Origin: an uncultured Candidatus Saccharibacteria bacterium | Lineage (GTDB): Bacteria; Patescibacteriota; Saccharimonadia; Saccharimonadales; Saccharimonadaceae | Length of the DNA stretch: 64,000 nucleotides | NCBI GenBank assembly: GCA_964402815.1 | Contig: CAYODP010000001.1 | Location: 415-64,414, forward strand | Reading direction: 5' to 3' | In this document: positions 1 through 64,000 of the stretch, piece by piece | Layout of the letters: every line of letters starts with the position of its first letter | How positions within the stretch are numbered: position 1 is the stretch's first letter | Notes under the pieces: generated by a model | What the model was told of the DNA's origin: nothing | Database searches by the model: none | What the model saw: the letters and a program-made list of their open reading frames with translations, nothing else | Translations under genes and position numbers: made by a program

Positions 1-2
1 GG

Positions 3-1031
3 GGTTATACTTGGACTGATACAAATACAGCAGATACTAATCGGCCTAACTTAACTTATAAAGCTTTAACAAGTAGCGATACTCAGCTAGAGAAACAAAC
101 TTATACAGAAAACCAAGATGTTACATTAACTAAGAAACTTATCTTTGCCGGAAAGTTTGGTGATGTAGAGCCAGGGACATATACTGGAGCCGTAAAACTC
201 TCGGCCATAGCGACGGCGATAGTGACAACAGCGCAATGGTCAAATGGGGTGGATTCCGGAGTGAGTGATATGCAAGATGTAAATAGTAGTTGGGCGAATA
301 GCTATTGTGGTAATGCTTCTGGTTCGGGTGCAAATGCAGTAAGTTCAAAAGGTATTAAAGTTGGTAATACACTAATACTTAAAGATAATCGTACAACTGG
401 TTATGGCGCCGGGACGATGACGGGCTCAAATGGCACAGCTCACAACCTAAATGAATACGTAATAGTGAAATTAGAAGACGGGCATTGTTGGATGCAAGAA
501 AACTTGAGATTAAAAGCGCCGGAAGGAGGAATGGATTTAACTAGTGCAGATTCTGATGTAAGTAGTTGGCATATGCCAGAAACACTTAATGGAGATAGCG
601 CAACTAATCAAGTGACAGGGTGGATGAACGACTATAATAAACCATACTCAGCTTACTTTGGTAATACTACTAATGGGGTGTATTACAACTGGACAGCAGC
701 TATTGCCATGGCCGATTCTAGCAGCAAAACTTCTGGAGATGTAGATACTAGCCTTTGTCCAAAAGGTTGGAAATTACCAACCAGTACTGAATATGACAAC
801 ATGCCCGCGTCTAGTACGAAGTTGATAGAATCATCGCCATACTATTTTGTGGCGGCTGGACTAGTCGTAGATGATGAGCTGTCCTATGAAGGCGGGCGTG
901 GCGCTTATTGGTCGCGTACAGTTTACAGCGATGAAGCTGCGGATTACATATCTTTCTTTAGTAGTCGCGTCGACGTGTCCGATTACACTCGTGGCAGTGG
1001 TTTCTCGGTGCGGTGCGTGGCAAGTGTCTAA
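3..1031 (+). CDS. 5'-truncated surface protein: end of WxL/pilin-like module plus C-terminal FISUMP (Fib_succ_major-like) domain
   Basis: The frame of ORF 222..1031 is open back to position 3 (GYTWTDTNT...KKLIFAGKFGDVEPGTYTGAVKLSA). It has the FISUMP motifs DGHCWMQENLR, YYNWTAA, LCPKGWKLPT, GAYWSRT and FSVRCV, and is clearly paralogous to 14783..17404. Confidence 0.85.
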   Translation, partial: GYTWTDTNTADTNRPNLTYKALTSSDTQLEKQTYTENQDVTLTKKLIFAGKFGDVEPGTYTGAVKLSAIATAIVTTAQWSNGVDSGVSDMQDVNSSWANSYCGNASGSGANAVSSKGIKVGNTLILKDNRTTGYGAGTMTGSNGTAHNLNEYVIVKLEDGHCWMQENLRLKAPEGGMDLTSADSDVSSWHMPETLNGDSATNQVTGWMNDYNKPYSAYFGNTTNGVYYNWTAAIAMADSSSKTSGDVDTSLCPKGWKLPTSTEYDNMPASSTKLIESSPYYFVAAGLVVDDELSYEGGRGAYWSRTVYSDEAADYISFFSSRVDVSDYTRGSGFSVRCVASV

Positions 1032-1076
1032 ACCGAATAAGTTGTTGCGTGAAACACTATATATAATATATACATA

Positions 1077-1634
1077 TTATGGCAGAAGATTTGGCAAAGA
1101 ATCCATAACTTTGAAAAACTGTGGGTAGATTTGCGTGTGTGGCACGATTAAGTCGGAATGACGGTCTTGCACCATGTGACGCAGTTCTTCGAGTGGAACA
1201 TATTTTAAATCGGAAATTTCAGATTTTTGAAAAGTAAAATCTTTTAATTGGCGGTCAGCCAAAATAATAAAAACTTCATTAAACGAATTGTTAATAAAAT
1301 CGGGTGCGGTGCGGACACTTGATTGGTCGGTGCCGACGTAGATTAATATGTCGCGCGGTTGCAAATGAAAATCTAACTCTTCCTCAAGCTCGCGAAAAAC
1401 TGTAGACATCACATCGTCACCGGCCATAACGTGACCGCCACAAGAAAAATCCCAGAAATTTGGCCAACTGTCTTTGGTGGCACAACGCTTTTGCAAAAGA
1501 ACTTCTCGCTGCTTATTGACTAAGAAAACTTCGATGGCGCGATGCCAGTCGCCATCGCGGTGGACTTCGCGACGTAATTTAGTGCGGCCAGTTTTATGTC
1601 CATGCCCGTCGAGTACATCAAAATATTCATCCAT
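1077..1634 (-). CDS. NUDIX hydrolase (IDI-like subfamily)
   Basis: Nudix box GGHVMAGDDVMSTVFRELEEEL; N-terminal DVLD...R..VH..G.WHR pattern. Confidence 0.88.
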   Translation of the reverse strand: MDEYFDVLDGHGHKTGRTKLRREVHRDGDWHRAIEVFLVNKQREVLLQKRCATKDSWPNFWDFSCGGHVMAGDDVMSTVFRELEEELDFHLQPRDILIYVGTDQSSVRTAPDFINNSFNEVFIILADRQLKDFTFQKSEISDLKYVPLEELRHMVQDRHSDLIVPHTQIYPQFFKVMDSLPNLLP

Positions 1635-1672
1635 TTTATAATTATAGCATGGTATTGTTTAGTTGGCAAAAG

Positions 1673-3127
1673 CTAATAGGAGTCTTCGGGCGCGATAGAT
1701 TGATACCAGAGCATGAGCTCGTCGGCAAGATATTGACATTCGTTGATATCTTTGCCGTTAATAGGAATATTTTTGGCGAGTTGCATAGCAATGCGCTGCA
1801 ATTCGCTGAGAAAACGGGGCGATTGTTTGGCAAGGCGAGCGGAGCGGTAGGCTTCCCACTGAGTCATCTCCTCGGCGTCAAGACTAGTGGGGTAACTACG
1901 GGCTTTGTAATGTAATAATAATTCCGGTAATCGCTCATCGGCAAAATGCGGATGAAAATCAGCTAGGTCATTCTCGTCATTATTACGCACGGCGGCGCAG
2001 AGAATACGGTCTTGACGGTCGAGAAAACCATCGTAGAGCGCGGAGTCGGCTTCGGTAGAAGGCGGAAAACTGCGTTGGTCGGCAGCGAGGGCAGTTTTTA
2101 CTAACTCTGGATGCTGATGCAAACTATGCAGATTTTGTTCGATAATTTCGCGACTGAGACCTATTTTTTCCCAGCCATCTTCTTTTTCTAGGACACCGAG
2201 TGGAGCTACGGCTGGACAGCGATTGTACTGCAACTTTTTGATAATCGGAAAATAATGACGCTCCCACGGTTCGCGCTCACGCCAAGGCTTAGATTCGTCA
2301 TAAGTACCAGCAGCGCGCGCGGCAGCCTCGCCAGCTAAAAGCTCGTCAGCATTGTAGCGTAAATCAAAAACATAGACAGCGCCATTCTCGGCCGGTGCGA
2401 CCGGGTAAGCCACGGTCGTCTTCTCGTGCTGGCCAGAATAGCGGCCAGAAGCGTAAACGAACGGTTGGGGATGTTCGAGGTTGATAAGATTCGCAATCTC
2501 GCGTTTGTCGCGCAAGCGGTAGAGAAAATCGAACAGCTGCGGTTGGTGAGTTTTGATAAGCTTAGTGGCTTCAATGAGAGCAACTACATCCGCTAAGGCA
2601 TCGTGAGCGTGGGCGTGTTCGATGCCGTTAAGCTTAGTAATCAGCTCAAGGCGATTAGTAGAATGTCCGTCTTCGGTAACTGGCCACTTAATTCCCTCGG
2701 GGCGTAGCGCGCGGGTCATCCGCACGACGTCGAGCAAATCCCAGCGCGTGCGGCCATCCTGCCACTGCCACTCGTAAGGGTCATAAAAATTGCGCCAAAG
2801 GGTATAGCGCATAAACTCATCATCAAACCGGACGGAATTATAACCTAGAATTGTGGTGTGGGGCGTGGCAATTTCTTCAGTAAAATAACGGCAAAATTCA
2901 TGCTCGGGCATACCGTCCTGCAGAGTGGATTGGGGCGTAATGCCAGTCACCATAATGGCACCAGGGTTCGGCAAAGTATCATCAGCAAGTTTGACGAGAA
3001 TATTCTGTGGCTCGCCAATCGGATTGAAGTCTAAATCAGTGCGCTGACCAGCAAACTGCATAATCCGGTCATTACGCGGGTCGAGGCCAGAAGTCTCAAG
3101 GTCGTAAAAGTAAAAACTAGCACTCAT
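1673..3127 (-). CDS. sbcB: Exodeoxyribonuclease I
   Basis: FYFYDLETSG, DRIMQFAG, GYNSVRFDDEF and HAHDALADV DEDDh motifs; NRCPAVAP; 484 aa. Confidence 0.95.
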   Translation of the reverse strand: MSASFYFYDLETSGLDPRNDRIMQFAGQRTDLDFNPIGEPQNILVKLADDTLPNPGAIMVTGITPQSTLQDGMPEHEFCRYFTEEIATPHTTILGYNSVRFDDEFMRYTLWRNFYDPYEWQWQDGRTRWDLLDVVRMTRALRPEGIKWPVTEDGHSTNRLELITKLNGIEHAHAHDALADVVALIEATKLIKTHQPQLFDFLYRLRDKREIANLINLEHPQPFVYASGRYSGQHEKTTVAYPVAPAENGAVYVFDLRYNADELLAGEAAARAAGTYDESKPWREREPWERHYFPIIKKLQYNRCPAVAPLGVLEKEDGWEKIGLSREIIEQNLHSLHQHPELVKTALAADQRSFPPSTEADSALYDGFLDRQDRILCAAVRNNDENDLADFHPHFADERLPELLLHYKARSYPTSLDAEEMTQWEAYRSARLAKQSPRFLSELQRIAMQLAKNIPINGKDINECQYLADELMLWYQSIAPEDSY

Positions 3128-3165
3128 TAGTTAATTATAACAGGTGCTCATTCTCTAGACAAGAG

Positions 3166-3190
3166 AAAGCCCGCCAGAGGCGAGCTTTTT
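3166..3190. terminator. Intrinsic terminator-like hairpin
   Basis: AAAGCCCGCC-AGA-GGCGAGCTTTTT just beyond the stop of 3222..3884. Confidence 0.55.
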
Positions 3191-3221
3191 CTAAAGAACA
3201 TGATACAGTAGTGACCGAGAA

Positions 3222-3884
3222 TTAATGAAGGTTTTTGCGAGCCTGCTCGGCAGCATCCAAGCGTTCGAGAGATTCACGGAAAATCCTTTTAATCTCCTGC
3301 ACATCGTTTGAACCTTCACCGGTATAAGCGCCAGTGATGAACGCCTGAAGTTCGGCCGCATTGCGGGCGCGCTCTTCGGCACTCAGCTCGGTAGCAGCAA
3401 CCGGTTTCTCGTACTGAACGGGCATGGGGTCGTAAGGCTTGGTATTGGCATATGCGGCAGCCGCCTCGAACTCGCGGTCAGCTGCGCGCACATAAATCAG
3501 GTTACCAATACAGTAAGCCACATAGACCAGCACGAAATAGACTCCCGTTACCAGCAAATTGATGAGAAAGGCCGCAAAAATGTCGCCGTCACCCGTGAAG
3601 GTAGTAATGAACTTGGATGACAGGGCAAATACCTCCTCGTGCAATTCGATGGTGAACAGCAGGCAAGAAGCCGCGCCAAAAACCAGGGTTACACTCTCGG
3701 CGAAATGACTGGGACTGTCGAAAAAGCTCTTGATTCGGTTCAAGCAGCGCTGGCCAAAAGTGGCCTTGGCGTGCCGCTTGTCGAAAATGCCTTTCTCGAA
3801 CAGTGGCCAATAGGCGTACCCCAACGCGCCAGAGACGATGAGCAACATCGGTGCAACCACGTACCAAAACTTAAAACTACTCAT
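3222..3884 (-). CDS. Hypothetical membrane protein
   Basis: 220 aa with about 3 hydrophobic segments; AGGAGG RBS upstream; promoter-like TTGAC...TACAAT at about 3950-3978. Confidence 0.75.
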   Translation of the reverse strand: MSSFKFWYVVAPMLLIVSGALGYAYWPLFEKGIFDKRHAKATFGQRCLNRIKSFFDSPSHFAESVTLVFGAASCLLFTIELHEEVFALSSKFITTFTGDGDIFAAFLINLLVTGVYFVLVYVAYCIGNLIYVRAADREFEAAAAYANTKPYDPMPVQYEKPVAATELSAEERARNAAELQAFITGAYTGEGSNDVQEIKRIFRESLERLDAAEQARKNLH

Positions 3885-4043
3885 TTCTATACCCCTCCTG
3901 AGGAAATGATTTTACTTGGGCTAATGCTTATTTTAACCCATACCTTCATTGTAGCACAGATTGGTAAAAAAGTCAAGCATATTCTTTATAAATAGGCTAT
4001 TTTTCTGGTGTTTTCTCTATAAAATCCTGAAAAATCAGGCATT

Positions 4044-4886
4044 TTATAACATTTTCTGGCAATATTCGGCAATCTCGATGGCGGCGGCGGCGCCATCGGC
4101 GGCGGCAGTAATGACTTGCTTGACGGCACCATGGCGGACATCGCCAGCGGCAAAGAGGCCAGGAGTGACAGTCTGATGAGGTAAATTACTGCTAGTATCA
4201 GTAACAATATGACCTTGGGGGTCTAATAATTTCGGGTCGACAAAGGAAGTAGCAGGAATCTTGCCAATATAGACGAAGATGTGGTCGTATTCGGCGAGAT
4301 TATCTGGGGTGGGCTCGGTATGCTCAAGAGTTTTAACGTTCGGCAGCCGACGAAGACGTTTTAGAAGCTCTTGGTCGGCCTTGAAAGTGGAGTGAGTCAT
4401 CAAGGTAACATCCTTAGCAATGGCAGCGAGATGGAGCGACTCCTGGACGGCAGAATTAGCGCCGCCGATGACGGCGATATGCTTACCCTCGACGAGCGGG
4501 CCGTCGCATAAGGCGCAATACGAAACGGGAGCAGACGGAGTGAAATCAAGGCGCCGAGCCACTGTGCCGCTAGCCACGAGCACGCAGCGAGCTTCGATAT
4601 TTTCGCCATCGATAGTAAGCAAGAAACCGTTATCATCGCGGGCTAAGCTAGTACACTCGCCGTACTCGAGAATAGCACCGGCAGATGCGGCCTGCTGGCG
4701 CATCTGCTGAGCTAGGGCACTGCCTTCACCAGAAAAGCCAGGGTAGTTCTCGAGGTGAGAGATTTTAGGAAGGACGCCGCCAAATTCTTGTTGTTCAAAG
4801 ACGGTGACGGAAAGCCCAGCGCGGGCAGCATAGAGAGCGGCAGAAAGAGCGGCAGGGCCACCACCGATGATAACAAGGTCTAACAT
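4044..4886 (-). CDS. trxB: Thioredoxin reductase (short form)
   Basis: IIGGGPAALSAALY FAD motif, redox CALCDG, VIGGANSA NADPH motif, GLFAAGDVR. Confidence 0.9.
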   Translation of the reverse strand: MLDLVIIGGGPAALSAALYAARAGLSVTVFEQQEFGGVLPKISHLENYPGFSGEGSALAQQMRQQAASAGAILEYGECTSLARDDNGFLLTIDGENIEARCVLVASGTVARRLDFTPSAPVSYCALCDGPLVEGKHIAVIGGANSAVQESLHLAAIAKDVTLMTHSTFKADQELLKRLRRLPNVKTLEHTEPTPDNLAEYDHIFVYIGKIPATSFVDPKLLDPQGHIVTDTSSNLPHQTVTPGLFAAGDVRHGAVKQVITAAADGAAAAIEIAEYCQKML

Positions 4887-5614
4887 TAGCTACTAGCTCC
4901 GTTGCGTAGCAAGGCGGCATAAAGCTGAGCGTAGATGTCGTCAAGCTCTTTGTTGAGCTGCTGGAGCGTGGCGTCGTTCTCGAGCGCCATAATGACGAAC
5001 TTGAGCGGGGCGTTGGTAGTGCCACAAATATCGCTGCGGGATTCACCATAGGCGAGCTCGCCTGGGATGGTGAGCTGACGCACACCGCCGAGCTTCATAC
5101 CGACAACGCCTTGGTTCCAGCCTTCTATTAAGCTAGAAGTGACGGCGAGTGGAGCGTTGAGACCGGTAGGAGTGGCTTTATCGGTATCTTCTTTGGCATA
5201 ACTAAAGGAAGAATCGAAGATGCTGCCATCGGCGCACCAACCAATATAGTAGGCGGAATAATCGGTATCGCCTTCGCCAAGCTGGCGGCCAGTGCCGACT
5301 TTGAGATCTTCGCTTTTGAGTTTTTCACTGTTGGCGCGGGCGGCGTTGTAGCTTTTGACCTGAGAATCTTTGTAGCCGGACATTTCTTTGAAGTATTTGT
5401 CGGACAATGGCTTAGCGGCGGCTTGTAATTCCTCGTTCTTAGCGTCATATTGAGAGCGAAGGTCGGCAATGAGAGCTTCACTGTTAGCTTTTGAGCTATT
5501 GCTACTCATGACGATGAACAGATAAGTAAAGATGGTCGAACCAAGCAAGAGAATTGCGACAATGATAATGACAATTCGTTGCCAAGGGCTAGTTTTTAGT
5601 TGTTTCTCGTCCAT
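4886..5614 (-). CDS. FKBP-type peptidyl-prolyl isomerase with N-terminal membrane anchor
   Basis: DGSIFDSS, LIEGWNQGVVGMKLGGVRQLTIPGELAYG; N-terminal TM helix. Confidence 0.88.
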   Translation of the reverse strand: MDEKQLKTSPWQRIVIIIVAILLLGSTIFTYLFIVMSSNSSKANSEALIADLRSQYDAKNEELQAAAKPLSDKYFKEMSGYKDSQVKSYNAARANSEKLKSEDLKVGTGRQLGEGDTDYSAYYIGWCADGSIFDSSFSYAKEDTDKATPTGLNAPLAVTSSLIEGWNQGVVGMKLGGVRQLTIPGELAYGESRSDICGTTNAPLKFVIMALENDATLQQLNKELDDIYAQLYAALLRNGASS

Positions 5615-5634
5615 AATAAATCTCCTTAACTATG

Positions 5635-8148
5635 TTATACCACCATTGCACCGATTTTGGCTGCCTCCGCTGTAATTTTCTCCATTATAGCAGAAATCTG
5701 CGCAGAATCCAAGGTGCGTTCCGGGCTAGAAAATTTGAGACGGAAAGAGAGATTTTTGGTCTGGTCGTCGGCTTGATAGATGGAGAGCGGAGTAAGCTGA
5801 TAAATTAAATCGGCTTGGCTAAGGGTAGTATCGATGGCATTATCAATGCGGCCAAAGGGAAAATCATGAGCGACTTTGAGCGTAATGTCGCGCTCGACGA
5901 ATGGAAACCTAGAAACATGCACATCGACCGAGATGGTCGGCTCAAGGTCTACGATTTGGTCTAAGTTAAACTCGGCCGCAGCAATAGTCGATTCGAGCTT
6001 AAATTTGCGACGCGTAGTAGCTTTCAGTTCACCAAAAGCACCAATAGATTGATTATTTACAAGAACTTCGGCGGAACGGACAGGCTCGAGATAGGGGTAA
6101 AGTTTGGCAGCCTCAGAGCCTGGAGCCAGCTGACGATATTCGATGTCGATTTTCAGACCGTTCTCGAAGAGGGCGAAGACTTTGCTCTTGAGGTCGTAAT
6201 AATCGCCCAAGCAAACGATACCAAGATGCGTGCTGAGAGCCGGCGTGCCTTCAGAGGTAAGCCCAGCTTGGCGGCTGGTGACTTGGTTCATTTCGTAGAG
6301 TGTGAAGTTTTTGTGGCCAGATTTAACGTTTTCACGAATCTTGTCGAGGAGACTCGGGACGATTTGCTGGCGGAAACATTGCAGCTCCGGAGAAATAGAA
6401 TTGACGATTTCGTAACTATTGGCAGGGTCTTGGCCGGAGCGCTCAAGGAGACTCTTACTGACGAAAGAATAAGTCAGAACCTCGTGCATAGCAAGGCGAT
6501 TAGAGAGAATGTTGCGTAGATTATGTTTCAGCCGCAACAAAGGCGCGATTTCGGTGCCCTGGAAGGCGCCCTGCGGCAGGCTAAGCGCAATATTGTCATA
6601 ACCGAGCAAGCGACCGACTTCTTCAATAATATCTTCCTTAAGATGAATATCAGTGCGCCAAACTGGTGCTGTGACGCTCAGAGAAGCGTTCTGAGGGGTG
6701 TTAGCGCTAGAGCTTGCTATGACCGCACTTTGTTTAGAAACGGCCGCTACGGGCTTAGAAACGACCTTAAAACCGACATTTTCGAGGGTCTGAGCGATAA
6801 TTTCAGGGGAATAGGCGGTACCAAGCAGGGTATTTATCTCTAATGTTGTAATTTTTACAACATTTTCTGGCTGTTTCCCTGGCCATTCATCGGCTACGGC
6901 GAGGAGCTGGCGGTTAGGGCCAAGCTCCGCCACGGTTTCGGCGAGCACAGGGTAAGTCATAGCGGCGGGCTGGCCTTTGGTAAAGCGAGTAATGGCTTCG
7001 GAGAAAATACCGTGCGTCATCTGGGTCTTACGAAGGTTGTAGAGCGAGAAAGTAGCGCTTTCGAGGATGACGCGGGTAGTGCTGGCGTCAATTTCGGTGT
7101 TTTTGCCGCCCATGGCGCCGGCCAGAGCCACAGGAATATCATTGCTAGTAATAAGAATATCTGCGGGCTGGCAGGTGATAGTTTTGCCATCGAGAAGCTG
7201 AATTTGCTCACCTTCACGTGCGGCGCGCACGATAATCTTAGGCTGATTAGTGCCGCCAACCTGTACAAATTTATCGTAATCAAAAGCATGCAACGGTTGC
7301 CCAGTGCGCAACATAATCATATTAGTAAGGTCAACCATCGGGCTGATGGCGCGCATACCAGCTTTGGCAAGAAAAACGTCGCCATAATAAGTCAGATAAT
7401 GATTTTTACTGGCTTTCAATAAATCACACTCGACGACGGCGCAACTATAGCGAGGGCAAAGCTCAGCGTCGGCAATCTTAACACTGATAGGCAAATCATG
7501 GGCTTGCGCTAACTCTGGCCAAAACGGTTCCTCGAACGGAACACCGAGAATCCCGGCGACTTCGCGTGCAAAACCGATGAGACCGAAACAATCGGGGCGA
7601 TGGGTGAGAGATTTGTTCTCGACATCGAGAATAATGTCGTTGAGTTCAAAAACATCAGCAAAAGCAGCGCCAGGCTGAGCCATTTTGGGGTTAATCTCGG
7701 CAATGCCTTCGTGGTCGTCACCGAGGTCAAGCTCATCCACCGCCGCCAACATACCGTTGGACTCGTAGCCTTGAAGCTTGCGTACGCCGAGTTTGAAATT
7801 CTCATTACCATAAGTCTGCGGAACGATACTACCAGGGGTAATCCAGACCGCTAGCATGCCGGTATGGACATTGGGCGCGCCACAAACGACTTGCACGAGA
7901 CCATTCTCAAGCTGATGATAAGCGGAATTGTGCTCGCCGGCGTCAATCTGGCAAAGTGACAGGTGGGTATCGGGGATTTTTTCAGCAGAGACAACTTTAA
8001 CAATGTAGATTCCCTGGTACTTGGGAGAAAGGTCAATCGCCTCCTCAATCTCAACTAGGCGCGAGCCGATGAGCGTGATTAAATCTTGGTCAGAGACGTC
8101 ACTGGGGACGGAAACATATTTTTTGATTTCATTGAGTGAAATTAACAT
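5635..8148 (-). CDS. pheT: Phenylalanyl-tRNA synthetase beta subunit
   Basis: VVCGAPN, NKSLTHRPDCFGLIGFARE, GQPLHAFD, RTDIHLKEDIIEEVGRLLGY, C-terminal FDX-ACB (RDITL...RTL). Confidence 0.97.
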   Translation of the reverse strand: MLISLNEIKKYVSVPSDVSDQDLITLIGSRLVEIEEAIDLSPKYQGIYIVKVVSAEKIPDTHLSLCQIDAGEHNSAYHQLENGLVQVVCGAPNVHTGMLAVWITPGSIVPQTYGNENFKLGVRKLQGYESNGMLAAVDELDLGDDHEGIAEINPKMAQPGAAFADVFELNDIILDVENKSLTHRPDCFGLIGFAREVAGILGVPFEEPFWPELAQAHDLPISVKIADAELCPRYSCAVVECDLLKASKNHYLTYYGDVFLAKAGMRAISPMVDLTNMIMLRTGQPLHAFDYDKFVQVGGTNQPKIIVRAAREGEQIQLLDGKTITCQPADILITSNDIPVALAGAMGGKNTEIDASTTRVILESATFSLYNLRKTQMTHGIFSEAITRFTKGQPAAMTYPVLAETVAELGPNRQLLAVADEWPGKQPENVVKITTLEINTLLGTAYSPEIIAQTLENVGFKVVSKPVAAVSKQSAVIASSSANTPQNASLSVTAPVWRTDIHLKEDIIEEVGRLLGYDNIALSLPQGAFQGTEIAPLLRLKHNLRNILSNRLAMHEVLTYSFVSKSLLERSGQDPANSYEIVNSISPELQCFRQQIVPSLLDKIRENVKSGHKNFTLYEMNQVTSRQAGLTSEGTPALSTHLGIVCLGDYYDLKSKVFALFENGLKIDIEYRQLAPGSEAAKLYPYLEPVRSAEVLVNNQSIGAFGELKATTRRKFKLESTIAAAEFNLDQIVDLEPTISVDVHVSRFPFVERDITLKVAHDFPFGRIDNAIDTTLSQADLIYQLTPLSIYQADDQTKNLSFRLKFSSPERTLDSAQISAIMEKITAEAAKIGAMVV

Positions 8149-9095
8149 TAGAACTCCTCCAAAAAGTCAAGTTTGCCGGATTCAAAATAACGAATATCAT
8201 TGAGGTGATATTTGAGTAGAACAAGACGGTCAATTCCGCCGCCCCACGCAAAGCCATGATAGACCTCGGGGTCAATCCCAGCCATTTTGAGTACGTTGGA
8301 ATGAATCATGCCGCAGCCGAGCATCTCCAGCCAATCACCGCCTTTACCGCCCAGAGCGGCAGGCTTCTCAATCAGTAGCTCAGCCGAAGGTTCGGTGAAC
8401 GGAAAATAACCTGGCTGAGTTTTAATGCGGAGCGACTGGCCGTAGTAAAGTTCGAAAAAGCGCTTTAGTACGCCAAAAAGTTGCCCCATATTAGCATCGC
8501 GCGAGACAAAAACGCCTTCGCACTGATAAAAAGTGTGTTCGTGAGTGGCATCGGCGTCTTCGTTACGAAAAACGCGACCTGGGATGACGACGGCGATTTG
8601 ACCGCCTTGTTCGAGGTTCTTTTTGTATTTTAAAAGCGCGCGATGCTGCATGGTAGAAGTATGAGCCGGCGGAATAAAGCCTTCAGAGGTGCGAAAAGTG
8701 TCATAGCCGTCACGGGCGGGATGCCCCTTGGTAAAGTTAAGGCTATCAAACATATGAAATTCATCGTCAAGCTGACCAGATTCGATGACGTCAAAGCCGA
8801 GATTAGAATAAATTTCTATCACACGGTCGAGCTCGACCATGAGTGGATGTTTAGTACCGAGGTGAAGCTCAGGAATAGGTTGATTGGGCGCGCAAGGTGC
8901 AGAGATATCAATAGGTTCGACATGCTCACTCTCGCTCTGCTCCTCTAGCTCGGTAATTTTAGCCAGCAAAGCCTGTTTCTGGGCATTTATCTTGCGACCA
9001 AACTCGCCGCGCTGCTCGGGCGGGAGCTCCCGAATCTTGGCGTACTCGGCATTGATATTTTTTAATTCAGCTTTTAACTTCTCTAACTCTGACAT
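8148..9095 (-). CDS. pheS: Phenylalanyl-tRNA synthetase alpha subunit
   Basis: HPARDGYDTF, PGRVFRNE..DATHEHTFYQCEG, YFPFTEPS, GFAWGGGIDRL. Confidence 0.97.
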   Translation of the reverse strand: MSELEKLKAELKNINAEYAKIRELPPEQRGEFGRKINAQKQALLAKITELEEQSESEHVEPIDISAPCAPNQPIPELHLGTKHPLMVELDRVIEIYSNLGFDVIESGQLDDEFHMFDSLNFTKGHPARDGYDTFRTSEGFIPPAHTSTMQHRALLKYKKNLEQGGQIAVVIPGRVFRNEDADATHEHTFYQCEGVFVSRDANMGQLFGVLKRFFELYYGQSLRIKTQPGYFPFTEPSAELLIEKPAALGGKGGDWLEMLGCGMIHSNVLKMAGIDPEVYHGFAWGGGIDRLVLLKYHLNDIRYFESGKLDFLEEF

Positions 9096-9248
9096 GATAT
9101 ATATTATAGCACACTGCGGGCGAGAAGAGATGAGGTTTAGTAGTTTTATACGGAACTATACGCCTCAAAAGATTGGCGTTCAAGTAGAACTTGCACCTTA
9201 TATTTTCATTATAGCACAGGTGAGCTAAAAAGTCAATAGTAATTATGG

Positions 9249-9473
9249 TTACAAGAAGAAAATACAGATGAGCGCAAGAACGGCTAGAGCAATCAAAACA
9301 ATCCAGACCCAAGTAAATTTGCCGGTTTTCTTGGTATCTTTGACGTAGGCGGAATCATCAACGTAATCGGGGTCTTCACGGCTCGAGCTCTGCGCGCGAG
9401 CGCGTAAATCGGCCGAAATCCGGTCGTTTAGTTCGGAGTTTTTTTCTAAATCTTTTGATACCATAATACCCAT
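9249..9473 (-). CDS. Small C-terminally membrane-anchored protein
   Basis: 74 aa; hydrophilic N-terminus and C-terminal TM helix WVWIVLIALAVLALICIFFL. Confidence 0.7.
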   Translation of the reverse strand: MGIMVSKDLEKNSELNDRISADLRARAQSSSREDPDYVDDSAYVKDTKKTGKFTWVWIVLIALAVLALICIFFL

Positions 9474-9571
9474 AGCGCGATGTCCTTTGTCAGTTTAATT
9501 TATTTTTTCACCTTTCAATTGTAACACACGTGTGCTATAATCGAGAAAATAATAGTTTTTAAGGAGGTGAA

Positions 9572-10549
9572 ATGGCCAATCAAAAAGCCAAAAAGTCCGG
9601 GAAGAAAGACAATTCTCAGCCTGTGCCGAAGAAAGATTCCAAGGAGACCAAAGACGTGAAAGAAGTCAAAGAAGTGAAGTCCACGAAAGAAGAGACTGCG
9701 ACTACTAAGCCCGCAACCGTTACTGCTCATGCCTGCGAGAACCCTATGAAAGGCTTCTTTGCGCGCAAATACGGTGAAAATGAGAATATTTTAACGATTT
9801 TCAAGACGCCAAAGATTTGGGGTGCGTTGCTCGGCGAAGTAATTGGTACGATGCTGTTCGTGATGCTGATGCTTACCTTGGGTGTACAGCCACTCTATCT
9901 GATTTTTGGTGCGCTTTGTATCTATGTAGCCATCGTAGGGATTTCTGGTGCAAATTTGAATCCGATTGTAACCGCTGGGATGATGGCGACACGCCGCATG
10001 TCTGCGATTCGCGGTGTGTTATATATGTTGGCACAGTTGCTCGGGGCGTGGATTGGTCTTTTGATTATCAACGCTTTCCGTCTCGGTAGCGGCTCGACCT
10101 CAGAATTGCCGATGATGACCGAAGTAACTGGTGAGACTTTCTGGGCGGTAGCCTTGGTAGAGTTGCTCGGGGCAATCGTGATTGCTTTCTGCTTCGCGCG
10201 GGCTTTGAAATTAGCACGCAAGAGCCCTCTAGCCTTTGGTTTGACCGTGACGAGTGGTATCACCCTAGCAATTATCTTTGGGATTGTGGTTGCACAAAGC
10301 TTCTTCTCGATGCAGACTAGCTTCATCTTTAACCCAGTAGCAGCTTTGATGTATCAGATTCTCCCAACTGCCGCAGATAACTTGGGCGAGTTGGCACAGT
10401 TAGCCGGTTTGGCAGTAGCAGCTTACATCTTGTTCCCAGTAGTTGGCGGTATTATCGGCTTCTACTTGTCTGATGTAACGACTCGCTTAGCTGGCGACGG
10501 CTATCACTGCGACTGCGATATGCCTTGCAAGGGTGAATGCAAGAAATAA
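9572..10549 (+). CDS. MIP/aquaporin-family channel with non-canonical NPA boxes
   Basis: GEVIGT, ISGANLNPIVT, VELLG, IFNPVAAL; about 6 TM helices; AGGAGG RBS; downstream terminator. Confidence 0.85.
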   Translation: MANQKAKKSGKKDNSQPVPKKDSKETKDVKEVKEVKSTKEETATTKPATVTAHACENPMKGFFARKYGENENILTIFKTPKIWGALLGEVIGTMLFVMLMLTLGVQPLYLIFGALCIYVAIVGISGANLNPIVTAGMMATRRMSAIRGVLYMLAQLLGAWIGLLIINAFRLGSGSTSELPMMTEVTGETFWAVALVELLGAIVIAFCFARALKLARKSPLAFGLTVTSGITLAIIFGIVVAQSFFSMQTSFIFNPVAALMYQILPTAADNLGELAQLAGLAVAAYILFPVVGGIIGFYLSDVTTRLAGDGYHCDCDMPCKGECKK

Positions 10550-10570
10550 GATAATTAAGTTATCGCAAAG

Positions 10571-10597
10571 GTGCCGCCCGATAAGGGTGGCATTTTT
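10571..10597 (+). terminator. Intrinsic terminator
   Basis: GTGCCGCCC-GATAA-GGGTGGCAT followed by a T run. Confidence 0.7.
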
Positions 10598-10623
10598 GTA
10601 GAAAACTATGTTATAATAATCTC

Positions 10624-12699
10624 ATGGTTAAAAACCACGCAAATAAAACTGCGAAACAATTCAATAATGATGAGGTAGCGACAAAGCCGGAGCTTTCGCA
10701 AGAAGAAGCAACGACTGCGTCAAAAACCGTAACGTTGGACTCACAAACCAAGACGCAACGGCTGTTTTTGTTGCGTAAACCACGTTCGCGTCGGTACAAC
10801 ACGCGAGGTAAACATCCGATGCCGGTGTTTTTGCGAGTGCCGTGTGCGATTTTGTTCTTACTGGTAATTTCGATTTTCTTGACTTGGTTTATCTTCTGGC
10901 AGCAGAATTTGCGTGATGCCGAAGCAGCGTGGGAGTTCGTACAAGATAAACCGATTTTGGCGGTATATAGCTGCGTGGTAGTATTCTGCTTGTTGACGAC
11001 GATAGCAGCGATTACTTGGCGACCGTTCTTTAGTGCGGGATTATTGTTTTGTGTAGTAAGTATTCTAACCTTTGCACACATTCAGAAATACACCGTGCGC
11101 GCGGCGCCGCTATTGCCAGAAGATTTAGCCATGGCGGAATCGGCGGGAAATTTGATAGATTTTGTAGATTCAGACGAGCTGACGAGACTGATTGCGGGAG
11201 TGATTTTCGTACTGGTGGGTTCGATTTTGCTGGAGTTTTATATGCGTAAGCTAATTGGCAGAAATCCGCGCCGACTACCGTGGTGGAGTAAAATTTCGTT
11301 AATTCCCCGTTTGACTTATTCGATGCTGGCTTTAGCTTTGATGGCGATGGTTACAGGACCAATAATTCATCGCCGCGGAACGGATTGGCTAGAAGGGCTG
11401 GAATTTGTGGCCTGGAGCCAGACTGATAATTATAAATTCAATGGTTTCGTGATTGGGTTTTTGTATAATTTGGGACATTCGGAGCTAGAAGCGCCAGAAG
11501 ATTATAGCGAGGCGCGAATGATGGAAATTGCCGAGAAATATCGCCAAAAACAAAAAGAAGACACCGAGCGCAAGGCGTGGGATAAGACGATAGATAATTT
11601 GGTAATAATTTTGGCAGAAACTTTTTATGAGCCGGCATTTTTGTCAAAATATTATGACCATTATGGGGGCGATATCACACCAAACTTGCATCAATTATTT
11701 AGAGAATACCCGAGCGGCTACATGTATTCACCGGAATATGGCGGCGGGACGGCCAATGTGGAATTTGAGGTGCAGACAGGCTTGTCAAATTTCTGGGCAA
11801 ATACCTTCCCTTATGTGAACGCGTTGACGCGGCTTGATAAAGTTTTGAGCGCAGCAGAGTGGGGTAAAGAGAAATATGATTTTTCAGCACTAGGACTGCA
11901 CTCTTATGACGGTACGATGTATAAGCGCAACATTGTCTACCCCAAGATGGGTTACGACCGGCTGATTGATGCTAGCGAAATGACTTACACGGAGCGGGAA
12001 TATTATAGCTCAGTAATAAATGACCGTTCGATTTACAAGGAGGTTTTGGATTTGCTGAAAGATTCGGACCAGCCACAAGTGCTTGGCGTGGTGACGATGC
12101 AGAATCACGGGCCTTACGAACAGTCGTATTACCCGAAGCTAGAGTTTCCGCTCAAAGAGGCTGACCCGACTGTAAACCGGTTTGCGATTGAGTCGAGCTA
12201 TCAGAGTCTGCATGAATCCGACCGGTATCTGAGAGAATTTCTGGATGAAATAGACCAAATGGAGGAGCGGACCGCCGTGCTCTGGTTTGGCGACCATGCG
12301 ATGGGGACGCTCGATAAGTATATTTACGCCGAGGACAAAAGCGAGCGCGATTTGGCGCATCTGACGCCGTATTTTGTGTATGCGAATTTTGAGATTGAAA
12401 GCCTTTACACCGTGCAAGAAGTAGCGGAGATGAACGCCGAACAAGGATTTGAGTACCGGACGCGCGGGGTGGATTTGCCGACGACTTCGCCGAACTGTCT
12501 GCTGAATACAGCTTATAATATTCTCCAGATTGAGAAGCCGGCGCTATTCTATCTGGTGGACGAAGTTTGTATGCAGACGCCGATTCTGACACATCCGTAT
12601 TACGGTACCGAGGAGCCAGTGAACAGTCCAGAGCTGCACGAGTACGAGCTAGTGAACTATGATGTGCTGAACGGTAAACATTATTGGGATGGCAAGTAG
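10624..12699 (+). CDS. LTA-synthase-family (sulfatase-fold) membrane phosphotransferase
   Basis: Five N-terminal TM segments, then ILAETF, GGGTANVEFEV (catalytic Thr position), TMQNHGPY and WFGDH. Confidence 0.85.
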   Translation: MVKNHANKTAKQFNNDEVATKPELSQEEATTASKTVTLDSQTKTQRLFLLRKPRSRRYNTRGKHPMPVFLRVPCAILFLLVISIFLTWFIFWQQNLRDAEAAWEFVQDKPILAVYSCVVVFCLLTTIAAITWRPFFSAGLLFCVVSILTFAHIQKYTVRAAPLLPEDLAMAESAGNLIDFVDSDELTRLIAGVIFVLVGSILLEFYMRKLIGRNPRRLPWWSKISLIPRLTYSMLALALMAMVTGPIIHRRGTDWLEGLEFVAWSQTDNYKFNGFVIGFLYNLGHSELEAPEDYSEARMMEIAEKYRQKQKEDTERKAWDKTIDNLVIILAETFYEPAFLSKYYDHYGGDITPNLHQLFREYPSGYMYSPEYGGGTANVEFEVQTGLSNFWANTFPYVNALTRLDKVLSAAEWGKEKYDFSALGLHSYDGTMYKRNIVYPKMGYDRLIDASEMTYTEREYYSSVINDRSIYKEVLDLLKDSDQPQVLGVVTMQNHGPYEQSYYPKLEFPLKEADPTVNRFAIESSYQSLHESDRYLREFLDEIDQMEERTAVLWFGDHAMGTLDKYIYAEDKSERDLAHLTPYFVYANFEIESLYTVQEVAEMNAEQGFEYRTRGVDLPTTSPNCLLNTAYNILQIEKPALFYLVDEVCMQTPILTHPYYGTEEPVNSPELHEYELVNYDVLNGKHYWDGK

Positions 12700-12852
12700 A
12701 AGCGGGGCTTGTTGGAGATAGTTGGGAATTATTGGGGGTATCTGGAAACAGAGGCAAGCAAGCACTGCACCGGAGCAAAGCTGCGGTGCTATTATTTCTA
12801 TTGTAGCACACTTTTGCGGAAAAGTCAATAGTTTCTCAAGTTTTAGACCTGT

Positions 12853-12923
12853 TCCGTAAATACGCTTTTCCTCGGCAGTTCGGTCGTGACCTCCGGGAGT
12901 CCCGAGAAAAAGGTATTTACGAA
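12853..12923. repeat. Intergenic palindromic (REP-like) element
   Basis: CGTAAATAC-GCTTTTCCTCGG...CCGAGAAAAAG-GTATTTACG forms a long hairpin. The core CGTGACCTCCG and CCCGAGAA are shared with the typA insertion, and the 17-mer CGTAAATACGCTTTTCC recurs at 23508-23524. Confidence 0.65.
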
Positions 12924-12984
12924 ACAATGCTCAGGATTAGTGAAAATCAGCAAAGAATTATTACCAAAATCTACTCACACTCGG

Positions 12985-14403
12985 CTAGGCTTTCGGGAAA
13001 AGTGGCTGAGCGGGAGGAGTAATCTCGGCAGCGGTGAAGATGGACTTAATCTGAGCGGAAGTCTCGGGCAGGAATACGCTAAGGAGGAAGTTGGCGCGCA
13101 AAAGGTCTTCGGCGAGGCTACGGAGGACGGTTTGGGCTTGCTCAGTCTGGCCGAGTTTGGCGAGTTCCCAAGGTTTGGTTTCGTCGATGCGGCGATTGAG
13201 AGTTTGGATTTTGCTCCAAACGTAATCGAGCGCTTTGGAGAATTCGAATTGATTCATTAGCTGGCAGAACTCGGTAGGCAGAGCTTCATCTACCGTGACG
13301 CCGGGGACTTGATTTTTCTTACACAAAGTGGCGAGGCGCTGGACAAGGTTGCCGAGGTCGTTGGCAAGCTCGTTGTTGTAAGCGGTGGCGTATTTCTCGT
13401 CGGTGAAATCGGAGTCAGCAAAAGAGTCGATATGACGAAGGAAGAAATAGCGGAAGGCGGGCAAGCCCTTACGGTCGAGCACTTCCATCGGGTCGATGAC
13501 GTTGCCGAGGCTCTTACTCATCTTCTGGCCATTAGACAGAACGTGGCCGTGGGCAACGATGTTTTGCGGCAGAGCGAGACCGATACCGAGCAAGATAGCT
13601 GGCCAAGTAATCGCATGGAAGCGAAGGATGTCTTTGCCGACGAACTGAGCGGTGGCGGGCCAAAACTCGGCGAGCTCGGCGCCGTCGGGGTAGCCGAGGA
13701 CGCTAATATAATTAGAGAGGGCGTCAATCCAGACGTACATGACTTGGTCTTCGTCACCGGGAACGGGAACGCCCCAAGACAACTGCTTGCGCGGGCGAGA
13801 AATAGAAATATCGGGAGTGTCATCGAGCAAGCGAAGCATTTCTTGCTTGCGGAAGTCGGGAGTGATTTTAATCGTGTCAGACTCGATAGCACGACGAATC
13901 TGGTCTTTAAAGTCGCTCATGCGCAGATAATAATTCTTCTCGGAGAGACGCTGGTAAGGGCGCTGGTGGTCGGGACAGGTGCCGTGATTCTCGGCGTATT
14001 CTTTCTCGGTGACGAAACGCTCGCAGCCCTCGCAATACCAGCCATCGTACTCGGCGCTATAAATATGCGGCTCGAGCTTTTGCCAGACGGCTTGGCAAGC
14101 GCGAACATGGTTAGGGTCGGTAGTGCGGACAAAATCGGTGTAAGAAATATCGAGGCGGTCGATAAACTGGCGGAACTTGTCCGAGTTCTCGGCGACATAT
14201 TGCTCGACGGGCAGATGATTCTTAGCGGCGGTACTGAAGACTTTGTTACCGTGCTCGTCGGTACCGACTTGGAAGCGCACTTCATCGCCCAGCAGACGAC
14301 GGTAGCGAGCATAAGTATCGGCCAAAAGATAATCCATGGCGTGCCCGATATGAGGGTTACCATTGACATAAGGTATAGCAGTACAGATATAAACTTTTGA
14401 CAT
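12985..14403 (-). CDS. metG: Methionyl-tRNA synthetase (short form, no tRNA-binding appendix)
   Basis: YVNGNPHIGH, GTDEHG, YVWIDAL, KDILRFH, KMSKSLGNV. Confidence 0.97.
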   Translation of the reverse strand: MSKVYICTAIPYVNGNPHIGHAMDYLLADTYARYRRLLGDEVRFQVGTDEHGNKVFSTAAKNHLPVEQYVAENSDKFRQFIDRLDISYTDFVRTTDPNHVRACQAVWQKLEPHIYSAEYDGWYCEGCERFVTEKEYAENHGTCPDHQRPYQRLSEKNYYLRMSDFKDQIRRAIESDTIKITPDFRKQEMLRLLDDTPDISISRPRKQLSWGVPVPGDEDQVMYVWIDALSNYISVLGYPDGAELAEFWPATAQFVGKDILRFHAITWPAILLGIGLALPQNIVAHGHVLSNGQKMSKSLGNVIDPMEVLDRKGLPAFRYFFLRHIDSFADSDFTDEKYATAYNNELANDLGNLVQRLATLCKKNQVPGVTVDEALPTEFCQLMNQFEFSKALDYVWSKIQTLNRRIDETKPWELAKLGQTEQAQTVLRSLAEDLLRANFLLSVFLPETSAQIKSIFTAAEITPPAQPLFPKA

Positions 14404-14472
14404 GATAGGTTAATTATAACACAAAAATAGAGGTTCGGACAAAACGAGCGAACTTTTAAAAAAGAAAAATGC

Positions 14473-14501
14473 TTGTAAAGCGCGAGAGGGTTGTGTATAA
14501 T
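14473..14501 (+). promoter_or_regulatory. Sigma70-type promoter
   Basis: TTGTAA-17 nt-TATAAT, with TGTG immediately before the -10. Confidence 0.75.
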
Positions 14502-14506
14502 GAAAT

Positions 14507-14703
14507 TGTCTAGTTTCATCATTGAGTATGCCGCGTAGTTGCGCAGTTACATAACTGGTCGGTTACGTGTTCGAGTTTTTGTGATGAGCTTTGATTATGT
14601 GTGTCAGAAACGGCACCGCAAGCAATGCAGATGATCAGGGCTCACGTGACTCGTAGCTTACGTAATTCGTGATTGCGCATCAGCTCATTGATGGGACTAG
14701 ACA
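14507..14703 (+). ncRNA. Rod-shaped structured RNA (6S-like RNA or attenuator leader)
   Basis: The 5' segment TGTCTAGTTTCATCATTGAG pairs with the 3' segment CTCATTGATGGGACTAGACA. Nested stems are TGCGCAGTTAC/GTGATTGCGCA, GTTACGT/ACGTAAT, CGAGTT/GACTCG and TGAGCTTTGATTAT/ATGATCAGGGCTCA, with G:U pairs. It lies between a promoter and a terminator and has no ORF. Confidence 0.65.
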
Positions 14704-14722
14704 CCCTTGCGGTGTCGTTTTT
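14700..14722 (+). terminator. Intrinsic terminator or attenuator
   Basis: GACACC-CTTGC-GGTGTC-GTTTTT. Confidence 0.7.
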
Positions 14723-14782
14723 ATTACTTATGGATTTTACGGCACCTAAAAGGTTTGTGCTATTAACCAAAAGGAGGGCGCC

Positions 14783-17404
14783 ATGCAACGCAAAAAGAGA
14801 CGGTCAACTTTAACAGGACTTCTGCATAGTATTCCAATATATAGTAATAGAAGTCTTAGTCTTATTAACCATAATGGTGATAAGCATAATAAGTTATCTC
14901 ACGTTTCTAATTGTAGTATTCCTCTAGTTTGCATGGCGCTCCTGCTTTTGGGAGGAGTAGTAAGTATTAATCCAGCACTATTTGAGAATCAGAACAGTTA
15001 TGCAGTAGAAGTGGGGCAAGGTACTAACGATAATAGTACAGATAGTGAAGCTGGAATTGCTGCACAATCGATGGCAAGTCCGTCTATCAAGATGGAAGTT
15101 TCGGCAGGAACGGATGGATTTGGTAAAGGTGTGAGCGAACAAGTATCGACGGCGCCGGGAGCTTCGACAGCTTATCGCAGCCATAATATATCAGTGACAG
15201 GACATAATATTACACATTACCAGTTAACGATTTCTGGAGAAAACTTAACGAGTACGGGAGCAGGCGCAACGGAGATTGGCGGTGCGAACGGGGCGACGGG
15301 GGCGACAATGCCAACGAACACCTGGGGCTATGCTTGGGACGACCAAGACAAAGAAGTCTCGGAAATGACTTATAACACAATGACCAGTGAAGGGCAGAGT
15401 TTAGAAAATGTCGATGTACCAGAAGGAAACGGAGCAGACCACGGGTATGATGTGGACTTAAAGAAAAAGCTAGTGTTTGGAGCAAACTTTGGCGCGGATG
15501 CGCAGTCGGGTGTCTATGCGTCTAATGTTACCGTGTCGTTGACTTCAACACCACTAACACTCAGCCAAACTTGGAAGAGGCCCGCCACTATCAATAGTGA
15601 CCAATACACGGAAACACATATTGAAGCCGGGATTGACACGATGCAGGCGATTGATACGGCATGGGCAACACAATATTGTAGTGGAATGGGAACAAACGGT
15701 ACTAGCCCGGCCGGAATCAAGGTAGGAGATGTACTCGACCTGAGAGATGCGCGCGATGGCGAAGTATACCGGATTGTAAAGCTCGAAGACGGTAACTGTT
15801 GGATGCAGCAAAACCTACGGCTACAAGCACCAGAAGGCGGAAGAAACTTGACCAGTGCAGACTCTGATGTGACGAGCGACTGGCTAATGCCAGAAACGCT
15901 GGTGGCGAAGAGTGGGGAGACGACAGTGGCGGGATGGAGCAGTACTGGCGAGGTGCCGAGCTCAGCGTATTACAATAATCCGGATTATGGAGTTAATTAT
16001 AACTGGATGGCCGCGACAGCTGGCGGAGCAATGGCTAACGACGAGGCGACGAATAGTGTTTGCCCTAGGGGGTGGAAGTTGCCAACAGTATTTGAAGAAA
16101 CTGGGTCACTTCAGTACTTGACTAGTCAAATAACTTGGGCTAGCGACATTGGCTGGGCTCGACTCATGGCGCTTCCGTACGATTTTCGCAATTCCCTTTG
16201 GATGAATGCGGACGGCACATCCATCGACGGAGGGACTGACTGGGGAGCTTGGTGGTCACGTACAATATATAATGGGCAGATATATACATTGGCCATCGTT
16301 AATAATAGTTCTGACCTATTTTTTAACGTTACAGAGTTTGCTACGGGCACACCTGTTCGCTGCGTCGCTATATCAGGTTACAACGTAATCTATGATGCGA
16401 ACGGCGGGACGAATGCACCAGCGCCGCAAATCAAGAACTCGACTGCCGATACTGAACAATTTACGATTAGTGGTCAGGGTAGCATGACAAACTCGGGCTA
16501 CACTTTCTTAGGCTGGAGTACCGATAGTAATGCGACAGAGGCCGATAGCAACTATGCTCCGGGTAAGACTGTAACCATACAAAAGGCAAAGCCAGGATTA
16601 ACACTCTACGCAGTATGGGGACAAAACTGGTCGAGCGGAGTTGCCACGGGTATCACGAGGATGCAGCAAGCTAACAGCACTTGGGCGAGTGATTATTGCG
16701 GTAACGCTTCGGGAACTGGTGCCGACGCAGTAAGTGCGAAAGGCATTAAGGTGGGCGATACGCTAGACCTTAAAGATTCGCGTGACGGCCAGACTTACCG
16801 AATTGTGAAACTCGAGGACGGGAATTGTTGGATGCAGGAGAACTTAAGGTTAGTTGCGCCCAAGGGCGGTAAGCTGTTAACGAGTGCAGATTCAGATGTG
16901 TCGAACTGGACGATGCCGGAAACTGTAGCCGTGTCGAAAACGGATGTCTCTAAGTGGGTAGACAGTAACGATAAACCCTACTCTGCTTACGCAAGCGATG
17001 GGGCGAATGAGGTTTATTATAACTGGACGGCTGCAACGGCTACCGATGACTCTAGCAAAGTTACTAGTGGTAGCGTCAGCTCTAGCATATGTCCGAGCGG
17101 ATGGAAGTTACCAACTGGCAATACTGACGGGCAGTTCCAAACACTATTTACTGCTACAGGAATTACGAACAATACGGCTGGAATTAGTGAGTTCAGAAAC
17201 CTGCCCTACAATTTTACTTATACAGGATTAGTAGACTCTAGTATGTATTATAATGGGGCAGAATCTACATGGGGGGCGTGGTGGTCAAATATGGCAAAAG
17301 GTACTAGCGAGGCGTACATAGCAAACGTCTCTTCTAGCAGTTTCGGTTCAGCGTCGATGGGGCGCTATGTGGGAGCTCCAGTGCGCTGCGTCGCTACACA
17401 TTAA
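14783..17404 (+). CDS. Large surface protein: signal/TM, WxL/pilin-like module, FISUMP domain, Listeria-Bacteroides (InlB B/Flg_new) repeat, second FISUMP domain
   Basis: Two copies of DGNCWMQ.NLRL...YNW.AAT...CP.GWKLPT...WW...VRCV; YDANGGT...GYTFLGWST...LTLYAVW repeat between them; AGGAGG RBS. Confidence 0.88.
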   Translation: MQRKKRRSTLTGLLHSIPIYSNRSLSLINHNGDKHNKLSHVSNCSIPLVCMALLLLGGVVSINPALFENQNSYAVEVGQGTNDNSTDSEAGIAAQSMASPSIKMEVSAGTDGFGKGVSEQVSTAPGASTAYRSHNISVTGHNITHYQLTISGENLTSTGAGATEIGGANGATGATMPTNTWGYAWDDQDKEVSEMTYNTMTSEGQSLENVDVPEGNGADHGYDVDLKKKLVFGANFGADAQSGVYASNVTVSLTSTPLTLSQTWKRPATINSDQYTETHIEAGIDTMQAIDTAWATQYCSGMGTNGTSPAGIKVGDVLDLRDARDGEVYRIVKLEDGNCWMQQNLRLQAPEGGRNLTSADSDVTSDWLMPETLVAKSGETTVAGWSSTGEVPSSAYYNNPDYGVNYNWMAATAGGAMANDEATNSVCPRGWKLPTVFEETGSLQYLTSQITWASDIGWARLMALPYDFRNSLWMNADGTSIDGGTDWGAWWSRTIYNGQIYTLAIVNNSSDLFFNVTEFATGTPVRCVAISGYNVIYDANGGTNAPAPQIKNSTADTEQFTISGQGSMTNSGYTFLGWSTDSNATEADSNYAPGKTVTIQKAKPGLTLYAVWGQNWSSGVATGITRMQQANSTWASDYCGNASGTGADAVSAKGIKVGDTLDLKDSRDGQTYRIVKLEDGNCWMQENLRLVAPKGGKLLTSADSDVSNWTMPETVAVSKTDVSKWVDSNDKPYSAYASDGANEVYYNWTAATATDDSSKVTSGSVSSSICPSGWKLPTGNTDGQFQTLFTATGITNNTAGISEFRNLPYNFTYTGLVDSSMYYNGAESTWGAWWSNMAKGTSEAYIANVSSSSFGSASMGRYVGAPVRCVATH

Positions 17405-17428
17405 GGCTAGTAAGTAGACGCTAAAAGC

Positions 17429-17464
17429 AATACTGCCTCGGAGCAACTCTGGGGCAGTATTTTG
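17429..17464. terminator. Terminator hairpin between convergent genes
   Basis: AATACTGCCTCGGAG-CAA-CTCTGGGGCAGTATT followed by Ts. Confidence 0.65.
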
Positions 17465-17527
17465 TAGGCATTTTTATGAACATTTTAATGCATAAATGAG
17501 GAAAAATCAGGAAGGCTGAAAATTGCA

Positions 17528-17608
17528 AAAACTCTAATCCCGATTAGAGTTTTACAATAGCTTAACAGGGGTGGAGGTTGCTACAAACTCTAACTCGGAT
17601 TAGAGTTT
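17528..17608. repeat. Two copies of a palindrome AAACTCTAA-N6-TTAGAGTTT
   Basis: 17528-17553 AAAACTCTAATC-CC-GATTAGAGTTTT has perfect 12-bp arms; 17585-17608 is AAACTCTAA-CTCGGA-TTAGAGTTT. Confidence 0.75.
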
Positions 17609-17637
17609 TGGGAAATTTGAGAAGGTGGGTAAAATAG

Positions 17638-18417
17638 CTATTTAGTAGCAGAATTTGAGCCAGTAGCTAAGCTTAGCGCTTCCCAATCCCACAGGCTGAG
17701 GTCGGCGGCGCGAGCGTCGGGGTTGATACCATTTTGTTCGAGTAGACTTACCCAAGCGGCGCGAGAAATTTGACCGTTCGCGAGGTTCGTGACAAGCTTC
17801 TTGCGCGGGCTTGAGAAACCCCGCTTAGCAAGCTCGAGATGGCGAGGGTCGATTTGCGACTCGTGAAGCGGCGTAAGGACGAGAACTTGACTGTCCACTT
17901 GAGGCGGTGGCGTAAACTCAGCAGCACGCACGATGGGGCCGAGCTCAACTTCGGCAAGATTCTGCACCTGCAGGGCCAAGAGATTGTAACTACCTGGCTC
18001 AGCAGCAATCCGCTCGGCGACTTCTTTTTGCATTAAGAGAACGATACGCTGAGCAGGCGGCAAAGCAGCGAGAACTTTTTTGACAATGGGAGAGGTAATA
18101 TAATACGGAATGTTCCCTGCTATACAGTAAGCACGGCCAGCGGCTAGCTCGGTAAAATCAGCTTGCAAGACATCGTCATTAACGACTTCGAGATTTTTGC
18201 CAGGAAAAGACTTGGGAAGCTTAGCAGCGAGGTCTTGGTCATACTCAATAGCGATAACTTGAGTAAATTGGCGAAGTAGGCTAGAAGTAAGAGTGCCGAG
18301 CCCAGGGCCAATCTCGATACAGAGGTCTACGCCATCGACTTTGGCAAGGCGGGCGGTTTCGTCGAGAATGGCGCGGTTATAAAGCCAGTGCTGACCGAGA
18401 GATTTTTTGTTCTTCAT
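17638..18417 (-). CDS. rsmA: 16S rRNA dimethyladenosine transferase
   Basis: KKSLGQHWL, EIGPGLGTLT, IAGNIPYYITS, MQKEVAERI, FTPPPQVDS. Confidence 0.95.
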   Translation of the reverse strand: MKNKKSLGQHWLYNRAILDETARLAKVDGVDLCIEIGPGLGTLTSSLLRQFTQVIAIEYDQDLAAKLPKSFPGKNLEVVNDDVLQADFTELAAGRAYCIAGNIPYYITSPIVKKVLAALPPAQRIVLLMQKEVAERIAAEPGSYNLLALQVQNLAEVELGPIVRAAEFTPPPQVDSQVLVLTPLHESQIDPRHLELAKRGFSSPRKKLVTNLANGQISRAAWVSLLEQNGINPDARAADLSLWDWEALSLATGSNSATK

Positions 18418-18420
18418 AGT

Positions 18421-19494
18421 TTAATACCAGTGGCCAGATTTAGACGTGCCCCGACAAACGCCGGTACACCACCAGAAGTCAAGCGCTTGTTGCCAGCCAC
18501 CATAGCGGTTGGTGACATACTCGGACATCCAACGAATTTGGGTAACAGGGTTCGTCTCCCAGTCGGCGCCAAACTTGGCCATCTTGTTGCCTGGCAGAGA
18601 TTGCGGAATGCCGTAAGCACCGGAGCTAGCATTCTTCGCATCAACACGGCAACCCGATTCGCGGTAGATAAGGTCTATCGCAACTTCGAGGTCGGACTCA
18701 GCGACGCCAGCTTCACGCGCCCAAGCAGCACATTGTGCACGTTCAGGCGAGATAGACGGGCGAGCACCTTCGACGACAATCTCTGGCACGGCTTCGACGA
18801 CAACTTGCTCATCGACCAAGGTGCGAGAAATCTCGACATTATTATCAAACTCAACTTCGTAAGTGCTAATCTTGCGGCCCTCCTCACCCGGCTGTTCGAG
18901 TACACGCTCGCCCTTGGCACGGGCGAAATCGTAACGCACCTGGACTTCGTAAGGCAAAGCTTCTTCTACGGTCAAGCGACGACCACCACTACGCGTAATG
19001 CGATAAGTAGAAACGGCGCCAGCTTCGAGGAAGTTGTTATTAAATTCCATGGCGATTTCGTCATCATCGTAGATAGTGAGGCCAGCCTCGGTAGCGATTT
19101 GCTTAGGGTCGTAGCTCGCGGTCATGACATAAAGGCGCTGGATGCCGTCGATAACTAGAGCAGGGTGCGAGCGGTAAATATTAATACTATAATCACCTTG
19201 AATCACAGCATCAAGGCTCGGCTCGACGAGGTCAGTCTCGGCTAGCTGAATCTCGGACTTCTCAAGGACTTCGGCCACGGTAGCGGCGCCAGTTTTCACA
19301 ATCAAGGCGGCACCGTCGTCGTGAATGGTGACGAAATATTCGCCCTGCGCAGTATCACGCATGATTAAATCATCATTATCATCAGCGTAAACACTAGAGT
19401 GCTGAGAGAACAGCGCAAACGGGAGAAAGGCGCTCAAAAACAACGCGAGCACAGCACAAAAGAAGTTTCTCAGTTGGAAATGCAATTTCATCAT
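18421..19494 (-). CDS. YabE/RpfB-like cell-wall hydrolase: DUF348 repeats, G5 domain and lytic-transglycosylase-like domain
   Basis: TVAEVL, GEEGRK...EVE G5 pattern, RESGC...NASSGAYGIPQSLPG.KMA; AAGGAG RBS supports a start at 19494 rather than 19608. Confidence 0.85.
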   Translation of the reverse strand: MMKLHFQLRNFFCAVLALFLSAFLPFALFSQHSSVYADDNDDLIMRDTAQGEYFVTIHDDGAALIVKTGAATVAEVLEKSEIQLAETDLVEPSLDAVIQGDYSINIYRSHPALVIDGIQRLYVMTASYDPKQIATEAGLTIYDDDEIAMEFNNNFLEAGAVSTYRITRSGGRRLTVEEALPYEVQVRYDFARAKGERVLEQPGEEGRKISTYEVEFDNNVEISRTLVDEQVVVEAVPEIVVEGARPSISPERAQCAAWAREAGVAESDLEVAIDLIYRESGCRVDAKNASSGAYGIPQSLPGNKMAKFGADWETNPVTQIRWMSEYVTNRYGGWQQALDFWWCTGVCRGTSKSGHWY

Positions 19495-19734
19495 TTCTCC
19501 TTTATTATAGCATACCTCTGGCGAGATATACAGGTTTAGGCTAATATTCATAAAATAGGCCGCGACACAGCAAAAGATAGAGATAGGATTATTTATCAAA
19601 AATCGCAAGGCCTAAGGGCTTGAAACATCCCCATTCTCTATTATAGCATACCTTTGCGATTTTGTCCATACTTTTTATGTATATTTTGCGTTTTTAGCAA
19701 GAAAATGACACAAAAATGTAATTTTAGGGTAAAA

Positions 19735-22029
19735 TCAGCCTTCCCAAACTGGTAAATCTTCCGGGAAAGGGTCAAAATCGGCGGAAAAATCGCTAAAATC
19801 CGAGGAGGAATTACCGCCAAACTCGCCATCAGGGTCACCGCCGAGGATGCCAAAGTCTTCACTGTCACTATGAAACTGGCCAGATTCGCCGAAATTGCCC
19901 GAGCCGTAAGGTTCGTAACCTAACTCAAGCAAGAAGCGTGAGGGCGAGTTGTAGTTCCGCCCGCCAAAACTGTAGCGGGAGCCGGCGAAGGTGATGAACA
20001 GTTGCTGCATGGCGCGGGTCATACCGACGTAAGCTAGGCGGCGCTCTTCTTCGAGCTCATCCACGGAGTTATCGGAGCGACTGCTGGGGAAAAGCCCCTC
20101 TTCAAGCCCAACCATGAAGACGACTGGAAACTCGAGACCTTTAGCGGCGTGGAGAGTCATGAGAGAAACAGCATTGTCGCCAGCGGACTCTGGCGTTCCC
20201 CCGGCACTAGAAGCCAGCTGCTGTTGCTCTCTGGTCATTGGCATCGCATCGGCAGAGCTAAGCAAAGCAGCGTCCTCGAGAAACTCGGCAAGGGTGTCGT
20301 AAACACTGGCGTTACTGGCCAAGACTTCAAGGTTTTGCATGCGCTCTTCGCCTTCGGGAGTATCGGTGCGCAGAAGTGAGCCGAAGTTGAAACGCTCAAC
20401 AATTAACTCGATAATCTCGGCAGCGGTGATGGTGGTATTACTGCGCATTTCCCGGAGAAATTGCTCAACGCGGCGCACGCCAAGATTAGCCTTGGCGGTA
20501 AGTTTGAGGTCGCCGAGGTTAGATAGGTCGGAGCCAGGATGGTCGCTCAGATAGGTGAAAATCTTCTCAACCGAGGCGGAGCCAACGCCAGTTAAGATAT
20601 TCTTAGTGACGCGTTCAAAACTGACGCGGTCGAGCGGATTAACGATGAGCTTGAGCAGCGCCAAAACATCCTTGACCTCTTTGCGGTCATAGAAACGCAC
20701 GCCACCGATAATCTTATAAGGGATGCGCATGGCGATAAAAGCTTTTTCGAAAGCAGAAGATTGAGCGTTGGTGCGATAAAGCACGGCGAAGTTGCTAAAA
20801 CTGCCAAATTTAGGCTCGAGGCTAAAAATCTGACGAGCAACGTAATTGGCTTCGGCCGTCTCATCAACGAGACCTTCAATCGTGACCGGCTCGCCGTCGC
20901 CTAGCTCGGTGAAAAGGGTTTTCTCGGTGCGAGTTTTGTTCTGGTTGATGATTTTTTGCGAAGCGGCCAAAATATTGCCCGTACTGCGGTAATTCTGCTC
21001 AAGTTTGATGACTTTAGCACCCTTAAAGTCGCGCTCAAAATGCAAAATATTAGTAAAATCCGCACCGCGCCACGAATAGATTGACTGCCAGTCATCACCA
21101 ACCACGCAAATGTTGCGCTGCTCGTTAACTAGACTCTTAATCAAGCGGTACTGGACGGCATTGGTGTCCTGATACTCATCAATTAAGATGTACTTAAAGC
21201 GTTGCTGCCATTTTTGGCGAACTTCGGCATTCTTCTCAAACATTTCGGCAGTTTTGCTGAGCAAATCGTCAAAATCGAGGGCGTCGGCGGCACGTTTCTC
21301 GCGCTCGTAATGCTCAAAAATCTCCGCTACCCGCTTTTGATTAGGGTAATAAGCCTCACGAGCGACATCGGCGGGAGTTTTACCGAGGTTCTGGTAATGG
21401 CTGATTAGGCCTTGAGCATGCTTAGGGGTGAGAGATTTATCGTTAGTATATTTAAGCTCACGCATAATGCGGCGAATCAGGGTGAGCTGGTCCTCGCTAT
21501 CGTAGATTGTAAAATTAGCGCCAACTCCGGCCGCCGCGTGTTCAATATGCAAAATCCGCACGCAAATCCCATGAAAAGTACCCATGTACTTCATAAAATT
21601 GCGGCTAGGCGCATCGACAGAAGGGGTTTTGGGATTGAGAAGGGCGATTTTGAGCTCGGGACGGTCGCTATTTTGCGCTGTGGAGCGGTTTTTAGGCGTT
21701 TCTAGCGACTTTTTAGCATAAGAGCCATCAGTATCAGATACAGACCGAGAAAGGCCTTCTGAGGCCTCTAAATCGGCTCTAGCAGCGGTGATACGCTGTT
21801 TTTCTAGCAAATTCCAGAGACGAACGCGCATTTCTTTGGCGGCCTTGTTAGTAAAGGTGACAGCAAGGATTTGGTCGGGTCGAGTGCCGTGGGCGATGAT
21901 ATTGGCGATGCGGTGGGTGAGAACCTTGGTTTTACCAGAACCAGCGCCCGCTAACACTAGAACCGGCCCTTCTAGCGTCTCGACCGCCTCCCGCTGAGGA
22001 GGGTTTAAGCCTCGCAAAATCGCATCCAT
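19735..22029 (-). CDS. pcrA: PcrA/UvrD SF1A DNA helicase
   Basis: LNPPQREAV, AGAGSGKT, TFTNKAA, IDEYQDTN, VGDDWQSIYSWRGA, LEQNYRS, TLHAAKGLEF, EERRLAYVGMTRA. Start moved to the ATG at 22029, which lies 6 nt after a TATAAT. Confidence 0.93.
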   Translation of the reverse strand: MDAILRGLNPPQREAVETLEGPVLVLAGAGSGKTKVLTHRIANIIAHGTRPDQILAVTFTNKAAKEMRVRLWNLLEKQRITAARADLEASEGLSRSVSDTDGSYAKKSLETPKNRSTAQNSDRPELKIALLNPKTPSVDAPSRNFMKYMGTFHGICVRILHIEHAAAGVGANFTIYDSEDQLTLIRRIMRELKYTNDKSLTPKHAQGLISHYQNLGKTPADVAREAYYPNQKRVAEIFEHYEREKRAADALDFDDLLSKTAEMFEKNAEVRQKWQQRFKYILIDEYQDTNAVQYRLIKSLVNEQRNICVVGDDWQSIYSWRGADFTNILHFERDFKGAKVIKLEQNYRSTGNILAASQKIINQNKTRTEKTLFTELGDGEPVTIEGLVDETAEANYVARQIFSLEPKFGSFSNFAVLYRTNAQSSAFEKAFIAMRIPYKIIGGVRFYDRKEVKDVLALLKLIVNPLDRVSFERVTKNILTGVGSASVEKIFTYLSDHPGSDLSNLGDLKLTAKANLGVRRVEQFLREMRSNTTITAAEIIELIVERFNFGSLLRTDTPEGEERMQNLEVLASNASVYDTLAEFLEDAALLSSADAMPMTREQQQLASSAGGTPESAGDNAVSLMTLHAAKGLEFPVVFMVGLEEGLFPSSRSDNSVDELEEERRLAYVGMTRAMQQLFITFAGSRYSFGGRNYNSPSRFLLELGYEPYGSGNFGESGQFHSDSEDFGILGGDPDGEFGGNSSSDFSDFSADFDPFPEDLPVWEG

Positions 22030-22048
22030 TTCCTGATTATAGCACAGA

Positions 22049-23332
22049 TTAACGCCGCGAAAGAGATTTTGCGGGAGGAGTAGTGGCAGGTCGGCGCCGA
22101 GTATGGCCGTTGACGCCATATTTACGGCGCAAAAAGATAAGATAATAAGATACGCCAAGCTGCACTACTAAAATAGCAGCGGAGACGCCGAGCGTAACGG
22201 CTAGGCCATAGTCGTAAAGCCGACCACAGATGAACATTCCAACCGCTTCCCCAGAATAAGAAACGATGTTGCGAAAAGTATTATATTTGAGCTGGTGCTT
22301 GTTGTCGATGGCGTTAATATAATAACCATCACTAACGTTTTCGTAAGCAGTAGCACTAAGGAGCATCCAAATAAAGGCAAGAAAACAGATGAACGGATTA
22401 TTGGTAATGGCGGCGATAGTCAAGGCGACGACACGAATACCGAATTTTAGAGTGATAGTGACGTAATCATTGCGCGGAGTGAAGAAGCGGAGCGCTAAAA
22501 TACCAATCAAATCAGCCACCAAGCCGACAATCAGGAGTGTATCGGTAGCCATGCTCGGGGTGAAATCGAAAATATTAGTAAAAACCAGCATTTTCAGCCC
22601 CATGGCCGCCATGTAAGACACGGAGGAGAGGAAGTTATAGATGGTATAAACTCGCTGAACGCGGTTGTGTAAGACGAGTTTGACGGCAGAAAATTGCCGC
22701 TTCGGTGAACGTTCAGTCAGCTCCACCTCAAGCTTATACATGATAATAATAGCAATAACCAAGAAAACGGCGGCAACCAGCAAACAGCCGTTATAGTCGA
22801 AGAACCAGCTGCCGAGCTGGTGGCCAATCAAAATACCGCCAACCAACACGCCGACATCGCGGAAAAGGTATTCCGTGAGTTTGCGGCGGCTGTAAGCGCG
22901 GTTACTCTTCATGACGGTAGTGAGGAGCGGGTAGAGGCTGCTGATGACGATGTAGCTCGAGGCAACGTCGAGACCAATACAAATATCAATGAGAGTGCGG
23001 TCGCCAGAGGCGTTGAGGCAGAAGAGTGCCAACAGATTGAGAAACTTAGCCATTAAAGTAACCGTGACGAGGGTCTTAATTTGCGACATTTTGACGCTGC
23101 GGCCGACAACCAGGATGGCACCGACACCAACGAACATACCGATACTTAAGATATTGCTAATCTCGGGGGCGAGAAAATCGTTAGATTCGAGCCAAAGCTG
23201 GCGGAAGTTCTCCCAAAGCCCAGTGGAGATGCTGAAAAAGGCAATCATCGCCAGGATGCGTTGCTCAAGACGGCGCCATTTAGGGGCGGGGTTGGCGCGA
23301 CGTTCGGCCCACTTTTCTGCCAGGTAACTCAT
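22049..23332 (-). CDS. MFS-like multi-pass membrane transporter
   Basis: About 12 hydrophobic helices in two halves; likely start MSYLAEK at 23332. Confidence 0.75.
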   Translation of the reverse strand: MSYLAEKWAERRANPAPKWRRLEQRILAMIAFFSISTGLWENFRQLWLESNDFLAPEISNILSIGMFVGVGAILVVGRSVKMSQIKTLVTVTLMAKFLNLLALFCLNASGDRTLIDICIGLDVASSYIVISSLYPLLTTVMKSNRAYSRRKLTEYLFRDVGVLVGGILIGHQLGSWFFDYNGCLLVAAVFLVIAIIIMYKLEVELTERSPKRQFSAVKLVLHNRVQRVYTIYNFLSSVSYMAAMGLKMLVFTNIFDFTPSMATDTLLIVGLVADLIGILALRFFTPRNDYVTITLKFGIRVVALTIAAITNNPFICFLAFIWMLLSATAYENVSDGYYINAIDNKHQLKYNTFRNIVSYSGEAVGMFICGRLYDYGLAVTLGVSAAILVVQLGVSYYLIFLRRKYGVNGHTRRRPATTPPAKSLSRR

Positions 23333-23535
23333 TCTGACATCTATTTTAGCATAGACGTAATAACTTGGCAAAGAATTACAATTTTAGTAGAATTTTAGCT
23401 AAAAAGGCACACAGAAGCCGTCCTGATACGGGTATATCAGGCTCTTATCTTTACATAATAGCACAGATTATTAATTTTGTCAATAGGAAAATGCGTTCGG
23501 CCGATTTCGTAAATACGCTTTTCCGTTCCTACGGT

Positions 23536-25416
23536 CTATTCTAGAACCGCCTTAATCCGGCGTACGCCAGCGCTCGAGGATTCCTCTTTGGTAATCTTAA
23601 AATGGCCAAGCTCGCCGGTATGCGAGACGTGAGGACCGCCACAAATTTCGATAGAAATCGGATCTTCACCAGCAGCGCCAATCGTATAGACGGTGACGCG
23701 GTCGGGGTAGCGGTCGCGGAAGGAACCTTGGGCATGCAAAGTGTCGAAGGCGTAATCTTTGTCGTATTCGGCATGTTGGACAGGGAGGTCTTGCTCAATC
23801 CAAATATTAACCTGGTTCTCGATAGTTTTAAGCTCATCAGGGGTGAGCTTATGGTCGACATTAAAATCAAAACGCAAGCGCTCGGGGGTGAGGTTGCTAC
23901 CCTTCTGGCTGATGGACGGGTCGACGATTTGTTGGAGGGCTCTCAGCAAGAGGTGGCAAGCGGTATGATATTTGACGGTCTGGTCGCTAGTATCGGAAAG
24001 ACCGCCCTTAAACATGCCTTTGCTAGCGGTTTTGCTGCGCTCGCGCTGCTCGTTCAAGGCTTGCTCAAACTCCGCTTGATAATCTTTGGAAAGCTGAATG
24101 CCGAGTTTATAGGCTTCTTCAACGCTCAATTCCAGCGGGAAGCCGTAAGTATCTTGGAGTTTGAAAAGCTCAGCCCCAGTAAGAAGCTGGTCGTTGCCGA
24201 GCTTCTGAAGCTCTTTGACGCCCTTGCTGATAGTCTTACGGAAAGCATTTTCCTCTTTGGTAAGGACGGCGAGGACATTCTGGCGATTGGGGAGAATGTC
24301 ATCGGAAAGCTCGGCGTAGTTCTCGGCGATAATTGGGATGATTTGGGCGAGAAAATCTTGGCCGATGCCGAGGTCGAGAGCTTTGAGCACGGCACGGCGT
24401 ACCAGACGGCGCAAAGCATAGCCCTGAGCTTTGTTACTAGGTACGAGACCCTGTGCAGCCAAGAGATAAGCACCACGTAAATGGTCGGCAATAATGCGCA
24501 TTTCGTCGGTGTTGGTATCGTAGCTTTTGTGGGAAATTTCTTCGAGTTTCTCGATAATCGGCGCCATGAGGGAGATTTTGAAGACGTCAAAACTGCCCAT
24601 TGCAGCAGCAGCCAAACGCTCTAGGCCGCCGCCGAAGTCAACATTCTTATGTTCGAGTTCTTCAAAGCTGCCGTCTTCCTTGCGACGGTACTGCATGAAG
24701 ACTTGGTTACCAATTTCCATGAAACGAGCGCCGTCGCTAGCGGGATGAGACTGACCGTATTTCTCGATATCTTGCTTGTCTTCGCCAAAATCATAGAAGA
24801 CTTCGGAGTCGGGCCCACAAGGGTCGCCGAGCGGAGTAGTCTCAATACCGCCACCGCGGCTCCACCAGTTCTCCTTGTCATCGTAGAAGAAAATGCGTTC
24901 GCCAGGCTTAATACCACGCTTATCGCCGTTGGTAGCAGAGCCGATTTCGGCAATTTTGGCGTCGATGCCGGCCGTTTTGAAGACTTTTTGCCAAATTTCA
25001 GCGGCTTCGGTATCTTTGGGAATGCCGTATTTTTCATTACCAATAAAACAAGTTACGTAAATCCGCTCGGGGTCGAGGCCAATTTCTTTGGTCAAGAACT
25101 CAAAATAGTTGGTGATTTGTTCCTCTTTGAAATAATCGCCCAATGACCAGTTGCCGAGCATCTCGAAAACTGTAGTATGGCGTGGGTCGCCGACATCTTC
25201 GATGTCTTGCAAACGTAAAGACGGTTGAGAATCGGTCAGGCGAGTGCCTTCGGGGTGCGGCTGACCTAAGAGATACGGCAAAAGCGGCTGCATGCCCGAC
25301 CCGGTGAATAACGTAGTCGGGTCGTTCTCGAGCACAAGCGGAGCGGGCGGAATAACTTTGTGCCCATGCTTAACTTGAAAATCTAGGTATTTTTGGCGAA
25401 TTTCGTTTGCATTCAT
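23536..25416 (-). CDS. alaS: Alanyl-tRNA synthetase (aminoacylation and editing domains, no C-Ala domain)
   Basis: TLFTGSGMQP, HTTVFEMLGNWSLGDYFK, VDFGGGLERL, IIADHLR, HTACHLL, EICGGPHV; ends RRIKAVLE. Confidence 0.95.
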   Translation of the reverse strand: MNANEIRQKYLDFQVKHGHKVIPPAPLVLENDPTTLFTGSGMQPLLPYLLGQPHPEGTRLTDSQPSLRLQDIEDVGDPRHTTVFEMLGNWSLGDYFKEEQITNYFEFLTKEIGLDPERIYVTCFIGNEKYGIPKDTEAAEIWQKVFKTAGIDAKIAEIGSATNGDKRGIKPGERIFFYDDKENWWSRGGGIETTPLGDPCGPDSEVFYDFGEDKQDIEKYGQSHPASDGARFMEIGNQVFMQYRRKEDGSFEELEHKNVDFGGGLERLAAAAMGSFDVFKISLMAPIIEKLEEISHKSYDTNTDEMRIIADHLRGAYLLAAQGLVPSNKAQGYALRRLVRRAVLKALDLGIGQDFLAQIIPIIAENYAELSDDILPNRQNVLAVLTKEENAFRKTISKGVKELQKLGNDQLLTGAELFKLQDTYGFPLELSVEEAYKLGIQLSKDYQAEFEQALNEQRERSKTASKGMFKGGLSDTSDQTVKYHTACHLLLRALQQIVDPSISQKGSNLTPERLRFDFNVDHKLTPDELKTIENQVNIWIEQDLPVQHAEYDKDYAFDTLHAQGSFRDRYPDRVTVYTIGAAGEDPISIEICGGPHVSHTGELGHFKITKEESSSAGVRRIKAVLE

Positions 25417-25469
25417 AGAATATATTATAGCATTGATGACGCTTCTCTGGAAGAGAGAACTGCGGAGTA

Positions 25470-26567
25470 CTATTCAGCGATGATTCCGCCACCGAGGCAG
25501 GTTTCGCCATCATAGAACACGGCAGATTGGCCGGCCGCCGGGCGTTTAATTGGCTCAGTAAAAGTGAGCTTATCTTCCTGGAAACTAGCGGCGAGCAAAG
25601 GCGCACGGTGGCGCAGACGCACCCGAAACTGAGGAAGCCGAGCAAGGTCTGCGGTAGTAATGTTATTGCGCAGATGTAAATCTTCGAGCTTTAATTCCCT
25701 AGCCCAGAGATGAGGATGGTTGAGATTTTTGGAGACATAAACGATATTCTCGGCAAGGTCTTTCTGGACGACGTAATACGGTAAACCGCCACCGAGATAC
25801 AAACCGTGGCGTTGGCCGATAGTATAGAAAATAGCGCCGTCATGATAGCCTAAAACCCGGTTAGTTTCCTGTTCGCGAATCTCGCCGGGCTGAGCGTCGA
25901 GATATTCGCGCAAAAAATCTTTCATGCCCACTTCACCCACGAAACAGACGCCCATGGATTCCTTCTTGTGGGCGACATCTAGATTATAACGCTCGGCCAA
26001 CTGTTTCACTTCTGGCTTACAAAGTTCACCGACTGGAAAAAGAGTTTTGGCGGTGGCGGCATCGCTCATGCGATAGAGAAAGTAGGTTTGGTCTTTATTC
26101 TCGTCAACAGCGCGCAAGAGAGCTGGACTGGCGTTATCTTGGCGGGATTTACCGATTCTGGCGTAATGTCCGGTGGCGATAAAATCAGCCCCTTGCGACA
26201 TGGCGCGGTCGTAGAAAAGCTTAAACTTGACTAATTCATTACAGATAATGTCGGGGTTGGGCGTGCGACCTTTTTGAAATTCGGCGAGCATATAGTCGAC
26301 AACTTTTTGCTTATAATCGGCCTCAAAATCCCAAACTTCAAAATCTAAATCAAGCTGCACAGCCACCCGCTTAGCATCGGCAAGGTCTTCTGCCCAAGGA
26401 CATTTCATACCGGGGAGGTCTTTAGACCAGTTTTTCATATAAACACCGGCGACTTGGTAGCCTTGGTCTTTGAGCAAAGCAGCCGAGACTGAAGAATCCA
26501 CTCCGCCCGACATACCTAGAAAAACGCGCGGCGAGTAAGATTTGGTTGACTGAAGTGGAGTATTCAT
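25470..26567 (-). CDS. mnmA: tRNA 2-thiouridylase
   Basis: GMSGGVDSS, TPNPDIICN, ATGHYAR, KDQTYFL, KKESMGVCFVG, YTIGQR.GL, AGQSAVFY. Confidence 0.96.
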   Translation of the reverse strand: MNTPLQSTKSYSPRVFLGMSGGVDSSVSAALLKDQGYQVAGVYMKNWSKDLPGMKCPWAEDLADAKRVAVQLDLDFEVWDFEADYKQKVVDYMLAEFQKGRTPNPDIICNELVKFKLFYDRAMSQGADFIATGHYARIGKSRQDNASPALLRAVDENKDQTYFLYRMSDAATAKTLFPVGELCKPEVKQLAERYNLDVAHKKESMGVCFVGEVGMKDFLREYLDAQPGEIREQETNRVLGYHDGAIFYTIGQRHGLYLGGGLPYYVVQKDLAENIVYVSKNLNHPHLWARELKLEDLHLRNNITTADLARLPQFRVRLRHRAPLLAASFQEDKLTFTEPIKRPAAGQSAVFYDGETCLGGGIIAE

Positions 26568-26573
26568 GGAATT

Positions 26574-27863
26574 TTACTGATTAAAAATACGTTGATATTC
26601 ACGTTCGACTTCAGCGCGAATGAGGTGGGCAGCGGCAGTAATTTGTTCGAGGTCATTAGTGGAGCCGAGGGAGATGCGAATGGAACCGGCAATCTCGGCA
26701 TCAGAAAGGCCGATGGCCGCCAAGACGTGAGACTTAGAACCTTTGTTGGCAGCACAGGCGGCACCAGTCGAGACGAAAACGCCATTCGCTTCGAGACGAT
26801 AGATTAACCGCTCGGCATCAATACCTGGAAAACTAACTGGGCAAAAACTGGCTAATTGATGCTTGGGGTGACTGAGAAAAACTGGGGCGGGGTAGGGATT
26901 TTGGGGTGAGTTATCACGTTTATGCTTGACATTTCCGCTATCTTGTGCTACAATGGAAGTATGAATCGCTGGATTCTGGTCTAGCGAAGGGGTTTTTGTT
27001 GGGGTTTGAGCAGTTGGATTGGGGTTTTGGCCAATTTTGGCGAGTTCTTGACGTAGGATTTTGACCATAGCTTGATATTTTTTACGATTACTGCTGAGAT
27101 GCGACTTGGCTTCACTAGCGGCGGTAGCAAAACCGATGAGTCCAGGGACATTTTCGGTACCGCTGCGCAAGCCCCGCTCTTGACCACCGCCGACGCTGAT
27201 GGGAGTAAGCTTGATGCCGTGGCCGACGTAGAGCGCGCCGACGCCTTTTGGCCCGCCACATTTAGCAGCGTTAATGGTTAATAAATCGACACCCAGCCGA
27301 GCAACGTTAATATCGAGTAAGTTCAAGGCTTGCGAGGCATCCGAATGAAGATAGAGCGGAGTGGTATTTCCCTGCTGCAGGCGGCGCTGACGCTCGGCAC
27401 GCACAATTTCGGCAATTTCGGCAAGCGGCTGAATCGTGCCAAGTTCGTTATTGGCCAGAGCGACCGAAATTAGCTCGACATCGGGGTGGAGCTTTTGTTG
27501 TAAGTCGTCGAGGTCGATTAAGCCATATTGGTTGACTTTAATAAGTTCGGACTGATGCAGCTTAGCGGCGGCTAAGACGGCGGCATGCTCAGTAGCGGGG
27601 ACGAGAACACGGCCACGGCTGGAACAAGCAGTAAAGGCTAGGTTAATAGACTCGGTGGCACCGGCAGTGATAACCAAATCAACACCTTTGACGCCAATGA
27701 CGTGAGCGAGCTGGTCTTTGGCAGCTTCATAGGCCTCGCGAACACGCTTAGCGGGAAGATAAGGGGCGGACGGATTAAAAAACTGCTCAGAAAAATAAGG
27801 CAGCATGGCTTGGAGTGCCTTAGGATGCACGGAGGTAGCAGCAGCGTGGTCAAGATATATCAT
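26574..27863 (-). CDS. iscS: Cysteine desulfurase (IscS/NifS type)
   Basis: IYLDHAAAT, GATESIN, NNELGTIQP, HSDASQA, AAKCGGPKGVGAL, RSGTEN, STGAAC; adjacent to mnmA. Confidence 0.9.
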   Translation of the reverse strand: MIYLDHAAATSVHPKALQAMLPYFSEQFFNPSAPYLPAKRVREAYEAAKDQLAHVIGVKGVDLVITAGATESINLAFTACSSRGRVLVPATEHAAVLAAAKLHQSELIKVNQYGLIDLDDLQQKLHPDVELISVALANNELGTIQPLAEIAEIVRAERQRRLQQGNTTPLYLHSDASQALNLLDINVARLGVDLLTINAAKCGGPKGVGALYVGHGIKLTPISVGGGQERGLRSGTENVPGLIGFATAASEAKSHLSSNRKKYQAMVKILRQELAKIGQNPNPTAQTPTKTPSLDQNPAIHTSIVAQDSGNVKHKRDNSPQNPYPAPVFLSHPKHQLASFCPVSFPGIDAERLIYRLEANGVFVSTGAACAANKGSKSHVLAAIGLSDAEIAGSIRISLGSTNDLEQITAAAHLIRAEVEREYQRIFNQ

Positions 27864-27889
27864 ATTCGATATTATAGCATAAAACGCCG

Positions 27890-29425
27890 CTATGAACAAT
27901 AGACCGTGCGGCCAGAAACATTGCAGTCGCCGCTAGAATGGTCGTAGTGAGTCTCGTAGGCTTGGCGTATGGAATTATATAGATTATCAAAACTGTTAAT
28001 TACTGGCGTAATATCAGGAATGGTGAGCGGAACGAGCTTGGGAAGGTTAGGTTGATGCTCAGAAATCCATTGCTGCAGGGCGGTCTGTTTGGCTTCGAGC
28101 TCGAGGCGTAGAGTTTCTTTGTTCGGGTCGAGATAACTAGTGTCCCAGTAGACTTTGTAAGAATGAACGTAGTCGAGTTGGCGCTGCAACCAATCTTCGC
28201 CATATTGCGTGAGAGTAGCATTACCGGATTTGCGCAAAGGCTCGGCGGCTTTGTAAAAATCAATATCGGCGCTGTCGGTGGTGAGATAGCTAGAATCGAG
28301 GATGAAATTATGCCAAATTTGATAGAGATTGAGGCTGTCGGCGAGATGATTATCTTCGGGGAAGGCGAGGTGGTAAAGCTCTTGGAATTCACTATACTGC
28401 TCGGCTAAAGTAGGCTCCCAAGCGATGGCGGTAGTCTCGCCGAGCTGGTCGACCAGAGCGCCAACGTTCAAGGCGAGTGATTGACAAGATTTGATGTAGC
28501 CGTCGTAAGCAGCACGTTCGACAAACTTAGAATCAACGTACTCGACAGCCTTCTGGCAAGAGGAACTGCGGTCGAGACCAGCAAACGGCTCGACTAGCAT
28601 CTTAGCGGCTAGGTAGGTTTCGCGATAGCCCGAGGAAGTAACGGTATTAACACCACCAAGAATAATATTAATAATAATCAGAGTGGCTAGGCCGACTGCC
28701 AAGATGATGCCACCAATCAGAATCCAGCGCTTGGCGGCGTTGCTGAGCGGAGCGCGAGTGGGAGGAGTAGGAGTGTCAGCCAGCAAAGGCGTACCGTCTG
28801 GTGCTAGAGCGGGCGGTTGCTGGAATAAATTATTCGTGTTCGCCGCAGGGATGTTGCTAGAGTGGAAAGCGATTGAATTATTAGTGGCGACCGGCATAGG
28901 AGCAGATACTACAGGAGGCTGAGCCGGAGCAGGGCTAAAAGCAGCAGGACTAGGAGAAGTGGCCGCGGCAGGAGGCGCTACGGGAGAATTAATAGGAGTA
29001 GCAGGAGTAGCCGAAGTAGCAGGCGCCGCGACGGGCGGAAGTACGGTATTCTGGGTAAGCACGGGTTGAGCTTGGGCAGCTGAAGCGACAAAATAGCCAC
29101 GTTCGGCAAGGCCGGCGTCGCCACCAGCCAAGATGATTACACCTTCAATCAAGCCCCAGATTAAATCACCAAAGATGAGCAGCCAAGCGATAACCTTGAG
29201 AATGGGAGTGGCATAGTGGATGGCAGCCACAAGCGCAGCTTGGTCAATCGAACCAATCACAGTATTAAGAATAGTGCTGGCGGTAAGCAATAAAATCCCC
29301 ACGACAGCCAAGATAACGTGCTTTTTGGCTTTCTTAGTATCACCTAGATACCACTCGTGCGCACCAAAAGCACCCAGTAAGATACCGAGAAGACCGGCCG
29401 TGGTGGCAGATTTGGGGCTATTCAT
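27890..29425 (-). CDS. TM2-domain membrane protein with Pro/Ala-rich linker and extracellular helical domain
   Basis: AGLLGILLGAFGAHEWYLG TM2 signature; PA-rich spacer; further TM at about aa 235-255. Confidence 0.8.
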   Translation of the reverse strand: MNSPKSATTAGLLGILLGAFGAHEWYLGDTKKAKKHVILAVVGILLLTASTILNTVIGSIDQAALVAAIHYATPILKVIAWLLIFGDLIWGLIEGVIILAGGDAGLAERGYFVASAAQAQPVLTQNTVLPPVAAPATSATPATPINSPVAPPAAATSPSPAAFSPAPAQPPVVSAPMPVATNNSIAFHSSNIPAANTNNLFQQPPALAPDGTPLLADTPTPPTRAPLSNAAKRWILIGGIILAVGLATLIIINIILGGVNTVTSSGYRETYLAAKMLVEPFAGLDRSSSCQKAVEYVDSKFVERAAYDGYIKSCQSLALNVGALVDQLGETTAIAWEPTLAEQYSEFQELYHLAFPEDNHLADSLNLYQIWHNFILDSSYLTTDSADIDFYKAAEPLRKSGNATLTQYGEDWLQRQLDYVHSYKVYWDTSYLDPNKETLRLELEAKQTALQQWISEHQPNLPKLVPLTIPDITPVINSFDNLYNSIRQAYETHYDHSSGDCNVSGRTVYCS

Positions 29426-29542
29426 TGTTTATAGTATAGCATAGGCTTTAAGAAAATGGTATAGCTGGAAATGGCGCGACGTATGAGTTAGGTTCCTTTT
29501 TGGGCAAAAGAAATCGCCCCGCGAAGGGGCGACTAAGGAGAT

Positions 29543-30013
29543 TTAAGGAGTGCTTTTGGGAATTTGGTTGCGGCGCGGACGCGGACGCTGATGCGGCTTG
29601 GTGATGGCGCGCTGAGCAGCTTCGAGTTCGGCCTGTTTCTTCTTACTGGCTTCGTAGATGCTTTGTGCTACTTTGGCGTCGCTCTTGCGAAAAAGCTGAT
29701 TGAGCTGCCACCAGCTAGTCACGATGACGACTGCGGCAGCAATCACAATCGCAAATTCAAGCAAAGCTACCAGGGGGTGCCCATCAACGAATGCAGTCAA
29801 GAGTGCGACAATAAGTAATACGAGTGCAACGATTGCCGAGACGACAATCCAGAAAACCAAACGTATCTTATTCTCTGCTTTGGCTTCTTGCCAGAAATCA
29901 GCCCAGACGCGGTCGCTGTAGCCGGTCACTCGGTCAGCACGTGCACAGTAGGTTTTGCGCCAAGCTTGATACTCGTTGAGGTGTTTTTTGGCTAATTCAT
30001 TGAGACCCAACAT
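29543..30013 (-). CDS. Hypothetical two-TM membrane protein
   Basis: AAGGAGG RBS; own promoter at 30081-30109; hairpin at 29514-29532 downstream. Confidence 0.75.
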   Translation of the reverse strand: MLGLNELAKKHLNEYQAWRKTYCARADRVTGYSDRVWADFWQEAKAENKIRLVFWIVVSAIVALVLLIVALLTAFVDGHPLVALLEFAIVIAAAVVIVTSWWQLNQLFRKSDAKVAQSIYEASKKKQAELEAAQRAITKPHQRPRPRRNQIPKSTP

Positions 30014-30080
30014 AAGTCTCCCTCCTTAAAATAAGGTACTAGGGGTGATTTTTGGTACGTCAAAAACAATCCCTATTTCC

Positions 30081-30109
30081 ATTGTAGCACAGATTGTCTA
30101 TTTTGTCAA
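30081..30109 (-). promoter_or_regulatory. Consensus sigma70 promoter
   Basis: The minus strand reads TTGACA-17 nt-(TGTGC)TACAAT. The same architecture occurs at 23455-23483 and 32513-32541. Confidence 0.75.
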
Positions 30110-30142
30110 TAGGGAGATGATATTTGGTAATTTTAGCAAGGC

Positions 30143-30706
30143 TTATTCGGCGGTAGCGGGGCGATTGTAGAGGTTTTTCTTAATCACATAGAGGTAGGCG
30201 TGAGTGGCCTTGCGGAAGTTGTTGAGCTCTTCGTCTTCAAGTTTGATGTATTTGCCAGTGGCAATCTTTTTGTAAACCCCTGAGGTGCGGACTTCGTAAC
30301 GAACGGTCATCTGATGAGGGTTGTGCTGACCATCATACCAATCTTCGTGCCAAATCCAGATGTTTTTCTGGTCATGGAAGAACTCGCGACGATGGCCAGC
30401 CGGAATAGGACCAAAAATCGTACTGCCGAGCTTGGATTCGGCATTGATAAGGTCGGCACGGGTCATGCGTACAGAAGGGCGATAGCGGCGCGGGGCTTTT
30501 GGCGTAGCGGCGGGAGTGCTCAGATTTGGCGCCGCCTTAGGGTGCGGAACTTTGAGGAAACTAGCGTCACTGGGGGCTTCAGAGCTAACCTCGGCGGCCG
30601 GCTGATTAGCAGTGGGATTGATAAGCTTGGAGTTGACAGGAGCTGGAGCTAATGCTTTGAGACTTTGCCAACGTGCAAAAGTATTTTTTAGACAGACGCA
30701 CGGCAT
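30143..30706 (-). CDS. Hypothetical protein
   Basis: AAGGAG RBS; globular C-terminal half (FGPIPAGHRREFF...WIWHE...VRYEV). Confidence 0.75.
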   Translation of the reverse strand: MPCVCLKNTFARWQSLKALAPAPVNSKLINPTANQPAAEVSSEAPSDASFLKVPHPKAAPNLSTPAATPKAPRRYRPSVRMTRADLINAESKLGSTIFGPIPAGHRREFFHDQKNIWIWHEDWYDGQHNPHQMTVRYEVRTSGVYKKIATGKYIKLEDEELNNFRKATHAYLYVIKKNLYNRPATAE

Positions 30707-30772
30707 AGTTCAATCTCCTTTGCAATGTCCATGATTTCATTGTATAGCTCAAAAGAAGCGCTACTGTTAAAA

Positions 30773-31561
30773 TTATAGGCCTGCGCCCTCGCAAAGGACG
30801 GCATCTCCAAGTTTGAATAATTGTCTCGCATTTTTGGTGGTTTGCTCCGCTATATTAACTTCTGCCACACCCAATTTATTCGCTAGATACGTCGCAATTT
30901 GATGAACGTATGCTGGTTGATTTATTGTACCACGGAAGGGCACAGGAGTCAAGAAGGGAGCGTCGGTTTCTAATAACATTTTTTCAAGCGGAGGTAAAGC
31001 GGGCGTAGTATAGGTAGCTAAACCATTGACGCCAATATAGAAATCGCGCGCTAAAGCTTGTTTGAGGTCTTTTTTGCTGCCGGTAAAGCTATGGACGACC
31101 CCGCTTAGGCCGGAAAAATTATCAAGCACCGGCCAAGCATCAGTAAAAGCTTCACGCAGATGCAGAGAGATAGGCAAATCAAGGTCGCGGGCGAGCTGGA
31201 GCATCTGCTCAAAAAGACGGATTTGAGCGGAGTGATTGTAGCCATCGTAATGATAATCGAGGCCGATTTCACCAATAGCAACTAATTTGGTAGCCGAGCG
31301 AAGCGACTGGGCGATAGCGCTGAGGTCAAGCGAAGAATGAGCGGAGGCGTATTCGGGATGAATACCATAAGTCCAGAAGACGCCGGAGTGAGCGTGCGCA
31401 AAAGTTTGAGCCTGGAGCGAGTTATCATGGTCAGTGCCGATGCAGATGATTTGTTGGACGTTCTGCATGGCAGCGGTTTGCAGGAACTCAGCCTGTTGAT
31501 TGGGCGTAAAACAATCCGCGGCGTGTAAATGACAATGAGTATCAATCAGATAATTAGGCAT
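30773..31561 (-). CDS. tatD: TatD-family DNase
   Basis: IDTHCHL, GIHP, IGEIGLDY, SLHLR, GVVHSF, LLETDAPFL. The start is set at 31561 because a terminator lies at 31594-31613 and a TATAAT sits 6 nt upstream of that ATG. Confidence 0.92.
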   Translation of the reverse strand: MPNYLIDTHCHLHAADCFTPNQQAEFLQTAAMQNVQQIICIGTDHDNSLQAQTFAHAHSGVFWTYGIHPEYASAHSSLDLSAIAQSLRSATKLVAIGEIGLDYHYDGYNHSAQIRLFEQMLQLARDLDLPISLHLREAFTDAWPVLDNFSGLSGVVHSFTGSKKDLKQALARDFYIGVNGLATYTTPALPPLEKMLLETDAPFLTPVPFRGTINQPAYVHQIATYLANKLGVAEVNIAEQTTKNARQLFKLGDAVLCEGAGL

Positions 31562-31619
31562 GAGATAATTATACGATAGTTGGGGTAAAAACGAAACCCC
31601 GCCAGAGGCGGGGCAATAG

Positions 31620-32216
31620 TTACGTTGAGCAAGTTGAGTCATCGGGGAGGTTAGCAATGATTTTGACGATTTCCTGAATTAGCTCGTCGGCGCGGCAAGA
31701 GCTGTCATTAACAATGCGAACGTGATACACGAACTCGGTATGTTCGCAGGTAGCGAGCTGATAGCCTTGATAGTAGCTAACATAACGACGGCCGCGATAG
31801 GTGTACTCGAGCCAAATAAGTGGTTCATCGCAATATTGGATGGCTTGGGCATCCGGCGCCAGTGTCGCTTTCCGGACGGTGCCATGATGAATACGAGCAC
31901 GCATCCGTGGGTGCAAAAGCAGCACGAAAAGGTCTACTAGGCAGATATATTCTACACTACCGGCGGTAAGTTCGGCTACACTGGGCTCGACTTGGAAATA
32001 CTTAGTATACAAGGCGTGCAGAGTGTCGGTATCGGCGATGAGGCCGATGAACAACACAGGAATTTCTTTCAGACAATGCGACAGACTCGCTCCAGCACGG
32101 CGACAACGCCGACGCACAAGCAAGGCTTGGAGCATTATCAGGTTGGGCAGACAAAAGATGAGAGCGAGGGTAAATAATCCGGGTAGGCTGAGGTAGAGCT
32201 GAGTAATCATTTTCAT
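31620..32216 (-). CDS. Hypothetical membrane protein
   Basis: Two hydrophobic segments; GAGAGG RBS before the ATG at 32216; terminator CCCCGCC-AGA-GGCGGGG at 31597-31613. Confidence 0.65.
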   Translation of the reverse strand: MKMITQLYLSLPGLFTLALIFCLPNLIMLQALLVRRRCRRAGASLSHCLKEIPVLFIGLIADTDTLHALYTKYFQVEPSVAELTAGSVEYICLVDLFVLLLHPRMRARIHHGTVRKATLAPDAQAIQYCDEPLIWLEYTYRGRRYVSYYQGYQLATCEHTEFVYHVRIVNDSSCRADELIQEIVKIIANLPDDSTCST

Positions 32217-32607
32217 CAATCCTCTCAAAATAAAATTAGGTGGCGGACGAAGTGGCAGAAAAATTAGGACAGAGTTGCTGAATGAGAAGCTTTCGATATC
32301 TGCGAGCTTGGCGCAAAGTATGACGCTTGGGCTGTAAACGCTGCGGACGCGCCATAAACTCATTGATGAGTTGACGCGAATAGATGATCCTGAGATGAGC
32401 CATTTTTAGGCATTTTAACACCAACTTTCTCTAAAGGTACTTGGACTTGTTGTAACCGGTAATTCCCCCTCCTTTACGATTTTTGACAACAAAAATCCAT
32501 GCTTATGCCTTTATTGTAGCATACTGCATGGATTTTGTCAATAGTTTTCTAGCATTTTCAGCGTGGTTGCACAAAAATACTAGCAATTTTGCGGTATTTG
32601 ACGGAAA

Positions 32608-34563
32608 TTATTGGCGATTTTCACGTTTACGCTTAATTGGGTCGAGCTGACGTTTGCGCAAACGGAGAGATTTGGGCGTGACCTCGAGGAGTTCATCATC
32701 AAGCAAGAAATCAATACACTGCTCAAGCGAGTATTGGGTGTGTGGCGTGAGTTGAATAGCACCGTCCGAAGCGTGGGTGCGCATATTAGTGAGCTGTTTT
32801 TCTTTGCAGATATTAATGTCGACGTCTTCTTTTTTGTTACTAAGGCCAATAATCATACCTTGATAAACCGGAACACCAGGCGGAATAAAGAGGGTGCCGC
32901 GCGCCTGAGCGGCGTCAAGTGCGTAAGCTGTGCTAGTGCCAGCTTCGAAGGCGATTAGAGCACCGTTGCGCTCGGGTTTGTAACGGCCTTCGACGGGGCG
33001 ATAACCAGCGGGAAGCGACGACATAATGGCGGTACCACGAGTGGCTGTGAGAAGGTTATTGCGCAGACCAATCAAAGCGGCCGTAGTAATATGATAGGTG
33101 AAACGCGTGCTGCCGCTACTAGTGAGCTCTTGAGAAACTAAATCGGCACGACGAACGCCGAGCTCTTGCGAGACGGCACCGACAAATTCGGGCTCAACCT
33201 CAATTACGAGCTCTTCGACCGGCTCGTGTTTCTTGCCGTCAATCTCCTTGTAGACGACTTCGGGGCGACCAGTTTCGAGCTCATAGCCTTCACGACGCAT
33301 GGTCTCAATCAAGACCGAGAGATGCAGCTCACCGCGGCCGGAGACTTTGTAGCCTAAACCGTCAGGGACGATTTTGAGCGCAATATTAGTCTCAAGCTCG
33401 CGCTCGAGGCGCTCGGCAATCTGGCGAGAAGTAGTAAATTCACCCTCTTGACCTTTGAGCGGAGAAGTATTAGGGCCAATATAAATACTCAGAGTAGGGG
33501 CTTCGAGCTCGATGGTTGGCAGAGCCTCGAGCTCGGCGCCATCCACGCCGACAGTCGCGATGGTATCGCCGATGTTAGCTTGAGCGATACCAGAAATGGC
33601 AACAATATCACCAGCGGAGGCTTCGCTGACTTCCTCTTTGTTGAGACCTTTGTAAGTGAAAAGGCGGTCAATCTTGGCGGAAGACCAAGTGACGGATGGG
33701 CACGGCCCTGCTTCTTGGGGGACGTGTCGCTCGAGCCCGTCGTCACGGGTCTCGCGCACTGCATGCTCGGCCGTGACCTCCGCACCCCCCCGAGAAGCAG
33801 TGTCAGCACCCACGTCAGTAGCTTGCTTAACATGACCAACTTTGACAGATTCGCCTTTTTTTAACGTGCCGCGAAAAATCTTGCCGATAGCGTATTTACC
33901 AAGATAATTATCGGCGGCGAGGGCGGCAACGAGCAACTGAGCACCCTTTTCCGAAGCAGGGTCGATTTTGGGGGCGGGGATGTCATTGATGATGGATTCG
34001 AAAATGACGTGAAGGTCGTCGTCGAGGGCGGTCGTCTTGCCAGCCTTGCCATCGCGTGCGATAGCGTAATAAATCGGGTAATTGAGCTGAGATTCATCAG
34101 TAGCAAGCTCGAGGAAGAGATTGGCGATTTCGTCTTTGACCTCTTCGATGCGGGCGGCCGGTTTGTCGATTTTATTAATAATGACGACGGGCTTGAGCTT
34201 AAGGCTGAGAGCTTTTTGCAAGACAAATTTGGTCTGCGGCATTGGGCCTTCCTGAGCGTCGACAATTAAGAGGACGCCGTCAGCCATGTTGAGAGTGCGC
34301 TCAACTTCGCCGGAGAAATCGGCGTGGCCAGGGGTATCGATGATATTGATTTTGTAATCGTTGTAGAAGACCGCAGTTTGCTTAGCGGTAATAGTAATTC
34401 CCCGCTCATGCTCTTGGTCCATGGAGTCCATGATAAGGGTTTGCGACATTTCGGCTTGGTTGTCGCGGAAAGTGTGTGATTGCTTAAGAAGGCCGTCTAC
34501 CAAGGTGGTTTTGCCATGATCGACGTGAGCAATAATAGCGACATTACGAATATTTTTAATCAT
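32608..34563 (-). CDS. typA: Translational GTPase TypA/BipA
   Basis: AHVDHGKTT, ERGITI, DTPGHADF, NKID, GRGELHL, LEVTPKSLRLRK; carries an ~40-aa in-frame insertion. Confidence 0.96.
   Translation of the reverse strand: MIKNIRNVAIIAHVDHGKTTLVDGLLKQSHTFRDNQAEMSQTLIMDSMDQEHERGITITAKQTAVFYNDYKINIIDTPGHADFSGEVERTLNMADGVLLIVDAQEGPMPQTKFVLQKALSLKLKPVVIINKIDKPAARIEEVKDEIANLFLELATDESQLNYPIYYAIARDGKAGKTTALDDDLHVIFESIINDIPAPKIDPASEKGAQLLVAALAADNYLGKYAIGKIFRGTLKKGESVKVGHVKQATDVGADTASRGGAEVTAEHAVRETRDDGLERHVPQEAGPCPSVTWSSAKIDRLFTYKGLNKEEVSEASAGDIVAISGIAQANIGDTIATVGVDGAELEALPTIELEAPTLSIYIGPNTSPLKGQEGEFTTSRQIAERLERELETNIALKIVPDGLGYKVSGRGELHLSVLIETMRREGYELETGRPEVVYKEIDGKKHEPVEELVIEVEPEFVGAVSQELGVRRADLVSQELTSSGSTRFTYHITTAALIGLRNNLLTATRGTAIMSSLPAGYRPVEGRYKPERNGALIAFEAGTSTAYALDAAQARGTLFIPPGVPVYQGMIIGLSNKKEDVDINICKEKQLTNMRTHASDGAIQLTPHTQYSLEQCIDFLLDDELLEVTPKSLRLRKRQLDPIKRKRENRQ
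33708..33800. repeat. GC-rich palindromic element inserted in frame in typA
   Basis: Arms CTGCTTCTTGGGGG (33708-33721) and CCCCCGAGAAGCAG (33787-33800), with an inner GTCACGG/CCGTGAC pair; shares motifs with 12853-12923. Confidence 0.65.
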
Positions 34564-34659
34564 ATCTTTTCTATTATAGCACACTTTGGCTGAAAAAGCA
34601 ATAGGTTTTTGATAAAATCGGCTAAACTAAGCCGAGAAACCTTAAAATAAGCTTAAAAA

Positions 34660-35601
34660 TTATACGATAGGAGCCTTAGGTAGGCGATGGCGCTTGAAGT
34701 GAATGATAAGCCAAACGATAAGCACGATAAGAGCGGCAACCGCGATAATAAAGACCCAAGACGGACAGACAAAGACGAGGTGAGTGAAGGTGTGTTCTTG
34801 GTCGAGGAAGGAGATTTCTTGGGTGACTTGGAAGAGGCCAAATTTGGGTGTATCGTCCCAAGTGAGAAGGCTAGCGCGCGAAGTGTCGGGGAGGACGGTG
34901 GCAACAGAGTAGCCAAGGGGTTGGCCCGACTCGGAGACACTATTAGGACTGAGTAGTTCGCGGTTACTAAAGAAGCTGCGAACGGTGAGCTTCTGGGTGA
35001 CCTTAAAGTCGGTGTTGCCAGAGTTAGTGATAGTCTGAGAGACGGCGAAAGGATGGTCCATGACAAAGCGCGGGAAGCTATGCTCAGTCATGGCGCCTTT
35101 GCTGCGGATTTCGCCGCCGTTGATATGGCCATAGAGGACAGCGGCGAGCTGACCAGTGACTTTCATGGCGCCAGTATCGGCATCACCGCCGTCGCTAAGC
35201 AGCATAATAGCAGCGTATTGACCGCCGCCGGGGACGTCGGTAGGAACTTTGACATCGAACTCAAGAGTAGTAGTCTGACCAGGCTCGAGGCGGAATTTGT
35301 CGACGGGCAGAGAAATCCAATTATGAAGCTTGGTGTAAGAATTGTCGGCGGAAAAGTCAGGCGTATAGGCACTATCGGTAACGTAATAGCGCGAGACGCT
35401 AGCTTTGACCTCAAAAGGGAGGCGGCCGACATTAGAAACATCGAGACTACCATGGTAAGTGCGACCAGGGTAAAGCTCGATGTCTTGATTAGAGGGGGTG
35501 ATGGACATGACGACATCACCAGATTCGAGAGCGAAAACGGGAGTGCTGATAAATACAGTCGCAATAAGAATAAAGATAGTGCAGAAAAACTTCTGAAACA
35601 T
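34660..35601 (-). CDS. DUF916/DUF3324-like (WxL-interacting-type) membrane-anchored surface protein, copy 2
   Basis: Signal peptide, ITP...IELYPG..Y.G...V.N.G..PF, GGQYAAIM, N.GNTDF, C-terminal TM and basic tail; paralog of 37158..38096. Confidence 0.75.
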   Translation of the reverse strand: MFQKFFCTIFILIATVFISTPVFALESGDVVMSITPSNQDIELYPGRTYHGSLDVSNVGRLPFEVKASVSRYYVTDSAYTPDFSADNSYTKLHNWISLPVDKFRLEPGQTTTLEFDVKVPTDVPGGGQYAAIMLLSDGGDADTGAMKVTGQLAAVLYGHINGGEIRSKGAMTEHSFPRFVMDHPFAVSQTITNSGNTDFKVTQKLTVRSFFSNRELLSPNSVSESGQPLGYSVATVLPDTSRASLLTWDDTPKFGLFQVTQEISFLDQEHTFTHLVFVCPSWVFIIAVAALIVLIVWLIIHFKRHRLPKAPIV

Positions 35602-35617
35602 GATTTTAATTAATCTC

Positions 35618-37036
35618 CTAGCCAGCAGTGGCAGTAACAGTTACGGTGGTGGAATAGGTATCAGCGTTAAGATTAGGGGTGACTCCGATGCCAACGATGA
35701 AGTCGAGCGGTGAGGTGCCGTCGCTACCAGCGGCAGAGCGGTAAAAGGTGATAGGGGTGCCATCGCCAACGGCACTGTAAATACCGGTGTCAGTGGCGTC
35801 ACCGCGAGTACCCGTATCGGTGGCGGAAAGTTTCTTCTGAACGCCCCAGCCGAGCTCACCGTCTTGGAGGTTGTCTTTGGCAGGAATACTATTGGAATTA
35901 CCGGAAGTGGTAGCGCTTAGCATAGTCTGGCCAGCAGCAGTACTGAAGCCGATGGAAAATTGCTGATTAGCGGTAACGCTGGCGCCGATTTTGCCAGTGA
36001 CGATTTTGTCGCTCTCGGCTGCGAGGCTGACGGAATTGGTGGAGAGGCTGAGACTGAGGGTAGGGTTGACAATAACATTGAGGTTGGCGTCAGCGGAGGC
36101 GGAAGGGAGGACGGAGGAGGGGTCGGAAGGGGGAGCGGCGACGCACCGCACCGAGGAGCCGTAGTAGCGAAGGCTGCTGTAGGACGGGTTAACATAGCCA
36201 CTGCTGAAGTTCAGGAAGTACGCGTAGCTAACATTACTAGAGCGCACCGTACTAGACCAATAGTAACCGTTGGAGCCCGAATTGTTCAGGCCATCGCCAT
36301 CGACGAGACCGGCAGCGGGAAAGAACGCGTCATTTGAGTTATAACCGAGTTTTATACCGTTCACTCCACCAATAGTCGTCCAGCTTCCAGCAAAACCTTC
36401 GTTCAATTTGCTATAGGTACCAATATTCGTATCGGTATTTGATGGTAAAGTCCAACCTTTCGGGCAAATGCTTGAAGGAGCGTCACCGGAATCTGTGCAA
36501 GTCCCTGCCGTAGCCGTGCACCAAGAGTAGTAATTTCCGTAAGCTGTGTTCCAAGCACCGCTACCATTTATTTTCATGCTCGAACTACCTTCTGCCATAT
36601 TCTGCGAAGTTTTGTCCGTGCCCCAGTTATTAATCTCGTTATTAATCGCCTGATTGTCCGGTAACGTGTACGCCGAAGTTACATCACTATTAGTACTGTC
36701 TAATGATGTTCCGCCTGGTAACCGTAAATTCTCCACCATCCAGCATTTACCATCATTCATCTTCATAATTTTGTAGGTCTTATCATCACGTTTATCGGTA
36801 AGCTGCAAAGTAGCACCGACGGCAACGACATCGTCTTTGTCGCTACCACAGTAGGGTTGGCTGAAGTTTTCTTGAGTGATATCTTGCATATTAGTAAGAC
36901 CAGTGGCGATAGTACGCCCGCCATTGTTCTGCCAGACCGCTCCGCCGGTAGCAGCAAGAGTGGGCTGCGGTAAGATTGACAGGCAGCTAGCGAGTAGCCC
37001 GCCAGCCAACATGGCAACTTTGATTTTTGTGCGCAT
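35618..37036 (-). CDS. Surface protein: signal peptide, FISUMP domain, C-terminal WxL/pilin-like module
   Basis: DGKCWMVENLR, YGNYYSW, ICPKGWTLPS, FFPAAG, GYYWSST, SVRCV; the C-terminal ~165 aa align with 38098..38631 (WGVQK/WGIQK, YST.VTVTA). Confidence 0.85.
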   Translation of the reverse strand: MRTKIKVAMLAGGLLASCLSILPQPTLAATGGAVWQNNGGRTIATGLTNMQDITQENFSQPYCGSDKDDVVAVGATLQLTDKRDDKTYKIMKMNDGKCWMVENLRLPGGTSLDSTNSDVTSAYTLPDNQAINNEINNWGTDKTSQNMAEGSSSMKINGSGAWNTAYGNYYSWCTATAGTCTDSGDAPSSICPKGWTLPSNTDTNIGTYSKLNEGFAGSWTTIGGVNGIKLGYNSNDAFFPAAGLVDGDGLNNSGSNGYYWSSTVRSSNVSYAYFLNFSSGYVNPSYSSLRYYGSSVRCVAAPPSDPSSVLPSASADANLNVIVNPTLSLSLSTNSVSLAAESDKIVTGKIGASVTANQQFSIGFSTAAGQTMLSATTSGNSNSIPAKDNLQDGELGWGVQKKLSATDTGTRGDATDTGIYSAVGDGTPITFYRSAAGSDGTSPLDFIVGIGVTPNLNADTYSTTVTVTATAG

Positions 37037-37157
37037 TTGTTTGCTCCTATTTGTTATAAAAATACATTAACCTTATGGTATATATTATAGCAAGCGAGAG
37101 CGAGCTTCGCAAGAGTGAACTAAGTGAATTAGATTGCTACGCGCAGAGTTTTGGAAG

Positions 37158-38096
37158 TTAAAAGACTTGCGGTTTCTGGCGACGGCGATGACGCGCGGCA
37201 AGAATAATCCAAAGAATAGCCAAAGCGAGTAAAACCAGGAGCGAAATCAGCAACCAGCTGGGGCAAAAGATGACAATGCGTTCTTCATTAACTTCACTAT
37301 CGAGGAAACGAATAGTCTGACGTACGCGATAAACGCCAAGGCGGGGTGAATTTTCCCAAGTGATGACGTTTTGGCGCGAGGTGCCGGGTAGAATGACCGT
37401 ACTGGACGAGCCAATATTAGCGCTGCTAGAATCTCGAGTGTCAGGATTGATGATTTCCTCGCCAGTGAGTAAGTTGGTAATGGTAACAGCATGATAAACT
37501 TTGAAATCAACATTACCGGTATTGTAAGTAGTCTCGGAAATCTGGAGGTCACCATCAATAATAAAACCCGGAATGAGCTGTTCAACAACTTCTCCAGACG
37601 GATTAATCTCCGCGCCATTGATGCGACCATAAAGAATGCTGGCAACTTGCGAAATCACCTGCAAAGACGAGCCTTCTTGTTTGCTATCTTCAGTACGTGC
37701 CATAATTGCGGCGTATTGGCCACCACCTACGACATCTTCGGGGACGTGGACAGTATAGCTGACATCTACTGAAGTATCGGGCTCAAGATAGTAAGATTCT
37801 TCGGCAAAAGTAATCCAGCTAGACAGGCGGGTGTAGATATTCTCGGTCGAAAAATCTGGATCGTAAGTTTCGCTATCAACTTGAAAAGGCATGGCGGACA
37901 TTTTGGCGGTGAAAGGTTTTTTACCGTTGTTGGCAAGCTTTACGGTACCGGAATATTCTTGGCCAGGATTGAGCTCGATAGTCTGAGTGGCTGGGTAAAT
38001 GGTCATCACAATATCGTCATCGCTAGATGCCGAAGCAGGTTGGGCAAAACTGCCCAACCCAAGCAAGAATGTCAAAATAATAAGAAACTTTTTCAT
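37158..38096 (-). CDS. DUF916/DUF3324-like membrane-anchored surface protein, copy 1
   Basis: Signal peptide MKKFLII..., IYPATQTIELNPGQEYSGTVKLANNG, GGQYAAIM, NTGNVDF, C-terminal TM and RHRRRQK tail. Confidence 0.75.
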   Translation of the reverse strand: MKKFLIILTFLLGLGSFAQPASASSDDDIVMTIYPATQTIELNPGQEYSGTVKLANNGKKPFTAKMSAMPFQVDSETYDPDFSTENIYTRLSSWITFAEESYYLEPDTSVDVSYTVHVPEDVVGGGQYAAIMARTEDSKQEGSSLQVISQVASILYGRINGAEINPSGEVVEQLIPGFIIDGDLQISETTYNTGNVDFKVYHAVTITNLLTGEEIINPDTRDSSSANIGSSSTVILPGTSRQNVITWENSPRLGVYRVRQTIRFLDSEVNEERIVIFCPSWLLISLLVLLALAILWIILAARHRRRQKPQVF

Positions 38097-38097
38097 C

Positions 38098-38631
38098 CTA
38101 AGGCGCAACTGCAGCGGTTACAGTAATATCAGTGGAGTAAGAACCGGCTGGAAGGATAGGAGAGATACGAACACCAACGTTAAAATCGGTTACACTACCA
38201 CCGTTCTCACTCGGCGCAGCGCTCGTATAGAAGACAGCTGGGGCTGTACCGATGGCAGTATAAGCAGATTCGCCAATTTTCTGAATGCCCCAGGTATTAT
38301 TAACGGTGGCGTCGCCAGCGTTAATGGTATCGGTGATATCGGCAGCACTCAACGCAGGCTGTTCGGCACTGAGCGAGATGGTATATTTGCTACCAGACGA
38401 AACCGTGGCCGAAAGTGTGCCGTTGGCAATGTCAGAGGGCTTAGCGGTAATCTCGGTAGCGCTAACGTTAGAAAGAGTGAGCGCATTCTCCACAGTAAGA
38501 CTAAACTTAGTCCGACCAGTGACAGGAGCGACGTCTGCAGCCGAAACATTAGAAGTAATTGTGGTGAGTGTTACCGCAAGTGCTACTAAAAGGCTGCCTG
38601 ATACGAAAAGTTTTTTGACGATACTTTCCAT
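38098..38631 (-). CDS. Small secreted WxL/pilin-like beta-sandwich protein
   Basis: Signal peptide; Ser/Thr/Val-rich alternating beta pattern; NTWGIQK; ends AGSYSTDITVTAAV. Confidence 0.75.
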   Translation of the reverse strand: MESIVKKLFVSGSLLVALAVTLTTITSNVSAADVAPVTGRTKFSLTVENALTLSNVSATEITAKPSDIANGTLSATVSSGSKYTISLSAEQPALSAADITDTINAGDATVNNTWGIQKIGESAYTAIGTAPAVFYTSAAPSENGGSVTDFNVGVRISPILPAGSYSTDITVTAAVAP

Positions 38632-38785
38632 AATATTAATATCCTATTATTTGTTTCTATTTATTATTTTGACCTTATGTAGTTTTATTGTACTAAACAC
38701 TCATGGTTTTGGCAAGAGGTTTTGGCGATTTTTATGGAAAATTTTGGACTGATAGAGATTGTGAGTAGGATTCACAATTTTGCTA

Positions 38786-38814
38786 TTGACAAAATGCTTA
38801 TGGTATGCTAGAAT
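38786..38814 (+). promoter_or_regulatory. Consensus promoter with no clear downstream CDS
   Basis: TTGACA-17 nt-(TGC)TAGAAT. Confidence 0.65.
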
Positions 38815-38996
38815 GTAGACATAGCTCTGCTAACGAGTGTTGTGTTGATTTTGTTATTCCCTATTTAGAGGTAACAGATAGTCTATATATTAAGTTTAAA
38901 TATGGTTACGTAGGAGCTGCTTACATTGTTTATACTGGCGGGCTTGGGCGCCTTTGGTTTATGGGATTGAGCCTTTCTTCATGTGAAAGTTCAATA

Positions 38997-39026
38997 AAAA
39001 AATAAGCTCCATTGGGGCTTGTTTTC
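38997..39026. terminator. Bidirectional terminator just outside the left att site
   Basis: AAAAAAATAAGCTCC-ATT-GGGGCTTGTTTT; on the minus strand it follows the duplicated tRNA 3' end. Confidence 0.65.
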
Positions 39027-39027
39027 G

Positions 39028-39043
39028 TTTGGTGCGCCCAACT
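39028..39043. repeat. Left attachment site (duplicated tRNA-Leu 3' end)
   Basis: TTTGGTGCGCCCAACT is 14/16 identical to TTTGGTGTGCCCGACT at 50693-50708. Confidence 0.75.
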
Positions 39044-39111
39044 TCGTCAGGTTATTACCACGTTTAAGGAGGGCTAGTTGTATTATTGGAACTTTATGAT
39101 ATAATGTTGAT

Positions 39112-39963
39112 ATGATAGAGTTTTGGGGCTTCATTAGAGATACTTTCTTATTGAAAGCATGGTTTACGCCACTCGCACTGATTATTGGCGGTATATGGGC
39201 ACTGTTCCTTTTTCGGTCATCAAATAAGCATGAACGTGATAATAACGAATTGCTAAATCAACCTAGGTTTAAGTTCTTCGACTCAATGAATTGTCATAGC
39301 GAGATTAAACGATCGTGCGATACGCCAGAAAGCACCTGTCGACCAATGCCAGATTGTTGTTGTAATCCAGAGTGTGATAAAGTTCATTGGTTCGATATAA
39401 AAAATGATGGTAATTTTCCTGCAGAGCAGATTACTATTTCGATGGTCTTAGAAGGTGAGAAGGACTTTAGAGCTAAATTAGCCGAGAGAGTAATGGGTGT
39501 TAAGCACCTACAAGCGCAGGAGTCCTTACAATACAGTATAAATGCCAGTAGTCTCCCTTCTATATTCTATAACGCAAAAGCCATAGGATACAACTATCGT
39601 TTCTATGTTTTGTTGCAGTATCGTTCTGGCTACTCGAAGTACTGGTACAGACGAGTTTATCAGATTGACGCGAGCAAAATATCTAGAGAGATACAGTCGG
39701 AAAGATATGACGGTAAAGACGCGCCAAAGTCAGTATGGGCACGAGGAATAGAATTTTATGGCATGAGCGAGCAAGATTGCAAATGTCAAAAAGATGTTTC
39801 TATACTACGGGGTTTTGGCGCATATAGAAAAAGAAGACAGCAAGATACAATAGAGCAGTATGCTAATAATTGGGTTAATGATTTCTATGAAGTAAGTAAA
39901 CTCGGACATCTTATCGGTCGCATAGGGCGAAGATTCTCTCGACATAAGTGGTGGATGCTTTAA
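39112..39963 (+). CDS. Hypothetical protein with N-terminal TM and Cys-rich segment
   Basis: 283 aa; TATAAT 6 nt before the ATG; CH..KRSC..PESTC..MPDCCCNPEC cluster. Confidence 0.75.
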   Translation: MIEFWGFIRDTFLLKAWFTPLALIIGGIWALFLFRSSNKHERDNNELLNQPRFKFFDSMNCHSEIKRSCDTPESTCRPMPDCCCNPECDKVHWFDIKNDGNFPAEQITISMVLEGEKDFRAKLAERVMGVKHLQAQESLQYSINASSLPSIFYNAKAIGYNYRFYVLLQYRSGYSKYWYRRVYQIDASKISREIQSERYDGKDAPKSVWARGIEFYGMSEQDCKCQKDVSILRGFGAYRKRRQQDTIEQYANNWVNDFYEVSKLGHLIGRIGRRFSRHKWWML

Positions 39964-39987
39964 TCCAGCACTGAGGCGGTACAACAT

Positions 39988-41376
39988 ATGCCATGCAAAA
40001 TAGATTTAACTGGCCAGAAAGCTGGAACTCTAACTGCTAAAGAGTATATTGGTAATAGTAAATGGCGGTGCATCTGTAATGTGTGCGGAAACGAAGTAAT
40101 CATAAATACTGATTGGTTTAGAAAACTTGATAGGCTTGGTAGGGGTGGGTGTAAACATGTTAAACCAGTATCAGTTGGTAATAGGTATGGCTACCTCACT
40201 GTCATTGGCTCAGCCGAGGATTATATTAAACCGAAATCTGGTGCTCATGAGCGACAATGGCTTTGTCAATGCGTATGCGGTAGAGAGAAAGTTATTCTCG
40301 AAGATAATCTCAAATCTAACAAAAGTATGACTTGCGGAATGTGTAGTACGCAAGTTTCTATTCCAGAGAAAGCGATACTTTTTTATTTAAGGAAGGTATT
40401 TAATGAAGTCATTGAAAATTATAGACCTGATTTTTTAGATGGCAGAGAGATTGACATATACATACCTGTAATCAAGCTGGGAGTTGAGTATGATGGCGAA
40501 AGGTGGCATTCTGACATTAATAAGGATCTTCGTAAAGATGAGGAGTGTAAGTTGCATGGGGTAAGAATAGTTAGGATTCGAGAGCCAAATTGCCCAATGA
40601 TGCCAGATGCAATTATTACACCTAAGCCAATCATGAATGGTAACCATATGACCGCACCAATAAAGACCCTCCTCGAAATAATCGAAAAAGATTATAAGAT
40701 AAAGACTTGTATAAATGTGGACTGTTGTAGAGATAATGCAGAAATCTGCAAAACTCTTACAGCTGGCACAAATAGCAGATCTTTAGCCGAACTTAGCCCT
40801 GATATTGCAAGAGAATGGGACTATGATAAAAATTACCCATTAACACCAAATGAAATAGCCAATCGAGCAGGTAGGAAAGTCTGGTGGCGTTGCTCTCAGG
40901 GGCATAGCTATAGCTCTGTCGTAGCTTCTCGAACAGGCAAAAATGCTTGTGGATGTCCAATCTGTGCTGGCGTGGGATCTAGTACTTATAAAAATGGGAA
41001 ATACCTAGGGGAGCATTCTCTCGCGAAAGAATGTCCTGACGTAGCCGCAGAATTTATGGAAGCAAAAAATGGAGTAACTGCAAGCAATATATCAGTATCA
41101 AGCAATAAGAAAATGTGGTTTAAGTGTTCAAAGTGCGGTCACGAATGGCAATCTAAAGTAAATAATAGGACTTCTTCAAACAAACAGGGATGTCCCATAT
41201 GCGGCAGAGAGAAAGTGAGGCTAAGCCGTTGTAATCCAGTTCTATGTATAGAAACGGGTGAGCTATATGAAAGCATAACGGATGCGCAGAGGAAAACTGG
41301 CATAAATAATATATCTGCTTGTTGTGGGGGACGACTAAATACTGCGGGTGGATATCATTGGAAATATGCCGATTAG
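39988..41376 (+). CDS. Multi-zinc-ribbon nuclease-like protein (Vsr/DUF559-like PD-(D/E)xK core, DUF4379-type repeats, NUMOD1-like tail)
   Basis: KIDLTG...KWRCICNVCG repeats; EIDIYIP..KLGVEYDGERWH; two SLA...P.IA.EW...VWW.C...H...RT...CPIC repeats; PVLCIETGELYESITDA...NISACC...TAGGYHW. Confidence 0.8.
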   Translation: MPCKIDLTGQKAGTLTAKEYIGNSKWRCICNVCGNEVIINTDWFRKLDRLGRGGCKHVKPVSVGNRYGYLTVIGSAEDYIKPKSGAHERQWLCQCVCGREKVILEDNLKSNKSMTCGMCSTQVSIPEKAILFYLRKVFNEVIENYRPDFLDGREIDIYIPVIKLGVEYDGERWHSDINKDLRKDEECKLHGVRIVRIREPNCPMMPDAIITPKPIMNGNHMTAPIKTLLEIIEKDYKIKTCINVDCCRDNAEICKTLTAGTNSRSLAELSPDIAREWDYDKNYPLTPNEIANRAGRKVWWRCSQGHSYSSVVASRTGKNACGCPICAGVGSSTYKNGKYLGEHSLAKECPDVAAEFMEAKNGVTASNISVSSNKKMWFKCSKCGHEWQSKVNNRTSSNKQGCPICGREKVRLSRCNPVLCIETGELYESITDAQRKTGINNISACCGGRLNTAGGYHWKYAD

Positions 41377-41403
41377 TGCTATTGTATTTTTACTTCGGCT
41401 ATT

Positions 41404-41715
41404 CTAATCTGTAATATGTAAGTAGTATTTCAAGTTTTCGCCCTTCCAATTATCTAATACCCACCCATGATATTCTTCCCATAACTCTGCATATAGTTTG
41501 CCATATTTATCGCCAAGTTTGGAACGAGGCTCACTATACCAATACCAGCATTTATGGTTAAGTACCATTGAGAGTTCTGTTCCATATATACGATTATCTT
41601 TCCACTCAGCTTTAGCTCTTTCGTAAGTATCTCGTATGGTTTCCACTCCGAAACGGTCAGCTATATCGAAGTCTTCCCAAAAGGTAGTCTGACACTCATA
41701 ATCTAACAAACGCAT
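41404..41715 (-). CDS. Hypothetical phage/MGE-type protein
   Basis: 103 aa, Trp/Tyr-rich (TTFWEDFDIADRFG...NHKCWYWY); overlaps the upstream gene's stop, as in an operon. Confidence 0.7.
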   Translation of the reverse strand: MRLLDYECQTTFWEDFDIADRFGVETIRDTYERAKAEWKDNRIYGTELSMVLNHKCWYWYSEPRSKLGDKYGKLYAELWEEYHGWVLDNWKGENLKYYLHITD

Positions 41716-41936
41716 TTCTTATACTTCCGCATAAAACTATCGACCGTACCATATTCTGTTTCAATATAGCGCTTATAAGTATCATAATTGAGCATAATAT
41801 CTCGGTATTCTCGGCTGGTAATGCCACAAGCCTTAATCGCTTTATAGGCTTCCATAATCATATTATATCTACCACTTCTACGAACTTCCTCGTACTTGTA
41901 AAAGTTAGGCTTCCAGTTCTCATTTATCAAAGTCAT
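41703..41936 (-). CDS. Small hypothetical protein (weak DUF5049-like V..SG.YNM motif)
   Basis: 77 aa; abuts its neighbours; motif YEEVRRSGRYNMI. Confidence 0.6.
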   Translation of the reverse strand: MTLINENWKPNFYKYEEVRRSGRYNMIMEAYKAIKACGITSREYRDIMLNYDTYKRYIETEYGTVDSFMRKYKKCVC

Positions 41937-42215
41937 CTAAGGTTCCACCTCACAATTACTCGACGTTCTCGTCCATATATGCTCGACAATCTCACCGTCA
42001 GCCCAAAGTTTATATTCCAATTGACTCAAGTAGTTCAGTCTATCTTCAAGACTTGGGAACATTGTATCGTCCACCATCACAAAGTGATGCTCTCCATCTG
42101 TACCTAGATATTTCATAACCGTAATTGACTTTGGAGATAAATGTTTCATAACAACAATTATTGTTAGAAATACGTAAAAAGTAAATGACAAAAATATAGC
42201 CTCTAAGTTCAACAC
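41937..42215 (-). CDS. Small hypothetical protein, paralog of 43618..43857
   Basis: SPKSITVMKYLGTDGEHHF matches SENSVTIMKYKSPDGVYDF; the true start may be the downstream Met (MKHLSP). Confidence 0.6.
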   Translation of the reverse strand: MLNLEAIFLSFTFYVFLTIIVVMKHLSPKSITVMKYLGTDGEHHFVMVDDTMFPSLEDRLNYLSQLEYKLWADGEIVEHIWTRTSSNCEVEP

Positions 42216-42285
42216 TTAAAGGCTGTTATTGCTCAGACTTAAAACTTTTCCACTAACTGCCGTTTAGCCGAGGTGGCGTTGTGAA

Positions 42286-42312
42286 CTAGCACTCACTATT
42301 GACGAGTGCTAT
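42286..42312. promoter_or_regulatory. CIRCE-like inverted repeat (HrcA operator consensus)
   Basis: CTAGCACTC-ACTATTGAC-GAGTGCTAT versus the consensus TTAGCACTC-N9-GAGTGCTAA: exact 9-nt spacer and 8/9 per arm. Confidence 0.7.
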
Positions 42313-42327
42313 AATGGGGGCTATAAT
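42299..42327 (+). promoter_or_regulatory. Sigma70 promoter overlapped by the CIRCE-like repeat
   Basis: TTGACG-17 nt-TATAAT; the ATG at 42334 lies at the expected transcription start. Confidence 0.75.
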
Positions 42328-42333
42328 GTGGAT

Positions 42334-42909
42334 ATGAATACCGATAGTTTAATTACTTTTTTCCAAAAAAAGATTGCCGAGATTGATAAGCTGAATGGCT
42401 TAGGTTTAGATAATGCGGAGTTTCAAAAATGGCATGCGGCTATATTGGCTACTTGCAAACGCATGGGCGGAGACTATGCGTCGAGATTTGACGAAATTAG
42501 CTATATGCCAGCAGTGTGGACTATTGATGGCGACAACAGTGAACTCTTTGCTTATGCATACGACAAAGGGCTATTAAGTGCAAAAGCGCTGCTTGAAGCT
42601 TTTGTAGAAGAACTTGAAACTTGGGGATACGATGGCGACTCCAAGGCAGAAAAATCAAAAGTCGCAAAGAGTCAACAACCAGCCGTTAACGTAAATGTCT
42701 CGCAAAATCAGACTCAATCTCAGTCCATATCCACCTCAATCAATCTTTCAGCCTACAATGAAGAAACGCAAGAAAAACTCAAGGAGCTTGCCGAGGAGAT
42801 TCGTAAACCAAATAATCGCAGCAAGGTCACTTCAATTATTAAATGGCTAGCAGACAAAAGTGCTGACGCGCTCATTGCCCTTCTGCCGACAATGATTAAA
42901 TTTGAGTAA
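42334..42909 (+). CDS. Hypothetical helical protein, first gene of a two-gene operon
   Basis: ORF track starts at GTG 42328, but ATG 42334 fits the promoter; Q/S/N-rich linker; its stop overlaps the next start. Confidence 0.75.
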   Translation: MNTDSLITFFQKKIAEIDKLNGLGLDNAEFQKWHAAILATCKRMGGDYASRFDEISYMPAVWTIDGDNSELFAYAYDKGLLSAKALLEAFVEELETWGYDGDSKAEKSKVAKSQQPAVNVNVSQNQTQSQSISTSINLSAYNEETQEKLKELAEEIRKPNNRSKVTSIIKWLADKSADALIALLPTMIKFE

Positions 42910-43582
42910 GTTACGCATGATAAGTGCTTCAATGAAACGCAGCCATGATAGTGACACAAATCAAACAAAAGAAAAACTACTAGATTTTGTATCTAAATCT
43001 ACAAAGAAAAGTGTTTGCCATGATGCTGACCAGCTCCTAGAGCTATATGACGCATATGATGCCGCCTATATAGCGGCTACTGAGTATTTTATCTACTATT
43101 GTATTATCGCCGCTCCAAGCGTAGCTGATTATTTCAATGCGGCAGACGGTGGTCGGACTTGGCAATTTATCGGTGATGCCATATTTGACGAGGGCGTAAA
43201 TGCTTTATGGCAGTTTTTTGATCGGAGCGGTTTAAATATAATTCAAAGATTCGATAGAGCTTTTGGTACAAAAATCGGTAATCTCATTCAAGATGAGAGA
43301 ATAAAGGAGCTTAAAGAATATCGTCATAAACGTGCCGCCCATCGTAACAAAAATATTCATGAGAAAACTAATATACGTTACGAAACACCAATTCACGTGT
43401 TAGACAAGTTAAGGGTGGTCAAAACGAAATTTGATAATGAGGCAGGTTTGGCTCAATCGATTTATATGCTTGATATCGAAAACTCATGCGTGATGAGGAT
43501 TGCTTGGATACTCAATGATCTAAAGATACCAGAGAATATGTCCGAAAAAATATTGAAAGAAATTCACGACTTATGTTCGTAA
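42902..43582 (+). CDS. HEPN-like protein (AbiU2-like)
   Basis: Helical 226 aa with ELKEYRHKRAAH (R-x5-H, at 43322-43342); upstream DEG..ALWQFFD pattern. Confidence 0.55.
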   Translation: MSKLRMISASMKRSHDSDTNQTKEKLLDFVSKSTKKSVCHDADQLLELYDAYDAAYIAATEYFIYYCIIAAPSVADYFNAADGGRTWQFIGDAIFDEGVNALWQFFDRSGLNIIQRFDRAFGTKIGNLIQDERIKELKEYRHKRAAHRNKNIHEKTNIRYETPIHVLDKLRVVKTKFDNEAGLAQSIYMLDIENSCVMRIAWILNDLKIPENMSEKILKEIHDLCS

Positions 43583-43617
43583 AGTAGATGTCTAAATATG
43601 CAATAGATAAGTGCTTA

Positions 43618-43857
43618 TCATAAATCAAATATCGGCAAAGTCTTAATCCATAAAACTTCGTAGCCCTCAGCCTCTATTCTCTGCTTCTCTTTAATCATAG
43701 CATCTAGCCGCTCCACCTCGTCCGCTACGTTCCACTTATCAAGACACTTGAAGTCATATACTCCATCTGGAGACTTATACTTCATAATAGTGACACTATT
43801 TTCGCTCGCTGGGTTCATGCTGTCTCCTCTCTTCCACTTTTCGTTTGTGTTCTTCAA
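43618..43857 (-). CDS. Small hypothetical protein, paralog of 41937..42215
   Basis: See paralog; probable start MNPASEN. Confidence 0.6.
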   Translation of the reverse strand: MKNTNEKWKRGDSMNPASENSVTIMKYKSPDGVYDFKCLDKWNVADEVERLDAMIKEKQRIEAEGYEVLWIKTLPIFDL

Positions 43858-44236
43858 ATCTTTTCTTGTCTAGTTGCCTAAACTGTTCCCAAACCACTCT
43901 TCGCTCATCGCCCTCCAATAACCTACTTCCGTCCATACTAACTTCAAAAACTGAGGAGCTATTGCTGTCGTGATCCATGCGACTAGACTGCTCGGCATAC
44001 AAAACGAGATGATTACCAACTTTCCCCAAAAAGTAATCAAACCCACCAAACATTCCCAGAATGGTAATATGCTGACCATTCTCCCATCCTAGCAAACTTT
44101 CGTCAATCTTTGGGAACTCAAAATCAGGGTTTTCATCTAAGTACTTGTCAAAGTCACAAAACTTACACCGTTCAATAATCAGCTTCCTAAAGTTTTGCTC
44201 TAGTTTATTCAAACTGTTTGTGTTATTTTCCGCCAT
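43796..44236 (-). CDS. Hypothetical protein
   Basis: 146 aa; GMFGGFDY...LYAEQSSR...FEVSMDGSRLL core followed by a charged helix. Confidence 0.7.
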   Translation of the reverse strand: MAENNTNSLNKLEQNFRKLIIERCKFCDFDKYLDENPDFEFPKIDESLLGWENGQHITILGMFGGFDYFLGKVGNHLVLYAEQSSRMDHDSNSSSVFEVSMDGSRLLEGDERRVVWEQFRQLDKKRFEEHKRKVEERRQHEPSERK

Positions 44237-44253
44237 GGTTTTCTAATCCTATT

Positions 44254-45033
44254 TTACCATCTCCCACAACTTAGACCATACTGAGCGCACTTTGCTTCGT
44301 CAAGAGCAAGACCAGCACTTACGACTGCCTCCCAAGTTATCGGTGCCGAACCCATACCGAGGCAGTCCATGGTATTATAGCCCTTCGAGTTGGCATAATT
44401 CATATACTGTTTTCCCATCGAGACATTCCATAAATCATCGCCTTGACCAGTAAATTTCGCAATGCCAAAGAAAGATTTTTCCTCAGCAACTACACATTGC
44501 CCATTCTCGTCCAGCGTCCAAAATGGATAGGACTTAGTGCCAGCCACATACTTATCATTGAGATTATAATCAGGCTTTTTAGCTGGTTGCGTAGGCTGAG
44601 ATGGTTGGCTTGGAGCGGAGGGCTGGCTGGGTTGAGAGGGCTGGGTAGTAGGAGTGCTTGGTTTAGAGGAGGAAGCATTACTTGACTGATTATTAAGAGC
44701 CGAACTATTATTTAGCTTTTGCGTAGTAGTCTGTGAGTTATTAGCCGTCGACTTACCATCTTCACCCGCCTGCTCGGTTTTGTTATTATCGTCCTCAGAC
44801 TCTACAGTCTCTCCAATTTGCGTATCTTTCTGCTCGAATGGGGAGTTGTCGTCATCGGAATTATTAGCGACAATTTGTGTCTCCTCGTGTGGCTGATTAG
44901 CATTTATAATTGCCACCGTTCCGGCAGTGCCGCCTGCCACGACCGCAACCGCTCCGACTCCAAGACCTACCTTTGCGGCGAGACTCGCACCCTTAATGGT
45001 AGTTATTATAGAGGTAAAACTTATCATATTCAT
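44254..45033 (-). CDS. Membrane-anchored low-complexity surface protein
   Basis: N-terminal Gly/Ala/Val TM, acidic/Ser/Asn-rich stalk, QPS repeats, Cys-containing C-terminal domain; AAGGAG RBS. Confidence 0.8.
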   Translation of the reverse strand: MNMISFTSIITTIKGASLAAKVGLGVGAVAVVAGGTAGTVAIINANQPHEETQIVANNSDDDNSPFEQKDTQIGETVESEDDNNKTEQAGEDGKSTANNSQTTTQKLNNSSALNNQSSNASSSKPSTPTTQPSQPSQPSAPSQPSQPTQPAKKPDYNLNDKYVAGTKSYPFWTLDENGQCVVAEEKSFFGIAKFTGQGDDLWNVSMGKQYMNYANSKGYNTMDCLGMGSAPITWEAVVSAGLALDEAKCAQYGLSCGRW

Positions 45034-45079
45034 ACTCCTTGCCTTGAATTATGGGACTTTTGCGGAAAAATATAAACCC

Positions 45080-45970
45080 CTAATTTGCGTTGTAGCCGTA
45101 ATCTCCACGAGTTAGCAAGATATTCTTCCACCAAGACTCTCTCGCAATAATTGCCTCGTCATCGGTCGTAGATTTATAAATGTCGAGGATTGAATAACGG
45201 AAGTTATTCTTCACATATTCTAAGCCGTTTTCTTCAACTAAGGCTTTCAGCTCCTTGTTGTGGCCATGACCATTTTCAGCATAATTTCGCCACCTGCCGA
45301 GCAACATAGTATCACCATAAGCCGAACCGACATAACGTTTATTAGTAGCAGTATCGGTTATGAGATAGACTGCTTTTTGGTTTTCTAGTGCTGTCTGCCA
45401 ATTCTTGAACTTCAGAACTCTACGCAGATCGTTCCACGACAAATCAACATTCTCATAGCCCGGAAAATCTTCACCAAGTTCATTGTAGGGGTGTTCGAGA
45501 ATGGTTTTAACATATATGGAGTCAATAATATCTTCACTACGCACTACCACATTTCTGCCTTTGTCTTCAAAATGTACCACTAGCCGACCAAAGAATGGAG
45601 CATACTCAGCAAGGTTCTCCTCATCAGCGTCAATCAAAAACTTACTATCGTCCAGTACCTTATAGGCATTTACAAGCAACCAGTCTTTATCGGAAGAATA
45701 TGGAATAAAACAAAATACAATATCACCATTCTTAAACCGTTTATAGCCGTCTGGGTTATGTGTCTTGACCGACTCTTCCACAACGGCAACCTCGCCAGAA
45801 CGATACATAGCAAGCAAATCAAAATATCTCGGCTGATCGCCAAGTTTTTCTACAACCTCAGGAGCCTGTTTTTCTGCGTCATACTGCCAATTGCTGTTGA
45901 AGACGAGTTTAAGTTTACCCATATCTTCGTCTGATAGGTGGAGTAAACTGGTGAATTTAATAGTGCTCAT
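45080..45970 (-). CDS. GIY-YIG nuclease family protein
   Basis: AVYLITD...KRYVGSAYG...LGRW.NY...GHG.N.EL...FRYSIL...ARESWWK.IL..R..GYNAN. Confidence 0.85.
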   Translation of the reverse strand: MSTIKFTSLLHLSDEDMGKLKLVFNSNWQYDAEKQAPEVVEKLGDQPRYFDLLAMYRSGEVAVVEESVKTHNPDGYKRFKNGDIVFCFIPYSSDKDWLLVNAYKVLDDSKFLIDADEENLAEYAPFFGRLVVHFEDKGRNVVVRSEDIIDSIYVKTILEHPYNELGEDFPGYENVDLSWNDLRRVLKFKNWQTALENQKAVYLITDTATNKRYVGSAYGDTMLLGRWRNYAENGHGHNKELKALVEENGLEYVKNNFRYSILDIYKSTTDDEAIIARESWWKNILLTRGDYGYNAN

Positions 45971-46002
45971 TTTTTGCTTGCCCTTTCCGGTCGCCTGATA
46001 AC

Positions 46003-46141
46003 AAAAAATGCGACCATGTACTTAGTCGCTTTAACCTTAACAAAACCAGTTCTAGGAACGATTTTGCGTACATAGCCGCATTTCTTCCTAGAACCTACGG
46101 CAAAACTACCGTTGGTTGTTCGGTTTTATTAAGATTAAAGC
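46003..46141 (-). ncRNA. Structured RNA or terminated leader upstream of the GIY-YIG gene
   Basis: Minus-strand 20-bp stem 46141-46122 / 46047-46028 (with G:U) enclosing hairpins ACGG/CCGT and GTTCTAGGAA/TTCCTAGAAC; terminator GCGAC-10-GTCGC-ATTTTTT; extended -10 TGGTATAAT at 46148-46156. Confidence 0.6.
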
Positions 46142-46607
46142 AATTCTATTATACCACATTACGCCACAAAAGAGAAGATGGTTTACTTGCTCTGAAATAG
46201 GTTGAAGCTGACTTCTAGATGATAAGAACAAACGCTAAATCGCAAAAACGCAAATTTCTTTGCCAAATTATTCAAAATATTACATTGGGTATATACAATG
46301 TACAAAAGTACGGCATTATATCATACATCACGAAAAAAGAAAAATTGACAGCAAGCACCTAACGTGGCATTCTTTACTTTAAATATATAGTGCCTTACAA
46401 TAGAGGTAAGCTAAAGGTAAAACCGCATCTGCCTAAGTGAAATGTCGAGGAGATGGCTGAGAAAATCACCTTTAGATAATTGGGAGTTTAACCAGCGCGA
46501 GGCTGCGTGAAATAAAAAGCGCTCAGTAAAAACAATACTAAAGTTGTATTAGAACAGCTCATTGTTTTTGATGCATAAAAGCATGATGATAAGGAGGTAT
46601 ATTTTTC

Positions 46608-46910
46608 ATGCCCAAAAAACAGGACGAACCGCAAAAAATCAGAACATACAAAGAATTATCGCAAAAGGAGCAACCTTTTGCGGGCTTCAAAACTGGCGAG
46701 CAATTGCCACTCTTTGAGATGCCACCAGCTTTGGCAAGCCCAGCTATCAGCCAAGGCTTGCCAAAGCTGCAGCAGCTACTCTCTGAGCAAGGTATTGAAA
46801 TTGGCAGTTTTGATGAACTTTACACCGCTGCAATCAGTATTATTCGTTTCGTAGCGGCTAAGGAGAAGCAGGCAATTTTAAAGAATATCGAGGAGAAAAG
46901 GCATGAATAA
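46608..46910 (+). CDS. Small hypothetical protein preceding the helicase
   Basis: AAGGAGG RBS; overlaps the start of the next gene. Confidence 0.75.
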   Translation: MPKKQDEPQKIRTYKELSQKEQPFAGFKTGEQLPLFEMPPALASPAISQGLPKLQQLLSEQGIEIGSFDELYTAAISIIRFVAAKEKQAILKNIEEKRHE

Positions 46911-48885
46911 TACAAAACAATCCCTAGTAAAACTTGTGGTGAATCGCATTATCAATGATTCGTCCATTAGGCTTTTTACTGACCAAAATAATGAGGCGTA
47001 TATCTCCACAACTGGCGATGGTAGGCAAGTATATGATCTGGATTCACAAGAGGCTCAAGATTGGCTTGCTGGTTATGTTATGGATAACTTTAATAACGAG
47101 GTTTTATTGCGTGACCAACCTAAAAATATTTTAGAAACCCTGCGAGGTTTCGCACAACATCGTGGTAGTAAAAGAAATCTTGAGTTGCGAACTGCTTTTG
47201 ATGAAAACCAAAATCTTTGGTACGATTTGGGTCAATACGCTGTGCGCATTACACCTGATGGCTGGAAGATTGACGCTTGCCCGCCCATTCTTTTCGCTCG
47301 TAACTATACTCAAGAACAACAAGTATTGCCAGTAACTGGCGGAACAATTTGGGAGTTGTTTGATTACATTAATGTTAAAGATGTTCAGGACCGAGTATTG
47401 CTAATTGCCTTTTTAATCGCTGCGTTAGTGCCAGGCATCAACAAGCCGATCCTAGCATTATCAGGTCCAGCAGGCAGTGGCAAAAGTGAGTGCACAAAGA
47501 CGCTAAAAAGCCTCATGGACCCAACAATGCCACCAAGTTTGCCGCCAATTACCAACGTCGAAGAATTAGATAAACTCGCTCAAACTAGCGCCGTCATGGC
47601 CTTTGACAATCTTACAACCATGAACACAAAAATCGCCAATCACTTCTGTTGTCTAGCAACAGGTTACGGTGTGCGCATTAGAAAACTATATACTCAACGC
47701 TACATTATTTTCAACGCTATTCGTCCGCTAATTATCAATGGTATATCTCAGGTTATTACTCAATCCGATCTGCTCAATCGTGCCATAGTAGCCGAACTAT
47801 CACCAATCGAGAAGCGTGTAGAAGATTCCGAATTGCATAAGAGATTCAATGAAGCTCGTCCGCGTATCCTAGGCGCTATGTTCGAGTTGCTGTCTAGGGC
47901 AATGAAAATCCTACCCACTATCGAACGTACTGAGTGGCCGAGGATGGGTGGGTTTGCTAAGTGGGGCTATGCCATCACGGCGGCACTAGGCAATGGCTAT
48001 ACTGGTGAAACGTTCATGAAAGCGTTTAAGAAGGTAGAAGCCTTGCAACACAGTGAGGCGTTGAGCGCTAACCCATTTGCAGAAGTAATCACTTGGTTTA
48101 TGCGTGACCGAGAAACATGGGTTGGAACTGCTGGGGAGCTCCTAGACAAGTTAGAGTCCGTATCACAGAATAGTAGTAACCCAGATATTAAGTACTGCCC
48201 AAAAAGCTCATATTGGCCAGCTAATCCTAGGTCTGCCAGGGTCCAGATTCAAAAAGCCCTAGCGGATCTAAAGTCAGCGGGAATTATCGCTTTTCTACCA
48301 AGCGGGAGTGGGCGTACTATTCGTCTAGTAAATGCTGATCTTCCTATTAGTAAAACACTACGTAGCGCTTTAGATAGTCCATCCCCAAATGGCCACACTT
48401 ATACTGAACAGGGTTATGTTTTGAATGACTTAGAACCGCATTGTGTCGGCGTAGTATCTAGCAAATACACCAATCTTGATGAAAGGGGTGAACTGGTCCT
48501 TAAAGATGAAGTAATGTCTGGGAAAATTATTCCCGAAATTATTACAGGTGATACTGCTGATGCTCCGAGCGTTAGTGGTATAGCAGATTTCATTGAACGC
48601 CTTGTTGAGTATAAATTGCCCAAGACCGAGAAACGTCTTGAAATTGAAACACAGCAACGTGAAGAAAAAGAGCATGAGAGAAAAGCCCAACTTGAAGAAA
48701 AACGGAAACATGACAAGGAATATCAAGAGGAGTGTAAACGCAGACAAAAAGAACAGGAGGAGAAAGAAGCTAATAGGAAGCAGAAAAAGGCGAAGTATCT
48801 AGCTGATTGCGAGAAGTATGGTATGCCAGTGAATGAAGACTATCTTGCGTACGTTGAGAGTGGCTGGGGTGAAATCCCATTCTAG
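46903..48885 (+). CDS. P-loop NTPase, putative replicative helicase of the element
   Basis: Walker A LSGPAGSGKS, AFDNLT (Walker B-like), R.LYT, IINGI, DLLNRAIV; charged coiled-coil C-terminus. Confidence 0.8.
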   Translation: MNNTKQSLVKLVVNRIINDSSIRLFTDQNNEAYISTTGDGRQVYDLDSQEAQDWLAGYVMDNFNNEVLLRDQPKNILETLRGFAQHRGSKRNLELRTAFDENQNLWYDLGQYAVRITPDGWKIDACPPILFARNYTQEQQVLPVTGGTIWELFDYINVKDVQDRVLLIAFLIAALVPGINKPILALSGPAGSGKSECTKTLKSLMDPTMPPSLPPITNVEELDKLAQTSAVMAFDNLTTMNTKIANHFCCLATGYGVRIRKLYTQRYIIFNAIRPLIINGISQVITQSDLLNRAIVAELSPIEKRVEDSELHKRFNEARPRILGAMFELLSRAMKILPTIERTEWPRMGGFAKWGYAITAALGNGYTGETFMKAFKKVEALQHSEALSANPFAEVITWFMRDRETWVGTAGELLDKLESVSQNSSNPDIKYCPKSSYWPANPRSARVQIQKALADLKSAGIIAFLPSGSGRTIRLVNADLPISKTLRSALDSPSPNGHTYTEQGYVLNDLEPHCVGVVSSKYTNLDERGELVLKDEVMSGKIIPEIITGDTADAPSVSGIADFIERLVEYKLPKTEKRLEIETQQREEKEHERKAQLEEKRKHDKEYQEECKRRQKEQEEKEANRKQKKAKYLADCEKYGMPVNEDYLAYVESGWGEIPF

Positions 48886-48957
48886 TGAAGCATGCCGACA
48901 TAATAAACCATTTATTTTTATCACAGAAACTCACATAATTGTCAATAGGAGGAAGAA

Positions 48958-50721
48958 ATGTCAAGAAAGCAAGTGAAATACAAAAAGCAGGCTACGAGTA
49001 GCGACGAATTGCGCTTTGTCGCTTATATGCGTAAGTCAACTGAAGACAAGAATCACCAAATGAACTCAATCGTCGACCAACAAACATGGATTACGCGAGA
49101 GGCAAGAAAACTAGGGCTAAAGATAGTGGCAGTTTTTCAAGAAGAGAAATCTGCCTCTAAGCCTAAGAATCGCCCAGAATTCGATAAAATGATGAAAATG
49201 CTAGAGGCAGGCAGGGCAAATGCTATTATTTGTTACCACGTAGACCGCTTATCGCGAAACCCAATCGACAATGGACGATTACAATGGGATGTAGCTAATG
49301 GCACTATTCAAAAAATTCATGCTTCGGACGGAGATTATACGAATGGTGATAATAGCAACTTCATGTTTGCGTTGCAAAACTGCCTAGCGACAGACTATTC
49401 TCAAAAGCTAAAGAGCCGCGTGCACTATACTATGATGGAGAACAATAGGCGGGGTCGTTGTAATGGACGTGCTGCGCAGGGATATCTTAATAGGCACGAC
49501 CCAAATAACCTGAAAAGAGCCATCGTCATAAAGGATACGAGTATTGTGGGCAAAAACGGAGAGAGTCGTTACGACCTAATTCGTAAAGCCCTCAAGATGT
49601 TTGGCACTGGAAATTATAGTCCTGTAGAAATTAAACAAATGCTTGATGATTGGGGTTATACTCAGCGACGTACTCACAAAGGTTTAACTCTTGGTGGACT
49701 ACATTATATTCTAGAAAATCCATTTTACGCAGGCTACACCGAAGACCCAGAAGACCCCGATGTCTGGCATAAGGCGGAGTGGGAGCCCATGATTAGTGAG
49801 CAGGAATACTGGCGTAACCAGAAGATTAAGCAAAGCTATGGCCGAAAAACAGGAAAACATTGCCCCCGCCCTAGAATTTCGGCTCGTGCCTATAAGTTTC
49901 AACTCAAAGGTGTAATCACGTGCTCTAGTTGCGGTTGTGGCATTGGTGCTGGTTATCACCCAAAAATTATGGCGGATGGTTCTACGAAAATCTATGTCCA
50001 CTATGCCTGCAATAATAATGGCCATAATTCTCTCAGAAAATGTCAACTACATGGCGGTATTAGCGAGCCAGCACTATTTGCTCAAGTAGACGCATTACTT
50101 AACAAATATCGAATCAGCCGAACGCTCTATGAATGGGCATTAGAAATTCTTGGCAAATTAAAGGATGAAGAAATTTACGAAAGGCACAGTATTGAAATGA
50201 GCCAGAATGCCAGCGTTGAACGTTTAAAAGCAAAGCGCGATAGGCTACTTGATATGTAGCTAGAACATGAAGAAGACGGAATTGAAATGACCGCTGAAGA
50301 ATACAATACGCGCCGACAAAAACTGGATTCCGCCATCACCGAATTAGAACAATCCAGACGCGACGTTGTCGATAGGAACCAAAATTGGTATGAAATTATT
50401 GGTAAGACTTTAGAAACGTTAAATGATCCACGCGAAAAATTTACCGATGGCAGTTGTTCCGGAGAAAGACGTAGTATTCTACAATCAATCGGTCCACGTG
50501 CCTACCTCGTGGAATGCTTCGACCGTTACAGTAAGAAAGGTAAGGTTTTAACCAAACGAGTTCTAGAGGTGGAGCCTTATCCGTGGCTCGAAAAATTGCG
50601 AAAATCAGCACAAAAAATGGAACACGATTTCGGGAAGGTTTTTACCGCAAACCAACAGGGGCAAAATGACCAAAAATCGGCTCCTTATAAACTTTGGTGT
50701 GCCCGACTAGACTTGAACTAG
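48958..50721 (+). pseudogene. Large serine recombinase (integrase) interrupted by an in-frame TAG at 50257-50259
   Basis: Catalytic YMRKST (Ser), SASK...RPEF..M, DRLSRN, recombinase domain (NPFYAG), zinc ribbon CSSCG...YACN...C. The same frame continues after TAG (LEHEEDGIEMTAEEY...) to 50721. Confidence 0.85.
50693..50708. repeat. Right attachment site within the tRNA-Leu 3' end
   Basis: TTTGGTGTGCCCGACT, matching 39028-39043. Confidence 0.75.
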
Positions 50722-50783
50722 CACAGCTTAAAATCGCCACTACCACCTCAAGGTAGCGTGTCTACCAATTCCACCACGGGCAC
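50695..50783 (-). tRNA. tRNA-Leu (anticodon GAG)
   Basis: Acceptor GTGCCCG/CGGGCAC-A-CCA; D loop GGAATTGGTAGAC; anticodon stem CTACC-TTGAGGT-GGTAG; long variable arm; T arm GTTCAAGTC. Confidence 0.95.
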
Positions 50784-50868
50784 ACATTGGTTTACTGTCT
50801 TATTATACCAAAGAAAGCAAAATACCGCAAGACTTTCCCTGCGGTATTGCGAAGAGGAAGAATGAGAA

Positions 50869-51171
50869 TTAATCTTCTTCTTTGACGATATCGTCGTCGG
50901 CGGTAGCTTCGGCCTTCTCAGTCTTGGCAGGCTCGATGTCCTTGTGGGATTTTTTGAAGCCGTTGGGGAAAATGGCATCATACAAACCTTTACAAGCGTA
51001 AACGACGCCGAGCGCAATAATACCGGTATAGACGGTATAAGACTCGCCAGGGCGAGCAGCGTTGTAAGAGGCAGCAGTAGCGAGACCACCGATGGCGGCG
51101 AGACCGACGCCAGCTGCGATTTCGATAAGACCGCGCTTACGGGTTTTTGGTTTACTACTATTTTTATTCAT
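50869..51171 (-). CDS. Small two-TM membrane protein
   Basis: GLIEIAAGVGL...YTVYTGIIALG; TATAAT 6 nt before the ATG; terminator at 50821-50848. Confidence 0.75.
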   Translation of the reverse strand: MNKNSSKPKTRKRGLIEIAAGVGLAAIGGLATAASYNAARPGESYTVYTGIIALGVVYACKGLYDAIFPNGFKKSHKDIEPAKTEKAEATADDDIVKEED

Positions 51172-51316
51172 GGTGCTATTATACCATATCGCCCCTAGTC
51201 TGGCTACTGGATTTTTTAGGTTGGTTTAAGATTTCTGAGCCACTAGACAGAAAACTAATAGCACCCAGGCGGATGCTATTAGTTTTGTACCTAAATATTT
51301 AATCTGACGTGCAAAA

Positions 51317-51535
51317 TTATTTGTTATCAGCAGCTTTTTTCTTTAGAGTCAAGAAACCGTTGCGTGGGTTCTCATTGACAACACGGTCTTCAGGCAAATC
51401 ACATGGGGTACCTTTGCCACCCTCGGCGGTCTTAGTAAAGAAATAGATAGTTTGTGGTTTACCGCCGCGCAAGGTAACTTCGGACTTGTGCAGATAATAG
51501 GTCACGCCCTTACTATTGGTATGTTGATAGGCCAT
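51317..51535 (-). CDS. Small basic hypothetical protein
   Basis: MAYQHTNSKGVTYYLH...IYFF...ENPRNG...LKK; AAGGAG RBS; terminator at 51251-51286. Confidence 0.8.
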   Translation of the reverse strand: MAYQHTNSKGVTYYLHKSEVTLRGGKPQTIYFFTKTAEGGKGTPCDLPEDRVVNENPRNGFLTLKKKAADNK

Positions 51536-51659
51536 TAGGTTCCTCCTTAGAATTATTATATTCTTATCTTATGTCTATTTGAGAAAGGCGTCAAGGGGTT
51601 TTGCAGGGAAAACCCAAAAAACCTTATGTTTTTTATACAACACTTGAAAATCTGAGCGG

Positions 51660-52367
51660 TTAGGAGTGTTTAAGAAAGACTAAAGCGAGCTTTAAAACTA
51701 GCCAAACAATAAGGCGGACTACAATAATCAACGCTAGAATAATACAAGCCACGATGGCTAGGCCGGCGGGAGTCCAAGAGAAAATCGGCGAAGCGTAATT
51801 GCGGCGATAGAGTTCGGTGGAGGGGACGTTGGCGGTAAGGTGATTATCGGAGATATCGCTTTCGGGATATTTGGCGAGTTCGGACGTCCAACAATCGAGA
51901 TAGGGCTGGTCTGACCACTGCCAACCATTGGCGATAGCTTGAGGCTGACAAATAGCGGCCACTGCAGCATAAATATTACCATTAGGATTGGTATCGCTAG
52001 CGAGACTAGAGCTAGCTTCTTCGATGGCGGCGTTAGCGGCTTTGATGTATTGGTGCTCTAGATAAAACGGGCCGGTACCAAAAGTGACGGACTGCACGCC
52101 ATTGTCTTCAACAACATTGATGACAGTATGGCTGTAAACAAATTCTTTGAGAGCGGTAAGAGTTTGCTCGATAGCAGCTTCATCTCCGGCTGCGTCGGCG
52201 GCCAGGACGGCGCTGCGTAGCTCAACCATTTTGAGATGATCAAACCGCAAAAGGGTAGCTGTAAAGAAAATAAGTGGAATGAGAATCAAAAAGAGTTGCC
52301 AGGTATGCACGGCCTTGAAAGATTTACGCAGAAATTCGCGGATTCGATTTGATTTCTTGCCACCCAT
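51660..52367 (-). CDS. Hypothetical protein with N- and C-terminal TM helices
   Basis: 235 aa; TM segments at both ends flank a Cys-containing extracellular domain. Confidence 0.75.
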   Translation of the reverse strand: MGGKKSNRIREFLRKSFKAVHTWQLFLILIPLIFFTATLLRFDHLKMVELRSAVLAADAAGDEAAIEQTLTALKEFVYSHTVINVVEDNGVQSVTFGTGPFYLEHQYIKAANAAIEEASSSLASDTNPNGNIYAAVAAICQPQAIANGWQWSDQPYLDCWTSELAKYPESDISDNHLTANVPSTELYRRNYASPIFSWTPAGLAIVACIILALIIVVRLIVWLVLKLALVFLKHS

Positions 52368-52460
52368 TACTATATATTATTATAACATAGGCGCAGAATT
52401 ACATAAGAAAAATGCTGAGCACAGGCTGCGATTTGAAGTGAAATATGATACAATAAGCTC

Positions 52461-53783
52461 ATGAATATTTATATATCGGGAATATCTGGAACTGGTATGG
52501 GGCCACTGGCTTTGATGGCGAAAGATGCAGGGATGACTGTGTTTGGCTCCGACCAGCAGCCAGGCGCAGTAACGTCAGAATTAACTAATAGTGGAATTAA
52601 GATTTACCTAGGTGAGCAGGACGGCGAGTTCTTAAAGGCGCGCGCCAAGAACGAGGGAGTAGATTGGTTTGTATATACTTCGGCGCTGCCAGAAGACCAC
52701 CCAGAACTGTTGATGGCAAAGAAACTGAAAATTAAGCACATTTCGAAACGTGATGAACTAATTAGCTATTTAGTAAAAAAGTTGAAACTAAAAATGGTCG
52801 CAGTAGCGGGGACTCACGGCAAAACTACGACGACGGCAATGATTGTTTGGGGGTGCCTAAAACTAGGGATTCCAGTGTCATATTTAATTGGAACAACTTT
52901 GCCGTTTGCGCCAGCGGGGATGTATAATAAAAAATCGGAATATTTTATTTACGAAGCGGACGAGTATGACCGGAATTTTCTAGCGTTTCATCCGTGGTTA
53001 GCCGTGATACCAACGGTGTCATATGACCACCCAGATATTTATCCAGATGAACAATCGTATCATGAGGCGTTTGCGCAATTTGAACGACAAAGTGAGCAAG
53101 TGATTCGGGGCGATGAAATTGCAGTGGATGTAACATTAGCAGGAGAAGCAAGGCGATACGACGCAACTTTAGCAATTGATGCCTTGCAACGAATTATGCC
53201 GGCGCCGCGGGGCTTGGCGAGATTTTGTGGTTCACAACGTAAGAAAATCGTGAAAGTGATTAATGAGTTTCCGGGAGTGGGGCGAAGATTTGAACAAGTT
53301 TCGGAAGGATTTTATTCGGATTACGGACATCACCCAGAAGAAGTGGCGGCGACAGTACAGATTGCGCTAGAAGAAGCTGACCGACGGGGATTAAAAGGTG
53401 TAGTGGCTGTTTATGAACCGCACCAAAATACAAGACAAACTGGATTGATTGATGCCTATGAGAATGCATTTCAGGGAGTGAAGAAATTATATTGGCTACC
53501 AACTTATTTAACGCGCGAAGATGAATCATTAAAAGTTTTGCAGCCAGCGGATTTTATTGCAAAGTTGGAAAATAAGAAAATTGCAGAGCCGGCTGAGTTG
53601 GACGAGAAGTTGGGCGAAGCATTGCTAAAATATCATGATCAAGGTTATTTAGTTTTGCTAATGACAGCGGGACCAGCCGATGCGTGGTTACGCAAACTAG
53701 TGTTTGCGGGTAATCAAGAATCGGCGGCAACGCAATATGTACATGCGCCACGGAGCGCCGACGAAGGTAGCGAACGGAATTAG
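52461..53783 (+). CDS. murC: Mur ligase, MurC-like UDP-N-acetylmuramate--L-alanine ligase
   Basis: GISGTGMGPLA, VAGTHGKTTTT, EADEYD, DHPDIY, GVGRRFE, SDYGHHPEEV, EPHQ. Confidence 0.88.
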   Translation: MNIYISGISGTGMGPLALMAKDAGMTVFGSDQQPGAVTSELTNSGIKIYLGEQDGEFLKARAKNEGVDWFVYTSALPEDHPELLMAKKLKIKHISKRDELISYLVKKLKLKMVAVAGTHGKTTTTAMIVWGCLKLGIPVSYLIGTTLPFAPAGMYNKKSEYFIYEADEYDRNFLAFHPWLAVIPTVSYDHPDIYPDEQSYHEAFAQFERQSEQVIRGDEIAVDVTLAGEARRYDATLAIDALQRIMPAPRGLARFCGSQRKKIVKVINEFPGVGRRFEQVSEGFYSDYGHHPEEVAATVQIALEEADRRGLKGVVAVYEPHQNTRQTGLIDAYENAFQGVKKLYWLPTYLTREDESLKVLQPADFIAKLENKKIAEPAELDEKLGEALLKYHDQGYLVLLMTAGPADAWLRKLVFAGNQESAATQYVHAPRSADEGSERN

Positions 53784-54169
53784 TGGATTATTTTTTCTGG
53801 ATTAGAGCCTTCAGCGTCAGCAGCGGGAATGCCGAGTGATTCGTTAGAAAGTGGCGTCATAGAATATGGGTCACTTAAGGCTTTGAGACGATTAGTGGTA
53901 GTCTTGAGTTCTTTGAGATAAGTATCGAGCTCACTTTTGTCGAGCGCACCAGTGTCACTATAGCTAAAACTAGAATTGACACCAGATTCTTCTTTAGCTT
54001 CTTCTCGGTCGGGCAAATAGCCAGGACGAGAACGGTCGAGATAAATATCGCCAGTACTGCGATAAATCCATAAGCTCAAACCGGTCGAGAGGACAGTAAA
54101 GCAGAGTGCACCAGCACCTAAAATAATTAAATTCCTTTTGCCATGCGATTCGATAACTTCTGGTTTCAT
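53780..54169 (-). CDS. Hypothetical membrane-anchored protein
   Basis: N-terminal TM, IYLDRSRPGY motif; overlaps both neighbours. Confidence 0.75.
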   Translation of the reverse strand: MKPEVIESHGKRNLIILGAGALCFTVLSTGLSLWIYRSTGDIYLDRSRPGYLPDREEAKEESGVNSSFSYSDTGALDKSELDTYLKELKTTTNRLKALSDPYSMTPLSNESLGIPAADAEGSNPEKIIH

Positions 54170-54723
54170 AGGCTAGCCCTTAAATCTTCAACAGCTTGAT
54201 ACTGCTGGTCGGCAAGATTGGAAATTTCTTTGGTAACTTGTTGCAGTTGTTCGCGTTTGGTACGAACAATCTCTAGCTTGTCATAAAATTCTTGCGGAAC
54301 ATGTGTACAATCAATACCAATTAATGATTCTAGCTCGCGCATATAATCAATATAGCGGTTACGAAAGTCGGTTTGTTGCGCGGTAAATTCGTTTTGAATA
54401 CGAAAAAGCTCAACAGACGGTAAACCGTTTTTAACCATGCGTAGGTTAAGTGGTGTGATAAAACGCCCGGCAATGGCTTCATAAGTAGAGCCTAAATAAG
54501 TCCGCGTACGAGAATCAACACGTTGTAGCTGAGTAAGCGACTGTTTAATATTGCTACAATTCTGAATAATAGTGTCACTTTGTTTACTAGTGAGAGCTGT
54601 AGGCTGTTTGTCATCGGTTGGTTCTTCGGTAGCAAAAGCTGGCGACATACTAAAGCATGCGCAAACCGCTGCTACGATTACAATACTAATCCGCTTTAAA
54701 AAGTCCATTATGTTTCTTACCAT
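54166..54723 (-). CDS. Secreted coiled-coil hypothetical protein
   Basis: Signal peptide ending SPAFA; two Cys; helical. Confidence 0.75.
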   Translation of the reverse strand: MVRNIMDFLKRISIVIVAAVCACFSMSPAFATEEPTDDKQPTALTSKQSDTIIQNCSNIKQSLTQLQRVDSRTRTYLGSTYEAIAGRFITPLNLRMVKNGLPSVELFRIQNEFTAQQTDFRNRYIDYMRELESLIGIDCTHVPQEFYDKLEIVRTKREQLQQVTKEISNLADQQYQAVEDLRASL

Positions 54724-55735
54724 TATAAATTAACGTCGGGATGCCTTTGGCATGAATCTGATTCTCGACCATATTTTTGACATTAGCCATAATCTCGGTG
54801 ACGGCATCACTATTAGCAACCTCAATAAGTTTAGAAAGTTCAGTTTTCTCGGCACCAAATTCCTTGAGCCAACTTTGGAGAATTTGTTCAGCTTCTTTGC
54901 GGCCGGCTTGCATGATAACGGATTGATACATGATTCCCTGGTTATTCGATTCAGTGAAGATGCGGTTGAGGATCTGCGCTGCGTATTCAGTCTCAAGCAG
55001 GTCGGCGGCATGCATGTAGCGCGCAACAAGGTCAGAGTTGTTGAACTTATAACTGCCATCAGGTAACTGAATGGGGTAAACCATTAAAACGGTATTGTAT
55101 TCATCAAAGAAGCCAGAAGATTTTTGATTGCGATAACTTTGCACGCAAACAGTACAGCCAGGGTCGAAAATGTCGAGCGCAAGCGGTTTACCGTCTTGAT
55201 ATTTCTGAGCGAAGCTGTAAGGCTCAACGAGATAATCTTCGACTGGCCAACTATGGAAGCGGTCAGGAATATTCGTAAAAATCTCACCCCACTCTGAGAA
55301 CCAGCGGCCCGCCCATTCGATAGGGTTGGTAGGCTCGGCCGAATCGATGCCGCAGACTTCGGCACCTAATGCGCACGAGGCAGGCTGAGAAACATTGCAA
55401 GTGCCAAAAACCCAAAGAGCAAGACCAGCCTTCACCGCTTCAACAAGCGACCAAACGGTCAAAAATACGACTAGAATGGCGCTAACTTCGATAGTGACAC
55501 CGAGTGGCTTAATCCATTTAGGATGTTTGAGGGCAACTTTACTGAGCAGAGAGTTTTTGACATCATCCTTAAAATTAGTTTCACACTTTTGCAAGCGAAC
55601 TTTTTTACCGACGCAGCCCCAGGCTTTTTTAAAAGTAGCCCAGTATTTTTTACCAATATCACGACGGAAGATACTAAGGAAGGCGACGAACACTCCTATC
55701 AAACAAAGAATAATAAATGCCGCGATGCAAACCAT
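54686..55735 (-). CDS. Membrane-anchored DsbA/thioredoxin-fold protein
   Basis: Two TM helices, DPGCTVC (CxxC), C-terminal GIPTLIYNG cis-Pro loop. Confidence 0.75.
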   Translation of the reverse strand: MVCIAAFIILCLIGVFVAFLSIFRRDIGKKYWATFKKAWGCVGKKVRLQKCETNFKDDVKNSLLSKVALKHPKWIKPLGVTIEVSAILVVFLTVWSLVEAVKAGLALWVFGTCNVSQPASCALGAEVCGIDSAEPTNPIEWAGRWFSEWGEIFTNIPDRFHSWPVEDYLVEPYSFAQKYQDGKPLALDIFDPGCTVCVQSYRNQKSSGFFDEYNTVLMVYPIQLPDGSYKFNNSDLVARYMHAADLLETEYAAQILNRIFTESNNQGIMYQSVIMQAGRKEAEQILQSWLKEFGAEKTELSKLIEVANSDAVTEIMANVKNMVENQIHAKGIPTLIYNGKKHNGLFKAD

Positions 55736-55767
55736 GCTAATAGTATAGCACAGACTGAGTGAGCTGG

Positions 55768-57522
55768 CTACTCGTCTTCTGTGATAAGATTTAGATGAGC
55801 TTCTTCAAGCATCTTCTCGTCTACATCGGATGGAGAGCCCATCATAAGGTCAACACCAGAGCCGTTTTTAGGAAAGGCAACAATATCACGAATATTAGTA
55901 ATTCCCTCGAGCACCATAAACATGCGGTCAATACCAAATGCACAGCCAGCATGAGGAGGAGCGCCAAACTTAAAGGCATTAATCATACCGCCGAACTTTT
56001 GGTCGACATAGGCCGAGTCGTAACCAAGCACACCAAAAACTTCATACATGATTTCGGGATTGTAATTGCGTACGGCGCCGGAGCAAATCTCGTACCCATT
56101 CATCACCATGTCATATTGGTCAGCCACGATGTCGAGCTTGTTTTCAGTCTCGCGAATAGCCTGGAGGCCGCCCTTAGGCAAAGAGAACGGATTGTGACCA
56201 AAGTCGAGCTTATTAGCACCGTCATCCCATTCGTAAAACGGGAAATCTACAATCCAGCAAAGTGCAATTTGATTATCATCCTTCAAGCCCAGTGCATCAG
56301 CAAAAGCAATACGCATAGCACCAAGAACTTTATTAACTTTCTCGCGCTCATCCGCGCCAAAGAACACGGCATCACCATCTTTCGCACCGGTCAAATCTTG
56401 AATACTCTTTAATTCTTCCGGTTTTAGAAACTTAGCGATTGGGCTACGCACCTCGCCATGCTCATATAATATATATGCCAAGCCACCAGCGCCATTCTTG
56501 CGAGCAAGCTCCGTGAACTCGTCAATCTGCTTACGCGTGAACTTGGCGCCGCCGGGAACACAAATAGCTTTGACGCAAGGAGCTTGAAAAACTTTAAACT
56601 CGACGTTTTTAAGTGCATTAGTAAGGTCGATTAGCTCAAGACCGTAGCGCAAGTCGGGTTTATCGGTGCCGTATTTCTCCATGGCTTCACGGTACGGAAT
56701 GCGCGGAACGTCTTCACTAAACAACTTTTTGCCAGCAAATTCGGTGACGAGTTGTTTGATAAGTGGCTCCATGGTAGTGCGAACAACTTCGCCGTCGTCC
56801 ACAAAAGACATTTCGGCGTCAAGCTGATAGAAGTCACCGTAGAGACGGTCGGCGCGAGGGTCTTCATCGCGGAAGCAGGGGGCAATTTGATAATAGCGCG
56901 GAACGCCACCAACCATGAGTAGCTGTTTGAACTGCTGCGGAGCTTGGGGAAGAGCATAGAATTGACCCGGATGAATACGAGACGGAACGAGAAAATCACG
57001 AGCACCTTCGGGTGAAGAGTTGGCGAGAATTGGCGTAGTGATTTCGATAAAATCATGCTCATCCATGTACTTACGCATAAATCGATAATACTCGGCACGG
57101 CGCTTCAAGGTGCGCTGCATAGACGGGCGGCGTAAATCTAGATAGCGATAACGCAAACGGAGCTCTTCGCCAGAAGCGTCGCCTTCGTCATGAGTATTAA
57201 CGGGGAGCGGCTCCGACCTAGTGATTAGCTCGAGTTTATCTACGACGATTTCAATATCGCCAGTTTCGATATTAGGATTTTTGAGCTCGGGCGCACGCTC
57301 GCGGACAGTGCCCTCGGCGGTAATGACGAACTCGTCACGCAGGCTTTCGGCGATAGAAAACGCTACCTCGGCTTCGGGGGTGATAACTAACTGAATGATT
57401 CCCTTGTGGTCACGCAAGTCGATGAAGATTAGGCCGCCATGGTCACGGCGTGAATTAACCCAGCCGGAGACCTGTACGGTTTTACCAATTTCTGCCTTTA
57501 AATCTGTAGATAAACTTCTCAT
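55768..57522 (-). CDS. aspS: Aspartyl-tRNA synthetase
   Basis: RRDHGGLIFIDLRD, RYRYLDLRR, EGARDFLVP, LPQAPQQFKQLLM, CFRDED, GAPPHAGCAFGIDR. Confidence 0.97.
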   Translation of the reverse strand: MRSLSTDLKAEIGKTVQVSGWVNSRRDHGGLIFIDLRDHKGIIQLVITPEAEVAFSIAESLRDEFVITAEGTVRERAPELKNPNIETGDIEIVVDKLELITRSEPLPVNTHDEGDASGEELRLRYRYLDLRRPSMQRTLKRRAEYYRFMRKYMDEHDFIEITTPILANSSPEGARDFLVPSRIHPGQFYALPQAPQQFKQLLMVGGVPRYYQIAPCFRDEDPRADRLYGDFYQLDAEMSFVDDGEVVRTTMEPLIKQLVTEFAGKKLFSEDVPRIPYREAMEKYGTDKPDLRYGLELIDLTNALKNVEFKVFQAPCVKAICVPGGAKFTRKQIDEFTELARKNGAGGLAYILYEHGEVRSPIAKFLKPEELKSIQDLTGAKDGDAVFFGADEREKVNKVLGAMRIAFADALGLKDDNQIALCWIVDFPFYEWDDGANKLDFGHNPFSLPKGGLQAIRETENKLDIVADQYDMVMNGYEICSGAVRNYNPEIMYEVFGVLGYDSAYVDQKFGGMINAFKFGAPPHAGCAFGIDRMFMVLEGITNIRDIVAFPKNGSGVDLMMGSPSDVDEKMLEEAHLNLITEDE

Positions 57523-57673
57523 GAGTTAATTATACCACTAATCGCCTCTATTGCAAAGCTTAGTAAACCAAGTGGATGCTCTGAACTCTTAATGCAAAAA
57601 TCAGACTAGTACCTCAAAATCAGTACCTTTTGGTGTGGGATTACTTACATTGTAGCACACATTACTAAAAATG

Positions 57674-59404
57674 TCAAGGGGTACGGTTCTTCATAGCACG
57701 ATTGACCGCCCAGTACTCAACGTCCACGAAGCGATCAGTAGCATAGATTAGTGTATCATCCTCGGAAAACGAGCGGGTGTTTTTATTAAAATAGTAGACT
57801 AGACTAACTTGATAGATGCCGATAGCAGGGACATCCGTCACCCAGCGACGCAGGAAAGTTTCGTATTTGGCGGCACGGCCAGTGACACTCATAGTTTCGC
57901 GAGCACTCAAGATAAGGTCATCCACAAGAGCATTAGCGTAATTAGAGAGATTGAGACCAGTGGCGGAAGCCTGCGATGAATGGTAATAGGCGAAGAGGTC
58001 AAGGTCGGCACCGAGCTCAACTTCGTAGAGCAGAATATCGTAGGCGCGCGGGCGAATAATATTAACGATAAAATCTTGGCCGGGGTCATAAACCGAGAGG
58101 TCAACTACGAAACCGAGCTGCTCAAGCTGCTCCTTCCACTGCTCGGCTAGCTTAGGAAAATAGCCGGTACTAATAGTGGCAAGACGTAAAGTTTGACCTT
58201 TAAGCCCTGCGGCAGTGATTTCTTCGCGGGCGCTAACGGGGTCGTAAGTGGGCAAAGCCGGGTATTCGCTAACTTCAATTTCGGAAGTGATGAGCGGGTA
58301 GTCAAGCGGGTATTCGTAGCCAAGAACAGAACGAATTGCGGAGATGTCGACGCCTTTCTGAATGGCTTGACGCACGGTGACATTGTTTAGGAGTGAGCTA
58401 GCAGTATTTAAGAAAGCGAAAACACCACTGGCTAAAGAAGTTTGCTTCTCGTAAATCAAATCAGTAGGGAGCTGGTCGCGATATTCAGCGGAAAGTTCGG
58501 CCGTAGCTGTAACTTCGCCTGTGGAAACAGCAGTGACAATATCTTCGGCAGAAGAATAAGTATGAATGGCAAAGCTATTAAGCATGGGGCGAGTCTTGTA
58601 ATAATATGGGTTACTAGCGAGATAAATGATACGCTCACCGTCGCTCGAAACATCTTGCATAGCGTTAAAAGTGAAAGCACCAGAAGTTACGGGTTGACTG
58701 CTGAAACTGTGTTCGAGAAGCTGACCGGGATTGACATCGGCTAGAATATGAGAGGGGAGAATGGGCAGGTTAAGCGTGGCATCGAAATCCGCATAAGGTG
58801 ACGGCAGAGCAAAAACTAGAGCATCGTTAATTCGTTCGATGGTAACTCCCGAGAAATTGGAGCTATATGGACTATTGACAGCGGGGTCTTTGGCAAGATT
58901 AATCGTGAAGAGGACGTCATCAAGTGTGATAGGCTCGCCATCAGACCATTTTAGGCCGTCTTTTAAGGTGACCGTCCAGGCCTTGCCAGTTTCATCGGGA
59001 ATGATTGACGCGGCTAGACCAAGACCGACATGACCAGAGTAATCAATCGCGGAGAGCGTAGCAAACATGAGTTTAGAAAGAACTTTTTCACTCTCGGTGG
59101 TAGCAAAAAGTGGATTGAGCGTACTAACGCGACCATTGGTAGCTTCGATATAAGTACCGCCATCAACATAAGCCTGGACAGAGTAGGATTGTTTATACCA
59201 AAATGCTTGCGTGAGAGCTAATGAAATAATCACAATTACGAGCAGGCACCACTCCAAGATTAAGAGACGAACACGACGAGCATTAGGGAGACGGCTAATG
59301 ATATTTTCTTGGATGTGCTCCTTACTACCTTCGCGAGCGCGTTCAGAAAATTGTTCCCAACGTCTGGCGATTTTGTGCCCACGCTTTTTTGTAGTAGGTG
59401 TCAT
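57674..59404 (-). CDS. ABC transporter peptide/nickel-type substrate-binding protein (family 5)
   Basis: TLNPLF, LA.S...D..GK.WT.TL..GLKWSDGEPITLDDV.FT, VTSGAFTF; N-terminal TM anchor. Confidence 0.85.
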   Translation of the reverse strand: MTPTTKKRGHKIARRWEQFSERAREGSKEHIQENIISRLPNARRVRLLILEWCLLVIVIISLALTQAFWYKQSYSVQAYVDGGTYIEATNGRVSTLNPLFATTESEKVLSKLMFATLSAIDYSGHVGLGLAASIIPDETGKAWTVTLKDGLKWSDGEPITLDDVLFTINLAKDPAVNSPYSSNFSGVTIERINDALVFALPSPYADFDATLNLPILPSHILADVNPGQLLEHSFSSQPVTSGAFTFNAMQDVSSDGERIIYLASNPYYYKTRPMLNSFAIHTYSSAEDIVTAVSTGEVTATAELSAEYRDQLPTDLIYEKQTSLASGVFAFLNTASSLLNNVTVRQAIQKGVDISAIRSVLGYEYPLDYPLITSEIEVSEYPALPTYDPVSAREEITAAGLKGQTLRLATISTGYFPKLAEQWKEQLEQLGFVVDLSVYDPGQDFIVNIIRPRAYDILLYEVELGADLDLFAYYHSSQASATGLNLSNYANALVDDLILSARETMSVTGRAAKYETFLRRWVTDVPAIGIYQVSLVYYFNKNTRSFSEDDTLIYATDRFVDVEYWAVNRAMKNRTP

Positions 59405-59431
59405 GCTTGAATCGCTACCCTTATTCCCTTT

Positions 59432-59662
59432 TTATGCGGCTGGCACCAGCAACAAACATAAGATTGACATTACAAAAACTACAACACAGACAATCGTAGC
59501 GTTGAACAGTGACCGTTCAAGCCCGCGACGGGTGGTATATAATTCACCGGAGCTACCAAACCCGGCGCCGAGCGAAGCGCCACGTTGCTGTAAAAGAATT
59601 AACAAAACCGACAAAGCAGCTGAGACAAATACTAGACTCTGAAATAGTGTTCCCAAATTCAT
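59432..59662 (-). CDS. secG: Preprotein translocase subunit SecG
   Basis: LILLQQRGASLGAGFG....YTTRRGLERSL; two TM helices. Confidence 0.9.
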   Translation of the reverse strand: MNLGTLFQSLVFVSAALSVLLILLQQRGASLGAGFGSSGELYTTRRGLERSLFNATIVCVVVFVMSILCLLLVPAA

Positions 59663-59701
59663 ATTATTATTATACTCCGGCTGAGCTCAAAAATCAAGCA
59701 A

Positions 59702-60073
59702 CTAGCTGATAATTAAGTTGAGTACGGCATTAATTACACTCAACACCGCACTAGAAATAAAGGCACCCCAAAAACTCATTTCGACACCCGGTAATAAATA
59801 GATTGTAATTACTACCATGGCGGTATTGATAATAATCGTAGAAATGCCCATCGTGAGAATTGCAAGCGGGAGAGCTAAAACTTTAATAATCGGCTTAACA
59901 ATGGAATTGACAAGTGAAAAAATTAAACCGGCGGCAGCATAAAGCAACCAACTTTCGGCGAAAACCTCTTGCGATTCGGATGTAACGGTACCGAGCCAAG
60001 TGATACAAAGATACATACCTAGGCTAGAAGCTAGCCAGCGTAGTAAAAAAGTAAAAATCTGACGTTTAATCAT
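59702..60073 (-). CDS. YvlD-like four-TM membrane protein ('phage holin family' superfamily IV)
   Basis: LVNSIVKPIIKVLALP..ILTMG...IIIN; FWGAFISS. Confidence 0.8.
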   Translation of the reverse strand: MIKRQIFTFLLRWLASSLGMYLCITWLGTVTSESQEVFAESWLLYAAAGLIFSLVNSIVKPIIKVLALPLAILTMGISTIIINTAMVVITIYLLPGVEMSFWGAFISSAVLSVINAVLNLIIS

Positions 60074-60110
60074 GGTCTTTTATATTATAACACGGAACAA
60101 AAGTTTACGA

Positions 60111-61430
60111 TTATTTAAGCATATTTTTACGTTTGAGCAGCGTATGATAAGTGATAGCGAAACGATGAGCTTCGTCGTCGATGCGGGCGATAAGTTTAGC
60201 AATATGCGAATCGGGATTGAGTAGCACCATACGAAAATCATCAGCTTGTGGAATAATAATGCGCACGGCAGCATTGCGCGTATGGTCGCCAGACTTATCG
60301 CGACCAATAACTGCAATATGATGTTCAGCGAACAAATCTTTCACGGCATTAACTTGATTAACGCCACCATCGAGAATAACTAAATCCGGAAAGGGCCATT
60401 CGGAATGTTTGAGACGCCGAGTGACAACTTCTTGCATACTAGCCGTATCATCATTTTTTTGCGAGCGAAGTTTAAACTTGCGATATTCGGAACGGTCGGA
60501 AGCGCCGTTAGTAAAAACCACCATTGAACCTACGACATTAGTGCCGGATTGATGAGAAATGTCGTAGCCTTCGATGCGCTTGGGTGGCTCGGGGAGATTT
60601 AATAATTTCTGCAAATCGGTAAGAGCCTGGTCGGATGAAATATCTAAAAATTCTTTGTCGGAGAAAACGATTTTTTTCTGAAGTTCGCGCAAACCAAAAA
60701 GTTGTTTGCGAAGTTCGGCAGCTTCTTCAAAATCTTCGGCAGCAGCCGCCTGCTTCATTTGTTTTTCTAGCTCGCTCATTAACTTGTGCCGGCCGCCCTC
60801 GAGATAGAGCCGAAGCTTGCGCAGATTCTTTTTGTAGGCCTGCGGAGTGGTGCGGCCAACTTCAATGCCCGGAGTGAGGCCGAGGTCGGTGTTAAGAGTT
60901 TTCTTGCCGTCATAGGGTTTATCATAATACGGGAAAACTTTGCGTAAAATTCGCAGAGCCTGCATGACGGCAGTTTTACCATAGAAAGGACCAATATAAG
61001 TGGCTTTATCGTCTTGCGGAGTGCGAGTGAAACTAATATATGGAACTTCCGACTTCATATCGATACGCACATAAGAAACAGTTTTGTCGTCGCGCAAAAG
61101 AATATTCCATTTGGGCATATAACGTTTAATCATTTCTGATTCAAGGAATAACGCGTCCATTTCTGTATCAACCACAATCCAATCAGTATCGGCGATTTCT
61201 CGCACTAGAGCTTCGGTCTTAGGGTCTTTTTTGGTGTGATGGAAATATTGGCGGACGCGATTCTTGAGAACGGCAGCTTTGCCAACATAAATCACTTCGC
61301 CATTAACGCCTTTGTGAAAATATACACCTGGCGAGGCTGGTAAAATTTTGAGTTTCTGCAAAAGTTGCTCACGCATAGCGGGAGTTACTGTATCATTACT
61401 ACGAAGATTTTTCTCAGAATCTGGTTGCAT
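60111..61430 (-). CDS. uvrC: Excinuclease ABC subunit C (short form without HhH tail)
   Basis: LPASPGVY...IYVGKA..LKNRVRQYF GIY-YIG; UVR helix FEEAAELR; RIEGYDISH, PDLVILDGG, DEAHRFA. Confidence 0.92.
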   Translation of the reverse strand: MQPDSEKNLRSNDTVTPAMREQLLQKLKILPASPGVYFHKGVNGEVIYVGKAAVLKNRVRQYFHHTKKDPKTEALVREIADTDWIVVDTEMDALFLESEMIKRYMPKWNILLRDDKTVSYVRIDMKSEVPYISFTRTPQDDKATYIGPFYGKTAVMQALRILRKVFPYYDKPYDGKKTLNTDLGLTPGIEVGRTTPQAYKKNLRKLRLYLEGGRHKLMSELEKQMKQAAAAEDFEEAAELRKQLFGLRELQKKIVFSDKEFLDISSDQALTDLQKLLNLPEPPKRIEGYDISHQSGTNVVGSMVVFTNGASDRSEYRKFKLRSQKNDDTASMQEVVTRRLKHSEWPFPDLVILDGGVNQVNAVKDLFAEHHIAVIGRDKSGDHTRNAAVRIIIPQADDFRMVLLNPDSHIAKLIARIDDEAHRFAITYHTLLKRKNMLK

Positions 61431-61473
61431 TATCTATATATTATACTAGATAATATTTAAATATGCAAAGTTA

Positions 61474-61965
61474 CTAAGTTTGTTGATTGGCTAATTTATC
61501 GATTTTATTAGTGTAAGTCTTGATAGTGGCAATAGTAGATTCTTGATGAATATAGCGCGAGCCATCGGGACGCTTTTCGATAGTATAAAAACTATAAGTA
61601 CCCTCATTGGCATCGCCATTATTCCAGCTTTTGTTAAGTAGATCTTGTAATTTTACGGCGGTCTGCTCATCGAGTTCTACTTCGTAGACCATGTTTTCTT
61701 TAGCGATAAATTTTTGGCGCAAGCCGTTATACTCATCTTCATATTTGCGAACTTTACGGTCATCAAAATTGATACGGTAATAAATATCAGTATACGATCC
61801 GCCATCGCTCATAGTGGTTTCCCATTTCGAATCGGTAATGATGGCATACTGCCAGTTAAACTCTTGAGCGCGGAGTTCACGAATAAAAAACATGACGCCG
61901 ATTGCAGCAATCAAAACGATAATAATGCCAACCATAATTCGAGTAGTTTTGCCGTTCATTAACAT
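61474..61965 (-). CDS. Hypothetical membrane-anchored protein
   Basis: N-terminal TM followed by a soluble domain. Confidence 0.7.
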   Translation of the reverse strand: MLMNGKTTRIMVGIIIVLIAAIGVMFFIRELRAQEFNWQYAIITDSKWETTMSDGGSYTDIYYRINFDDRKVRKYEDEYNGLRQKFIAKENMVYEVELDEQTAVKLQDLLNKSWNNGDANEGTYSFYTIEKRPDGSRYIHQESTIATIKTYTNKIDKLANQQT

Positions 61966-62170
61966 TATTATAGCATACTTCGTGGAAATAATTGCACTGC
62001 TACTTGCTACGGGTTACGAAATCCGGAAAGGAATAACCCACACTTATTCTATAAAATAAAAATTACTTGCTTGACTACGGTCTCGTTGAATTATAATGAG
62101 CTTTGCGTTTTTATTTGTTATCTTGAGGTAAATACTAAAAGATATTGTTTGACTCAATCTTGAAATAATT

Positions 62171-63124
62171 TTATGAAGACTTGAGTGAAAGATTAGTTTC
62201 TTTAATGATGTAGATTGGACGTTTCTTAACTTCAAGGTAAGTTTTGGCGAGATACTGACCAATAATGCCGATTGAAAATAGTTGCACGCCGCTAACGAAA
62301 ACAATGATACAAACTAGAGATGGCCAGCCAGCAGTAGAATCACCGAAAGCTAGTGTGCGTACAATAATAAAAATAATCGCAATAAAAGCAATCAAGCAAA
62401 ACAATAAACCGATAAAGGAAGAAATCACCAGAGGAACCGTCGAAAAAGCAGTGATGCCTTCGATAGCATATTTAAATAATTTCCAGAAAGACCATTTAGT
62501 TTCTCCAGCAACACGTTGAACATTCTCGTATTCAATCCATTTAGTATTAAAACCAACGAAACTATTTAGACCTTTGGAATAACGGTTATATTCACGCAAA
62601 GAAGTAAGCGCATCAGCAACTTGGCGCGTCATCAACCAATAATCTCGCGCACCGTCGACCATTTGCACATTTGACATCTTATTGATTAGACGATAAAAAC
62701 GCCGCGCAAAGAAACTACGAATAGGCGGTTCGCCCTTGCGAGAGACTCGCCGCGTGCCGACGCGGTCATAGCCATTTTCGACAATCTCATTATACATTTG
62801 GCGCAAAAGGGCAGGCGGATCTTGCAAATCGGCGTCCATCAGCGTAATATAATCACCGCTTGCAGCATCGAGACCAGCAAGCATAGCGGCCTCTTTGCCA
62901 AAATTGCGCGAGAAAGAAATGTATTTTACTTTATTATCATATTCGCTAAGTGCCTTGAGAATATCAAGCGTCTGGTCAGTGCTACCGTCGTTCACAAAGA
63001 TATACTCAAACTCAATATCAAGTTGAGCAAAATCTTGTTGGCGGACTTTTTCCATTTCTTGGTAAAAGAGGGGTAGGGCTTTTTCTTCATTATAGCAAGA
63101 GACAATTACAGAAATCTTTTTCAC
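62171..63124 (-). CDS. GT2 polyprenol-phosphate glycosyltransferase (GtrB/CsbB type)
   Basis: ISVIVSCYNEE, VNDGSTD, SRNFGKEAAM.AG, DADLQDPP; two C-terminal TM helices; GTG start. Confidence 0.9.
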   Translation of the reverse strand: MKKISVIVSCYNEEKALPLFYQEMEKVRQQDFAQLDIEFEYIFVNDGSTDQTLDILKALSEYDNKVKYISFSRNFGKEAAMLAGLDAASGDYITLMDADLQDPPALLRQMYNEIVENGYDRVGTRRVSRKGEPPIRSFFARRFYRLINKMSNVQMVDGARDYWLMTRQVADALTSLREYNRYSKGLNSFVGFNTKWIEYENVQRVAGETKWSFWKLFKYAIEGITAFSTVPLVISSFIGLLFCLIAFIAIIFIIVRTLAFGDSTAGWPSLVCIIVFVSGVQLFSIGIIGQYLAKTYLEVKKRPIYIIKETNLSLKSS

Positions 63125-63198
63125 CTTTTACTCCTAAGTTAGGAACGACTGAGTTTATTATAACACTTGAATAGCTAAATATCAATGACGAGAGGTTA

Positions 63199-63666
63199 TT
63201 ATACTTGTAGGTCGAGAGATTGGTAGTTGTCATAATAGCGAATTTTCTGAGTGGTAAACTTAATCACACAATAATCTGGGTCAGTATTACTTTCGTAAAA
63301 AATCGTGTCCATGTCGCGCCAAATTTCATCTTTGATGGCTTGGTCGTAAAGAATCTCGGCCGTGCCAGTAAAAGCTGCGCCGCGATAAGTTGGGCGGTCA
63401 TAAAAGTAAAGACAAGCACGAGGATTGGCGAGAAGACTTTGAACTTTTTGTGAAGATGTATTAGTAGTAAGATAAAACTCGGTGAGACCTTTGCGTTTGC
63501 GAGGATTGAGCATGGCGCGAGTAGAAGGAAAACCTTGTCTATCAATAAAACTCAGAAAACACACTTCTTGGCGGTCAATCATCTCCCCGATAACACGTTC
63601 TAAATTGTTTGACTCTTGCATAACAGTTTTACCTCCGATATTTGTACTTATTTTAACATATTCCAT
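63199..63666 (-). CDS. Pyridoxamine 5'-phosphate oxidase-like (split-barrel flavin-binding) protein
   Basis: LSFID..GFP..RAM...FYLTTN.SS.KV..L..NP.ACLYF...GTAEIL; DPDY.VIKF. Confidence 0.85.
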   Translation of the reverse strand: MEYVKISTNIGGKTVMQESNNLERVIGEMIDRQEVCFLSFIDRQGFPSTRAMLNPRKRKGLTEFYLTTNTSSQKVQSLLANPRACLYFYDRPTYRGAAFTGTAEILYDQAIKDEIWRDMDTIFYESNTDPDYCVIKFTTQKIRYYDNYQSLDLQV

Positions 63667-63674
63667 AAGCGACG

Positions 63675-63699
63675 AAAAGCCACCCGTCAGGGTGGCTTA
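63675..63699. terminator. Terminator downstream of the 5S rRNA
   Basis: AAAAGCCACCC-GTCA-GGGTGGCTT. Confidence 0.7.
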
Positions 63700-63708
63700 A
63701 ACGTATAA

Positions 63709-63817
63709 TTTGGCACCTTGCTAGTTTCCCGCTTGGGGCAGTATAATCGCCGCGACTGGGCTTGACTTCTGTGTTCGGAATGTAAACAGGTATTTCCCCA
63801 GCGCTATGGGCACCAAG
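63709..63817 (-). rRNA. rrf: 5S ribosomal RNA
   Basis: Minus strand CTTGGTGCCCATAGCGCTGGGGAAATACCTG...ATTCCGAACACAGAAGTCAAGC...ACTAGCAAGGTGCCAA; conserved CCGAAC and AGAAG..AAGC; ends pair. Confidence 0.92.
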
Positions 63818-64000
63818 TGGCAAATGGGCACTTTTCTTTTTTAGATAAAAAGAAAAGTTCCCAACGTCAAAAGAAAAATAGTTCTTTCTAAAAGTCACGC
63901 GCATGTCGCGACTTTTAGAAGATTTACAACTTTTTGACGTTGCTGTTGGCGTCCATATAATCTTTCGATTATACATAGCATGATGAAAATTGTAAAACTT

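Follow-up and report, generated by a model that had tools for sequence, protein, structure and literature searches.

As far as sequence can take it, the RNA encoded at positions 14508-14722 of the window (the whole 64,000-nt stretch of DNA from an uncultured Candidatus Saccharibacteria bacterium that we analysed) appears to be one copy of a large, apparently undescribed family of cis-regulatory attenuator leaders, so far specific to Saccharibacteria, with an unusual architecture in which an apical loop is complementary to the terminator. More than 110 relatives were found in Saccharibacteria genomes and in metagenomes. The shared architecture is not due to chance, since it recurs in these independent loci with compensatory changes both in a long rod and in the helix between apex and tail. 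We give an even chance to the reading that the window copy is a cis-acting attenuator leader of the gene at 14783-17404, that the same role extends across the family, and that pairing of an apical segment (X) with the tail (X') serves as a clamp favouring termination.

The predicted leader of the window copy

Upstream of the leader, a methionyl-tRNA synthetase (MetRS) gene was identified on the minus strand at 12985-14403 from the ORF list and Pfam, with its own promoter at 14442-14413. On the plus strand a sigma-70-type promoter, TTGTAA-17-TATAAT, was found by promoter scan at 14473-14501. Its -35 hexamer (14473-14478) and its -10 hexamer (14496-14501) are separated by 17 nt and together match 10 of 12 consensus positions. 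The promoter is predicted to be strong, and from the offset seen in the family, transcription would start at G14508, the first nucleotide of the closing stem. A run of five T (14718-14722), preceded by a G, is the expected 3' end of a short transcript, which gives a leader of 215 nt. The start codon of the downstream gene (ATG, 14783) lies 60 nt beyond this U-run and is preceded by the Shine-Dalgarno sequence AAGGAGGG at 14771-14778. The gene (14783-17404, plus strand) encodes a surface protein of 873 aa with an N-terminal hydrophobic segment, a Listeria-Bacteroides repeat and a Fib_succ_major domain, as assigned from the ORF list and Pfam. The spacer also holds a weak -10-like box, TGCTATTAA, about 20 nt 5' of the ATG. 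This box could be a promoter of the gene's own, and the dependence on read-through is therefore less certain for the window copy.

The minimum free energy (MFE) fold of the plus strand is a rod of about 195 nt (14508-14702) with approximately 75 bp, 17 of which are G:U. It is closed by a stem formed by 14508-14527 with 14683-14702, carries a hairpin on its 5' side at 14544-14557, and continues through distal stems up to 14600-14604 with 14625-14629. The arms measure 35 and 46 nt. Apart from the 5'-side hairpin, all internal loops are small in both the MFE and the centroid structure. The apical loop of about 20 nt (14605-14624) is unpaired in the MFE fold except for a mini-stem of 2 bp. The folding energy was -84.3 kcal/mol (z = -5.44), and 200 dinucleotide shuffles yielded no fold as stable; the reverse complement reached -56.6 kcal/mol (z = -2.49). 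The initial annotation had described a consensus promoter, a rod with a 20-bp closing stem, a terminator and a 60-nt gap before the start codon, and all of these were found where it had placed them, the closing stem with 19 of its 20 positions paired. Its statement that the element contains G:U pairs and is not a perfect DNA palindrome agrees with the G:U content and with the difference in z between the strands. The five stems that it counted depend on how interrupted stems are counted, a matter with no bearing on the conclusions.

A local terminator hairpin, GACACC-CUUGC-GGUGUC, was located by terminator scan on the plus strand at 14700-14716. It is weak (-7.6 kcal/mol), and its 5' arm overlaps the closing strand of the rod, as had been noted initially: GAC is both the beginning of the arm and the last three bases of the closing stem. 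Segment X, ACGGCACCGCAAG, lies in the apical loop at 14610-14622 directly after GAAA. Segment X', CUUGCGGUGUCGU, at 14706-14718 covers the terminator loop, the 3' arm, the following G and the first U, and is complementary to X. The initial annotation had reported complementarity of the apex (14612-14622) to 14706-14716; this pairing is real and longer, with 13 contiguous pairs between 14610-14622 and 14706-14718. When the A-rich run before the apex and the U-run are included, the duplex reaches 17 bp and -27 kcal/mol. The terminator and the apex pairing had also been proposed to be mutually exclusive, and they are, both needing GGUGUC. A further copy of the apex motif, X2 (ACGGCACC, 14739-14746, plus strand), lies in the spacer and is likewise complementary to X'. 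In the window X2 is an 8-mer that is not significant alone (p = 0.38), and the duplex of the tail with X2 is predicted at -16.8 kcal/mol.

The closed rod (-84.1 kcal/mol) and the rod that has given up 3 bp to the local terminator hairpin (-84.0 kcal/mol) are isoenergetic. Energetically, formation of the local hairpin frees the 5'-terminal 3 nt, and pairing of X' with either X or X2 permits these to pair again. In the window RNA, a non-pseudoknotted fold with X:X' is less favourable by 15.7 kcal/mol, although the isolated duplex would contribute -27 kcal/mol; X:X' should therefore be either a pseudoknot or a state that excludes the rod. If the rod stays intact, X:X' is a pseudoknot in which a linker of 3-6 nt must span the whole rod.

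The family and its shared anatomy

A protein search with MetRS gave 80 loci, all from Saccharibacteria genomes, at 61-84% identity. A plain sequence search of these 80 loci with the window RNA returned only three or four partial matches, and the family came to light solely through the motifs conserved in its tail and apex. With the 3' tail motif, ten Saccharibacteria genome loci that share the layout of the window copy were identified. A pattern combining apex and tail, run on a metagenome collection, gave at least 120 loci, with about 113 true members among the matches listed; among viral contigs one further member was present in 17 mostly chance matches. A profile built from 41 other members matched the window at 14598-14722 (E = 2e-6); no sequence in the family is better conserved than the apical loop. 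A covariance model derived from 12 members without the window copy recovered that copy with 27 bits (E = 0.002) and found 89 copies in the metagenome loci. Homologs and covariation had been named as a check in the initial annotation; the more than 110 relatives provide both, the rod and X:X' each covarying. The collection patterns fix part of the apex and the tail, where conservation is partly by construction, and the claims of covariation therefore rest on the rod and on positions outside the pattern.

Members of the family measure 100-215 nt, and since typical members are 115-150 nt long, the window copy of 215 nt is unusually long-rodded. Some contigs carry two copies: loci L128 and L176 share a contig, and at L180 two different subtypes lie 4 kb apart. 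In every member a hairpin and a U-run are present between promoter and ORF. In 97 relatives a TGnTAnnWT box, usually TGnTAtAAT, stands at a fixed distance from the first paired base. When +1 is set 12 nt after the start of the -10 box, 7.85 of 9 nucleotides pair with the closing strand, against about 3.2 of 9 at other offsets. From this agreement between the promoter-defined +1 and the pairing, the RNA would start at the first base pair of the closing stem throughout the family.

The rod sequences are wholly different between copies, and the rod itself is always present. All 99 distinct rods had z < -4.3 (median -7.4). When members are aligned to the covariance model, both partners vary in every one of the 33 rod pairs modelled for the 125-nt type, and rod cells were paired in 88.8% of cases, compared with 35-41% when the partner was slid. 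An alignment fitted in this way leans towards the structure of the model, but the difference is very large. Members of the 125-nt type form a three-way junction with conserved junction and loop nucleotides, an aptamer-like covarying fold. Its elements are P1 (12-14 bp), P2 (9-10 bp), the short hairpin P3, whose loop is rich in U, and P4, a stem of 7-8 bp bearing a loop of 24-27 nt.

These rods also bear on the possibility, which we regard as scarcely credible, that the element acts as DNA, that is, as a MITE, a recombination site or an operator palindrome. Its repetition, its inverted repeats and its position beside variable genes, restriction-modification systems among them, would suit such a role. 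This reading was rejected because copies with unrelated rod sequences retain the pairing, because the pairing covaries, and because the strands differ: the plus-strand RNA is the more stable in 96% of the rods, by a median of 9.5 kcal/mol. Conserved G:U pairs, in the rod as well as in X:X', also argue against it.

Rod length varies freely, from about 45 to 90 bp. The proximal arm is constant at about 25 nt, the P3 hairpin lying 25 ± 4 nt from the base in all subtypes, and the distal arm ranges from 13 to 46 nt (r = -0.49). Because the two arm lengths do not rise together, a pseudoknot made by folding the apex back onto the base is plausible for the 125-nt type only, in which a distal arm of about 15 nt together with an 11-bp helix approximately matches the proximal arm of about 25 nt. 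In terms of geometry, such a fold-back would not obviously fit long rods such as that of the window copy.

A duplex beginning exactly at +1, with a proximal arm of about two helical turns in all subtypes, is also what an element for RNase III cleavage or 5'-end protection might look like. The rod would then be a determinant of mRNA processing or stability, and the complementary segments would manage an exposed end, the local hairpin unpairing the 5'-terminal 3 nt and X:X' or X':X2 letting them pair again. The pnp and rnc leaders contain hairpins cleaved by RNase III, and 5'-terminal stabiliser hairpins are also known; both share with the family a long, near-perfect duplex at the extreme 5' end of the mRNA. 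Unlike the family, they are not known to have a conserved apical loop complementary to a downstream terminator. A role of this kind leaves the conservation of the apical-loop sequence and the U-run unexplained, and is compatible with an attenuator rather than an alternative to one; as the explanation of the family we consider it quite improbable.

Pairing of apex and tail

The consensus of the apical loop is A(C/U)GGCAYCRYR..., with an A-rich run before it, and that of the tail is RCACC-loop-GYGGUGYC-R-UUUUU. Over 73 distinct members and 14 pairs, X:X' cells were paired in 90.7% of cases, compared with 30-51% when the partner was slid. The search pattern had fixed pairs 3-10, and the other pairs are the informative ones; compensatory changes were seen at pairs 2, 9, 11 and 12. 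Pair 2, outside the pattern, joins the base before GGC to the base after GGUGYC and is C-G in 34 members, U-A in 30 and unpaired in 9. Pair 11 is A-U in 57, G-C in 7 and U-A in 1, and pair 12 is A-U in 43 and C-G, G-C and U-A in 4 each. Whole segments have also changed together, as in L139 (GCAUCACUUGG with CCAAGUGGUGC) and L002 (GCAUCAUGAGG with CCUCGUGGUGC). RNAalifold likewise chose the helix between apex and tail as the consensus on a naive alignment. A DNA palindrome would be mismatched at the conserved U-G and G-U positions, which read as A-C mismatches on the opposite strand; this places the pairing in the plus-strand RNA. For X and X', conservation lies in the sequence itself more than in free covariation of the pairs, and it could equally reflect a protein site.

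In the family the X:X' duplex has a predicted energy of -20 to -27 kcal/mol and extends to the U-run; the median for the local hairpin is -7.7 kcal/mol. Selection acts on the local hairpin as well, since the base preceding CACC changes in concert with the Y of GGUGYC (A-U 70, G-C 33, A/C 10). In ten members it is cut to 4 bp (-4.2 kcal/mol) and X:X' still amounts to -24.3 kcal/mol. Both candidate helices abut the U-run, and the sequence fits either one as terminator.

We infer the transcription start, termination, the polarity of the switch and a trans-acting factor from these features, and propose the following sequence of events. Transcription would start at G14508 and the nascent RNA would zip into the long rod, presenting the conserved 11-14 nt of X in its apical loop. 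The weak terminator hairpin would come next, its 5' arm taking 2-3 bp from the closing stem, followed by the U-run. Its loop, 3' arm and first U, which make up X', would then be available to X. Two outcomes are envisaged: a short RNA, or read-through into a promoterless ORF a few tens of nt downstream. Pairing of X with X' would extend the helix into the U-tract and act as a clamp that makes a weak terminator efficient, with the gene OFF by default. Were the X loop occupied by a putative factor, the tail would be released, termination would fail and X2 would capture X', a capture that may also free the ribosome binding site (RBS) in about a quarter of the family members.

The opposite polarity is a serious rival, which we hold to be possible but somewhat improbable. 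In that reading the local hairpin terminates, and pairing of the apical loop with the 3' arm of this hairpin is the antiterminator, an arrangement that a ligand or protein might stabilise as in a riboswitch-like ON pseudoknot. The mutual exclusion of the two helices over GGUGUC and the selection on the local hairpin both suit it, as does the layout of the 125-nt type, in which a three-way junction with conserved junction and loop bases and a pseudoknot overlapping the platform are typical of an aptamer. However, an antiterminator aimed at the 3' arm cannot form ahead of the terminator, and the controlled genes have no metabolic theme.

Three observations led us to prefer the clamp. First, X:X' runs past the local stem, taking in the base after it and the first U, and an A-run stands opposite the remaining U's of the U-tract, which is the signature of a terminator stem. 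Second, the local hairpin is feeble and must take pairs from the closing stem. Third, X:X' loses no strength in the ten members with a 4-bp local hairpin, which would be hard to explain if its sole job were to counteract that hairpin.

Copies of X2 occur in many spacers of the family, 4-26 nt past the U-run, and are complementary to the tail. In some members, e.g. L114 and L139, X2 reaches 14-16 bp, and in L139 it covaries with the tail. Taken individually X2 is significant in 17 of 118 spacers, and many others have the 8-mer at fixed offsets. Pairing of X2 with the RBS or the start codon, the sequence of which is then tail-like, is predicted for about 19 of 68 leaders, as in L181 (GGCACCGU...ACGGUG); no such hairpin between X2 and the RBS is predicted for the window copy.

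Downstream genes and known RNA families

An ORF nearly always follows the copy on the same strand at 20-90 nt. Among 84 non-redundant cases its start lies at a median of 40 nt past the U-run and within 100 nt in 75. A Shine-Dalgarno sequence was found in 63 of these 84 spacers and an extended -10 in 6. The genes behind family members encode a Fib_succ_major domain in 28 of 83 cases; others encode four Tsp45I-type restriction enzymes, three EcoRI-type methylases, OmpA-family proteins, a type IV secretion pilin and many small (membrane) proteins. An N-terminal hydrophobic segment was present in 64 of the 83 downstream proteins. As these genes are heterogeneous and share no metabolic theme, no signal suggests itself. 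The initial annotation had considered a new attenuator or riboswitch class controlling adhesin expression. Its first part is supported, within what sequence can show, by a conserved, covarying unit of promoter, leader, terminator and ORF that matches no known family; its second is too narrow, because the family also precedes restriction-modification genes and small membrane proteins and thus is not adhesin-specific.

In wastewater metatranscriptomes, which may include DNA carry-over, several distinct contigs share the 30-nt tail and run on into different ORFs. This is the pattern that would be expected of read-through transcripts of paralogs. Metatranscriptome contigs of two relatives (L104 and L174), too shallow to fix transcript ends and possibly DNA, in some cases end near the terminator and in others cross it. 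A search for RNA runs containing the window copy gave none, and four large RNA runs with the same organism label contained zero reads for it.

Instead of controlling the adjacent gene, the RNA might be a stable, stand-alone sRNA with both ends buried that acts in trans, e.g. through X' on the X or X2 of paralogous nascent transcripts, the gene being merely read through. Its own promoter and terminator would suit such an RNA, as would the sequestration of its 5' end in the closing stem and of its 3' end, including the first U, in X:X'. X' can pair with X on its upstream side and with X2 on its downstream side, paralogs whose rods are unrelated carry almost the same X and X', and several contigs of one metatranscriptome share the tail. 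In phage P4 immunity, seqB of the CI RNA pairs with seqA and seqC and causes premature termination. The likeness lies in a leader RNA segment with an upstream and a downstream partner (X' with X and X2) that is tied to termination. The family differs from the P4 element in being chromosomal and multi-locus, outside a phage immunity region, and lacks sequence similarity to it. An RNA acting in trans needs no copy per gene, whereas almost every copy found here is linked to an ORF 20-90 nt away. Sites resembling X or X' are also not enriched elsewhere in the 64-kb window (3 found vs. 0.95 expected, and 45 vs. 42), and the 5S rRNA and tRNA of the window gave no match to X or X'. We judge the stand-alone sRNA unlikely.

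Rfam 15, searched at the gathering score with the whole window and 12 member loci, reported 5S rRNA and tRNAs only. At E ≤ 10 the window copy (14350-14850) and L122 returned nothing relevant, with two chance matches. An Rfam search had been part of the initial annotation's plan; no family matched in these searches, and the confident match that would have removed the novelty did not arise. Searches of the literature on small, 6S and riboswitch RNAs in Saccharibacteria, CPR and TM7x found no description of this leader, and in Rfam and the literature searched we found no structured regulatory RNA of Saccharibacteria or Patescibacteria. For SRP RNA, RNase P, tmRNA, T-box and hammerhead, the conserved core was absent by eye and Rfam reported none of them.

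A divergent 6S-like RNA had been the other suggestion of the initial annotation. The 6S RNAs are rods of approximately 180-200 nt with a two-sided central bubble between closing and terminal stems. The window copy resembles them in its size of about 200 nt, its rod shape and its own promoter and terminator, and a polymerase-sequestering rod might be imagined. This suggestion was rejected because no 6S model (RF00013, RF01685 or relatives) matched, either at the gathering score in the window or at E ≤ 10 in 14350-14850, because the central bubble is missing, and because the family varies from 100 to 215 nt, occurs in more than one copy on some contigs and holds a fixed position ahead of ORFs. 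We consider it extremely improbable.

T-box leaders share with the family a long variable stem, a terminator and a 9-nt motif (GGCACCGCA here, GGNACCGCG in the T-box). However, there is no match to RF00230 (E ≤ 10), no specifier loop and no bulged antiterminator, and the motif is fully paired with the tail. None of the downstream genes encodes an aminoacyl-tRNA synthetase, and the MetRS neighbour of the window copy lies on the other strand with its own promoter.

The closest likeness in layout is to terminator-based attenuators and riboswitch platforms, which have the same succession of promoter, structured leader, hairpin with U-run and ORF. They too have a conserved long-range helix in competition with the terminator hairpin for one strand, and several copies per genome ahead of different genes (here, copies per contig were seen). 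In ZTP and fluoride riboswitches pseudoknots overlap the terminator, and in guanidine-IV (mepA) a hairpin loop kisses the terminator region. In the family the competitor does not target the 5' arm; its partners are the terminator loop and the 3' arm, continuing into the U-tract. The family further differs from these systems in that its sensor would sit at the tip of a variable rod, in a leader that starts exactly at +1, and in the absence of both a common metabolic theme among its genes and a match to an Rfam model. Those features of an attenuator with an intrinsic terminator that can be read in silico were all found: a predicted +1, a hairpin with a U-run, an ORF on the same strand and a conserved competing pairing. 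Of those of a riboswitch, the aptamer-like covarying fold was found and an association of the genes with one ligand or pathway was not.

Saccharibacteria and other Patescibacteria are tiny epibionts on other bacteria and depend on surface proteins, and almost nothing is known of their gene regulation. An abundant, strongly covarying leader family stands here ahead of genes for envelope proteins and restriction-modification systems, and the pairing of a rod tip with the terminator loop, 3' arm and U-tract is an architecture that differs from textbook attenuators. Loci of the family are now blank intergenic DNA, and annotators gain a family to model. Tentatively, we see it as possible that the family is an RNA sensor class of Saccharibacteria, perhaps of other CPR as well, in which a ligand, protein or RNA reads the folding of the apical loop onto the terminator and so jointly sets read-through and, through the hairpins of X2 with the RBS, translation of a regulon of surface-protein and restriction-modification genes; it might then be the main surface switch of these epibionts. 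If the leader is a switch, it would offer a handle on the remodelling of the epibiont surface, a new RNA mechanism to dissect, and a native regulatory part for the genetic tools that are being built for cultivated strains.

Promoters and RNA families around the leader

The divergent MetRS gene carries a promoter-like site of its own (TTGTCC-18-TATAAT with a TG upstream; 14413-14442, minus strand), and for this reason the rod-shaped leader RNA was ruled out as a MetRS leader. An extended -10-like box, TGCTATTAA, occupies 14761-14769 and precedes the start codon (ATG) of the adhesin-like gene by approximately 20 nt; given this position, the gene behind the window copy might also have its own, weak promoter. 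Boxes of this kind are seldom present in the spacers of relatives (6/84). At gathering score, the only Rfam family matched in the window was 5S rRNA, with a gene at 63708-63817 on the minus strand (72 bits).

Rod interior and terminator junction

Throughout the family, and in all subtypes, the 5' side of the rod contains a small hairpin at a constant distance of about 25 nt from the rod base; its loop is usually U-rich. The hairpin of the window copy (14544-14557) is non-U-rich and lies 35 nt from the base, and a UUUUU separate from the hairpin is found at 14576-14580 (within 14574-14582). A U-A-U triple is possible between the U-rich hairpin loop, the A-run that precedes the apex and the U-run at the 3' end. 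The last closing-stem pair, G1:C, is always followed by A-C-C (window 14700-14705, and all relatives), and this 5'/3' junction resembles a tRNA acceptor end. The A-C-C is probably just the 5' arm of the terminator.

Spacer between terminator and start codon

The apex motif recurs at 14739-14746, in the spacer that follows the U-run, and this second copy (X2) can likewise pair with the terminator tail, to which it is complementary. Relatives with X2 in their spacers include L114, L131, L136, L139, and L180. In some relatives the complementarity between X2 and the tail extends over 14-16 bp, and in L139 the two covary. Pairing of X2 with the RBS or start codon is predicted for approximately one quarter of the leaders. 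At another locus, L001, an insertion of ~183 bp (3532-3714, minus strand) separates the terminator from the ORF. Its ends are terminal inverted repeats of ~27 bp (GTTTTACATCTCTATAATTCTACTAA ... TTAGCAGAATTACTAGAGATGTAAAAC), and it looks like a MITE.

Leader copies within contigs and communities

In single wastewater metatranscriptomes (runs X69 and X71), a conserved 30-nt tail (L174:1614-1645) is common to 4-5 different contigs, which diverge past the tail into different ORFs. One community thus contains many paralogous or orthologous leaders. Two leader copies also occur on single contigs: L128 and L176 both lie on R21__coassemble_95, and L180 has copies at 5542-5664 (plus strand) and 1467-1609 (minus strand). 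In L180 each copy is of a different subtype, and the two differ both in their 5' ends and in their apex-tail sequences. A single genome can thus hold more than one pairing 'specificity'.

Follow-up and report, generated by a model that had tools for sequence, protein, structure and literature searches.

An internal CLec2-type variable region, possibly a dormant DGR target, in a FISUMP surface protein gene of a Saccharibacteria bacterium from the rodent gut

Analyses of DGRs have defined the CLec2 class of variable regions (DUF1566/DUF823/Fib_succ_major; category ‘d’ in Wu et al., 2018), which accounts for 14% of DGRs and has LdtA of Legionella pneumophila as its prototype target (PMC5758913). 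Remote targets and occasional internal variable regions are on record in the same survey, which includes only one CLec2 case with an internal variable region (PMC5758913), and multiple remote targets are served by the TvpA-type DGR of Treponema denticola (PMC5758913). Among the catalogued DGRs, 23% show differences other than A-to-N, and a single target can have as many as 11 (PMC5758913). According to a standing idea, variable regions are placed C-terminally because the homing signals required in cis need freedom from coding constraint (PMC8144416). An internal position is rare for DGR targets with a lectin fold. Saccharibacteria are of particular interest here, as these bacteria live as epibionts and their surface adhesins probably decide host attachment.

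In the present study we analyzed a 64-kb stretch of DNA from a Saccharibacteria bacterium, hereafter the window, to which all positions refer. The gene under study and its parts, all on the minus strand, are:

35618..37036 (-): gene for a 472-aa secreted protein (open reading frame list, domain matches, orthologues alike in architecture)
36137..36805 (-): FISUMP (Fib_succ_major) domain, aa 78-300 (TIGR02145 and PF09603 above cut-offs)
36137..36307 (-): codons 244-300, segment of variable-region type with homology to template repeats of DGRs (contig differences, alignment of a template-like contig)
36246..36281 (-): upstream constant block flanking the core (over-represented among related contigs)
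36170..36245 (-): hypervariable core, codons 265-289 (low related-contig depth; several contigs skip the core)
36184..36204 (-): patch with all five non-adenine mismatches to the template-like contig TR-B, in codons 278, 281, 282 and 285
36137..36169 (-): 3' constant block RYYGSSVRCVA (identical in the template-like contig; homology ends at 36137)
36023..36334 (-): run of 104 codons without an A-ending codon, the signature described in the initial annotation
36061..36136 (-): Pro/Ser/Ala linker on C/T-rich DNA (sequence; no stable hairpin)
35621..36060 (-): C-terminal beta-sandwich module of 147 aa (tblastn paralogy, structure model, Foldseek)

The 472-aa protein belongs to the FISUMP / Fib_succ_major family, as TIGR02145 matched aa 78-300 with 65.1 bits (NCBIfam cut-off 41.65) and PF09603 (Fib_succ_major) aa 96-299 with 39.8 bits (Pfam cut-off 33.9), in addition to a weak overlap with Lcl_C at aa 254-299. 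A signal peptide with a possible lipobox (LASC) is followed by the FISUMP domain, the Pro/Ser linker and the C-terminal beta-sandwich module, an architecture shared with the orthologues P0003-P0005, P0008, P0012 and P0013, and almost all homologues originate from Candidatus Saccharibacteria. The scaffold of 36137-36307 is that of the CLec2 class, and the segment displays the lectin-like scaffold with constant ends around a core that is expected of a DGR variable region; a C-terminal position with an IMH and a hairpin downstream is likewise expected of such regions, but the segment is internal and no hairpin follows it. As the initial annotation had claimed, the variable region is internal, with the linker and the 147-aa module behind it. 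An anchoring module of about 165 aa was postulated there; 172 aa stand between the segment and the C-terminus of the protein, and the module resembles a fibre- or pilin-type subunit more than a plain anchor. The lectin-like head would carry a variable ligand-binding face, and the linker would join it to a fibre-subunit-like tail.

The codon usage at the end of the FISUMP domain was the starting point of this work. An A in third position occurs in 0/57 codons of the segment (codons 244-300) vs 20% in codons 78-243, and the abrupt loss of A-ending codons reported in the initial annotation is therefore real. The A3-free run comprises 104 codons (codons 235-338), twice the next longest among the 47 open reading frames of the window, with a P of about 2e-4 under the gene's own A3 frequency. 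It is the longest run of the window, but it proceeds past the domain end, to which it had originally been ascribed, into the linker (0/25 A3) and the module, where A3 amounts to 7%. As the run thus exceeds the domain end, the signature is that of a template-derived segment plus a generally C-ending 3' half of the gene. A raw codon signature of this kind, namely the lack of A-ending codons together with scattered NNC codons, can flag a DGR target without a template in view.

Neither a second copy of the segment nor the inferred template was found in the 64-kb window by word-7 blastn, and an RT motif is absent from all of its open reading frames, so that the earlier statement of a window free of template repeat and RT holds by both checks. 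The scaffold pattern of the variable region gave no match in the genome-contig and metagenome-contig collections searched. However, the window is near-complete in four runs from 2021 (X1-X4) of one study and partially represented in rat-gut metagenomes; assembled (Logan) contigs of the four runs, in which rare variants are dropped, were aligned to the region, and contigs of at least 80% likeness were recruited to the window. Many contigs with 85-95% identity were recruited along the whole FISUMP domain, which points to a multi-copy family. Within the segment, the blocks 36138-36173 and 36246-36281 are over-represented 10-20x among related contigs, and the core between them only about 4x. Contig differences inside the segment fall almost only on codon positions 1 and 2, and those upstream of codon 240 on position 3.

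One recruited contig, TR-B (assembled to 2683 nt in X3 and 2354 nt in X2, and present as a 74-nt piece in each of X1 and X4), aligns gap-free to 36137-36274 with an 86% DNA match to the window. It carries AAC or AAT at every variable codon (VNSSNVNNAYNLNFNSGGVNPANNNNRYYGSSVRCVA) and is for this reason read as a template repeat. Its 37 adenines are concentrated at codon positions 1 (17/37) and 2 (18/37). The ten codons CGC265, AGC270, TAC271, TTC274, AAC276, AGC278, TAC286, AGC287, AGC288 and CTT289 face AAC/AAT in TR-B, much as had been proposed for the variable codons from the sequence of the gene, but TCC285 faces GCC and TAT281 faces GGA. Of 19 mismatches between window and TR-B, 14 lie at template adenines, although adenine makes up only 27% of the template (P=5e-6). 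The 33 nt of the 3' constant block (36137-36169) are identical to TR-B, and third positions are identical except in one patch. TR-B is a candidate for the near-identical copy differing at template adenines that the initial annotation had proposed to look for, with the restriction that five mismatches are at other bases, all of them in codons 278-285, so that the pair is not strictly A-to-N.

TR-B follows the window in abundance. Its depth was 38 vs 26.7 for the window contig in X1, 7.9 vs 6.68 in X2, 28.3 vs 27.8 in X3 and 53.4 vs 53.1 in X4, which corresponds to a ratio of 1.0-1.4 in 4/4 runs across an eight-fold range, depths of short contigs being imprecise. From this co-variation in four samples of one study we infer that TR-B resides in the same genome as the window.

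Further copies of the segment were found among the contigs. A second internal copy (414/518-nt contig), with a P0003-like linker behind it, departs from the window at 15 sites, each of them a codon position 1 or 2 and 13/15 of them template adenines; it has four of the five patch states, and at codon 281 position 2 it matches TR-B instead. In a third copy, which has a 3-nt insertion, all non-adenine sites at which window and TR-B disagree carry the TR-B base. A C-terminal paralogue would be the copy in line with the present TR-B. As the five mismatches are clustered and four of them are common to the second internal copy, they appear to reflect an older template state rather than noise; among contigs of at least 80% likeness, there was no template with the patch of codons 278-285. 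The window copy itself showed zero differences at contig level in all four runs of the one study, and no alternative contig joins its linker in these runs. The claim of a remote DGR target accordingly stands with regard to a CLec2/FISUMP-type variable region and a template-like repeat outside the window in the same population, and is weakened by the five non-adenine mismatches to TR-B and the lack of contig-level variation in the four samples.

Comparison with relatives extends this picture. Among the orthologues of the same architecture P0003, P0004 and P0005, the segment is 43-51% identical, in contrast to 79-86% in both flanks. At the patch, the segment of P0003, which is equally internal, agrees with TR-B at the protein level, hence internal copies can be in register with a template. 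The core is passed over by a contig from rat-gut relatives that carries linker and module at about 91% identity. Between the four templates of the syntenic relative L032 and the internal segments of its orthologous genes, 52-87 mismatches were counted in 189 nt. IMH/hairpin signals, which the initial annotation expected inside the coding sequence downstream of the segment, could not be confirmed, as no hairpin follows the segment and the linker DNA folds with only -4.3 kcal/mol (z = -1.0).

The template pattern (N-P-x-NNNN-R..G..VRCV) was found at 57 loci in species-representative genomes, 22 of which belong to MAGs of Saccharibacteria, Nanosyncoccus or other Patescibacteria; the remaining loci are mostly from Alistipes and other Bacteroidales, plus two unclassified MAGs. 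Matches of the Saccharibacteria lineage sit in short open frames and are therefore non-coding templates, and a short-query protein search returned small open reading frames annotated on template repeats. A DGR-type RT (IGNLTSQ...YVDD) lies within about 4 kb of the template at 15 loci of this lineage, including L001, which was found separately. Twelve loci possess a pair of template and variable region with 11-26 mismatches each, 100% of them at template adenines; the stop follows the variable region at a distance of 1-3 codons, and in 10/12 of these perfect pairs the RT is within about 4 kb of the template. In the pairs of L014 and L019, whose templates are among the closest to TR-B, homology ends right after VRCVA, as it does between window and TR-B; an objection that the window copy lacks a 3' extension of homology was therefore rejected. 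A perfect-stem scan of eleven perfect Saccharibacteria pairs revealed a downstream hairpin in only 2/11, not a shared one, and for this reason a downstream hairpin may not define the local Saccharibacteria DGR clade. Altogether, the FISUMP-type DGR family is widespread in animal-gut Saccharibacteria.

The RT of this genome was found neither in the window nor among the RT candidates examined. A profile search returned >5000 RT matches, from which two contigs (L062 and L063) were examined, each with a 340-aa open reading frame, an RT and a partial tRNA-Gly-like gene and without a template. The RT genes of the loci L019, L050 and L006 share only about 73% DNA identity. Presumably, an RT is present in this genome outside the window.

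Several features of the related loci were observed in passing. Saccharibacteria DGRs have two layouts, with RT and then template on the same strand or with template and RT convergent. Homology of template and variable region continues in one group for 42-109 nt beyond the stop, through a TTCCG-rich pyrimidine tract, and in the other it stops after VRCVA (L011, L018, L022, L028, L035, L040, L041, L046, L048, L056, L059 and L061 were compared with L014 and L019). An open reading frame of 300-340 aa without Pfam match overlaps the RT start in L019 (reverse strand 3323-4225), L063 (7444-8466) and L062 (1761-2783); this frame is conserved within one DGR clade of Saccharibacteria and may encode an accessory protein, which would exceed Avd in size by far. 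The contigs L062 and L063 end about 170 nt after the RT, in the 5' part of a tRNA-Gly(GCC)-like gene, which was read from the sequence and not called by ARAGORN. Since in L006 the template sits between the RT and the same tRNA-Gly-like gene, L062 and L063 may have lost or relocated their template. The MAG CAZOPB01 harbours four template-like repeats on four contigs (L009, L032, L044, L054) and no RT in the flanks examined; the variable region closest to the L032 template lies on another of these contigs, L009. Tandem arrays of 3 to 13 units, template- or variable-region-like, ~160 nt long and a few hundred bases apart, were seen in L015, L023, L029, L034, L047 and L055 (Alistipes, Bacteroidales) and in L002; a DGR RT adjoins some of them, and mismatches between their units have no adenine bias.

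The gene is part of a four-gene surface cluster (34660-38631, minus strand), which is syntenic in L032 and includes the following neighbours:

38098..38631 (-): 177-aa secreted protein with the same module only, candidate fibre subunit (tblastn; 203-aa syntenic homologue in L032)
37158..38108 (-): 316-aa surface protein with a C-terminal transmembrane helix (match to WxL-interacting protein PF06030 weak and below threshold, E = 0.14; syntenic in L032)
34660..35601 (-): 313-aa protein paralogous to that of 316 aa, encoded immediately after the gene under study (66% nucleotide match to L032 7369-7976)

The 313-aa protein likewise has a C-terminal transmembrane helix. The C-terminal module, for which no sequence-family match was obtained, is paralogous to the 177-aa neighbour (tblastn match to 38113-38484) and was modelled as a beta-sandwich (pLDDT 78.7, pTM 0.70). 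In Foldseek (best E-value 7e-4), its leading matches were TLP-1a, TasA and two kinds of fibre subunits built by donor-strand exchange, the Csu and type-1 pilins; these matches have a query-normalised TM-score of 0.45-0.52 and an identity of 9-14%. Two-domain fimbrial tip adhesins such as FimH and CsuE consist of a lectin head plus a pilin domain. The fold of the module together with the stand-alone module next door suggests an adhesin of lectin head and fibre tail, as in FimH, which is a lead from structural modelling and not a demonstrated membership. The products of the four-gene cluster may assemble on the surface, as a fibre or a WxL-like system.

Between the cluster and a tRNA-Leu (50695-50783), which it adjoins, lies an island of ~11 kb with low GC (39-44%; 39100-50300). 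It contains:

39988-41376: DUF4379 zinc-finger protein
45080-45970: GIY-YIG nuclease
48958-50259: large serine recombinase

The island is probably an integrated mobile element. In L032, the surface cluster is situated next to tRNA-Leu, and the island's position is taken by another FISUMP gene and the template repeat of a DGR. Two further FISUMP genes are present in the window:

222-1031 (+): further FISUMP gene
14783-17404 (+): further FISUMP gene with two FISUMP domains and a Listeria-Bacteroides repeat

Both were rejected as targets of TR-B, with a DNA match of at most 23 nt. P0002, from another assembly, combines the N-terminus of the 14783 gene with a C-terminal FISUMP domain like that of the 472-aa protein. 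Domain shuffling among FISUMP genes appears evident from the sequences, because P0002 joins a 14783-type N-terminus to a FISUMP domain 87% identical to that of the window protein.

We consider it somewhat more probable than not (about 0.55) that 36137-36307 is a genuine CLec2 DGR variable region in an internal position, with its template elsewhere in the genome and most likely dormant or rarely rewritten. The segment would owe its sequence to adenine-mutagenic reverse transcription, with a template-repeat lineage at another place in this Saccharibacteria genome as the source; the window copy would keep an older template state, and the C-terminal paralogue would match the template of today. The internal placement would result from the two-part nature of this surface protein, with a lectin head followed by linker and fibre-subunit-like tail. 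Dormancy or rare rewriting is favoured because the window copy departs from TR-B at the patch and is fixed in four samples. Five non-A-to-N mismatches are, however, no proof of inactivity, given that 23% of DGRs were reported to have such differences, at most 11 per target (PMC5758913), and low-frequency diversification at the window copy is possible, as Logan contigs hide rare variants. An active remote target, where a co-resident DGR rewrites the internal region in trans, with the 33-nt constant block as a homing signal in coding sequence and the non-adenine differences as tolerated noise or as the product of a second, unseen template, is a possible, if rather doubtful, alternative. It would agree with the 3' constant block shared with TR-B, the end of homology as in the L014 and L019 pairs, the strong adenine bias (P = 5e-6), the hypervariable segment of orthologues with internal architecture and the rat-gut contig with linker and module that skips the core, as well as with a relative in which template and target lie apart (of its four templates, that of L032 is closest to the C-terminal copy on another contig, L009) and the documented non-A-to-N differences and remote targets (PMC5758913). 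Yet noise would hardly cluster in one patch, or recur with four of five states in another copy; a second template with this patch did not appear among contigs of at least 80% likeness, another copy equals TR-B at the very same non-adenine sites, and no contig-level variation of the window copy was seen in four samples. We hold it unlikely that rewriting in trans proceeds with all cis recognition in the 33-nt constant block plus the C/T-rich DNA of the Pro/Ser linker inside the reading frame; if true, an epibiotic Saccharibacterium would vary the lectin head of a fibre-tip adhesin and keep the fibre-building tail.

A passive origin is improbable in our view: the FISUMP domain would have been diversified as a C-terminal target and then recombined to a place before linker and tail, never having been a target in its present context. 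The 87% identity of the FISUMP body to the C-terminal FISUMP of P0002, whose N-terminus matches the window gene 14783..17404, the relation of the C-module to a different set of proteins (P0003-P0005) and the fact that likeness to templates and other copies breaks off at 36137, at the start of the linker, are all consistent with such an event, and the same applies to the L032 orthologues, whose internal segments are 52-87 mismatches in 189 nt away from all four templates, and to the 85-95% identical contigs over the whole FISUMP, which fit a recombining multi-copy family. The second internal copy, however, has a different linker and shares four of five patch states, and yet departs from the window at 13 template adenines, which suggests diversification in internal context or repeated transfers, and the hypervariable segment of the internal-architecture orthologues likewise speaks against a merely passive history. 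Hardly credible is an ordinary conserved FISUMP end unrelated to any DGR, with a codon bias caused by the content of Ser, Tyr, Asn and Gly and by a GC-rich 3' half. YWSS...SVRCV is indeed the family consensus and the A3-free run extends well into linker and tail, but this would leave unexplained why a contig with AAY at all variable codons matches the DNA gap-free at 86%, why third positions are identical outside one patch and why copy differences are confined to codon positions 1 and 2, and the other FISUMP genes of the window have no such DNA match.

With regard to known systems, four groups come closest to the locus. Like FimH and CsuE, the protein has an N-terminal domain of carbohydrate-binding type, then a C-terminal beta-sandwich resembling donor-strand pilins, and a stand-alone module is encoded next door; unlike in these adhesins, the likeness is one of fold only, no usher or chaperone was recognised, and the organism is a Gram-positive-like epibiont. 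As in the TvpA-type DGR, one template and RT would serve several scattered paralogous surface proteins of lectin fold, but lectin subclass and phylum are different, and multiplicity is here deduced from contigs alone, which yield at least two copies besides that of the window. Cassettes of gut Saccharibacteria and Nanosyncoccus (such as L019, L014, L011, L022 and L040) possess the same scaffold (G.NG.YWSS...NAYNLNF...NP.NNNNR.NG.SVRCV) and templates of about 75-83% DNA identity to TR-B; the cassette pairs are 100% adenine-specific and near the stop, in contrast to the imperfect window copy, which lies inside its gene and at a distance from any template. Finally, CLec2 targets correspond in the variable region formed by the last ~55 residues of a lectin-like domain of FISUMP/Lcl_C type in a secreted, possibly lipidated surface protein, in constant ends and AAY-templated variable codons, and in the remote targets known for a CLec2-type DGR; they differ from the window region in that the latter is internal, with 172 aa after it, has five non-adenine mismatches and no RT in the window. 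The target class is thus already known, and the window copy of this rodent-gut Saccharibacteria bacterium is a further case in the rare internal position. If active, it would offer a natural test of the idea that coding constraint keeps variable regions C-terminal; if dormant, it would illustrate the decay of a target once moved out of its canonical context.

Follow-up and report, generated by a model that had tools for sequence, protein, structure and literature searches.

An immobilised copy of a tRNA-targeting serine-recombinase element in a Saccharibacteria genome, with an attachment site that appears to exchange the integrase tail

The stretch of DNA analysed here (the window, 64 kb) belongs to a rodent-gut Saccharibacteria genome, and its positions 39028-50699 appear to constitute an 11.7-kb mobile island at the CCA end of a tRNA-Leu gene. 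G+C content is 0.38-0.45 over 39-51 kb, against mostly 0.47-0.55 upstream; the dip coincides with both the left and the right att sites, and homology between strains ends exactly at the tRNA CCA end. The sole tRNA gene that ARAGORN locates in the window is an intact tRNA-Leu(GAG) on the minus strand (50695-50783), which shows a perfect 7-bp acceptor stem in the pairing test and serves as the B' arm of attR. On the tRNA strand (minus), a hairpin (AAGCCCC-AAT-GGAGCTT, folding at -7.0 kcal/mol) followed by UUUUUUU lies immediately past the left site, at about 38995-39027; a simple terminator scan missed it because of one stem mismatch. A comparable hairpin adjoins ...TTTGGTG at unoccupied tRNA-Leu copies of co-resident strains, as seen in loose ends before 50693. 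This hairpin, the B arm of attL, is found where the initial annotation had placed the original tRNA terminator, and integration has left the tRNA intact but severed from its displaced intrinsic terminator.

The element core consists of a small ORF, a superfamily 3 (SF3) helicase and a large serine recombinase (LSR), accompanied by variable cargo, mostly defence genes. The small ORF (46608-46910, plus strand) encodes a 100-aa protein with no family match, and the gene tables of relatives place a gene for 58-103 aa at the same position, just upstream of the helicase, in L003, L011, L014, L015, L017 and L053. The 660-aa P-loop protein encoded at 46903-48885 (plus strand) is assigned as an SF3 (D5/SaPI5-type) replicative helicase by an AF2 model (pLDDT 89) and by Foldseek matches to the SaPI5 primase-helicase (7OLA/7OM0, TM 0.57-0.63 on the target), ASFV PrimPol, poxvirus D5/E5 and NrS-1 helicases, while its distant homologues carry PrimPol or toprim domains. 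The helicase reported earlier is thereby given a fold, and searches of the element for capsid, terminase and relaxase genes returned no match, in keeping with the first description.

The cargo of the window is defence-like, comprising an Uzume UzuA protein and nucleases. The UzuA-like GIY-YIG protein, of the Uzume anti-phage defence family, lies on the minus strand at 45080-45970 (PADLOC UzuA 9.9e-47; Pfam GIY-YIG 9.3e-05; phrog_26160 8e-35). On the plus strand, a 283-aa Cys-rich ORF with no significant family match (39112-39963) precedes a 462-aa zinc-ribbon (DUF4379) protein resembling HNH/homing endonucleases (39988-41376; Pfam DUF4379 3.5e-32; PHROG families down to 3e-24). A two-gene cassette at 42328-43582 (plus strand) encodes a PDC-S35-like protein of 193 aa (PADLOC PDC-S35 1.5e-07) and a weakly HEPN/AbiU2-like protein of 226 aa (Pfam HEPN_AbiU2 0.0069, under the curated cut-off), and is missing from an element variant in run X2, where 42281 is joined to 43620. 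The ORF list adds three small minus-strand ORFs of 103, 77 and 92 aa (41404-42215), with no PADLOC match for that at 41937-42215, and three more of 79, 146 and 259 aa at 43618-45033, also on the minus strand, with no convincing family matches; the 259-aa product has a hydrophobic N-terminal segment and a P/Q/S-rich middle.

The LSR gene (48958-50721, plus strand, 587 codons, broken) encodes Pfam Resolvase, Recombinase and Zn_ribbon_recom domains, with a catalytic R-x-S (R25, S27), a DRLSR motif, the recombinase domain and a zinc ribbon bearing an inserted coiled coil, and a family model matches integrase-att complexes in the PDB over the full-length fold. Together with the tRNA at its 3' end, these features bear out the earlier identification of a serine-recombinase element targeting a tRNA 3' end. 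The frame translates to ...SAPYKLWCARLDLN*, with one in-frame TAG inside, and its final nine codons, stop included, overlap the antisense tRNA 3' end. The C-terminus in the window is ...WCARLDLN*, whose TGG (Trp580, 50695-50697) falls exactly on the antisense CCA of tRNA-Leu(GAG), so that the integrase ORF contains the att core; in the same register, 39030-39077 at the left end encodes WCAQLRQVITTFKEG*, and rejoining of attP would replace the one ending by the other, both as first proposed.

The in-frame TAG, codon 434 (50257-50259), lies within the coiled-coil region. Homologues 92-97% identical to the window LSR are intact and carry TGG (Trp) at this codon, the same TAG base recurs in contigs of eight runs, and TAG is an ordinary stop in the host genome, ending 16 of 47 long ORFs. 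The codon is a TGG>TAG nonsense change that inactivates the window integrase. The element is present at single-copy depth, and a check for the circle junction and the empty site, as suggested in the initial annotation, revealed neither a circle junction nor a same-locus empty attB in assembled contigs, be it for the window element or its closest relatives. These three observations argue that the window copy is immobile, and with its integrase disabled no switching would occur in it.

The extent of the att sites differs from the original description. The 16-mer TTTGGTGTGCCCGACT at 50693-50708 has a sole other match with at most two mismatches in the 64 kb, TTTGGTGCGCCCAACT at 39028-39043, identical at 14 of 16 positions, which had been taken as a 16-bp att duplication. 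Across seven loci, however, the blocks identical between attL and attR measure just 6-10 nt and intersect on TGGT(G/C), which confines the crossover to that sequence; in the window TTTGGTG alone is shared (attL 39028-39034; attR 50693-50699), with the crossover limited to TGGT(G) at 39030-39034. The right copy forms 7/7 Watson-Crick pairs with the host 5' acceptor strand in all seven loci, whereas the left copy would mispair in four (L015, L017, L035, L036) and is the same in elements with differing host tRNAs. Among integrases sharing 92-97% identity with that of the window, residue 582, directly right of the core, is A, T or P according to the host tRNA. From these comparisons, the left "repeat" is the P' arm of the element itself (39030-39077), kept between elements in different hosts, with a displaced tRNA end excluded, and the 9 nt of the match outside TTTGGTG reflect attP mimicry of the tRNA without a duplicated tRNA end. 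The G:U compatibility previously ascribed to the left copy is coincidental and irrelevant, as the same copy would give real mismatches in related loci.

The same geometry extends to the comparison set of about 30 related loci, all from Candidatus Saccharibacteria. In 22 of the 22 loci with DNA continuing past the integrase, the Trp codon TGG of the integrase coincides exactly with the antisense CCA of a tRNA on the minus strand, and the targets cover 12 isoacceptors (Leu-GAG, Gln-TTG/CTG, Val-CAC/TAC, Pro-TGG/CGG/GGG, Arg-GCG, Ala-TGC, Ile-TAT and Gly-GCC). Genome matches to the integrase are Candidatus Saccharibacteria/Saccharimonadales MAGs in 24 of 24 cases, and the proposed comparison of recombinase C-termini reveals an arrangement common to the whole Saccharibacteria/CPR clade. 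The island is probably an immobilised copy of a family of small integrative, probably self-replicating elements of Candidatus Saccharibacteria.

The LSR recombines within the last five positions of the tRNA gene, antisense TGGT[G/C] corresponding to position 72, the discriminator and CCA. In attP, which spans the 3' end of the integrase gene, ...SAPYKL is encoded by the P arm, the CCA core is formed by the invariant Trp codon, and the last ~14 residues, CAQLRQVITTFKEG, are encoded by the P' arm. Given this layout, integration swaps the tail for one encoded by the antisense tRNA, with 2 to over 40 residues according to the host allele. The overall reading, an immobilised copy of a tRNA-targeting element family whose integration swaps the integrase tail, is assigned a probability of about 0.72. 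Production of the full-length enzyme would require P and P' to be joined, either in the excised circle or beside the P' arm of another element in a tandem array, while the prophage would make an integrase isoform with an altered C-terminus. Most likely, activity or directionality distinguishes the two isoforms: integration competence would belong to the full-length one, while the truncated one would be attenuated or in need of a partner for excision. A functional switch arising from the tail swap is plausible, and, if true, the difference between isoforms would bias the element toward stable residence.

The P'-encoded tail itself is conserved as protein across the clade. Its motif, W-x-x-x-[LI]-[RK]-[QE]-[VA]-x-T-x-[FY]-[KRQ] (in short, W-x-x-x-L-R-Q-V-x-T-x-F/Y-K), occurs at at least 14 independent left ends. 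Over nine codons of nine related sequences, whose pairs are non-independent, the integrase frame has a pN/pS of 0.27 and the two alternative frames have 1.05 and 1.48, and the variable columns of nine close tails are distributed 3/2/8 by codon position; protein-level constraint on the swapped-in tail goes beyond what was claimed at first. The protein motif is kept despite DNA divergence, as in the window (CAACTTCGTCAGGTTATT) versus L028 (CAAATTAAGCAGGCTTTA). In a subclade at ~40% identity, conservation continues for at least 20 codons past the Trp as QALTxY(K/R)ED(I/L)xx(K/R)L, and thus extends beyond a half-site, since known LSR att sites total less than 50 bp in the available text of PMC1470463; in some subclades the tail is conserved 40-75 nt past the core. 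The AF2 model of P0028, which carries an attP-type tail, has a pLDDT of 81.8 and a helix at 530-549 that spans Trp541, and a family model places the crossover midway along the last confident helix, so the P'-encoded tail is predicted to complete a terminal helix.

Possible, but clearly less probable than the tail-swap reading, is that the overlap is a neutral by-product, with attP coinciding by chance with the terminus of a compact gene, the tail kept because the P' arm has to bind the integrase and resemble the tRNA, and the two isoforms working alike without any switch. As the P' arm doubles as a DNA site for protein binding, some of its conservation must reflect constraint on the DNA itself. 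Its inner 14 nt copy the tRNA acceptor strand (12 of 14 in the window), and P' arms vary with the tRNA targeted. The tRNA-type tails, with their wide range of lengths, show no sign of selection, and intact integrases bearing them are widespread (P0004 in 95 index blocks, P0168 on 76 contigs), which indicates that the tail-less form is at least not rapidly lost. Neutrality is nevertheless at odds with the third-position bias and the low pN/pS confined to the integrase frame, with a protein motif that outlasts DNA divergence, with conservation reaching 40-75 nt past the core, and with the confidently predicted helix that the tail completes.

Both tail forms are found among close relatives. Single 90%-identity clusters hold a tRNA-type and an attP-type tail (P0015 with P0209, and likewise P0018 with P0231), and attP-type tails also occur in P0028, P0033 and P0039. 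In 5.9-kb contigs from runs X1 and X27, an integrase 3' end (..NITKTASYQTW) is joined to a P' arm identical to that of the window at 40 of 44 positions. Where their context is readable, attP-type tails are chromosomal, and what adjoins the integrase is a different element or a remnant instead of its own left end (L001, L041, L053); these prove that the reading frame exists, not a circle.

It is improbable that the element is a PICI/SaPI-type phage satellite, with an integrase layout secondary to helper-phage-driven excision and packaging. The resemblance includes the SaPI5-like fold of the core helicase, the small size (7-12 kb) at a tRNA, and the lack of capsid or terminase genes of its own. 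However, inspection of the window and of about ten related elements revealed neither packaging genes (homologues of terS, capsid or portal) nor a repressor or recognisable excisionase, a scan of viral contigs gave just distant LSRs at 24-27% identity, and the cargo consists of defence or toxin genes. Far less probable still is classical tRNA-restoring integration in the style of tyrosine integrases, with the crossover at the right-hand edge of the 16-bp repeat, the tRNA 3' end supplied by the element and the left copy being the displaced original; it would need an empty site with TGGTGCGCCCAACT as the tRNA end. Although the 14/16 repeat is unlikely by chance and the left copy of the window would still pair with the 5' acceptor strand via two G:U pairs, this account is contradicted by a left copy conserved between elements and not between hosts, by its mispairing elsewhere, by the invariably perfect pairing of the right copy, and by a recombinase that is a serine enzyme. 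Least probable of all, an island not bounded by these sites, which arrived another way as a low-GC block with a coincidental 16-bp match, a notion favoured by a repeat that alone is weak (a 7-nt exact seed, unranked by a generic repeat finder), is contradicted by a shuffle expectation of 0.04 matches (0 of 100 shuffles reached two), the coincident GC dip, the same left-end sequence bounding relatives at other tRNAs, and homology stopping at the CCA end.

The tail-swapping element family shares its LSR domain layout and full-length fold with phiC31, Bxb1, the Listeria A118-type LI integrase, TP901-1, CcrA/B/C and XisF, and, as with large serine recombinases, its attL and attR share just 6-10 nt. 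Serine integrases more commonly use coding-region sites, the CCA-end niche of tRNA genes normally belonging to tyrosine integrases (PMC6109161), whereas the Saccharibacteria LSR targets that end. Unlike in phiC31/Bxb1-type LSRs, attP overlaps the stop region of the integrase itself, making the enzyme C-terminus dependent on integration state, and an extra C-terminal helix-linker-helix is predicted after the zinc ribbon; no recombination directionality factor was identified. Mycobacteriophages BPs, Brujita, Charlie and related actinophages also have attP near a gene 3' end, and the differing C-termini of viral and prophage proteins constitute a regulatory switch, known as integration-dependent immunity (PMC6109161; see also PMC3694055). 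In those phages, the affected gene is a repressor beside a tyrosine integrase and the lost tail is an ssrA-like degradation tag, whereas here it is the serine integrase itself, and the tail is a conserved predicted helix with no obvious degron.

Prochlorococcus tycheposons and SaPI/PICI islands are likewise small and tRNA-associated, with a site-specific integrase, a primase/helicase module (the helicase fold here matching SaPI5 Rep) and variable adaptive or defence cargo; the Saccharibacteria elements differ in host phylum and in having no packaging genes. The available text of bioRxiv 10.1101/2020.12.28.424599 reports a large serine recombinase in 27 of 937 tycheposon-like elements and does not describe an integrase/att overlap. 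The layout also recalls two further systems. The integrase of the fusellovirus SSV1 is an archaeal tyrosine recombinase with attP inside its own ORF and a tRNA-gene target, and integration splits its gene into two large fragments; the Saccharibacteria attP is similarly placed and integration similarly alters the integrase gene, but only the last ~14 codons are exchanged and the rest remains whole. In Tn4451 TnpX and the junction promoters of circular IS intermediates, joined ends assemble a promoter exclusive to the circular form; joining the Saccharibacteria element ends would likewise create a gene-expression feature exclusive to the circle, assembling not a promoter but a coding C-terminus.

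The single tRNA gene of the window, a tRNA-Leu(GAG) on the minus strand (50695-50783), overlaps the end of a plus-strand reading frame that runs from 48958 to 50721 in one frame, with one in-frame TAG at 50257-50259. The encoded integrase ends in SAPYKL-W-CARLDLN, and its Trp580 codon, TGG (50695-50697), is the antisense of the tRNA-encoded CCA; the same register at the left end of the element, from 39030, reads WCAQLRQVITTFKEG followed by a stop. The initial annotation had described this passage through the right attachment site into the antisense tRNA, together with the alternative tail at the left site, and translation and an ARAGORN tRNA prediction confirmed both. The match between the two sites is not coincidental, as the 16-mer at 50693-50708 has one further match with at most two mismatches in 64 kb (39028-39043), against a shuffle expectation of 0.04 on average, and G+C falls to 0.38-0.45 between the sites. 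Immediately outside the left site, where the original tRNA terminator had been placed, the tRNA strand has a hairpin followed by a U-run. A generic repeat search left the att repeat unranked because its exact seed is just 7 nt, and a simple terminator scan overlooked the hairpin.

The enzyme is a large serine recombinase (LSR), as indicated by its Resolvase, Recombinase, and zinc-ribbon domains and by model matches to full-length serine integrases. PF00239 covers residues 21-167 (2.2e-22), PF07508 lies above cut-off, and PF13408, the zinc ribbon, falls under cut-off in the window copy and is recorded for most homologues. Y23, R25, K26, S27, Q34, R97, and R100 are invariant in an alignment of 18 sequences, as in resolvase-type catalytic sites, and the LSR arrangement of a recombinase domain and a zinc ribbon with a coiled-coil insertion is found in Pfam and in the model of the family member P0028. 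No Phage_integrase match, which would indicate a tyrosine recombinase (R-H-R-Y), was obtained among the element ORFs searched, whose sole recombinase is the serine enzyme, and no candidate recombination directionality factor (RDF) was recognised in the element.

Sequences at the left ends are conserved from element to element (TGGTGCGCCCAACTTCGTCAGGTTATTACC in the window; TGGTGCGCCCAACTTCGTCAAGTTGTTACC in the related loci L017, L026, and L049; TGGTGCACCCAACTTCGTCAGGTTGTTACC in L011; TGGTCAGCCCTAATACGTCAGGTTGTTACC in L015, at a tRNA-Pro), while the resident tRNAs differ at exactly those positions. The right copy shows 7/7 Watson-Crick pairing with the host 5' acceptor strand in seven loci, whereas the left copy is predicted to mispair in 4/7. 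On both grounds the left copy is assigned to the element as its P' arm (39030-39077), and the G:U compatibility earlier proposed for it is coincidental. The inner 14 nt of the arm imitate the tRNA, as expected for one enzyme binding attP and attB. Identity between attL and attR spans 6-10 nt in the seven loci (TTTGGTG; TTGGTGC; AAATGGTCAG; TGGTGCGC; TGGTGCGCCC; TGGTCG; GTGGTCG), a short block of the LSR kind that refutes the proposed 16-bp duplication, and the blocks intersect on TGGT(G/C), tRNA positions 72-76. The tRNA 3' strand is of host origin, so that, with identity of 6-10 nt, the replacement tRNA segment of tyrosine-integrase islands is missing. Residue 582, to the right of the core, is A, T, or P according to the host tRNA allele among integrases 92-97% identical to that of the window. 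At the level of sequence, the aligned loci demonstrate LSR-type integration at the tRNA CCA end, an attP that straddles the integrase stop region, and an integrase C-terminus that depends on the integration state. An inverted repeat in the window attP (CTCCTTATAAAC/GTTTAAGGAG) was dropped, as other elements do not conserve it; a weaker symmetry, CCTTAT ... GTCAGG, centred near the boundary between TGGTG and C, may be real.

A homologue search with the read-through integrase protein found 200 relatives, including eleven full-length proteins at 60-92% identity, whose C-termini end in Trp followed by 2-3 residues or by antisense-tRNA strings (RLDSN, RQDSNLR, GSNWRP). About 30 related loci were fetched, and in all 22 whose sequence extends past the integrase, the Trp codon coincides exactly with the CCA of a tRNA gene on the minus strand, the targets being Leu-GAG, Gln-TTG/CTG, Val-CAC/TAC, Pro-TGG/CGG/GGG, Arg-GCG, Ala-TGC, Ile-TAT, and Gly-GCC. 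Since 22/22 loci share it, this geometry is a property of the clade and not an accident of the window; the comparison of homologous C-termini, which had been recommended as a check, thus bore the arrangement out and also found both tail forms within 90%-identity clusters. The 24 matches in a collection of species-representative genomes all come from animal-gut MAGs of Candidatus Saccharibacteria, and a scan of viral contigs with the family alignment returned only distant LSRs (24-27% identity) without a nearby tRNA. In P0176, P0177, P0011, P0016, and P0031, the integrase ORF crosses the whole antisense tRNA and runs further, because the host tRNA has no in-frame stop; the additional 30-60 residues are unselected, and gene callers list these products as longer "isoforms".

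In the integrase register, other elements' P' arms encode tails closed by a stop (WCTQLRQVVTTFKEKG, WCALLRQVVTIYKDGNT, WCAQLRQVVTMFKNGNT, WCAQLRQVVTVFKEGL) or running on (WSALIRQVVTVYKENSHG, WCGCLRQVLTIYKKSQ), with counterparts in a subclade of roughly 40% identity (WLEQIKQALTTYKEDIRQRL, WWGRIVQALTLYREDLQAKL) and in more distant members (WYSIINEVRTLV, WCSIWKKVFTPLE). The tails differ mainly at third codon positions (CGT/CGC/CGG, CAG/CAA, ACC/ACT/ACA, TTT/TTC, AAG/AAA): across codons 5-13 of nine close tails, variable columns at positions 1/2/3 number 3/2/8, and pN/pS in these tails is 0.27 in the integrase frame versus 1.05 and 1.48 in the two alternative frames. On the upstream side of the attL Trp codon, stop codons close the frame and the DNA belongs to the host. 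The integrase in its attP configuration is the sole consistent upstream partner of the tail. Judged by these codon patterns, protein-level constraint on the attP-form tail is demonstrated.

A structural role is suggested by the AlphaFold2 model of P0028 (pLDDT 81.8), a natural family member with an attP-type tail, in which paired long helices (365-412 and 418-460) lie within the beta-strand zinc-ribbon region (strands 310-333 and 483-497) and which matches full-length phiC31, Bxb1, and LI (Listeria) integrase structures at E values of 1e-19 to 1e-10. The last confident helix, 530-549, includes Trp541, so the crossover cuts this helix mid-way. A [KRQ]-V-x-T motif closes both this helix and the one before, and the P' tail looks like a genuine structural element. 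In the window, the two motif copies are GKVFTAN, about 21 residues before Trp580, and RQVITTF in the P' tail, which at the DNA level form a direct repeat, GGTTnTTACC, at 50630-50645 and 39045-39060; distant members, including P0028 and P0039, show the same pairing (EKVRT/YRVRT, SKVET/KKVFT). The duplicate may be a helix cap or a DNA feature.

Both tail forms occur among natural proteins. One 90%-identity cluster holds P0015, ending in KIWWLRLDLNQ (tRNA-type), and P0209, ending in KTWWGRIGQALTIYEEENRIKL (attP-type); another holds P0018, ending in ILWSG, and P0231, with the attP-type ILWSRLLNEVLTAYLGN; P0028, P0033, and P0039 likewise carry attP-type tails. In L001, L041, and L053, the loci with readable context, another element or remnant lies between integrase and tRNA, and the attP-type tails arise because the integrase abuts the P' arm of that other element. 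These chromosomal integrases, located away from the tRNA, occupy L001:10001-11743, L041:~10001-11210, and L053:10001-11761; in L053, the intervening sequence is a 1.2-kb CdiA_C toxin cassette next to tRNA-Met. No terminal overlap was found for L051 and L052, which also have attP-type tails. L028 and L040 contain two to four P' arms without an integrase, arrayed upstream of occupied tRNAs (L040:3012, 3522, 4352, 4904; L028:845, 1925), and L028 has a tRNA-Gln 3' fragment at 1847. Elements evidently accrete at one tRNA, and repeated integration seems to push older, decaying elements outward; attR, or attL as a pseudo-attB, are conceivable routes by which an LSR could reuse an occupied site. A 4-kb decayed derivative at L049:6339-10437 keeps both att ends and has a helicase fragment fused to an integrase C-terminal fragment. 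In contigs of 5930 and 5936 nt from runs X1 and X27, an integrase 3' end (NITKTASYQTW) is joined to a P' arm identical at 40/44 positions to that of the window, as aligned on 39029-39072. This joint is the attP-type junction of a related element, and a circle or a tandem array would yield it alike; a comparison of these contigs with L027 did not recover the integrase side, which is too divergent.

In the proposed mechanism, the full-length integrase would be the form selected for, produced solely when P and P' are joined, and the prophage integrase would lack half of the terminal helix. The predicted attP junction is CCTTATAAnnnnTGGTG joined to CGCCCAACTTCGTCAGG, and the predicted empty site is hairpin-TTTGGTG-tRNA. 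Since the terminal helix comes after the zinc ribbon in the P0028 model, and the RDFs of phiC31 and Bxb1 act at the coiled-coil base adjoining that ribbon, the tail swap would most likely affect directionality or activity. A serious rival, though a less likely one, is that the overlap of the integrase end with attP is neutral and involves no switch: the P' arm doubles as a DNA-binding site, and tail-less integrases are kept intact in many samples. A bolder reading, with a probability of roughly one in four, is that the P' half-helix serves as a built-in directionality device. Full-length integrase, made solely from the excised circle, would perform attP x attB recombination, and the prophage isoform, with altered coiled-coil control, would be either excision-competent or locked; direction would thus be set by the enzyme's own recombination product instead of a separate RDF, and the universal CCA core would allow easy retargeting between tRNAs. 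The interpretation in the initial annotation is largely right in structure and wrong in the two details of repeat length and G:U pairing, with its functional switch standing as a prediction.

The window copy itself is a nonsense pseudogene, cut short within the coiled-coil region, because homologues 92-97% identical to it have Trp at codon 434 and TAG terminates 16 of the 47 long ORFs in the window. Intact close relatives in this identity range include P0168, P0170, and P0176. Recoding of TAG was rejected, as this codon is an ordinary terminator of long ORFs, and contigs from eight sequencing runs holding the window strain carry the same TAG base. Element and flanks have equal depth, about 25x, same-strain contigs contain neither a skip nor a back-joint at the att sites, and the copy is immobile. 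A joint 38631>50694 in related-strain contigs was discarded as an empty site, the pieces being 31-57 nt long with 85% likeness and different flanks. Exact look-ups of two flanking window proteins for empty-site contigs gave zero matches, the exact empty site of the locus was not found among contigs, and the attP-junction pattern GCTCCTTATAANNNNTGGTGCRCCCAACTTCGTCA was matched neither in IMG/VR nor in JGI metagenome contigs. In co-resident strains, unoccupied copies of tRNA-Leu, recovered with loose ends, have a terminator hairpin adjoining TTTGGTG, which agrees with the architecture of the window left flank.

The conserved core of these elements comprises a 58-103-aa ORF, a 539-671-aa protein, and the LSR. 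In the window, the second is a 660-aa protein without a sequence-family match in searches that included Pfam, PHROGs, and NCBIfam; its model (pLDDT 89) matches the SF3 helicases of SaPI5, poxvirus D5/E5, ASFV PrimPol, and NrS-1, with a TM of 0.57-0.63 to SaPI5 Rep, in keeping with the helicase noted earlier. PrimPol or toprim domains occur in its distant homologues, and the excised form could plausibly replicate on its own. Window cargo includes a predicted Uzume defence gene (UzuA homologue, PADLOC 9.9e-47, residues 77-296), an HNH-like nuclease with a zinc ribbon, and a gene pair weakly resembling PDC-S35/HEPN, and relatives carry restriction-modification genes, methyltransferases, and T5orf172 and CdiA_C toxins. 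The PDC-S35-like/HEPN-like cassette (42282-43619) is a gain/loss polymorphism, replaced by "CT" in a variant from run X2. As previously stated for this element, no capsid, terminase, or relaxase was found in it, and terS, capsid, and portal had no match in Pfam, PHROGs, or NCBIfam. The element, earlier proposed to be satellite- or IME-like, is described as a small, defence-carrying integrative element that is probably replicative and has a tycheposon- or PICI-like layout without packaging genes. Outside it, a ~38-nt stretch at 38777-38815 with a near-consensus promoter (TTGACA, 17 nt, TG-n-TAGAAT) is found again in four metagenomes, in many contigs of unrelated context and with loose ends at either side, and may be a repeated promoter cassette of these genomes. 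In the left flank, 37158-38631, are genes for two proteins of secreted or cell-surface type (316 aa and 177 aa), both of which have a signal-like N-terminus; related strains have length variants of this region, in which joints skip 792-812 nt.

Serine integrases are the main tools for large-DNA insertion, and control of directionality through the coiled coil and RDF is an active structural topic, judging by the 2026 PDB entries matched. A clade whose recombination rewrites the C-terminus of its own enzyme would represent a new regulatory principle for serine integrases, and crossover on the universal CCA across at least 12 tRNA isoacceptors offers a natural series for LSR target reprogramming. 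Saccharibacteria have very few genetic tools, and an integration vector could be built from an intact relative and its attP of roughly 50 bp. The elements are native to Saccharibacteria, abundant, integrative, and probably replicative. They carry restriction-modification, Uzume, toxin, and nuclease genes and appear to be a main route by which these reduced genomes exchange defence genes. Within the incomplete literature covered, nothing was found that describes an LSR clade in which Trp sits on CCA or the integrase tail depends on the integration state, and nothing on such elements in Saccharibacteria.

Coding regions are the more common targets of serine integrases, and tyrosine integrases typically use tRNA ends (PMC6109161); a minority of tRNA-associated tycheposons carry an LSR (bioRxiv 10.1101/2020.12.28.424599). 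Tyrosine-integrase tRNA islands have long tRNA-restoring repeats, in contrast to the 6-10 nt LSR-like block found here. Genes containing attP are known from mycobacteriophage repressors, in integration-dependent immunity (PMC6109161). In those systems attP lies in the repressor and integration removes a C-terminal degradation tag, whereas here the gene that contains attP is that of the integrase, the analysis identified no repressor, and the tail lacks an ssrA-like end. The combination of an SF3 helicase and an LSR resembles the helicase and integrase of the small PICI/SaPI islands, although genes for packaging or capsid redirection were not detected with Pfam, PHROGs, or NCBIfam. The SSV1 integrase gene also contains attP, but there a tyrosine integrase is split in two, whereas here the enzyme is a serine integrase and only its last 8-15 codons are swapped.

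What the first reader, a model, noticed from the sequence alone, without database searches (positions are those of the whole stretch)
42286..43582. Candidate two-gene defence/toxin operon with a HEPN-like gene under a CIRCE-like (heat-shock) operator
Seen in sequence: a near-consensus CIRCE (TAGCACTC-N9-GAGTGCTA) overlaps the -35 of a consensus promoter (TTGACG-17-TATAAT). That promoter would start transcription at the ATG at 42334 (leaderless). Two translationally coupled genes follow, oriented opposite to the surrounding small genes, and the second has an R-x5-H HEPN-type motif (RHKRAAH). Established: CIRCE is bound by HrcA and normally controls groESL/dnaK; HEPN domains are RNases in Abi and toxin-antitoxin systems. 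Inference: island cargo wired to the host's chaperone-load sensor, so proteotoxic stress or phage protein overload would derepress an RNase module. I know of no described system with this arrangement. The first protein's N-terminal half loosely recalls helical domains fused to TIR-like effectors (weak, from memory).
Basis: partly seen in the sequence, partly recalled or inferred. Interest (0 to 1): 0.8.

Follow-up and report, generated by a model that had tools for sequence, protein, structure and literature searches.

The report
Heat-shock operator guarding a defence cassette
A 1.3-kb mobile two-gene cassette in gut Saccharibacteria encodes a predicted HEPN RNase and a partner protein, and its promoter is buried in a textbook binding site for the heat-shock repressor HrcA, which suggests an anti-phage module switched on by protein-folding stress.

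Summary
A perfect TAGCACTC-N9-GAGTGCTA repeat (42287-42311) encloses the -35 of TTGACG-17-TATAAT. The ATG of gene 1 lies 6 nt after the -10.

- **Host:** an uncultured Candidatus Saccharibacteria (TM7) genome.
- **Gene 2 (221 aa):** a distant AbiU2-family HEPN protein with an invariant R-x5-H motif.
- **Gene 1 (191 aa):** its N-terminal domain matches the PADLOC candidate PDC-S35. Its fold has no known relative.
- **Mobility:** operator, promoter and both genes form one 1.34-kb unit that is present or absent at the same site in different strains.
- **Context:** the cassette often sits in defence islands beside RM systems, AbiH and Shedu.
- **Operator conservation:** the repeat arms and the -35 are invariant in seven of the eight promoter variants seen; the eighth has one arm change. 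Synonymous sites between these lineages are saturated.
- **Second system:** a CIRCE-like repeat also overlaps the promoter of the neighbouring Shedu gene in four loci.
- **Specificity:** in a blind metagenome scan, 98 of 119 loci with this motif flank groES/EL, hrcA-dnaK, clpB, htpG or small heat-shock genes.
- **HrcA in the phylum:** a cultivated Saccharibacterium encodes HrcA upstream of grpE-dnaK.

Not shown: hrcA in this lineage, HrcA binding, RNase activity, phage protection. I rate it a new variant of a known kind with novel regulatory wiring.

The parts
42282..43619 (+). The whole cassette (operator, promoter, gene 1, gene 2, 3' hairpin), present or absent as one unit
   Evidence: Contigs of four gut metagenome or metatranscriptome runs join 42281/42282 directly to about 43620, skipping 1333-1340 bp. 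Cassette depth in run X25 is about 31, against roughly 50-500 on the flanks.
42286..42312 (.). CIRCE-like operator CTAGCACTC-ACTATTGAC-GAGTGCTAT; the perfect inverted repeat is 42287-42311
   Evidence: GCACT and ATTGACGAGTGC are invariant in 7 distinct homologous promoters while the flanks vary. The L255 variant has one arm change.
42299..42327 (+). Sigma-70-type promoter TTGACG-17-TATAAT; the -35 lies inside the operator
   Evidence: 11/12 match. The -10 ends 6 nt before the ATG, and the same spacing recurs in several homologs.
42334..42909 (+). Gene 1, 191 aa: N-terminal helical domain (aa 1-100), disordered Q/S/N-rich linker (aa 102-133), conserved C-terminal helices (aa 143-183)
   Evidence: PADLOC PDC-S35, E 1.5e-7, aa 1-114 to profile positions 1-115 of 264; 13/13 family members hit it. 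AF2 N-domain pLDDT is mostly above 90. dN/dS is 0.11-0.38.
42917..43582 (+). Gene 2, 221 aa: AbiU2-like HEPN protein, predicted RNase
   Evidence: Pfam HEPN_AbiU2 at 16.4 bits, below the cutoff, for this protein. Relative P0034 scores 39.4 bits against a cutoff of 26.8. hhalign 92%. dN/dS is 0.04-0.16.
43322..43342 (+). Codons of the HEPN motif R136-H-K-R-A-A-H142
   Evidence: R136, A141 and H142 are invariant across 13 sequences down to 22% identity.
43606..43619 (.). Short palindrome GATAAG-TG-CTTATC at the 3' edge of the cassette; possibly a weak terminator
   Evidence: Read. Other variants carry different short hairpins at the same place. Function not tested.

Best explanation
This is a small mobile defence cassette of gut Saccharibacteria. 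One promoter drives a leaderless bicistronic mRNA.

Gene 2 is an AbiU2-family HEPN protein. Its invariant R-x5-H site predicts an RNase that arrests or kills the cell, in the manner of abortive infection or a toxin.

Gene 1 is its partner. It has a PDC-S35-like N-terminal helical domain, probably sensor or regulatory. Its C-terminal helical module is always retained and may bind or restrain the effector.

The -35 of the promoter lies inside a canonical CIRCE operator. The host heat-shock repressor HrcA, whose activity depends on free GroEL, would therefore keep the cassette silent. It would release the cassette when unfolded protein titrates GroEL, as under heat or proteotoxic stress or mass production of phage structural proteins.

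The neighbouring Shedu nuclease gene carries the same kind of operator. In this lineage HrcA therefore seems to gate more than one defence system.

Shown here: the sequence features, their conservation, the mobility of the cassette, its defence-island context, HEPN family membership by profile, and the specificity of the motif for HrcA regulons elsewhere.

Inferred: HrcA binding, induction by stress or phage, RNase activity, and the role of gene 1.
For: Operator and promoter:
- A perfect inverted repeat encloses the -35.
- Every homologous pair retrieved by protein similarity carries it, in 8 promoter variants.
- GCACT and ATTGACGAGTGC are invariant in 7 of them while the flanks differ.
- Synonymous divergence between these lineages is saturated, dS 1.1-2.5.
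- A CIRCE-like repeat followed by (TGn)TATAAT lies upstream of Shedu sduA in L009 and L016-L018.

Specificity of the motif:
- In a blind metagenome scan for TTAGCACTT-N9-GAGTGCYAA, 98 of 119 loci lie next to groES/EL, hrcA/dnaK, clpB, htpG or small heat-shock genes.
- HrcA (PF01628 + PF03444, ECOD 1stz) is encoded upstream of grpE-dnaK in the cultivated Saccharibacterium Southlakia epibionticum (PMC10633639 supplement).
- Four metagenome loci with an equally short HrcA (243-255 aa), then grpE and dnaK, have CIRCE directly upstream.

HEPN assignment. AbiU2 is a HEPN family with the Rx4-6H motif, found in RM operons (PMC3710099).

Defence context:
- The pair sits beside a C5 methylase with an HNH gene, MmeI-type RM, AbiH, an AAA_13 protein and Shedu.
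- Distant gene 2 relatives sit inside a type I RM operon and beside an RloB + AAA_15/21 gene pair.
- All gene 1 family members match PDC-S35.

Mobility: empty-site contigs.

Selection: both genes are under purifying selection.
Against: - No hrcA, groES/EL or dnaK was found in the roughly 250 kb of DNA from this lineage that I could fetch, so HrcA and authentic chaperone CIRCE sites are unverified for it.
- There is no transcript, binding or phenotype evidence.
- The window protein itself is below the Pfam HEPN_AbiU2 threshold. Its AF2 model is poor (pLDDT 65) and gives no fold match.
- Gene 1 is split in L001-L006 and frameshifted in L255-L257 with the HEPN gene intact. A gene 1 homolog precedes an RM system with no HEPN gene and no CIRCE. 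The two genes may therefore be less tightly dependent than an operon-partner model implies.
- In one lineage (L255) the left operator arm carries a substitution, GCACCC.
Confidence: 0.55

Rival explanations
1. HrcA does bind, but the wiring is not an infection sensor. The cassette is a stress-responsive toxin module, or HrcA is simply borrowed as a tight off-switch. That would lower the cost of toxic cargo in a genome with very few regulators. Any RNase action would serve growth arrest under heat or proteotoxic stress, or nothing specific.
For: The operator evidence is the same as for the main explanation. Nothing here links the cassette to phages directly. No relative of either gene was found in viral contigs.
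Against: The pair recurs inside defence islands. Shedu, a defence nuclease family by Pfam assignment, carries the same operator type.
Confidence: 0.2
2. The repeat is the operator of a cassette- or island-encoded repressor, for example autoregulation by gene 1 as in type II toxin-antitoxin operons. Its likeness to CIRCE would then be convergence.
For: A palindrome over the -35 is the classic autoregulation layout of toxin-antitoxin operons. In all four loci where sduA carries the repeat, gene 1 lies about 1.8 kb away. The gene 1 homolog beside an RM system lacks the repeat.
Against: The match to the 18-nt CIRCE consensus is 16-17/18 with exact N9 spacing. The same motif marks chaperone genes in 82% of blind metagenome hits. 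Gene 1 has no HTH, RHH or other DNA-binding signature in Pfam, and its confident N-domain model is an all-helical bundle with no fold match.
Confidence: 0.12
3. The pair is an addiction or stabilisation module of the integrative island, without a defence role.
For: It lies in an island with a large serine recombinase next to tRNA-Leu, and it has a two-gene toxin-like layout.
Against: It is itself gained or lost inside a conserved backbone. It also occurs away from recombinases, next to RM, Shedu and AbiH. Gene 1 is disrupted in two lineages without loss of the HEPN gene.
Confidence: 0.1

Closest known systems
AbiU2-family HEPN proteins (Pfam PF18734; Lactococcus AbiU; Anantharaman et al. 2013, PMC3710099)
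   Same: About 220-aa all-helical protein with a conserved R-x(4-6)-H motif. Relatives sit in RM operons and defence islands.
   Different: The window protein scores below the family threshold. The clade is tiny, 11 representatives at 50% identity among 1.84 billion proteins. Its partner is neither a Sel1-repeat protein nor a nucleotidyltransferase. It carries a CIRCE operator.
HrcA-CIRCE heat-shock regulon (groESL, hrcA-grpE-dnaK)
   Same: The same 9-N9-9 inverted repeat at a sigma-70-type promoter. This exact variant flanks chaperone genes in 98 of 119 metagenome loci.
   Different: The controlled genes are a HEPN cassette and Shedu, not chaperones or proteases. The operator travels with a mobile cassette.
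HEPN-MNT and other type II toxin-antitoxin or Abi two-gene modules
   Same: A small upstream gene followed by a HEPN effector, closely spaced, on mobile DNA.
   Different: Gene 1 has no nucleotidyltransferase or DNA-binding domain. The operator looks like a host regulator's site rather than an antitoxin's own.
Defence systems under dedicated stress-sensing repressors (for example WYL-type BrxR/CapW; from my own knowledge)
   Same: The concept of a repressor at the promoter of a defence operon that is released by an infection-linked cue.
   Different: Here the repressor would be a core housekeeping regulator encoded elsewhere, and the cue would be chaperone load rather than DNA damage or nucleic-acid ligands.
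PADLOC candidate system PDC-S35
   Same: The N-terminal 115 profile positions match aa 1-114 of gene 1 in all 13 family members.
   Different: Profile positions 116-264 are unmatched. PDC-S35 is a single-gene candidate, and I found no literature on it.

Membership tests
HEPN superfamily, AbiU2 family (PF18734) | Conserved R-x(4-6)-H catalytic motif | tested here: met
   R136-x5-H142 is invariant in 13 sequences down to 22% identity.
HEPN superfamily, AbiU2 family (PF18734) | Significant match to the family profile | tested here: inconclusive
   The window protein scores 16.4 bits against a cutoff of 26.8. Family member P0034 scores 39.4 bits. P0034 and P0037 carry precomputed PF18734. hhalign of A1 against P0034 gives 92%. 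Membership rests on transitive homology.
HEPN superfamily, AbiU2 family (PF18734) | Four-helix HEPN fold | tested here: inconclusive
   The AF2 model is all-helical but has pLDDT 65.5, and Foldseek against PDB gives no hit with E <= 0.001.
HEPN superfamily, AbiU2 family (PF18734) | RNase activity or toxicity | not testable with these tools
   Needs expression and cleavage assays.
HrcA-CIRCE regulon | Inverted repeat TTAGCACTC-N9-GAGTGCTAA | tested here: met
   16/18 in the window and 14-17/18 in homologs, always with N9 spacing.
HrcA-CIRCE regulon | Operator at or overlapping a sigma-70-type promoter | tested here: met
   The -35 lies inside the repeat. The layout is the same at sduA.
HrcA-CIRCE regulon | hrcA encoded by the same genome | tested here: inconclusive
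   hrcA is absent from the window and all fetched loci of this lineage. It is present in a cultivated Saccharibacterium.
HrcA-CIRCE regulon | Controlled genes are chaperones or proteases | tested here: not met
   The downstream genes are the PDC-S35-like/HEPN pair and Shedu.
HrcA-CIRCE regulon | HrcA binding and heat induction | not testable with these tools
   No usable RNA data.
HEPN-MNT type II toxin-antitoxin | Partner is a minimal nucleotidyltransferase | tested here: not met
   Gene 1 has no significant Pfam or NCBIfam hit and is unrelated to gene 2.
PADLOC PDC-S35 | Full-length match to the 264-position profile | tested here: not met
   Only positions 1-115 match.

The most novel reading that the evidence does not exclude
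In gut Saccharibacteria, HrcA and GroEL act as a transcriptional guard for immunity. Several unrelated defence modules, at least the AbiU2-like HEPN cassette and Shedu, each carry their own CIRCE operator. They stay silent until phage protein production, or other proteotoxic load, titrates GroEL and inactivates HrcA. Chaperone load would then be the infection signal, and mobile defence cassettes would spread with a plug-in operator for a universal host repressor.
Probability: 0.3. Interest if true: 0.85.

Novelty: new variant of a known kind. Interest (0 to 1): 0.68.

Why it matters
How toxic abortive-infection effectors are kept silent and then released is known for only a few systems. A defence cassette that carries the operator of the conserved heat-shock repressor would link proteostasis sensing to immunity. 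It would show how mobile cargo can plug into a regulator that is widespread among bacteria. It would also give a first regulatory handle on defence in Patescibacteria, which have very few transcription factors and whose phage biology is almost unknown. The idea is directly testable: the operator is 27 nt, HrcA systems are well established in Bacillus subtilis, and Saccharibacteria have recently become genetically tractable (PMC10633639).

Tried and rejected
- **Fold searches.** Both AF2 models gave only generic helical-bundle hits with E above 0.1 (PDB for both, BFVD for gene 1). PDB sequence-profile searches were empty. A RIG-I Hel2i hit at E about 0.5 for gene 1 is not significant.
- **Relation between the two genes.** None by hhalign.
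- **Other collections.** No relatives in IMG/VR viral contigs, and none for gene 1 in plasmid or phage records.
- **The window's own contig.** Look-ups of its proteins were not on record.
- **hrcA, groES, groEL, dnaK and grpE in the lineage.** Sought by Pfam over most large window ORFs and by tblastn over all lineage loci. None found.
- **Metagenome CIRCE scan.** It gave no contig close to this lineage.
- **RNA evidence.** Only low-depth, undirected contigs from one gut metatranscriptome. One 151-nt contig begins at 42335, but that is too weak to call a TSS. Further run searches failed.
- **Island boundaries.** No att-like direct repeats define the island.
- **TIR-associated helical domain idea for gene 1.** No support.
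- **Distant gene 2 relatives.** They pair with an unrelated 95-aa protein with SNase-like motifs (my reading of the sequence) or sit in type I RM operons, and they have no CIRCE. The gene 1 + CIRCE arrangement is therefore specific to the Saccharibacteria clade.
Full report
**1. Observation**

Reading 42100-43800 shows ...gtgaaC TAGCACTC ACTATTGAC GAGTGCTA Taatgggggc TATAAT gtggat ATG.

- **Repeat.** It is perfect at 42287-42311 and is the only site in the window within three mismatches of the pattern. Shuffles give a mean of 0.24 sites at up to 3 mismatches. Against the full 18-nt CIRCE consensus it scores 16/18.
- **Promoter.** TTGACG-17-TATAAT (42299-42327) is the best promoter-like site in the region, at 11/12. 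Its -35 lies inside the repeat.
- **Genes.** Gene 1 is 42334-42909 (191 aa). Gene 2 starts at the ATG at 42917, 7 nt after the gene 1 stop, and ends at 43582 (221 aa). The neighbouring small genes are on the other strand.

**2. Host and setting**

Homologs of both proteins are few: 10 for gene 2 and 15 for gene 1. The two genome records that carry gene 2 are MAGs of uncultured Candidatus Saccharibacteria.

The window holds ordinary core genes: AlaRS, PheST, AspRS, UvrC, UvrD, BipA, MnmA and a 5S rRNA.

It also holds an island with a large serine recombinase (48958-50259) next to tRNA-Leu (50695-50783), a GIY-YIG protein and a DUF4379 zinc-finger protein.

Runs that hold the sequence are mostly rodent and other gut metagenomes.

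**3. The cassette is a discrete mobile unit**

I laid contigs of four gut runs on 41900-43900. Several contigs join 42281/42282 directly to about 43620 and skip 1333-1340 bp. In run X25 the cassette has depth about 31, against roughly 50-500 on the flanks.

The missing piece starts 4-5 nt before the repeat and ends after a short palindrome downstream of gene 2. Operator, promoter and both genes therefore come and go together.

The unit sits between two paralogous small genes of a conserved backbone. The same backbone junction, AAATCAAATATCGG, follows the cassette in L001, L007, L009 and L016.

**4. Gene 2**

- **Direct Pfam hit.** Only a sub-threshold match to HEPN_AbiU2 (E 0.0065, 16.4 bits).
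- **Family size.** A profile search of 1.84 billion representatives found just 11 proteins.
- **Link to AbiU2.** One of them, P0034, passes the Pfam threshold for HEPN_AbiU2 (39.4 bits against 26.8). Three others give weak hits to the same family. P0034 and P0037 carry the precomputed domain. hhalign of the close family against P0034 gives 92% probability.
- **Motif.** In the joint alignment, R136, A141 and H142 are invariant. This is the Rx4-6H signature of HEPN RNases. AbiU2 is listed as a HEPN family with that motif, found in RM operons (PMC3710099).
- **Context of distant relatives.** One sits inside a type I RM operon, and another lies beside an RloB + AAA_15/21 gene pair.
- **Structure.** The AF2 model is all-helical but weak (pLDDT 65.5), and Foldseek found nothing.
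- **Selection.** dN/dS is 0.04-0.16.
- **Conclusion.** Gene 2 is a divergent AbiU2-type HEPN protein. RNase activity is inferred.

**5. Gene 1**

- **Family hits.** There is no significant Pfam or NCBIfam hit. PADLOC PDC-S35 matches aa 1-114 (E 1.5e-7), and all 13 family members hit it.
- **Structure.** AF2 gives a confident N-terminal helical domain, a disordered Q/S/N-rich linker and a moderately confident C-terminal helical module. There is no fold match in PDB or BFVD.
- **Conservation.** The C-terminal module is the most conserved part of the protein.
- **Variant 1.** The most divergent homolog (39% identity) precedes a C5 methylase and an MvaI/BcnI endonuclease, with no HEPN gene.
- **Variant 2.** In L001-L006 gene 1 is split into N and C ORFs that overlap at ATGGATAA.
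- **Variant 3.** In L255-L257 gene 1 is frameshifted at the A-tract near its 5' end, leaving a 169-aa ORF.
- **Reading.** In the two disrupted lineages the C-terminal module and the HEPN gene stay intact. I read gene 1 as a modular accessory protein, with a sensor or regulatory N-domain and an effector-facing C-module. It does not look like a classical antitoxin. This is inference.

**6. Defence context**

- **L009:** C5 methylase + HNH gene, Shedu SduA, then the pair.
- **L016/L017:** AbiH, MmeI-type RM, SduA, then the pair.
- **L018:** AAA_13 protein, SduA, then the pair.
- **Other loci (L001, L007, L019, L255):** no recognised defence genes nearby.

**7. The operator**

- **Presence.** Every pair retrieved by protein similarity, and so unbiased for the DNA motif, has the repeat. 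The variants are:
  - TTAGCACTT-GCTATTGAC-GAGTGCTAA (L001-L008)
  - TTAGCACTT-ACTATTGAC-GAGTGCCAA (L009, L016-L018)
  - CTGGCACTT-ATCATTGAC-GAGTGCTAG (L010)
  - TTAGCACTT-ATTATTGAC-GAGTGCTAA (L019/L020)
  - TTAGCACCC-GCTATTGAC-GAGTGCTAT (L255-L257)
- **Conservation.** In seven distinct promoters, GCACT and ATTGACGAGTGC are invariant while both flanks vary. Synonymous sites between these lineages are saturated, with dS 1.1-2.5. The left arm lies outside the promoter hexamers and the right arm lies in the spacer, so promoter function alone does not explain the conservation.
- **Chance.** For an 18-nt consensus with up to 3 mismatches, chance expectation is about 3e-7 per position (my arithmetic). 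That is well under 0.1 in the roughly 250 kb held.

**8. A second defence gene with the same operator**

In L009 and L016-L018 a CIRCE-like repeat lies 8 nt upstream of a (TGn)TATAAT box. The sduA ATG follows 8-9 nt after the -10. The sites are TTGGCACTT-N9-GAGTGCTGA, CTAGCACTT-N9-GAGTGCCAA and TTAGCACTT-N9-GAGTGCCAA.

The SduA proteins are 98.6% identical between L009 and L016. Their operators differ in spacer and flanks but keep the arms.

A further orphan site lies at L009:4906, between convergent genes.

No other site within four mismatches occurs in the window or in any locus of the lineage.

**9. Is it really CIRCE?**

- **Metagenome scan.** I classified the genes beside the site by tblastn and by clustering. 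That gave GroES (34), HrcA (31), ClpB (9), HtpG (9) and small heat-shock proteins (8). Together with GroEL and DnaK hits, 98 of 119 loci are chaperone loci. None carries gene 1, gene 2 or SduA. The motif is therefore a highly specific mark of HrcA regulons.
- **HrcA in the phylum.** In the cultivated Southlakia epibionticum, SEML1_0720 has the HrcA Pfam domains and an ECOD match to 1stz. It lies directly upstream of grpE and dnaK (PMC10633639 supplement). TM7x has groES/EL and grpE-dnaK-dnaJ.
- **Short HrcA loci.** Four metagenome loci with a similarly short HrcA (243-255 aa), then grpE and dnaK, carry CIRCE directly upstream. Their taxon is unverified.
- **Gap.** I could not reach hrcA or chaperone loci of the cassette-bearing lineage itself.

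**10. Mechanism**

From established knowledge, HrcA represses by binding CIRCE and needs GroEL to stay active. Unfolded protein titrates GroEL and derepresses the regulon (Mogk et al. 1997, from memory). Many phages depend on or load GroEL/ES.

An operator over the -35 would let HrcA occlude RNA polymerase. Derepression would yield a leaderless mRNA for gene 1 and the HEPN RNase.

The steps from HrcA binding onward are inferred.

Rivals are:
- a plain stress-toxin or cost-control role;
- an island-encoded repressor with a convergent operator;
- an addiction module.

**11. Novelty**

Full-text searches found no paper that links HrcA or CIRCE with phage defence, abortive infection, toxin-antitoxin systems, HEPN or Shedu. 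I also found nothing on HrcA in Saccharibacteria or on PDC-S35.

The parts are known kinds: a HEPN Abi-like effector and CIRCE. Their combination on a mobile cassette, repeated at Shedu, is new to my knowledge. I class it as a new variant of a known kind.

Noticed in passing
L009:7570-7596; L016/L017:5565-5591; L018:5565-5591: A CIRCE-like repeat overlaps the promoter of the Shedu sduA gene in four defence islands. It is followed 8 nt later by (TGn)TATAAT, and the ATG follows 8-9 nt after the -10. The arms are conserved while spacer and flanks differ.
   Followed up: partly
L009:4906-4932: An orphan CIRCE-like site, TAAGCACTT-N9-GAGTGCTAG, lies between the convergent ends of a NUDIX gene and an HNH gene. 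A TATACT box follows, but there is no obvious downstream gene.
   Followed up: no
L014:106-3279; L015:2111-5284: The most divergent gene 1 homolog (39% identity) is followed by a C5 DNA methylase and an MvaI/BcnI-type endonuclease instead of the HEPN gene. There is no CIRCE-like repeat upstream. In L015 it lies next to a serine recombinase.
   Followed up: partly
L001:5444-5993 (also L002-L006); L255:8553-9128 (also L256, L257): Gene 1 is split into separate N- and C-domain ORFs (overlap ATGGATAA) in one widespread lineage. In another it is frameshifted at the T6-CC-A8 tract near its 5' end. The HEPN gene is intact in both. The homopolymer tract could allow phase variation.
   Followed up: partly
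window 41937-42152 (-) and 43618-43857 (-): The two small genes flanking the cassette are paralogs (29% identity, E 1e-6). Similar 66-99-aa genes flank the pair in most loci, and their depth in metagenomes is much higher than that of the cassette. Their function is unknown.
   Followed up: partly
window 42287-42326, in run X29: A 293-nt contig of a mouse-gut metatranscriptome (depth 17) starts with the CIRCE + promoter module (5 mismatches in 40 nt) and then continues into unrelated sequence. The promoter-operator module may precede other cargo.
   Followed up: no
L140-L254 (IMG/VR contigs); L230:5375-5548: At least 115 viral contigs carry a perfect CIRCE. Only 39 have a chaperone gene in the fetched DNA. 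L230 has four tandem CIRCE sites 49 nt apart upstream of a 234-aa ORF. Mobile elements elsewhere may also exploit HrcA, or some contigs may be host DNA.
   Followed up: partly
window 42235-42281: The block GCCGTTTAGCCGAGGTGGCGTTGTG just upstream of the cassette is conserved in most loci and is kept in the empty-site form, so it belongs to the backbone. A terminator-like hairpin on the minus strand lies at 42198-42224.
   Followed up: no
window 42919-42929 and 43606-43616: An 11-nt direct repeat, GATAAGTGCTT, lies at the start of gene 2 and at the 3' edge of the cassette. It may be chance (expectation about 0.2).
   Followed up: no
L027, L081, L085, L134: Metagenome loci with an unusually short HrcA (243-255 aa), then grpE and dnaK, with CIRCE directly upstream. 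The architecture matches that reported for Southlakia epibionticum. The taxon is not verified.
   Followed up: partly
L011:2150-2437; L013:470-757: Distant gene 2 relatives are preceded by a conserved 95-aa protein with staphylococcal-nuclease-like motifs (VDGDTF...GYNTPE), a different partner from gene 1.
   Followed up: no
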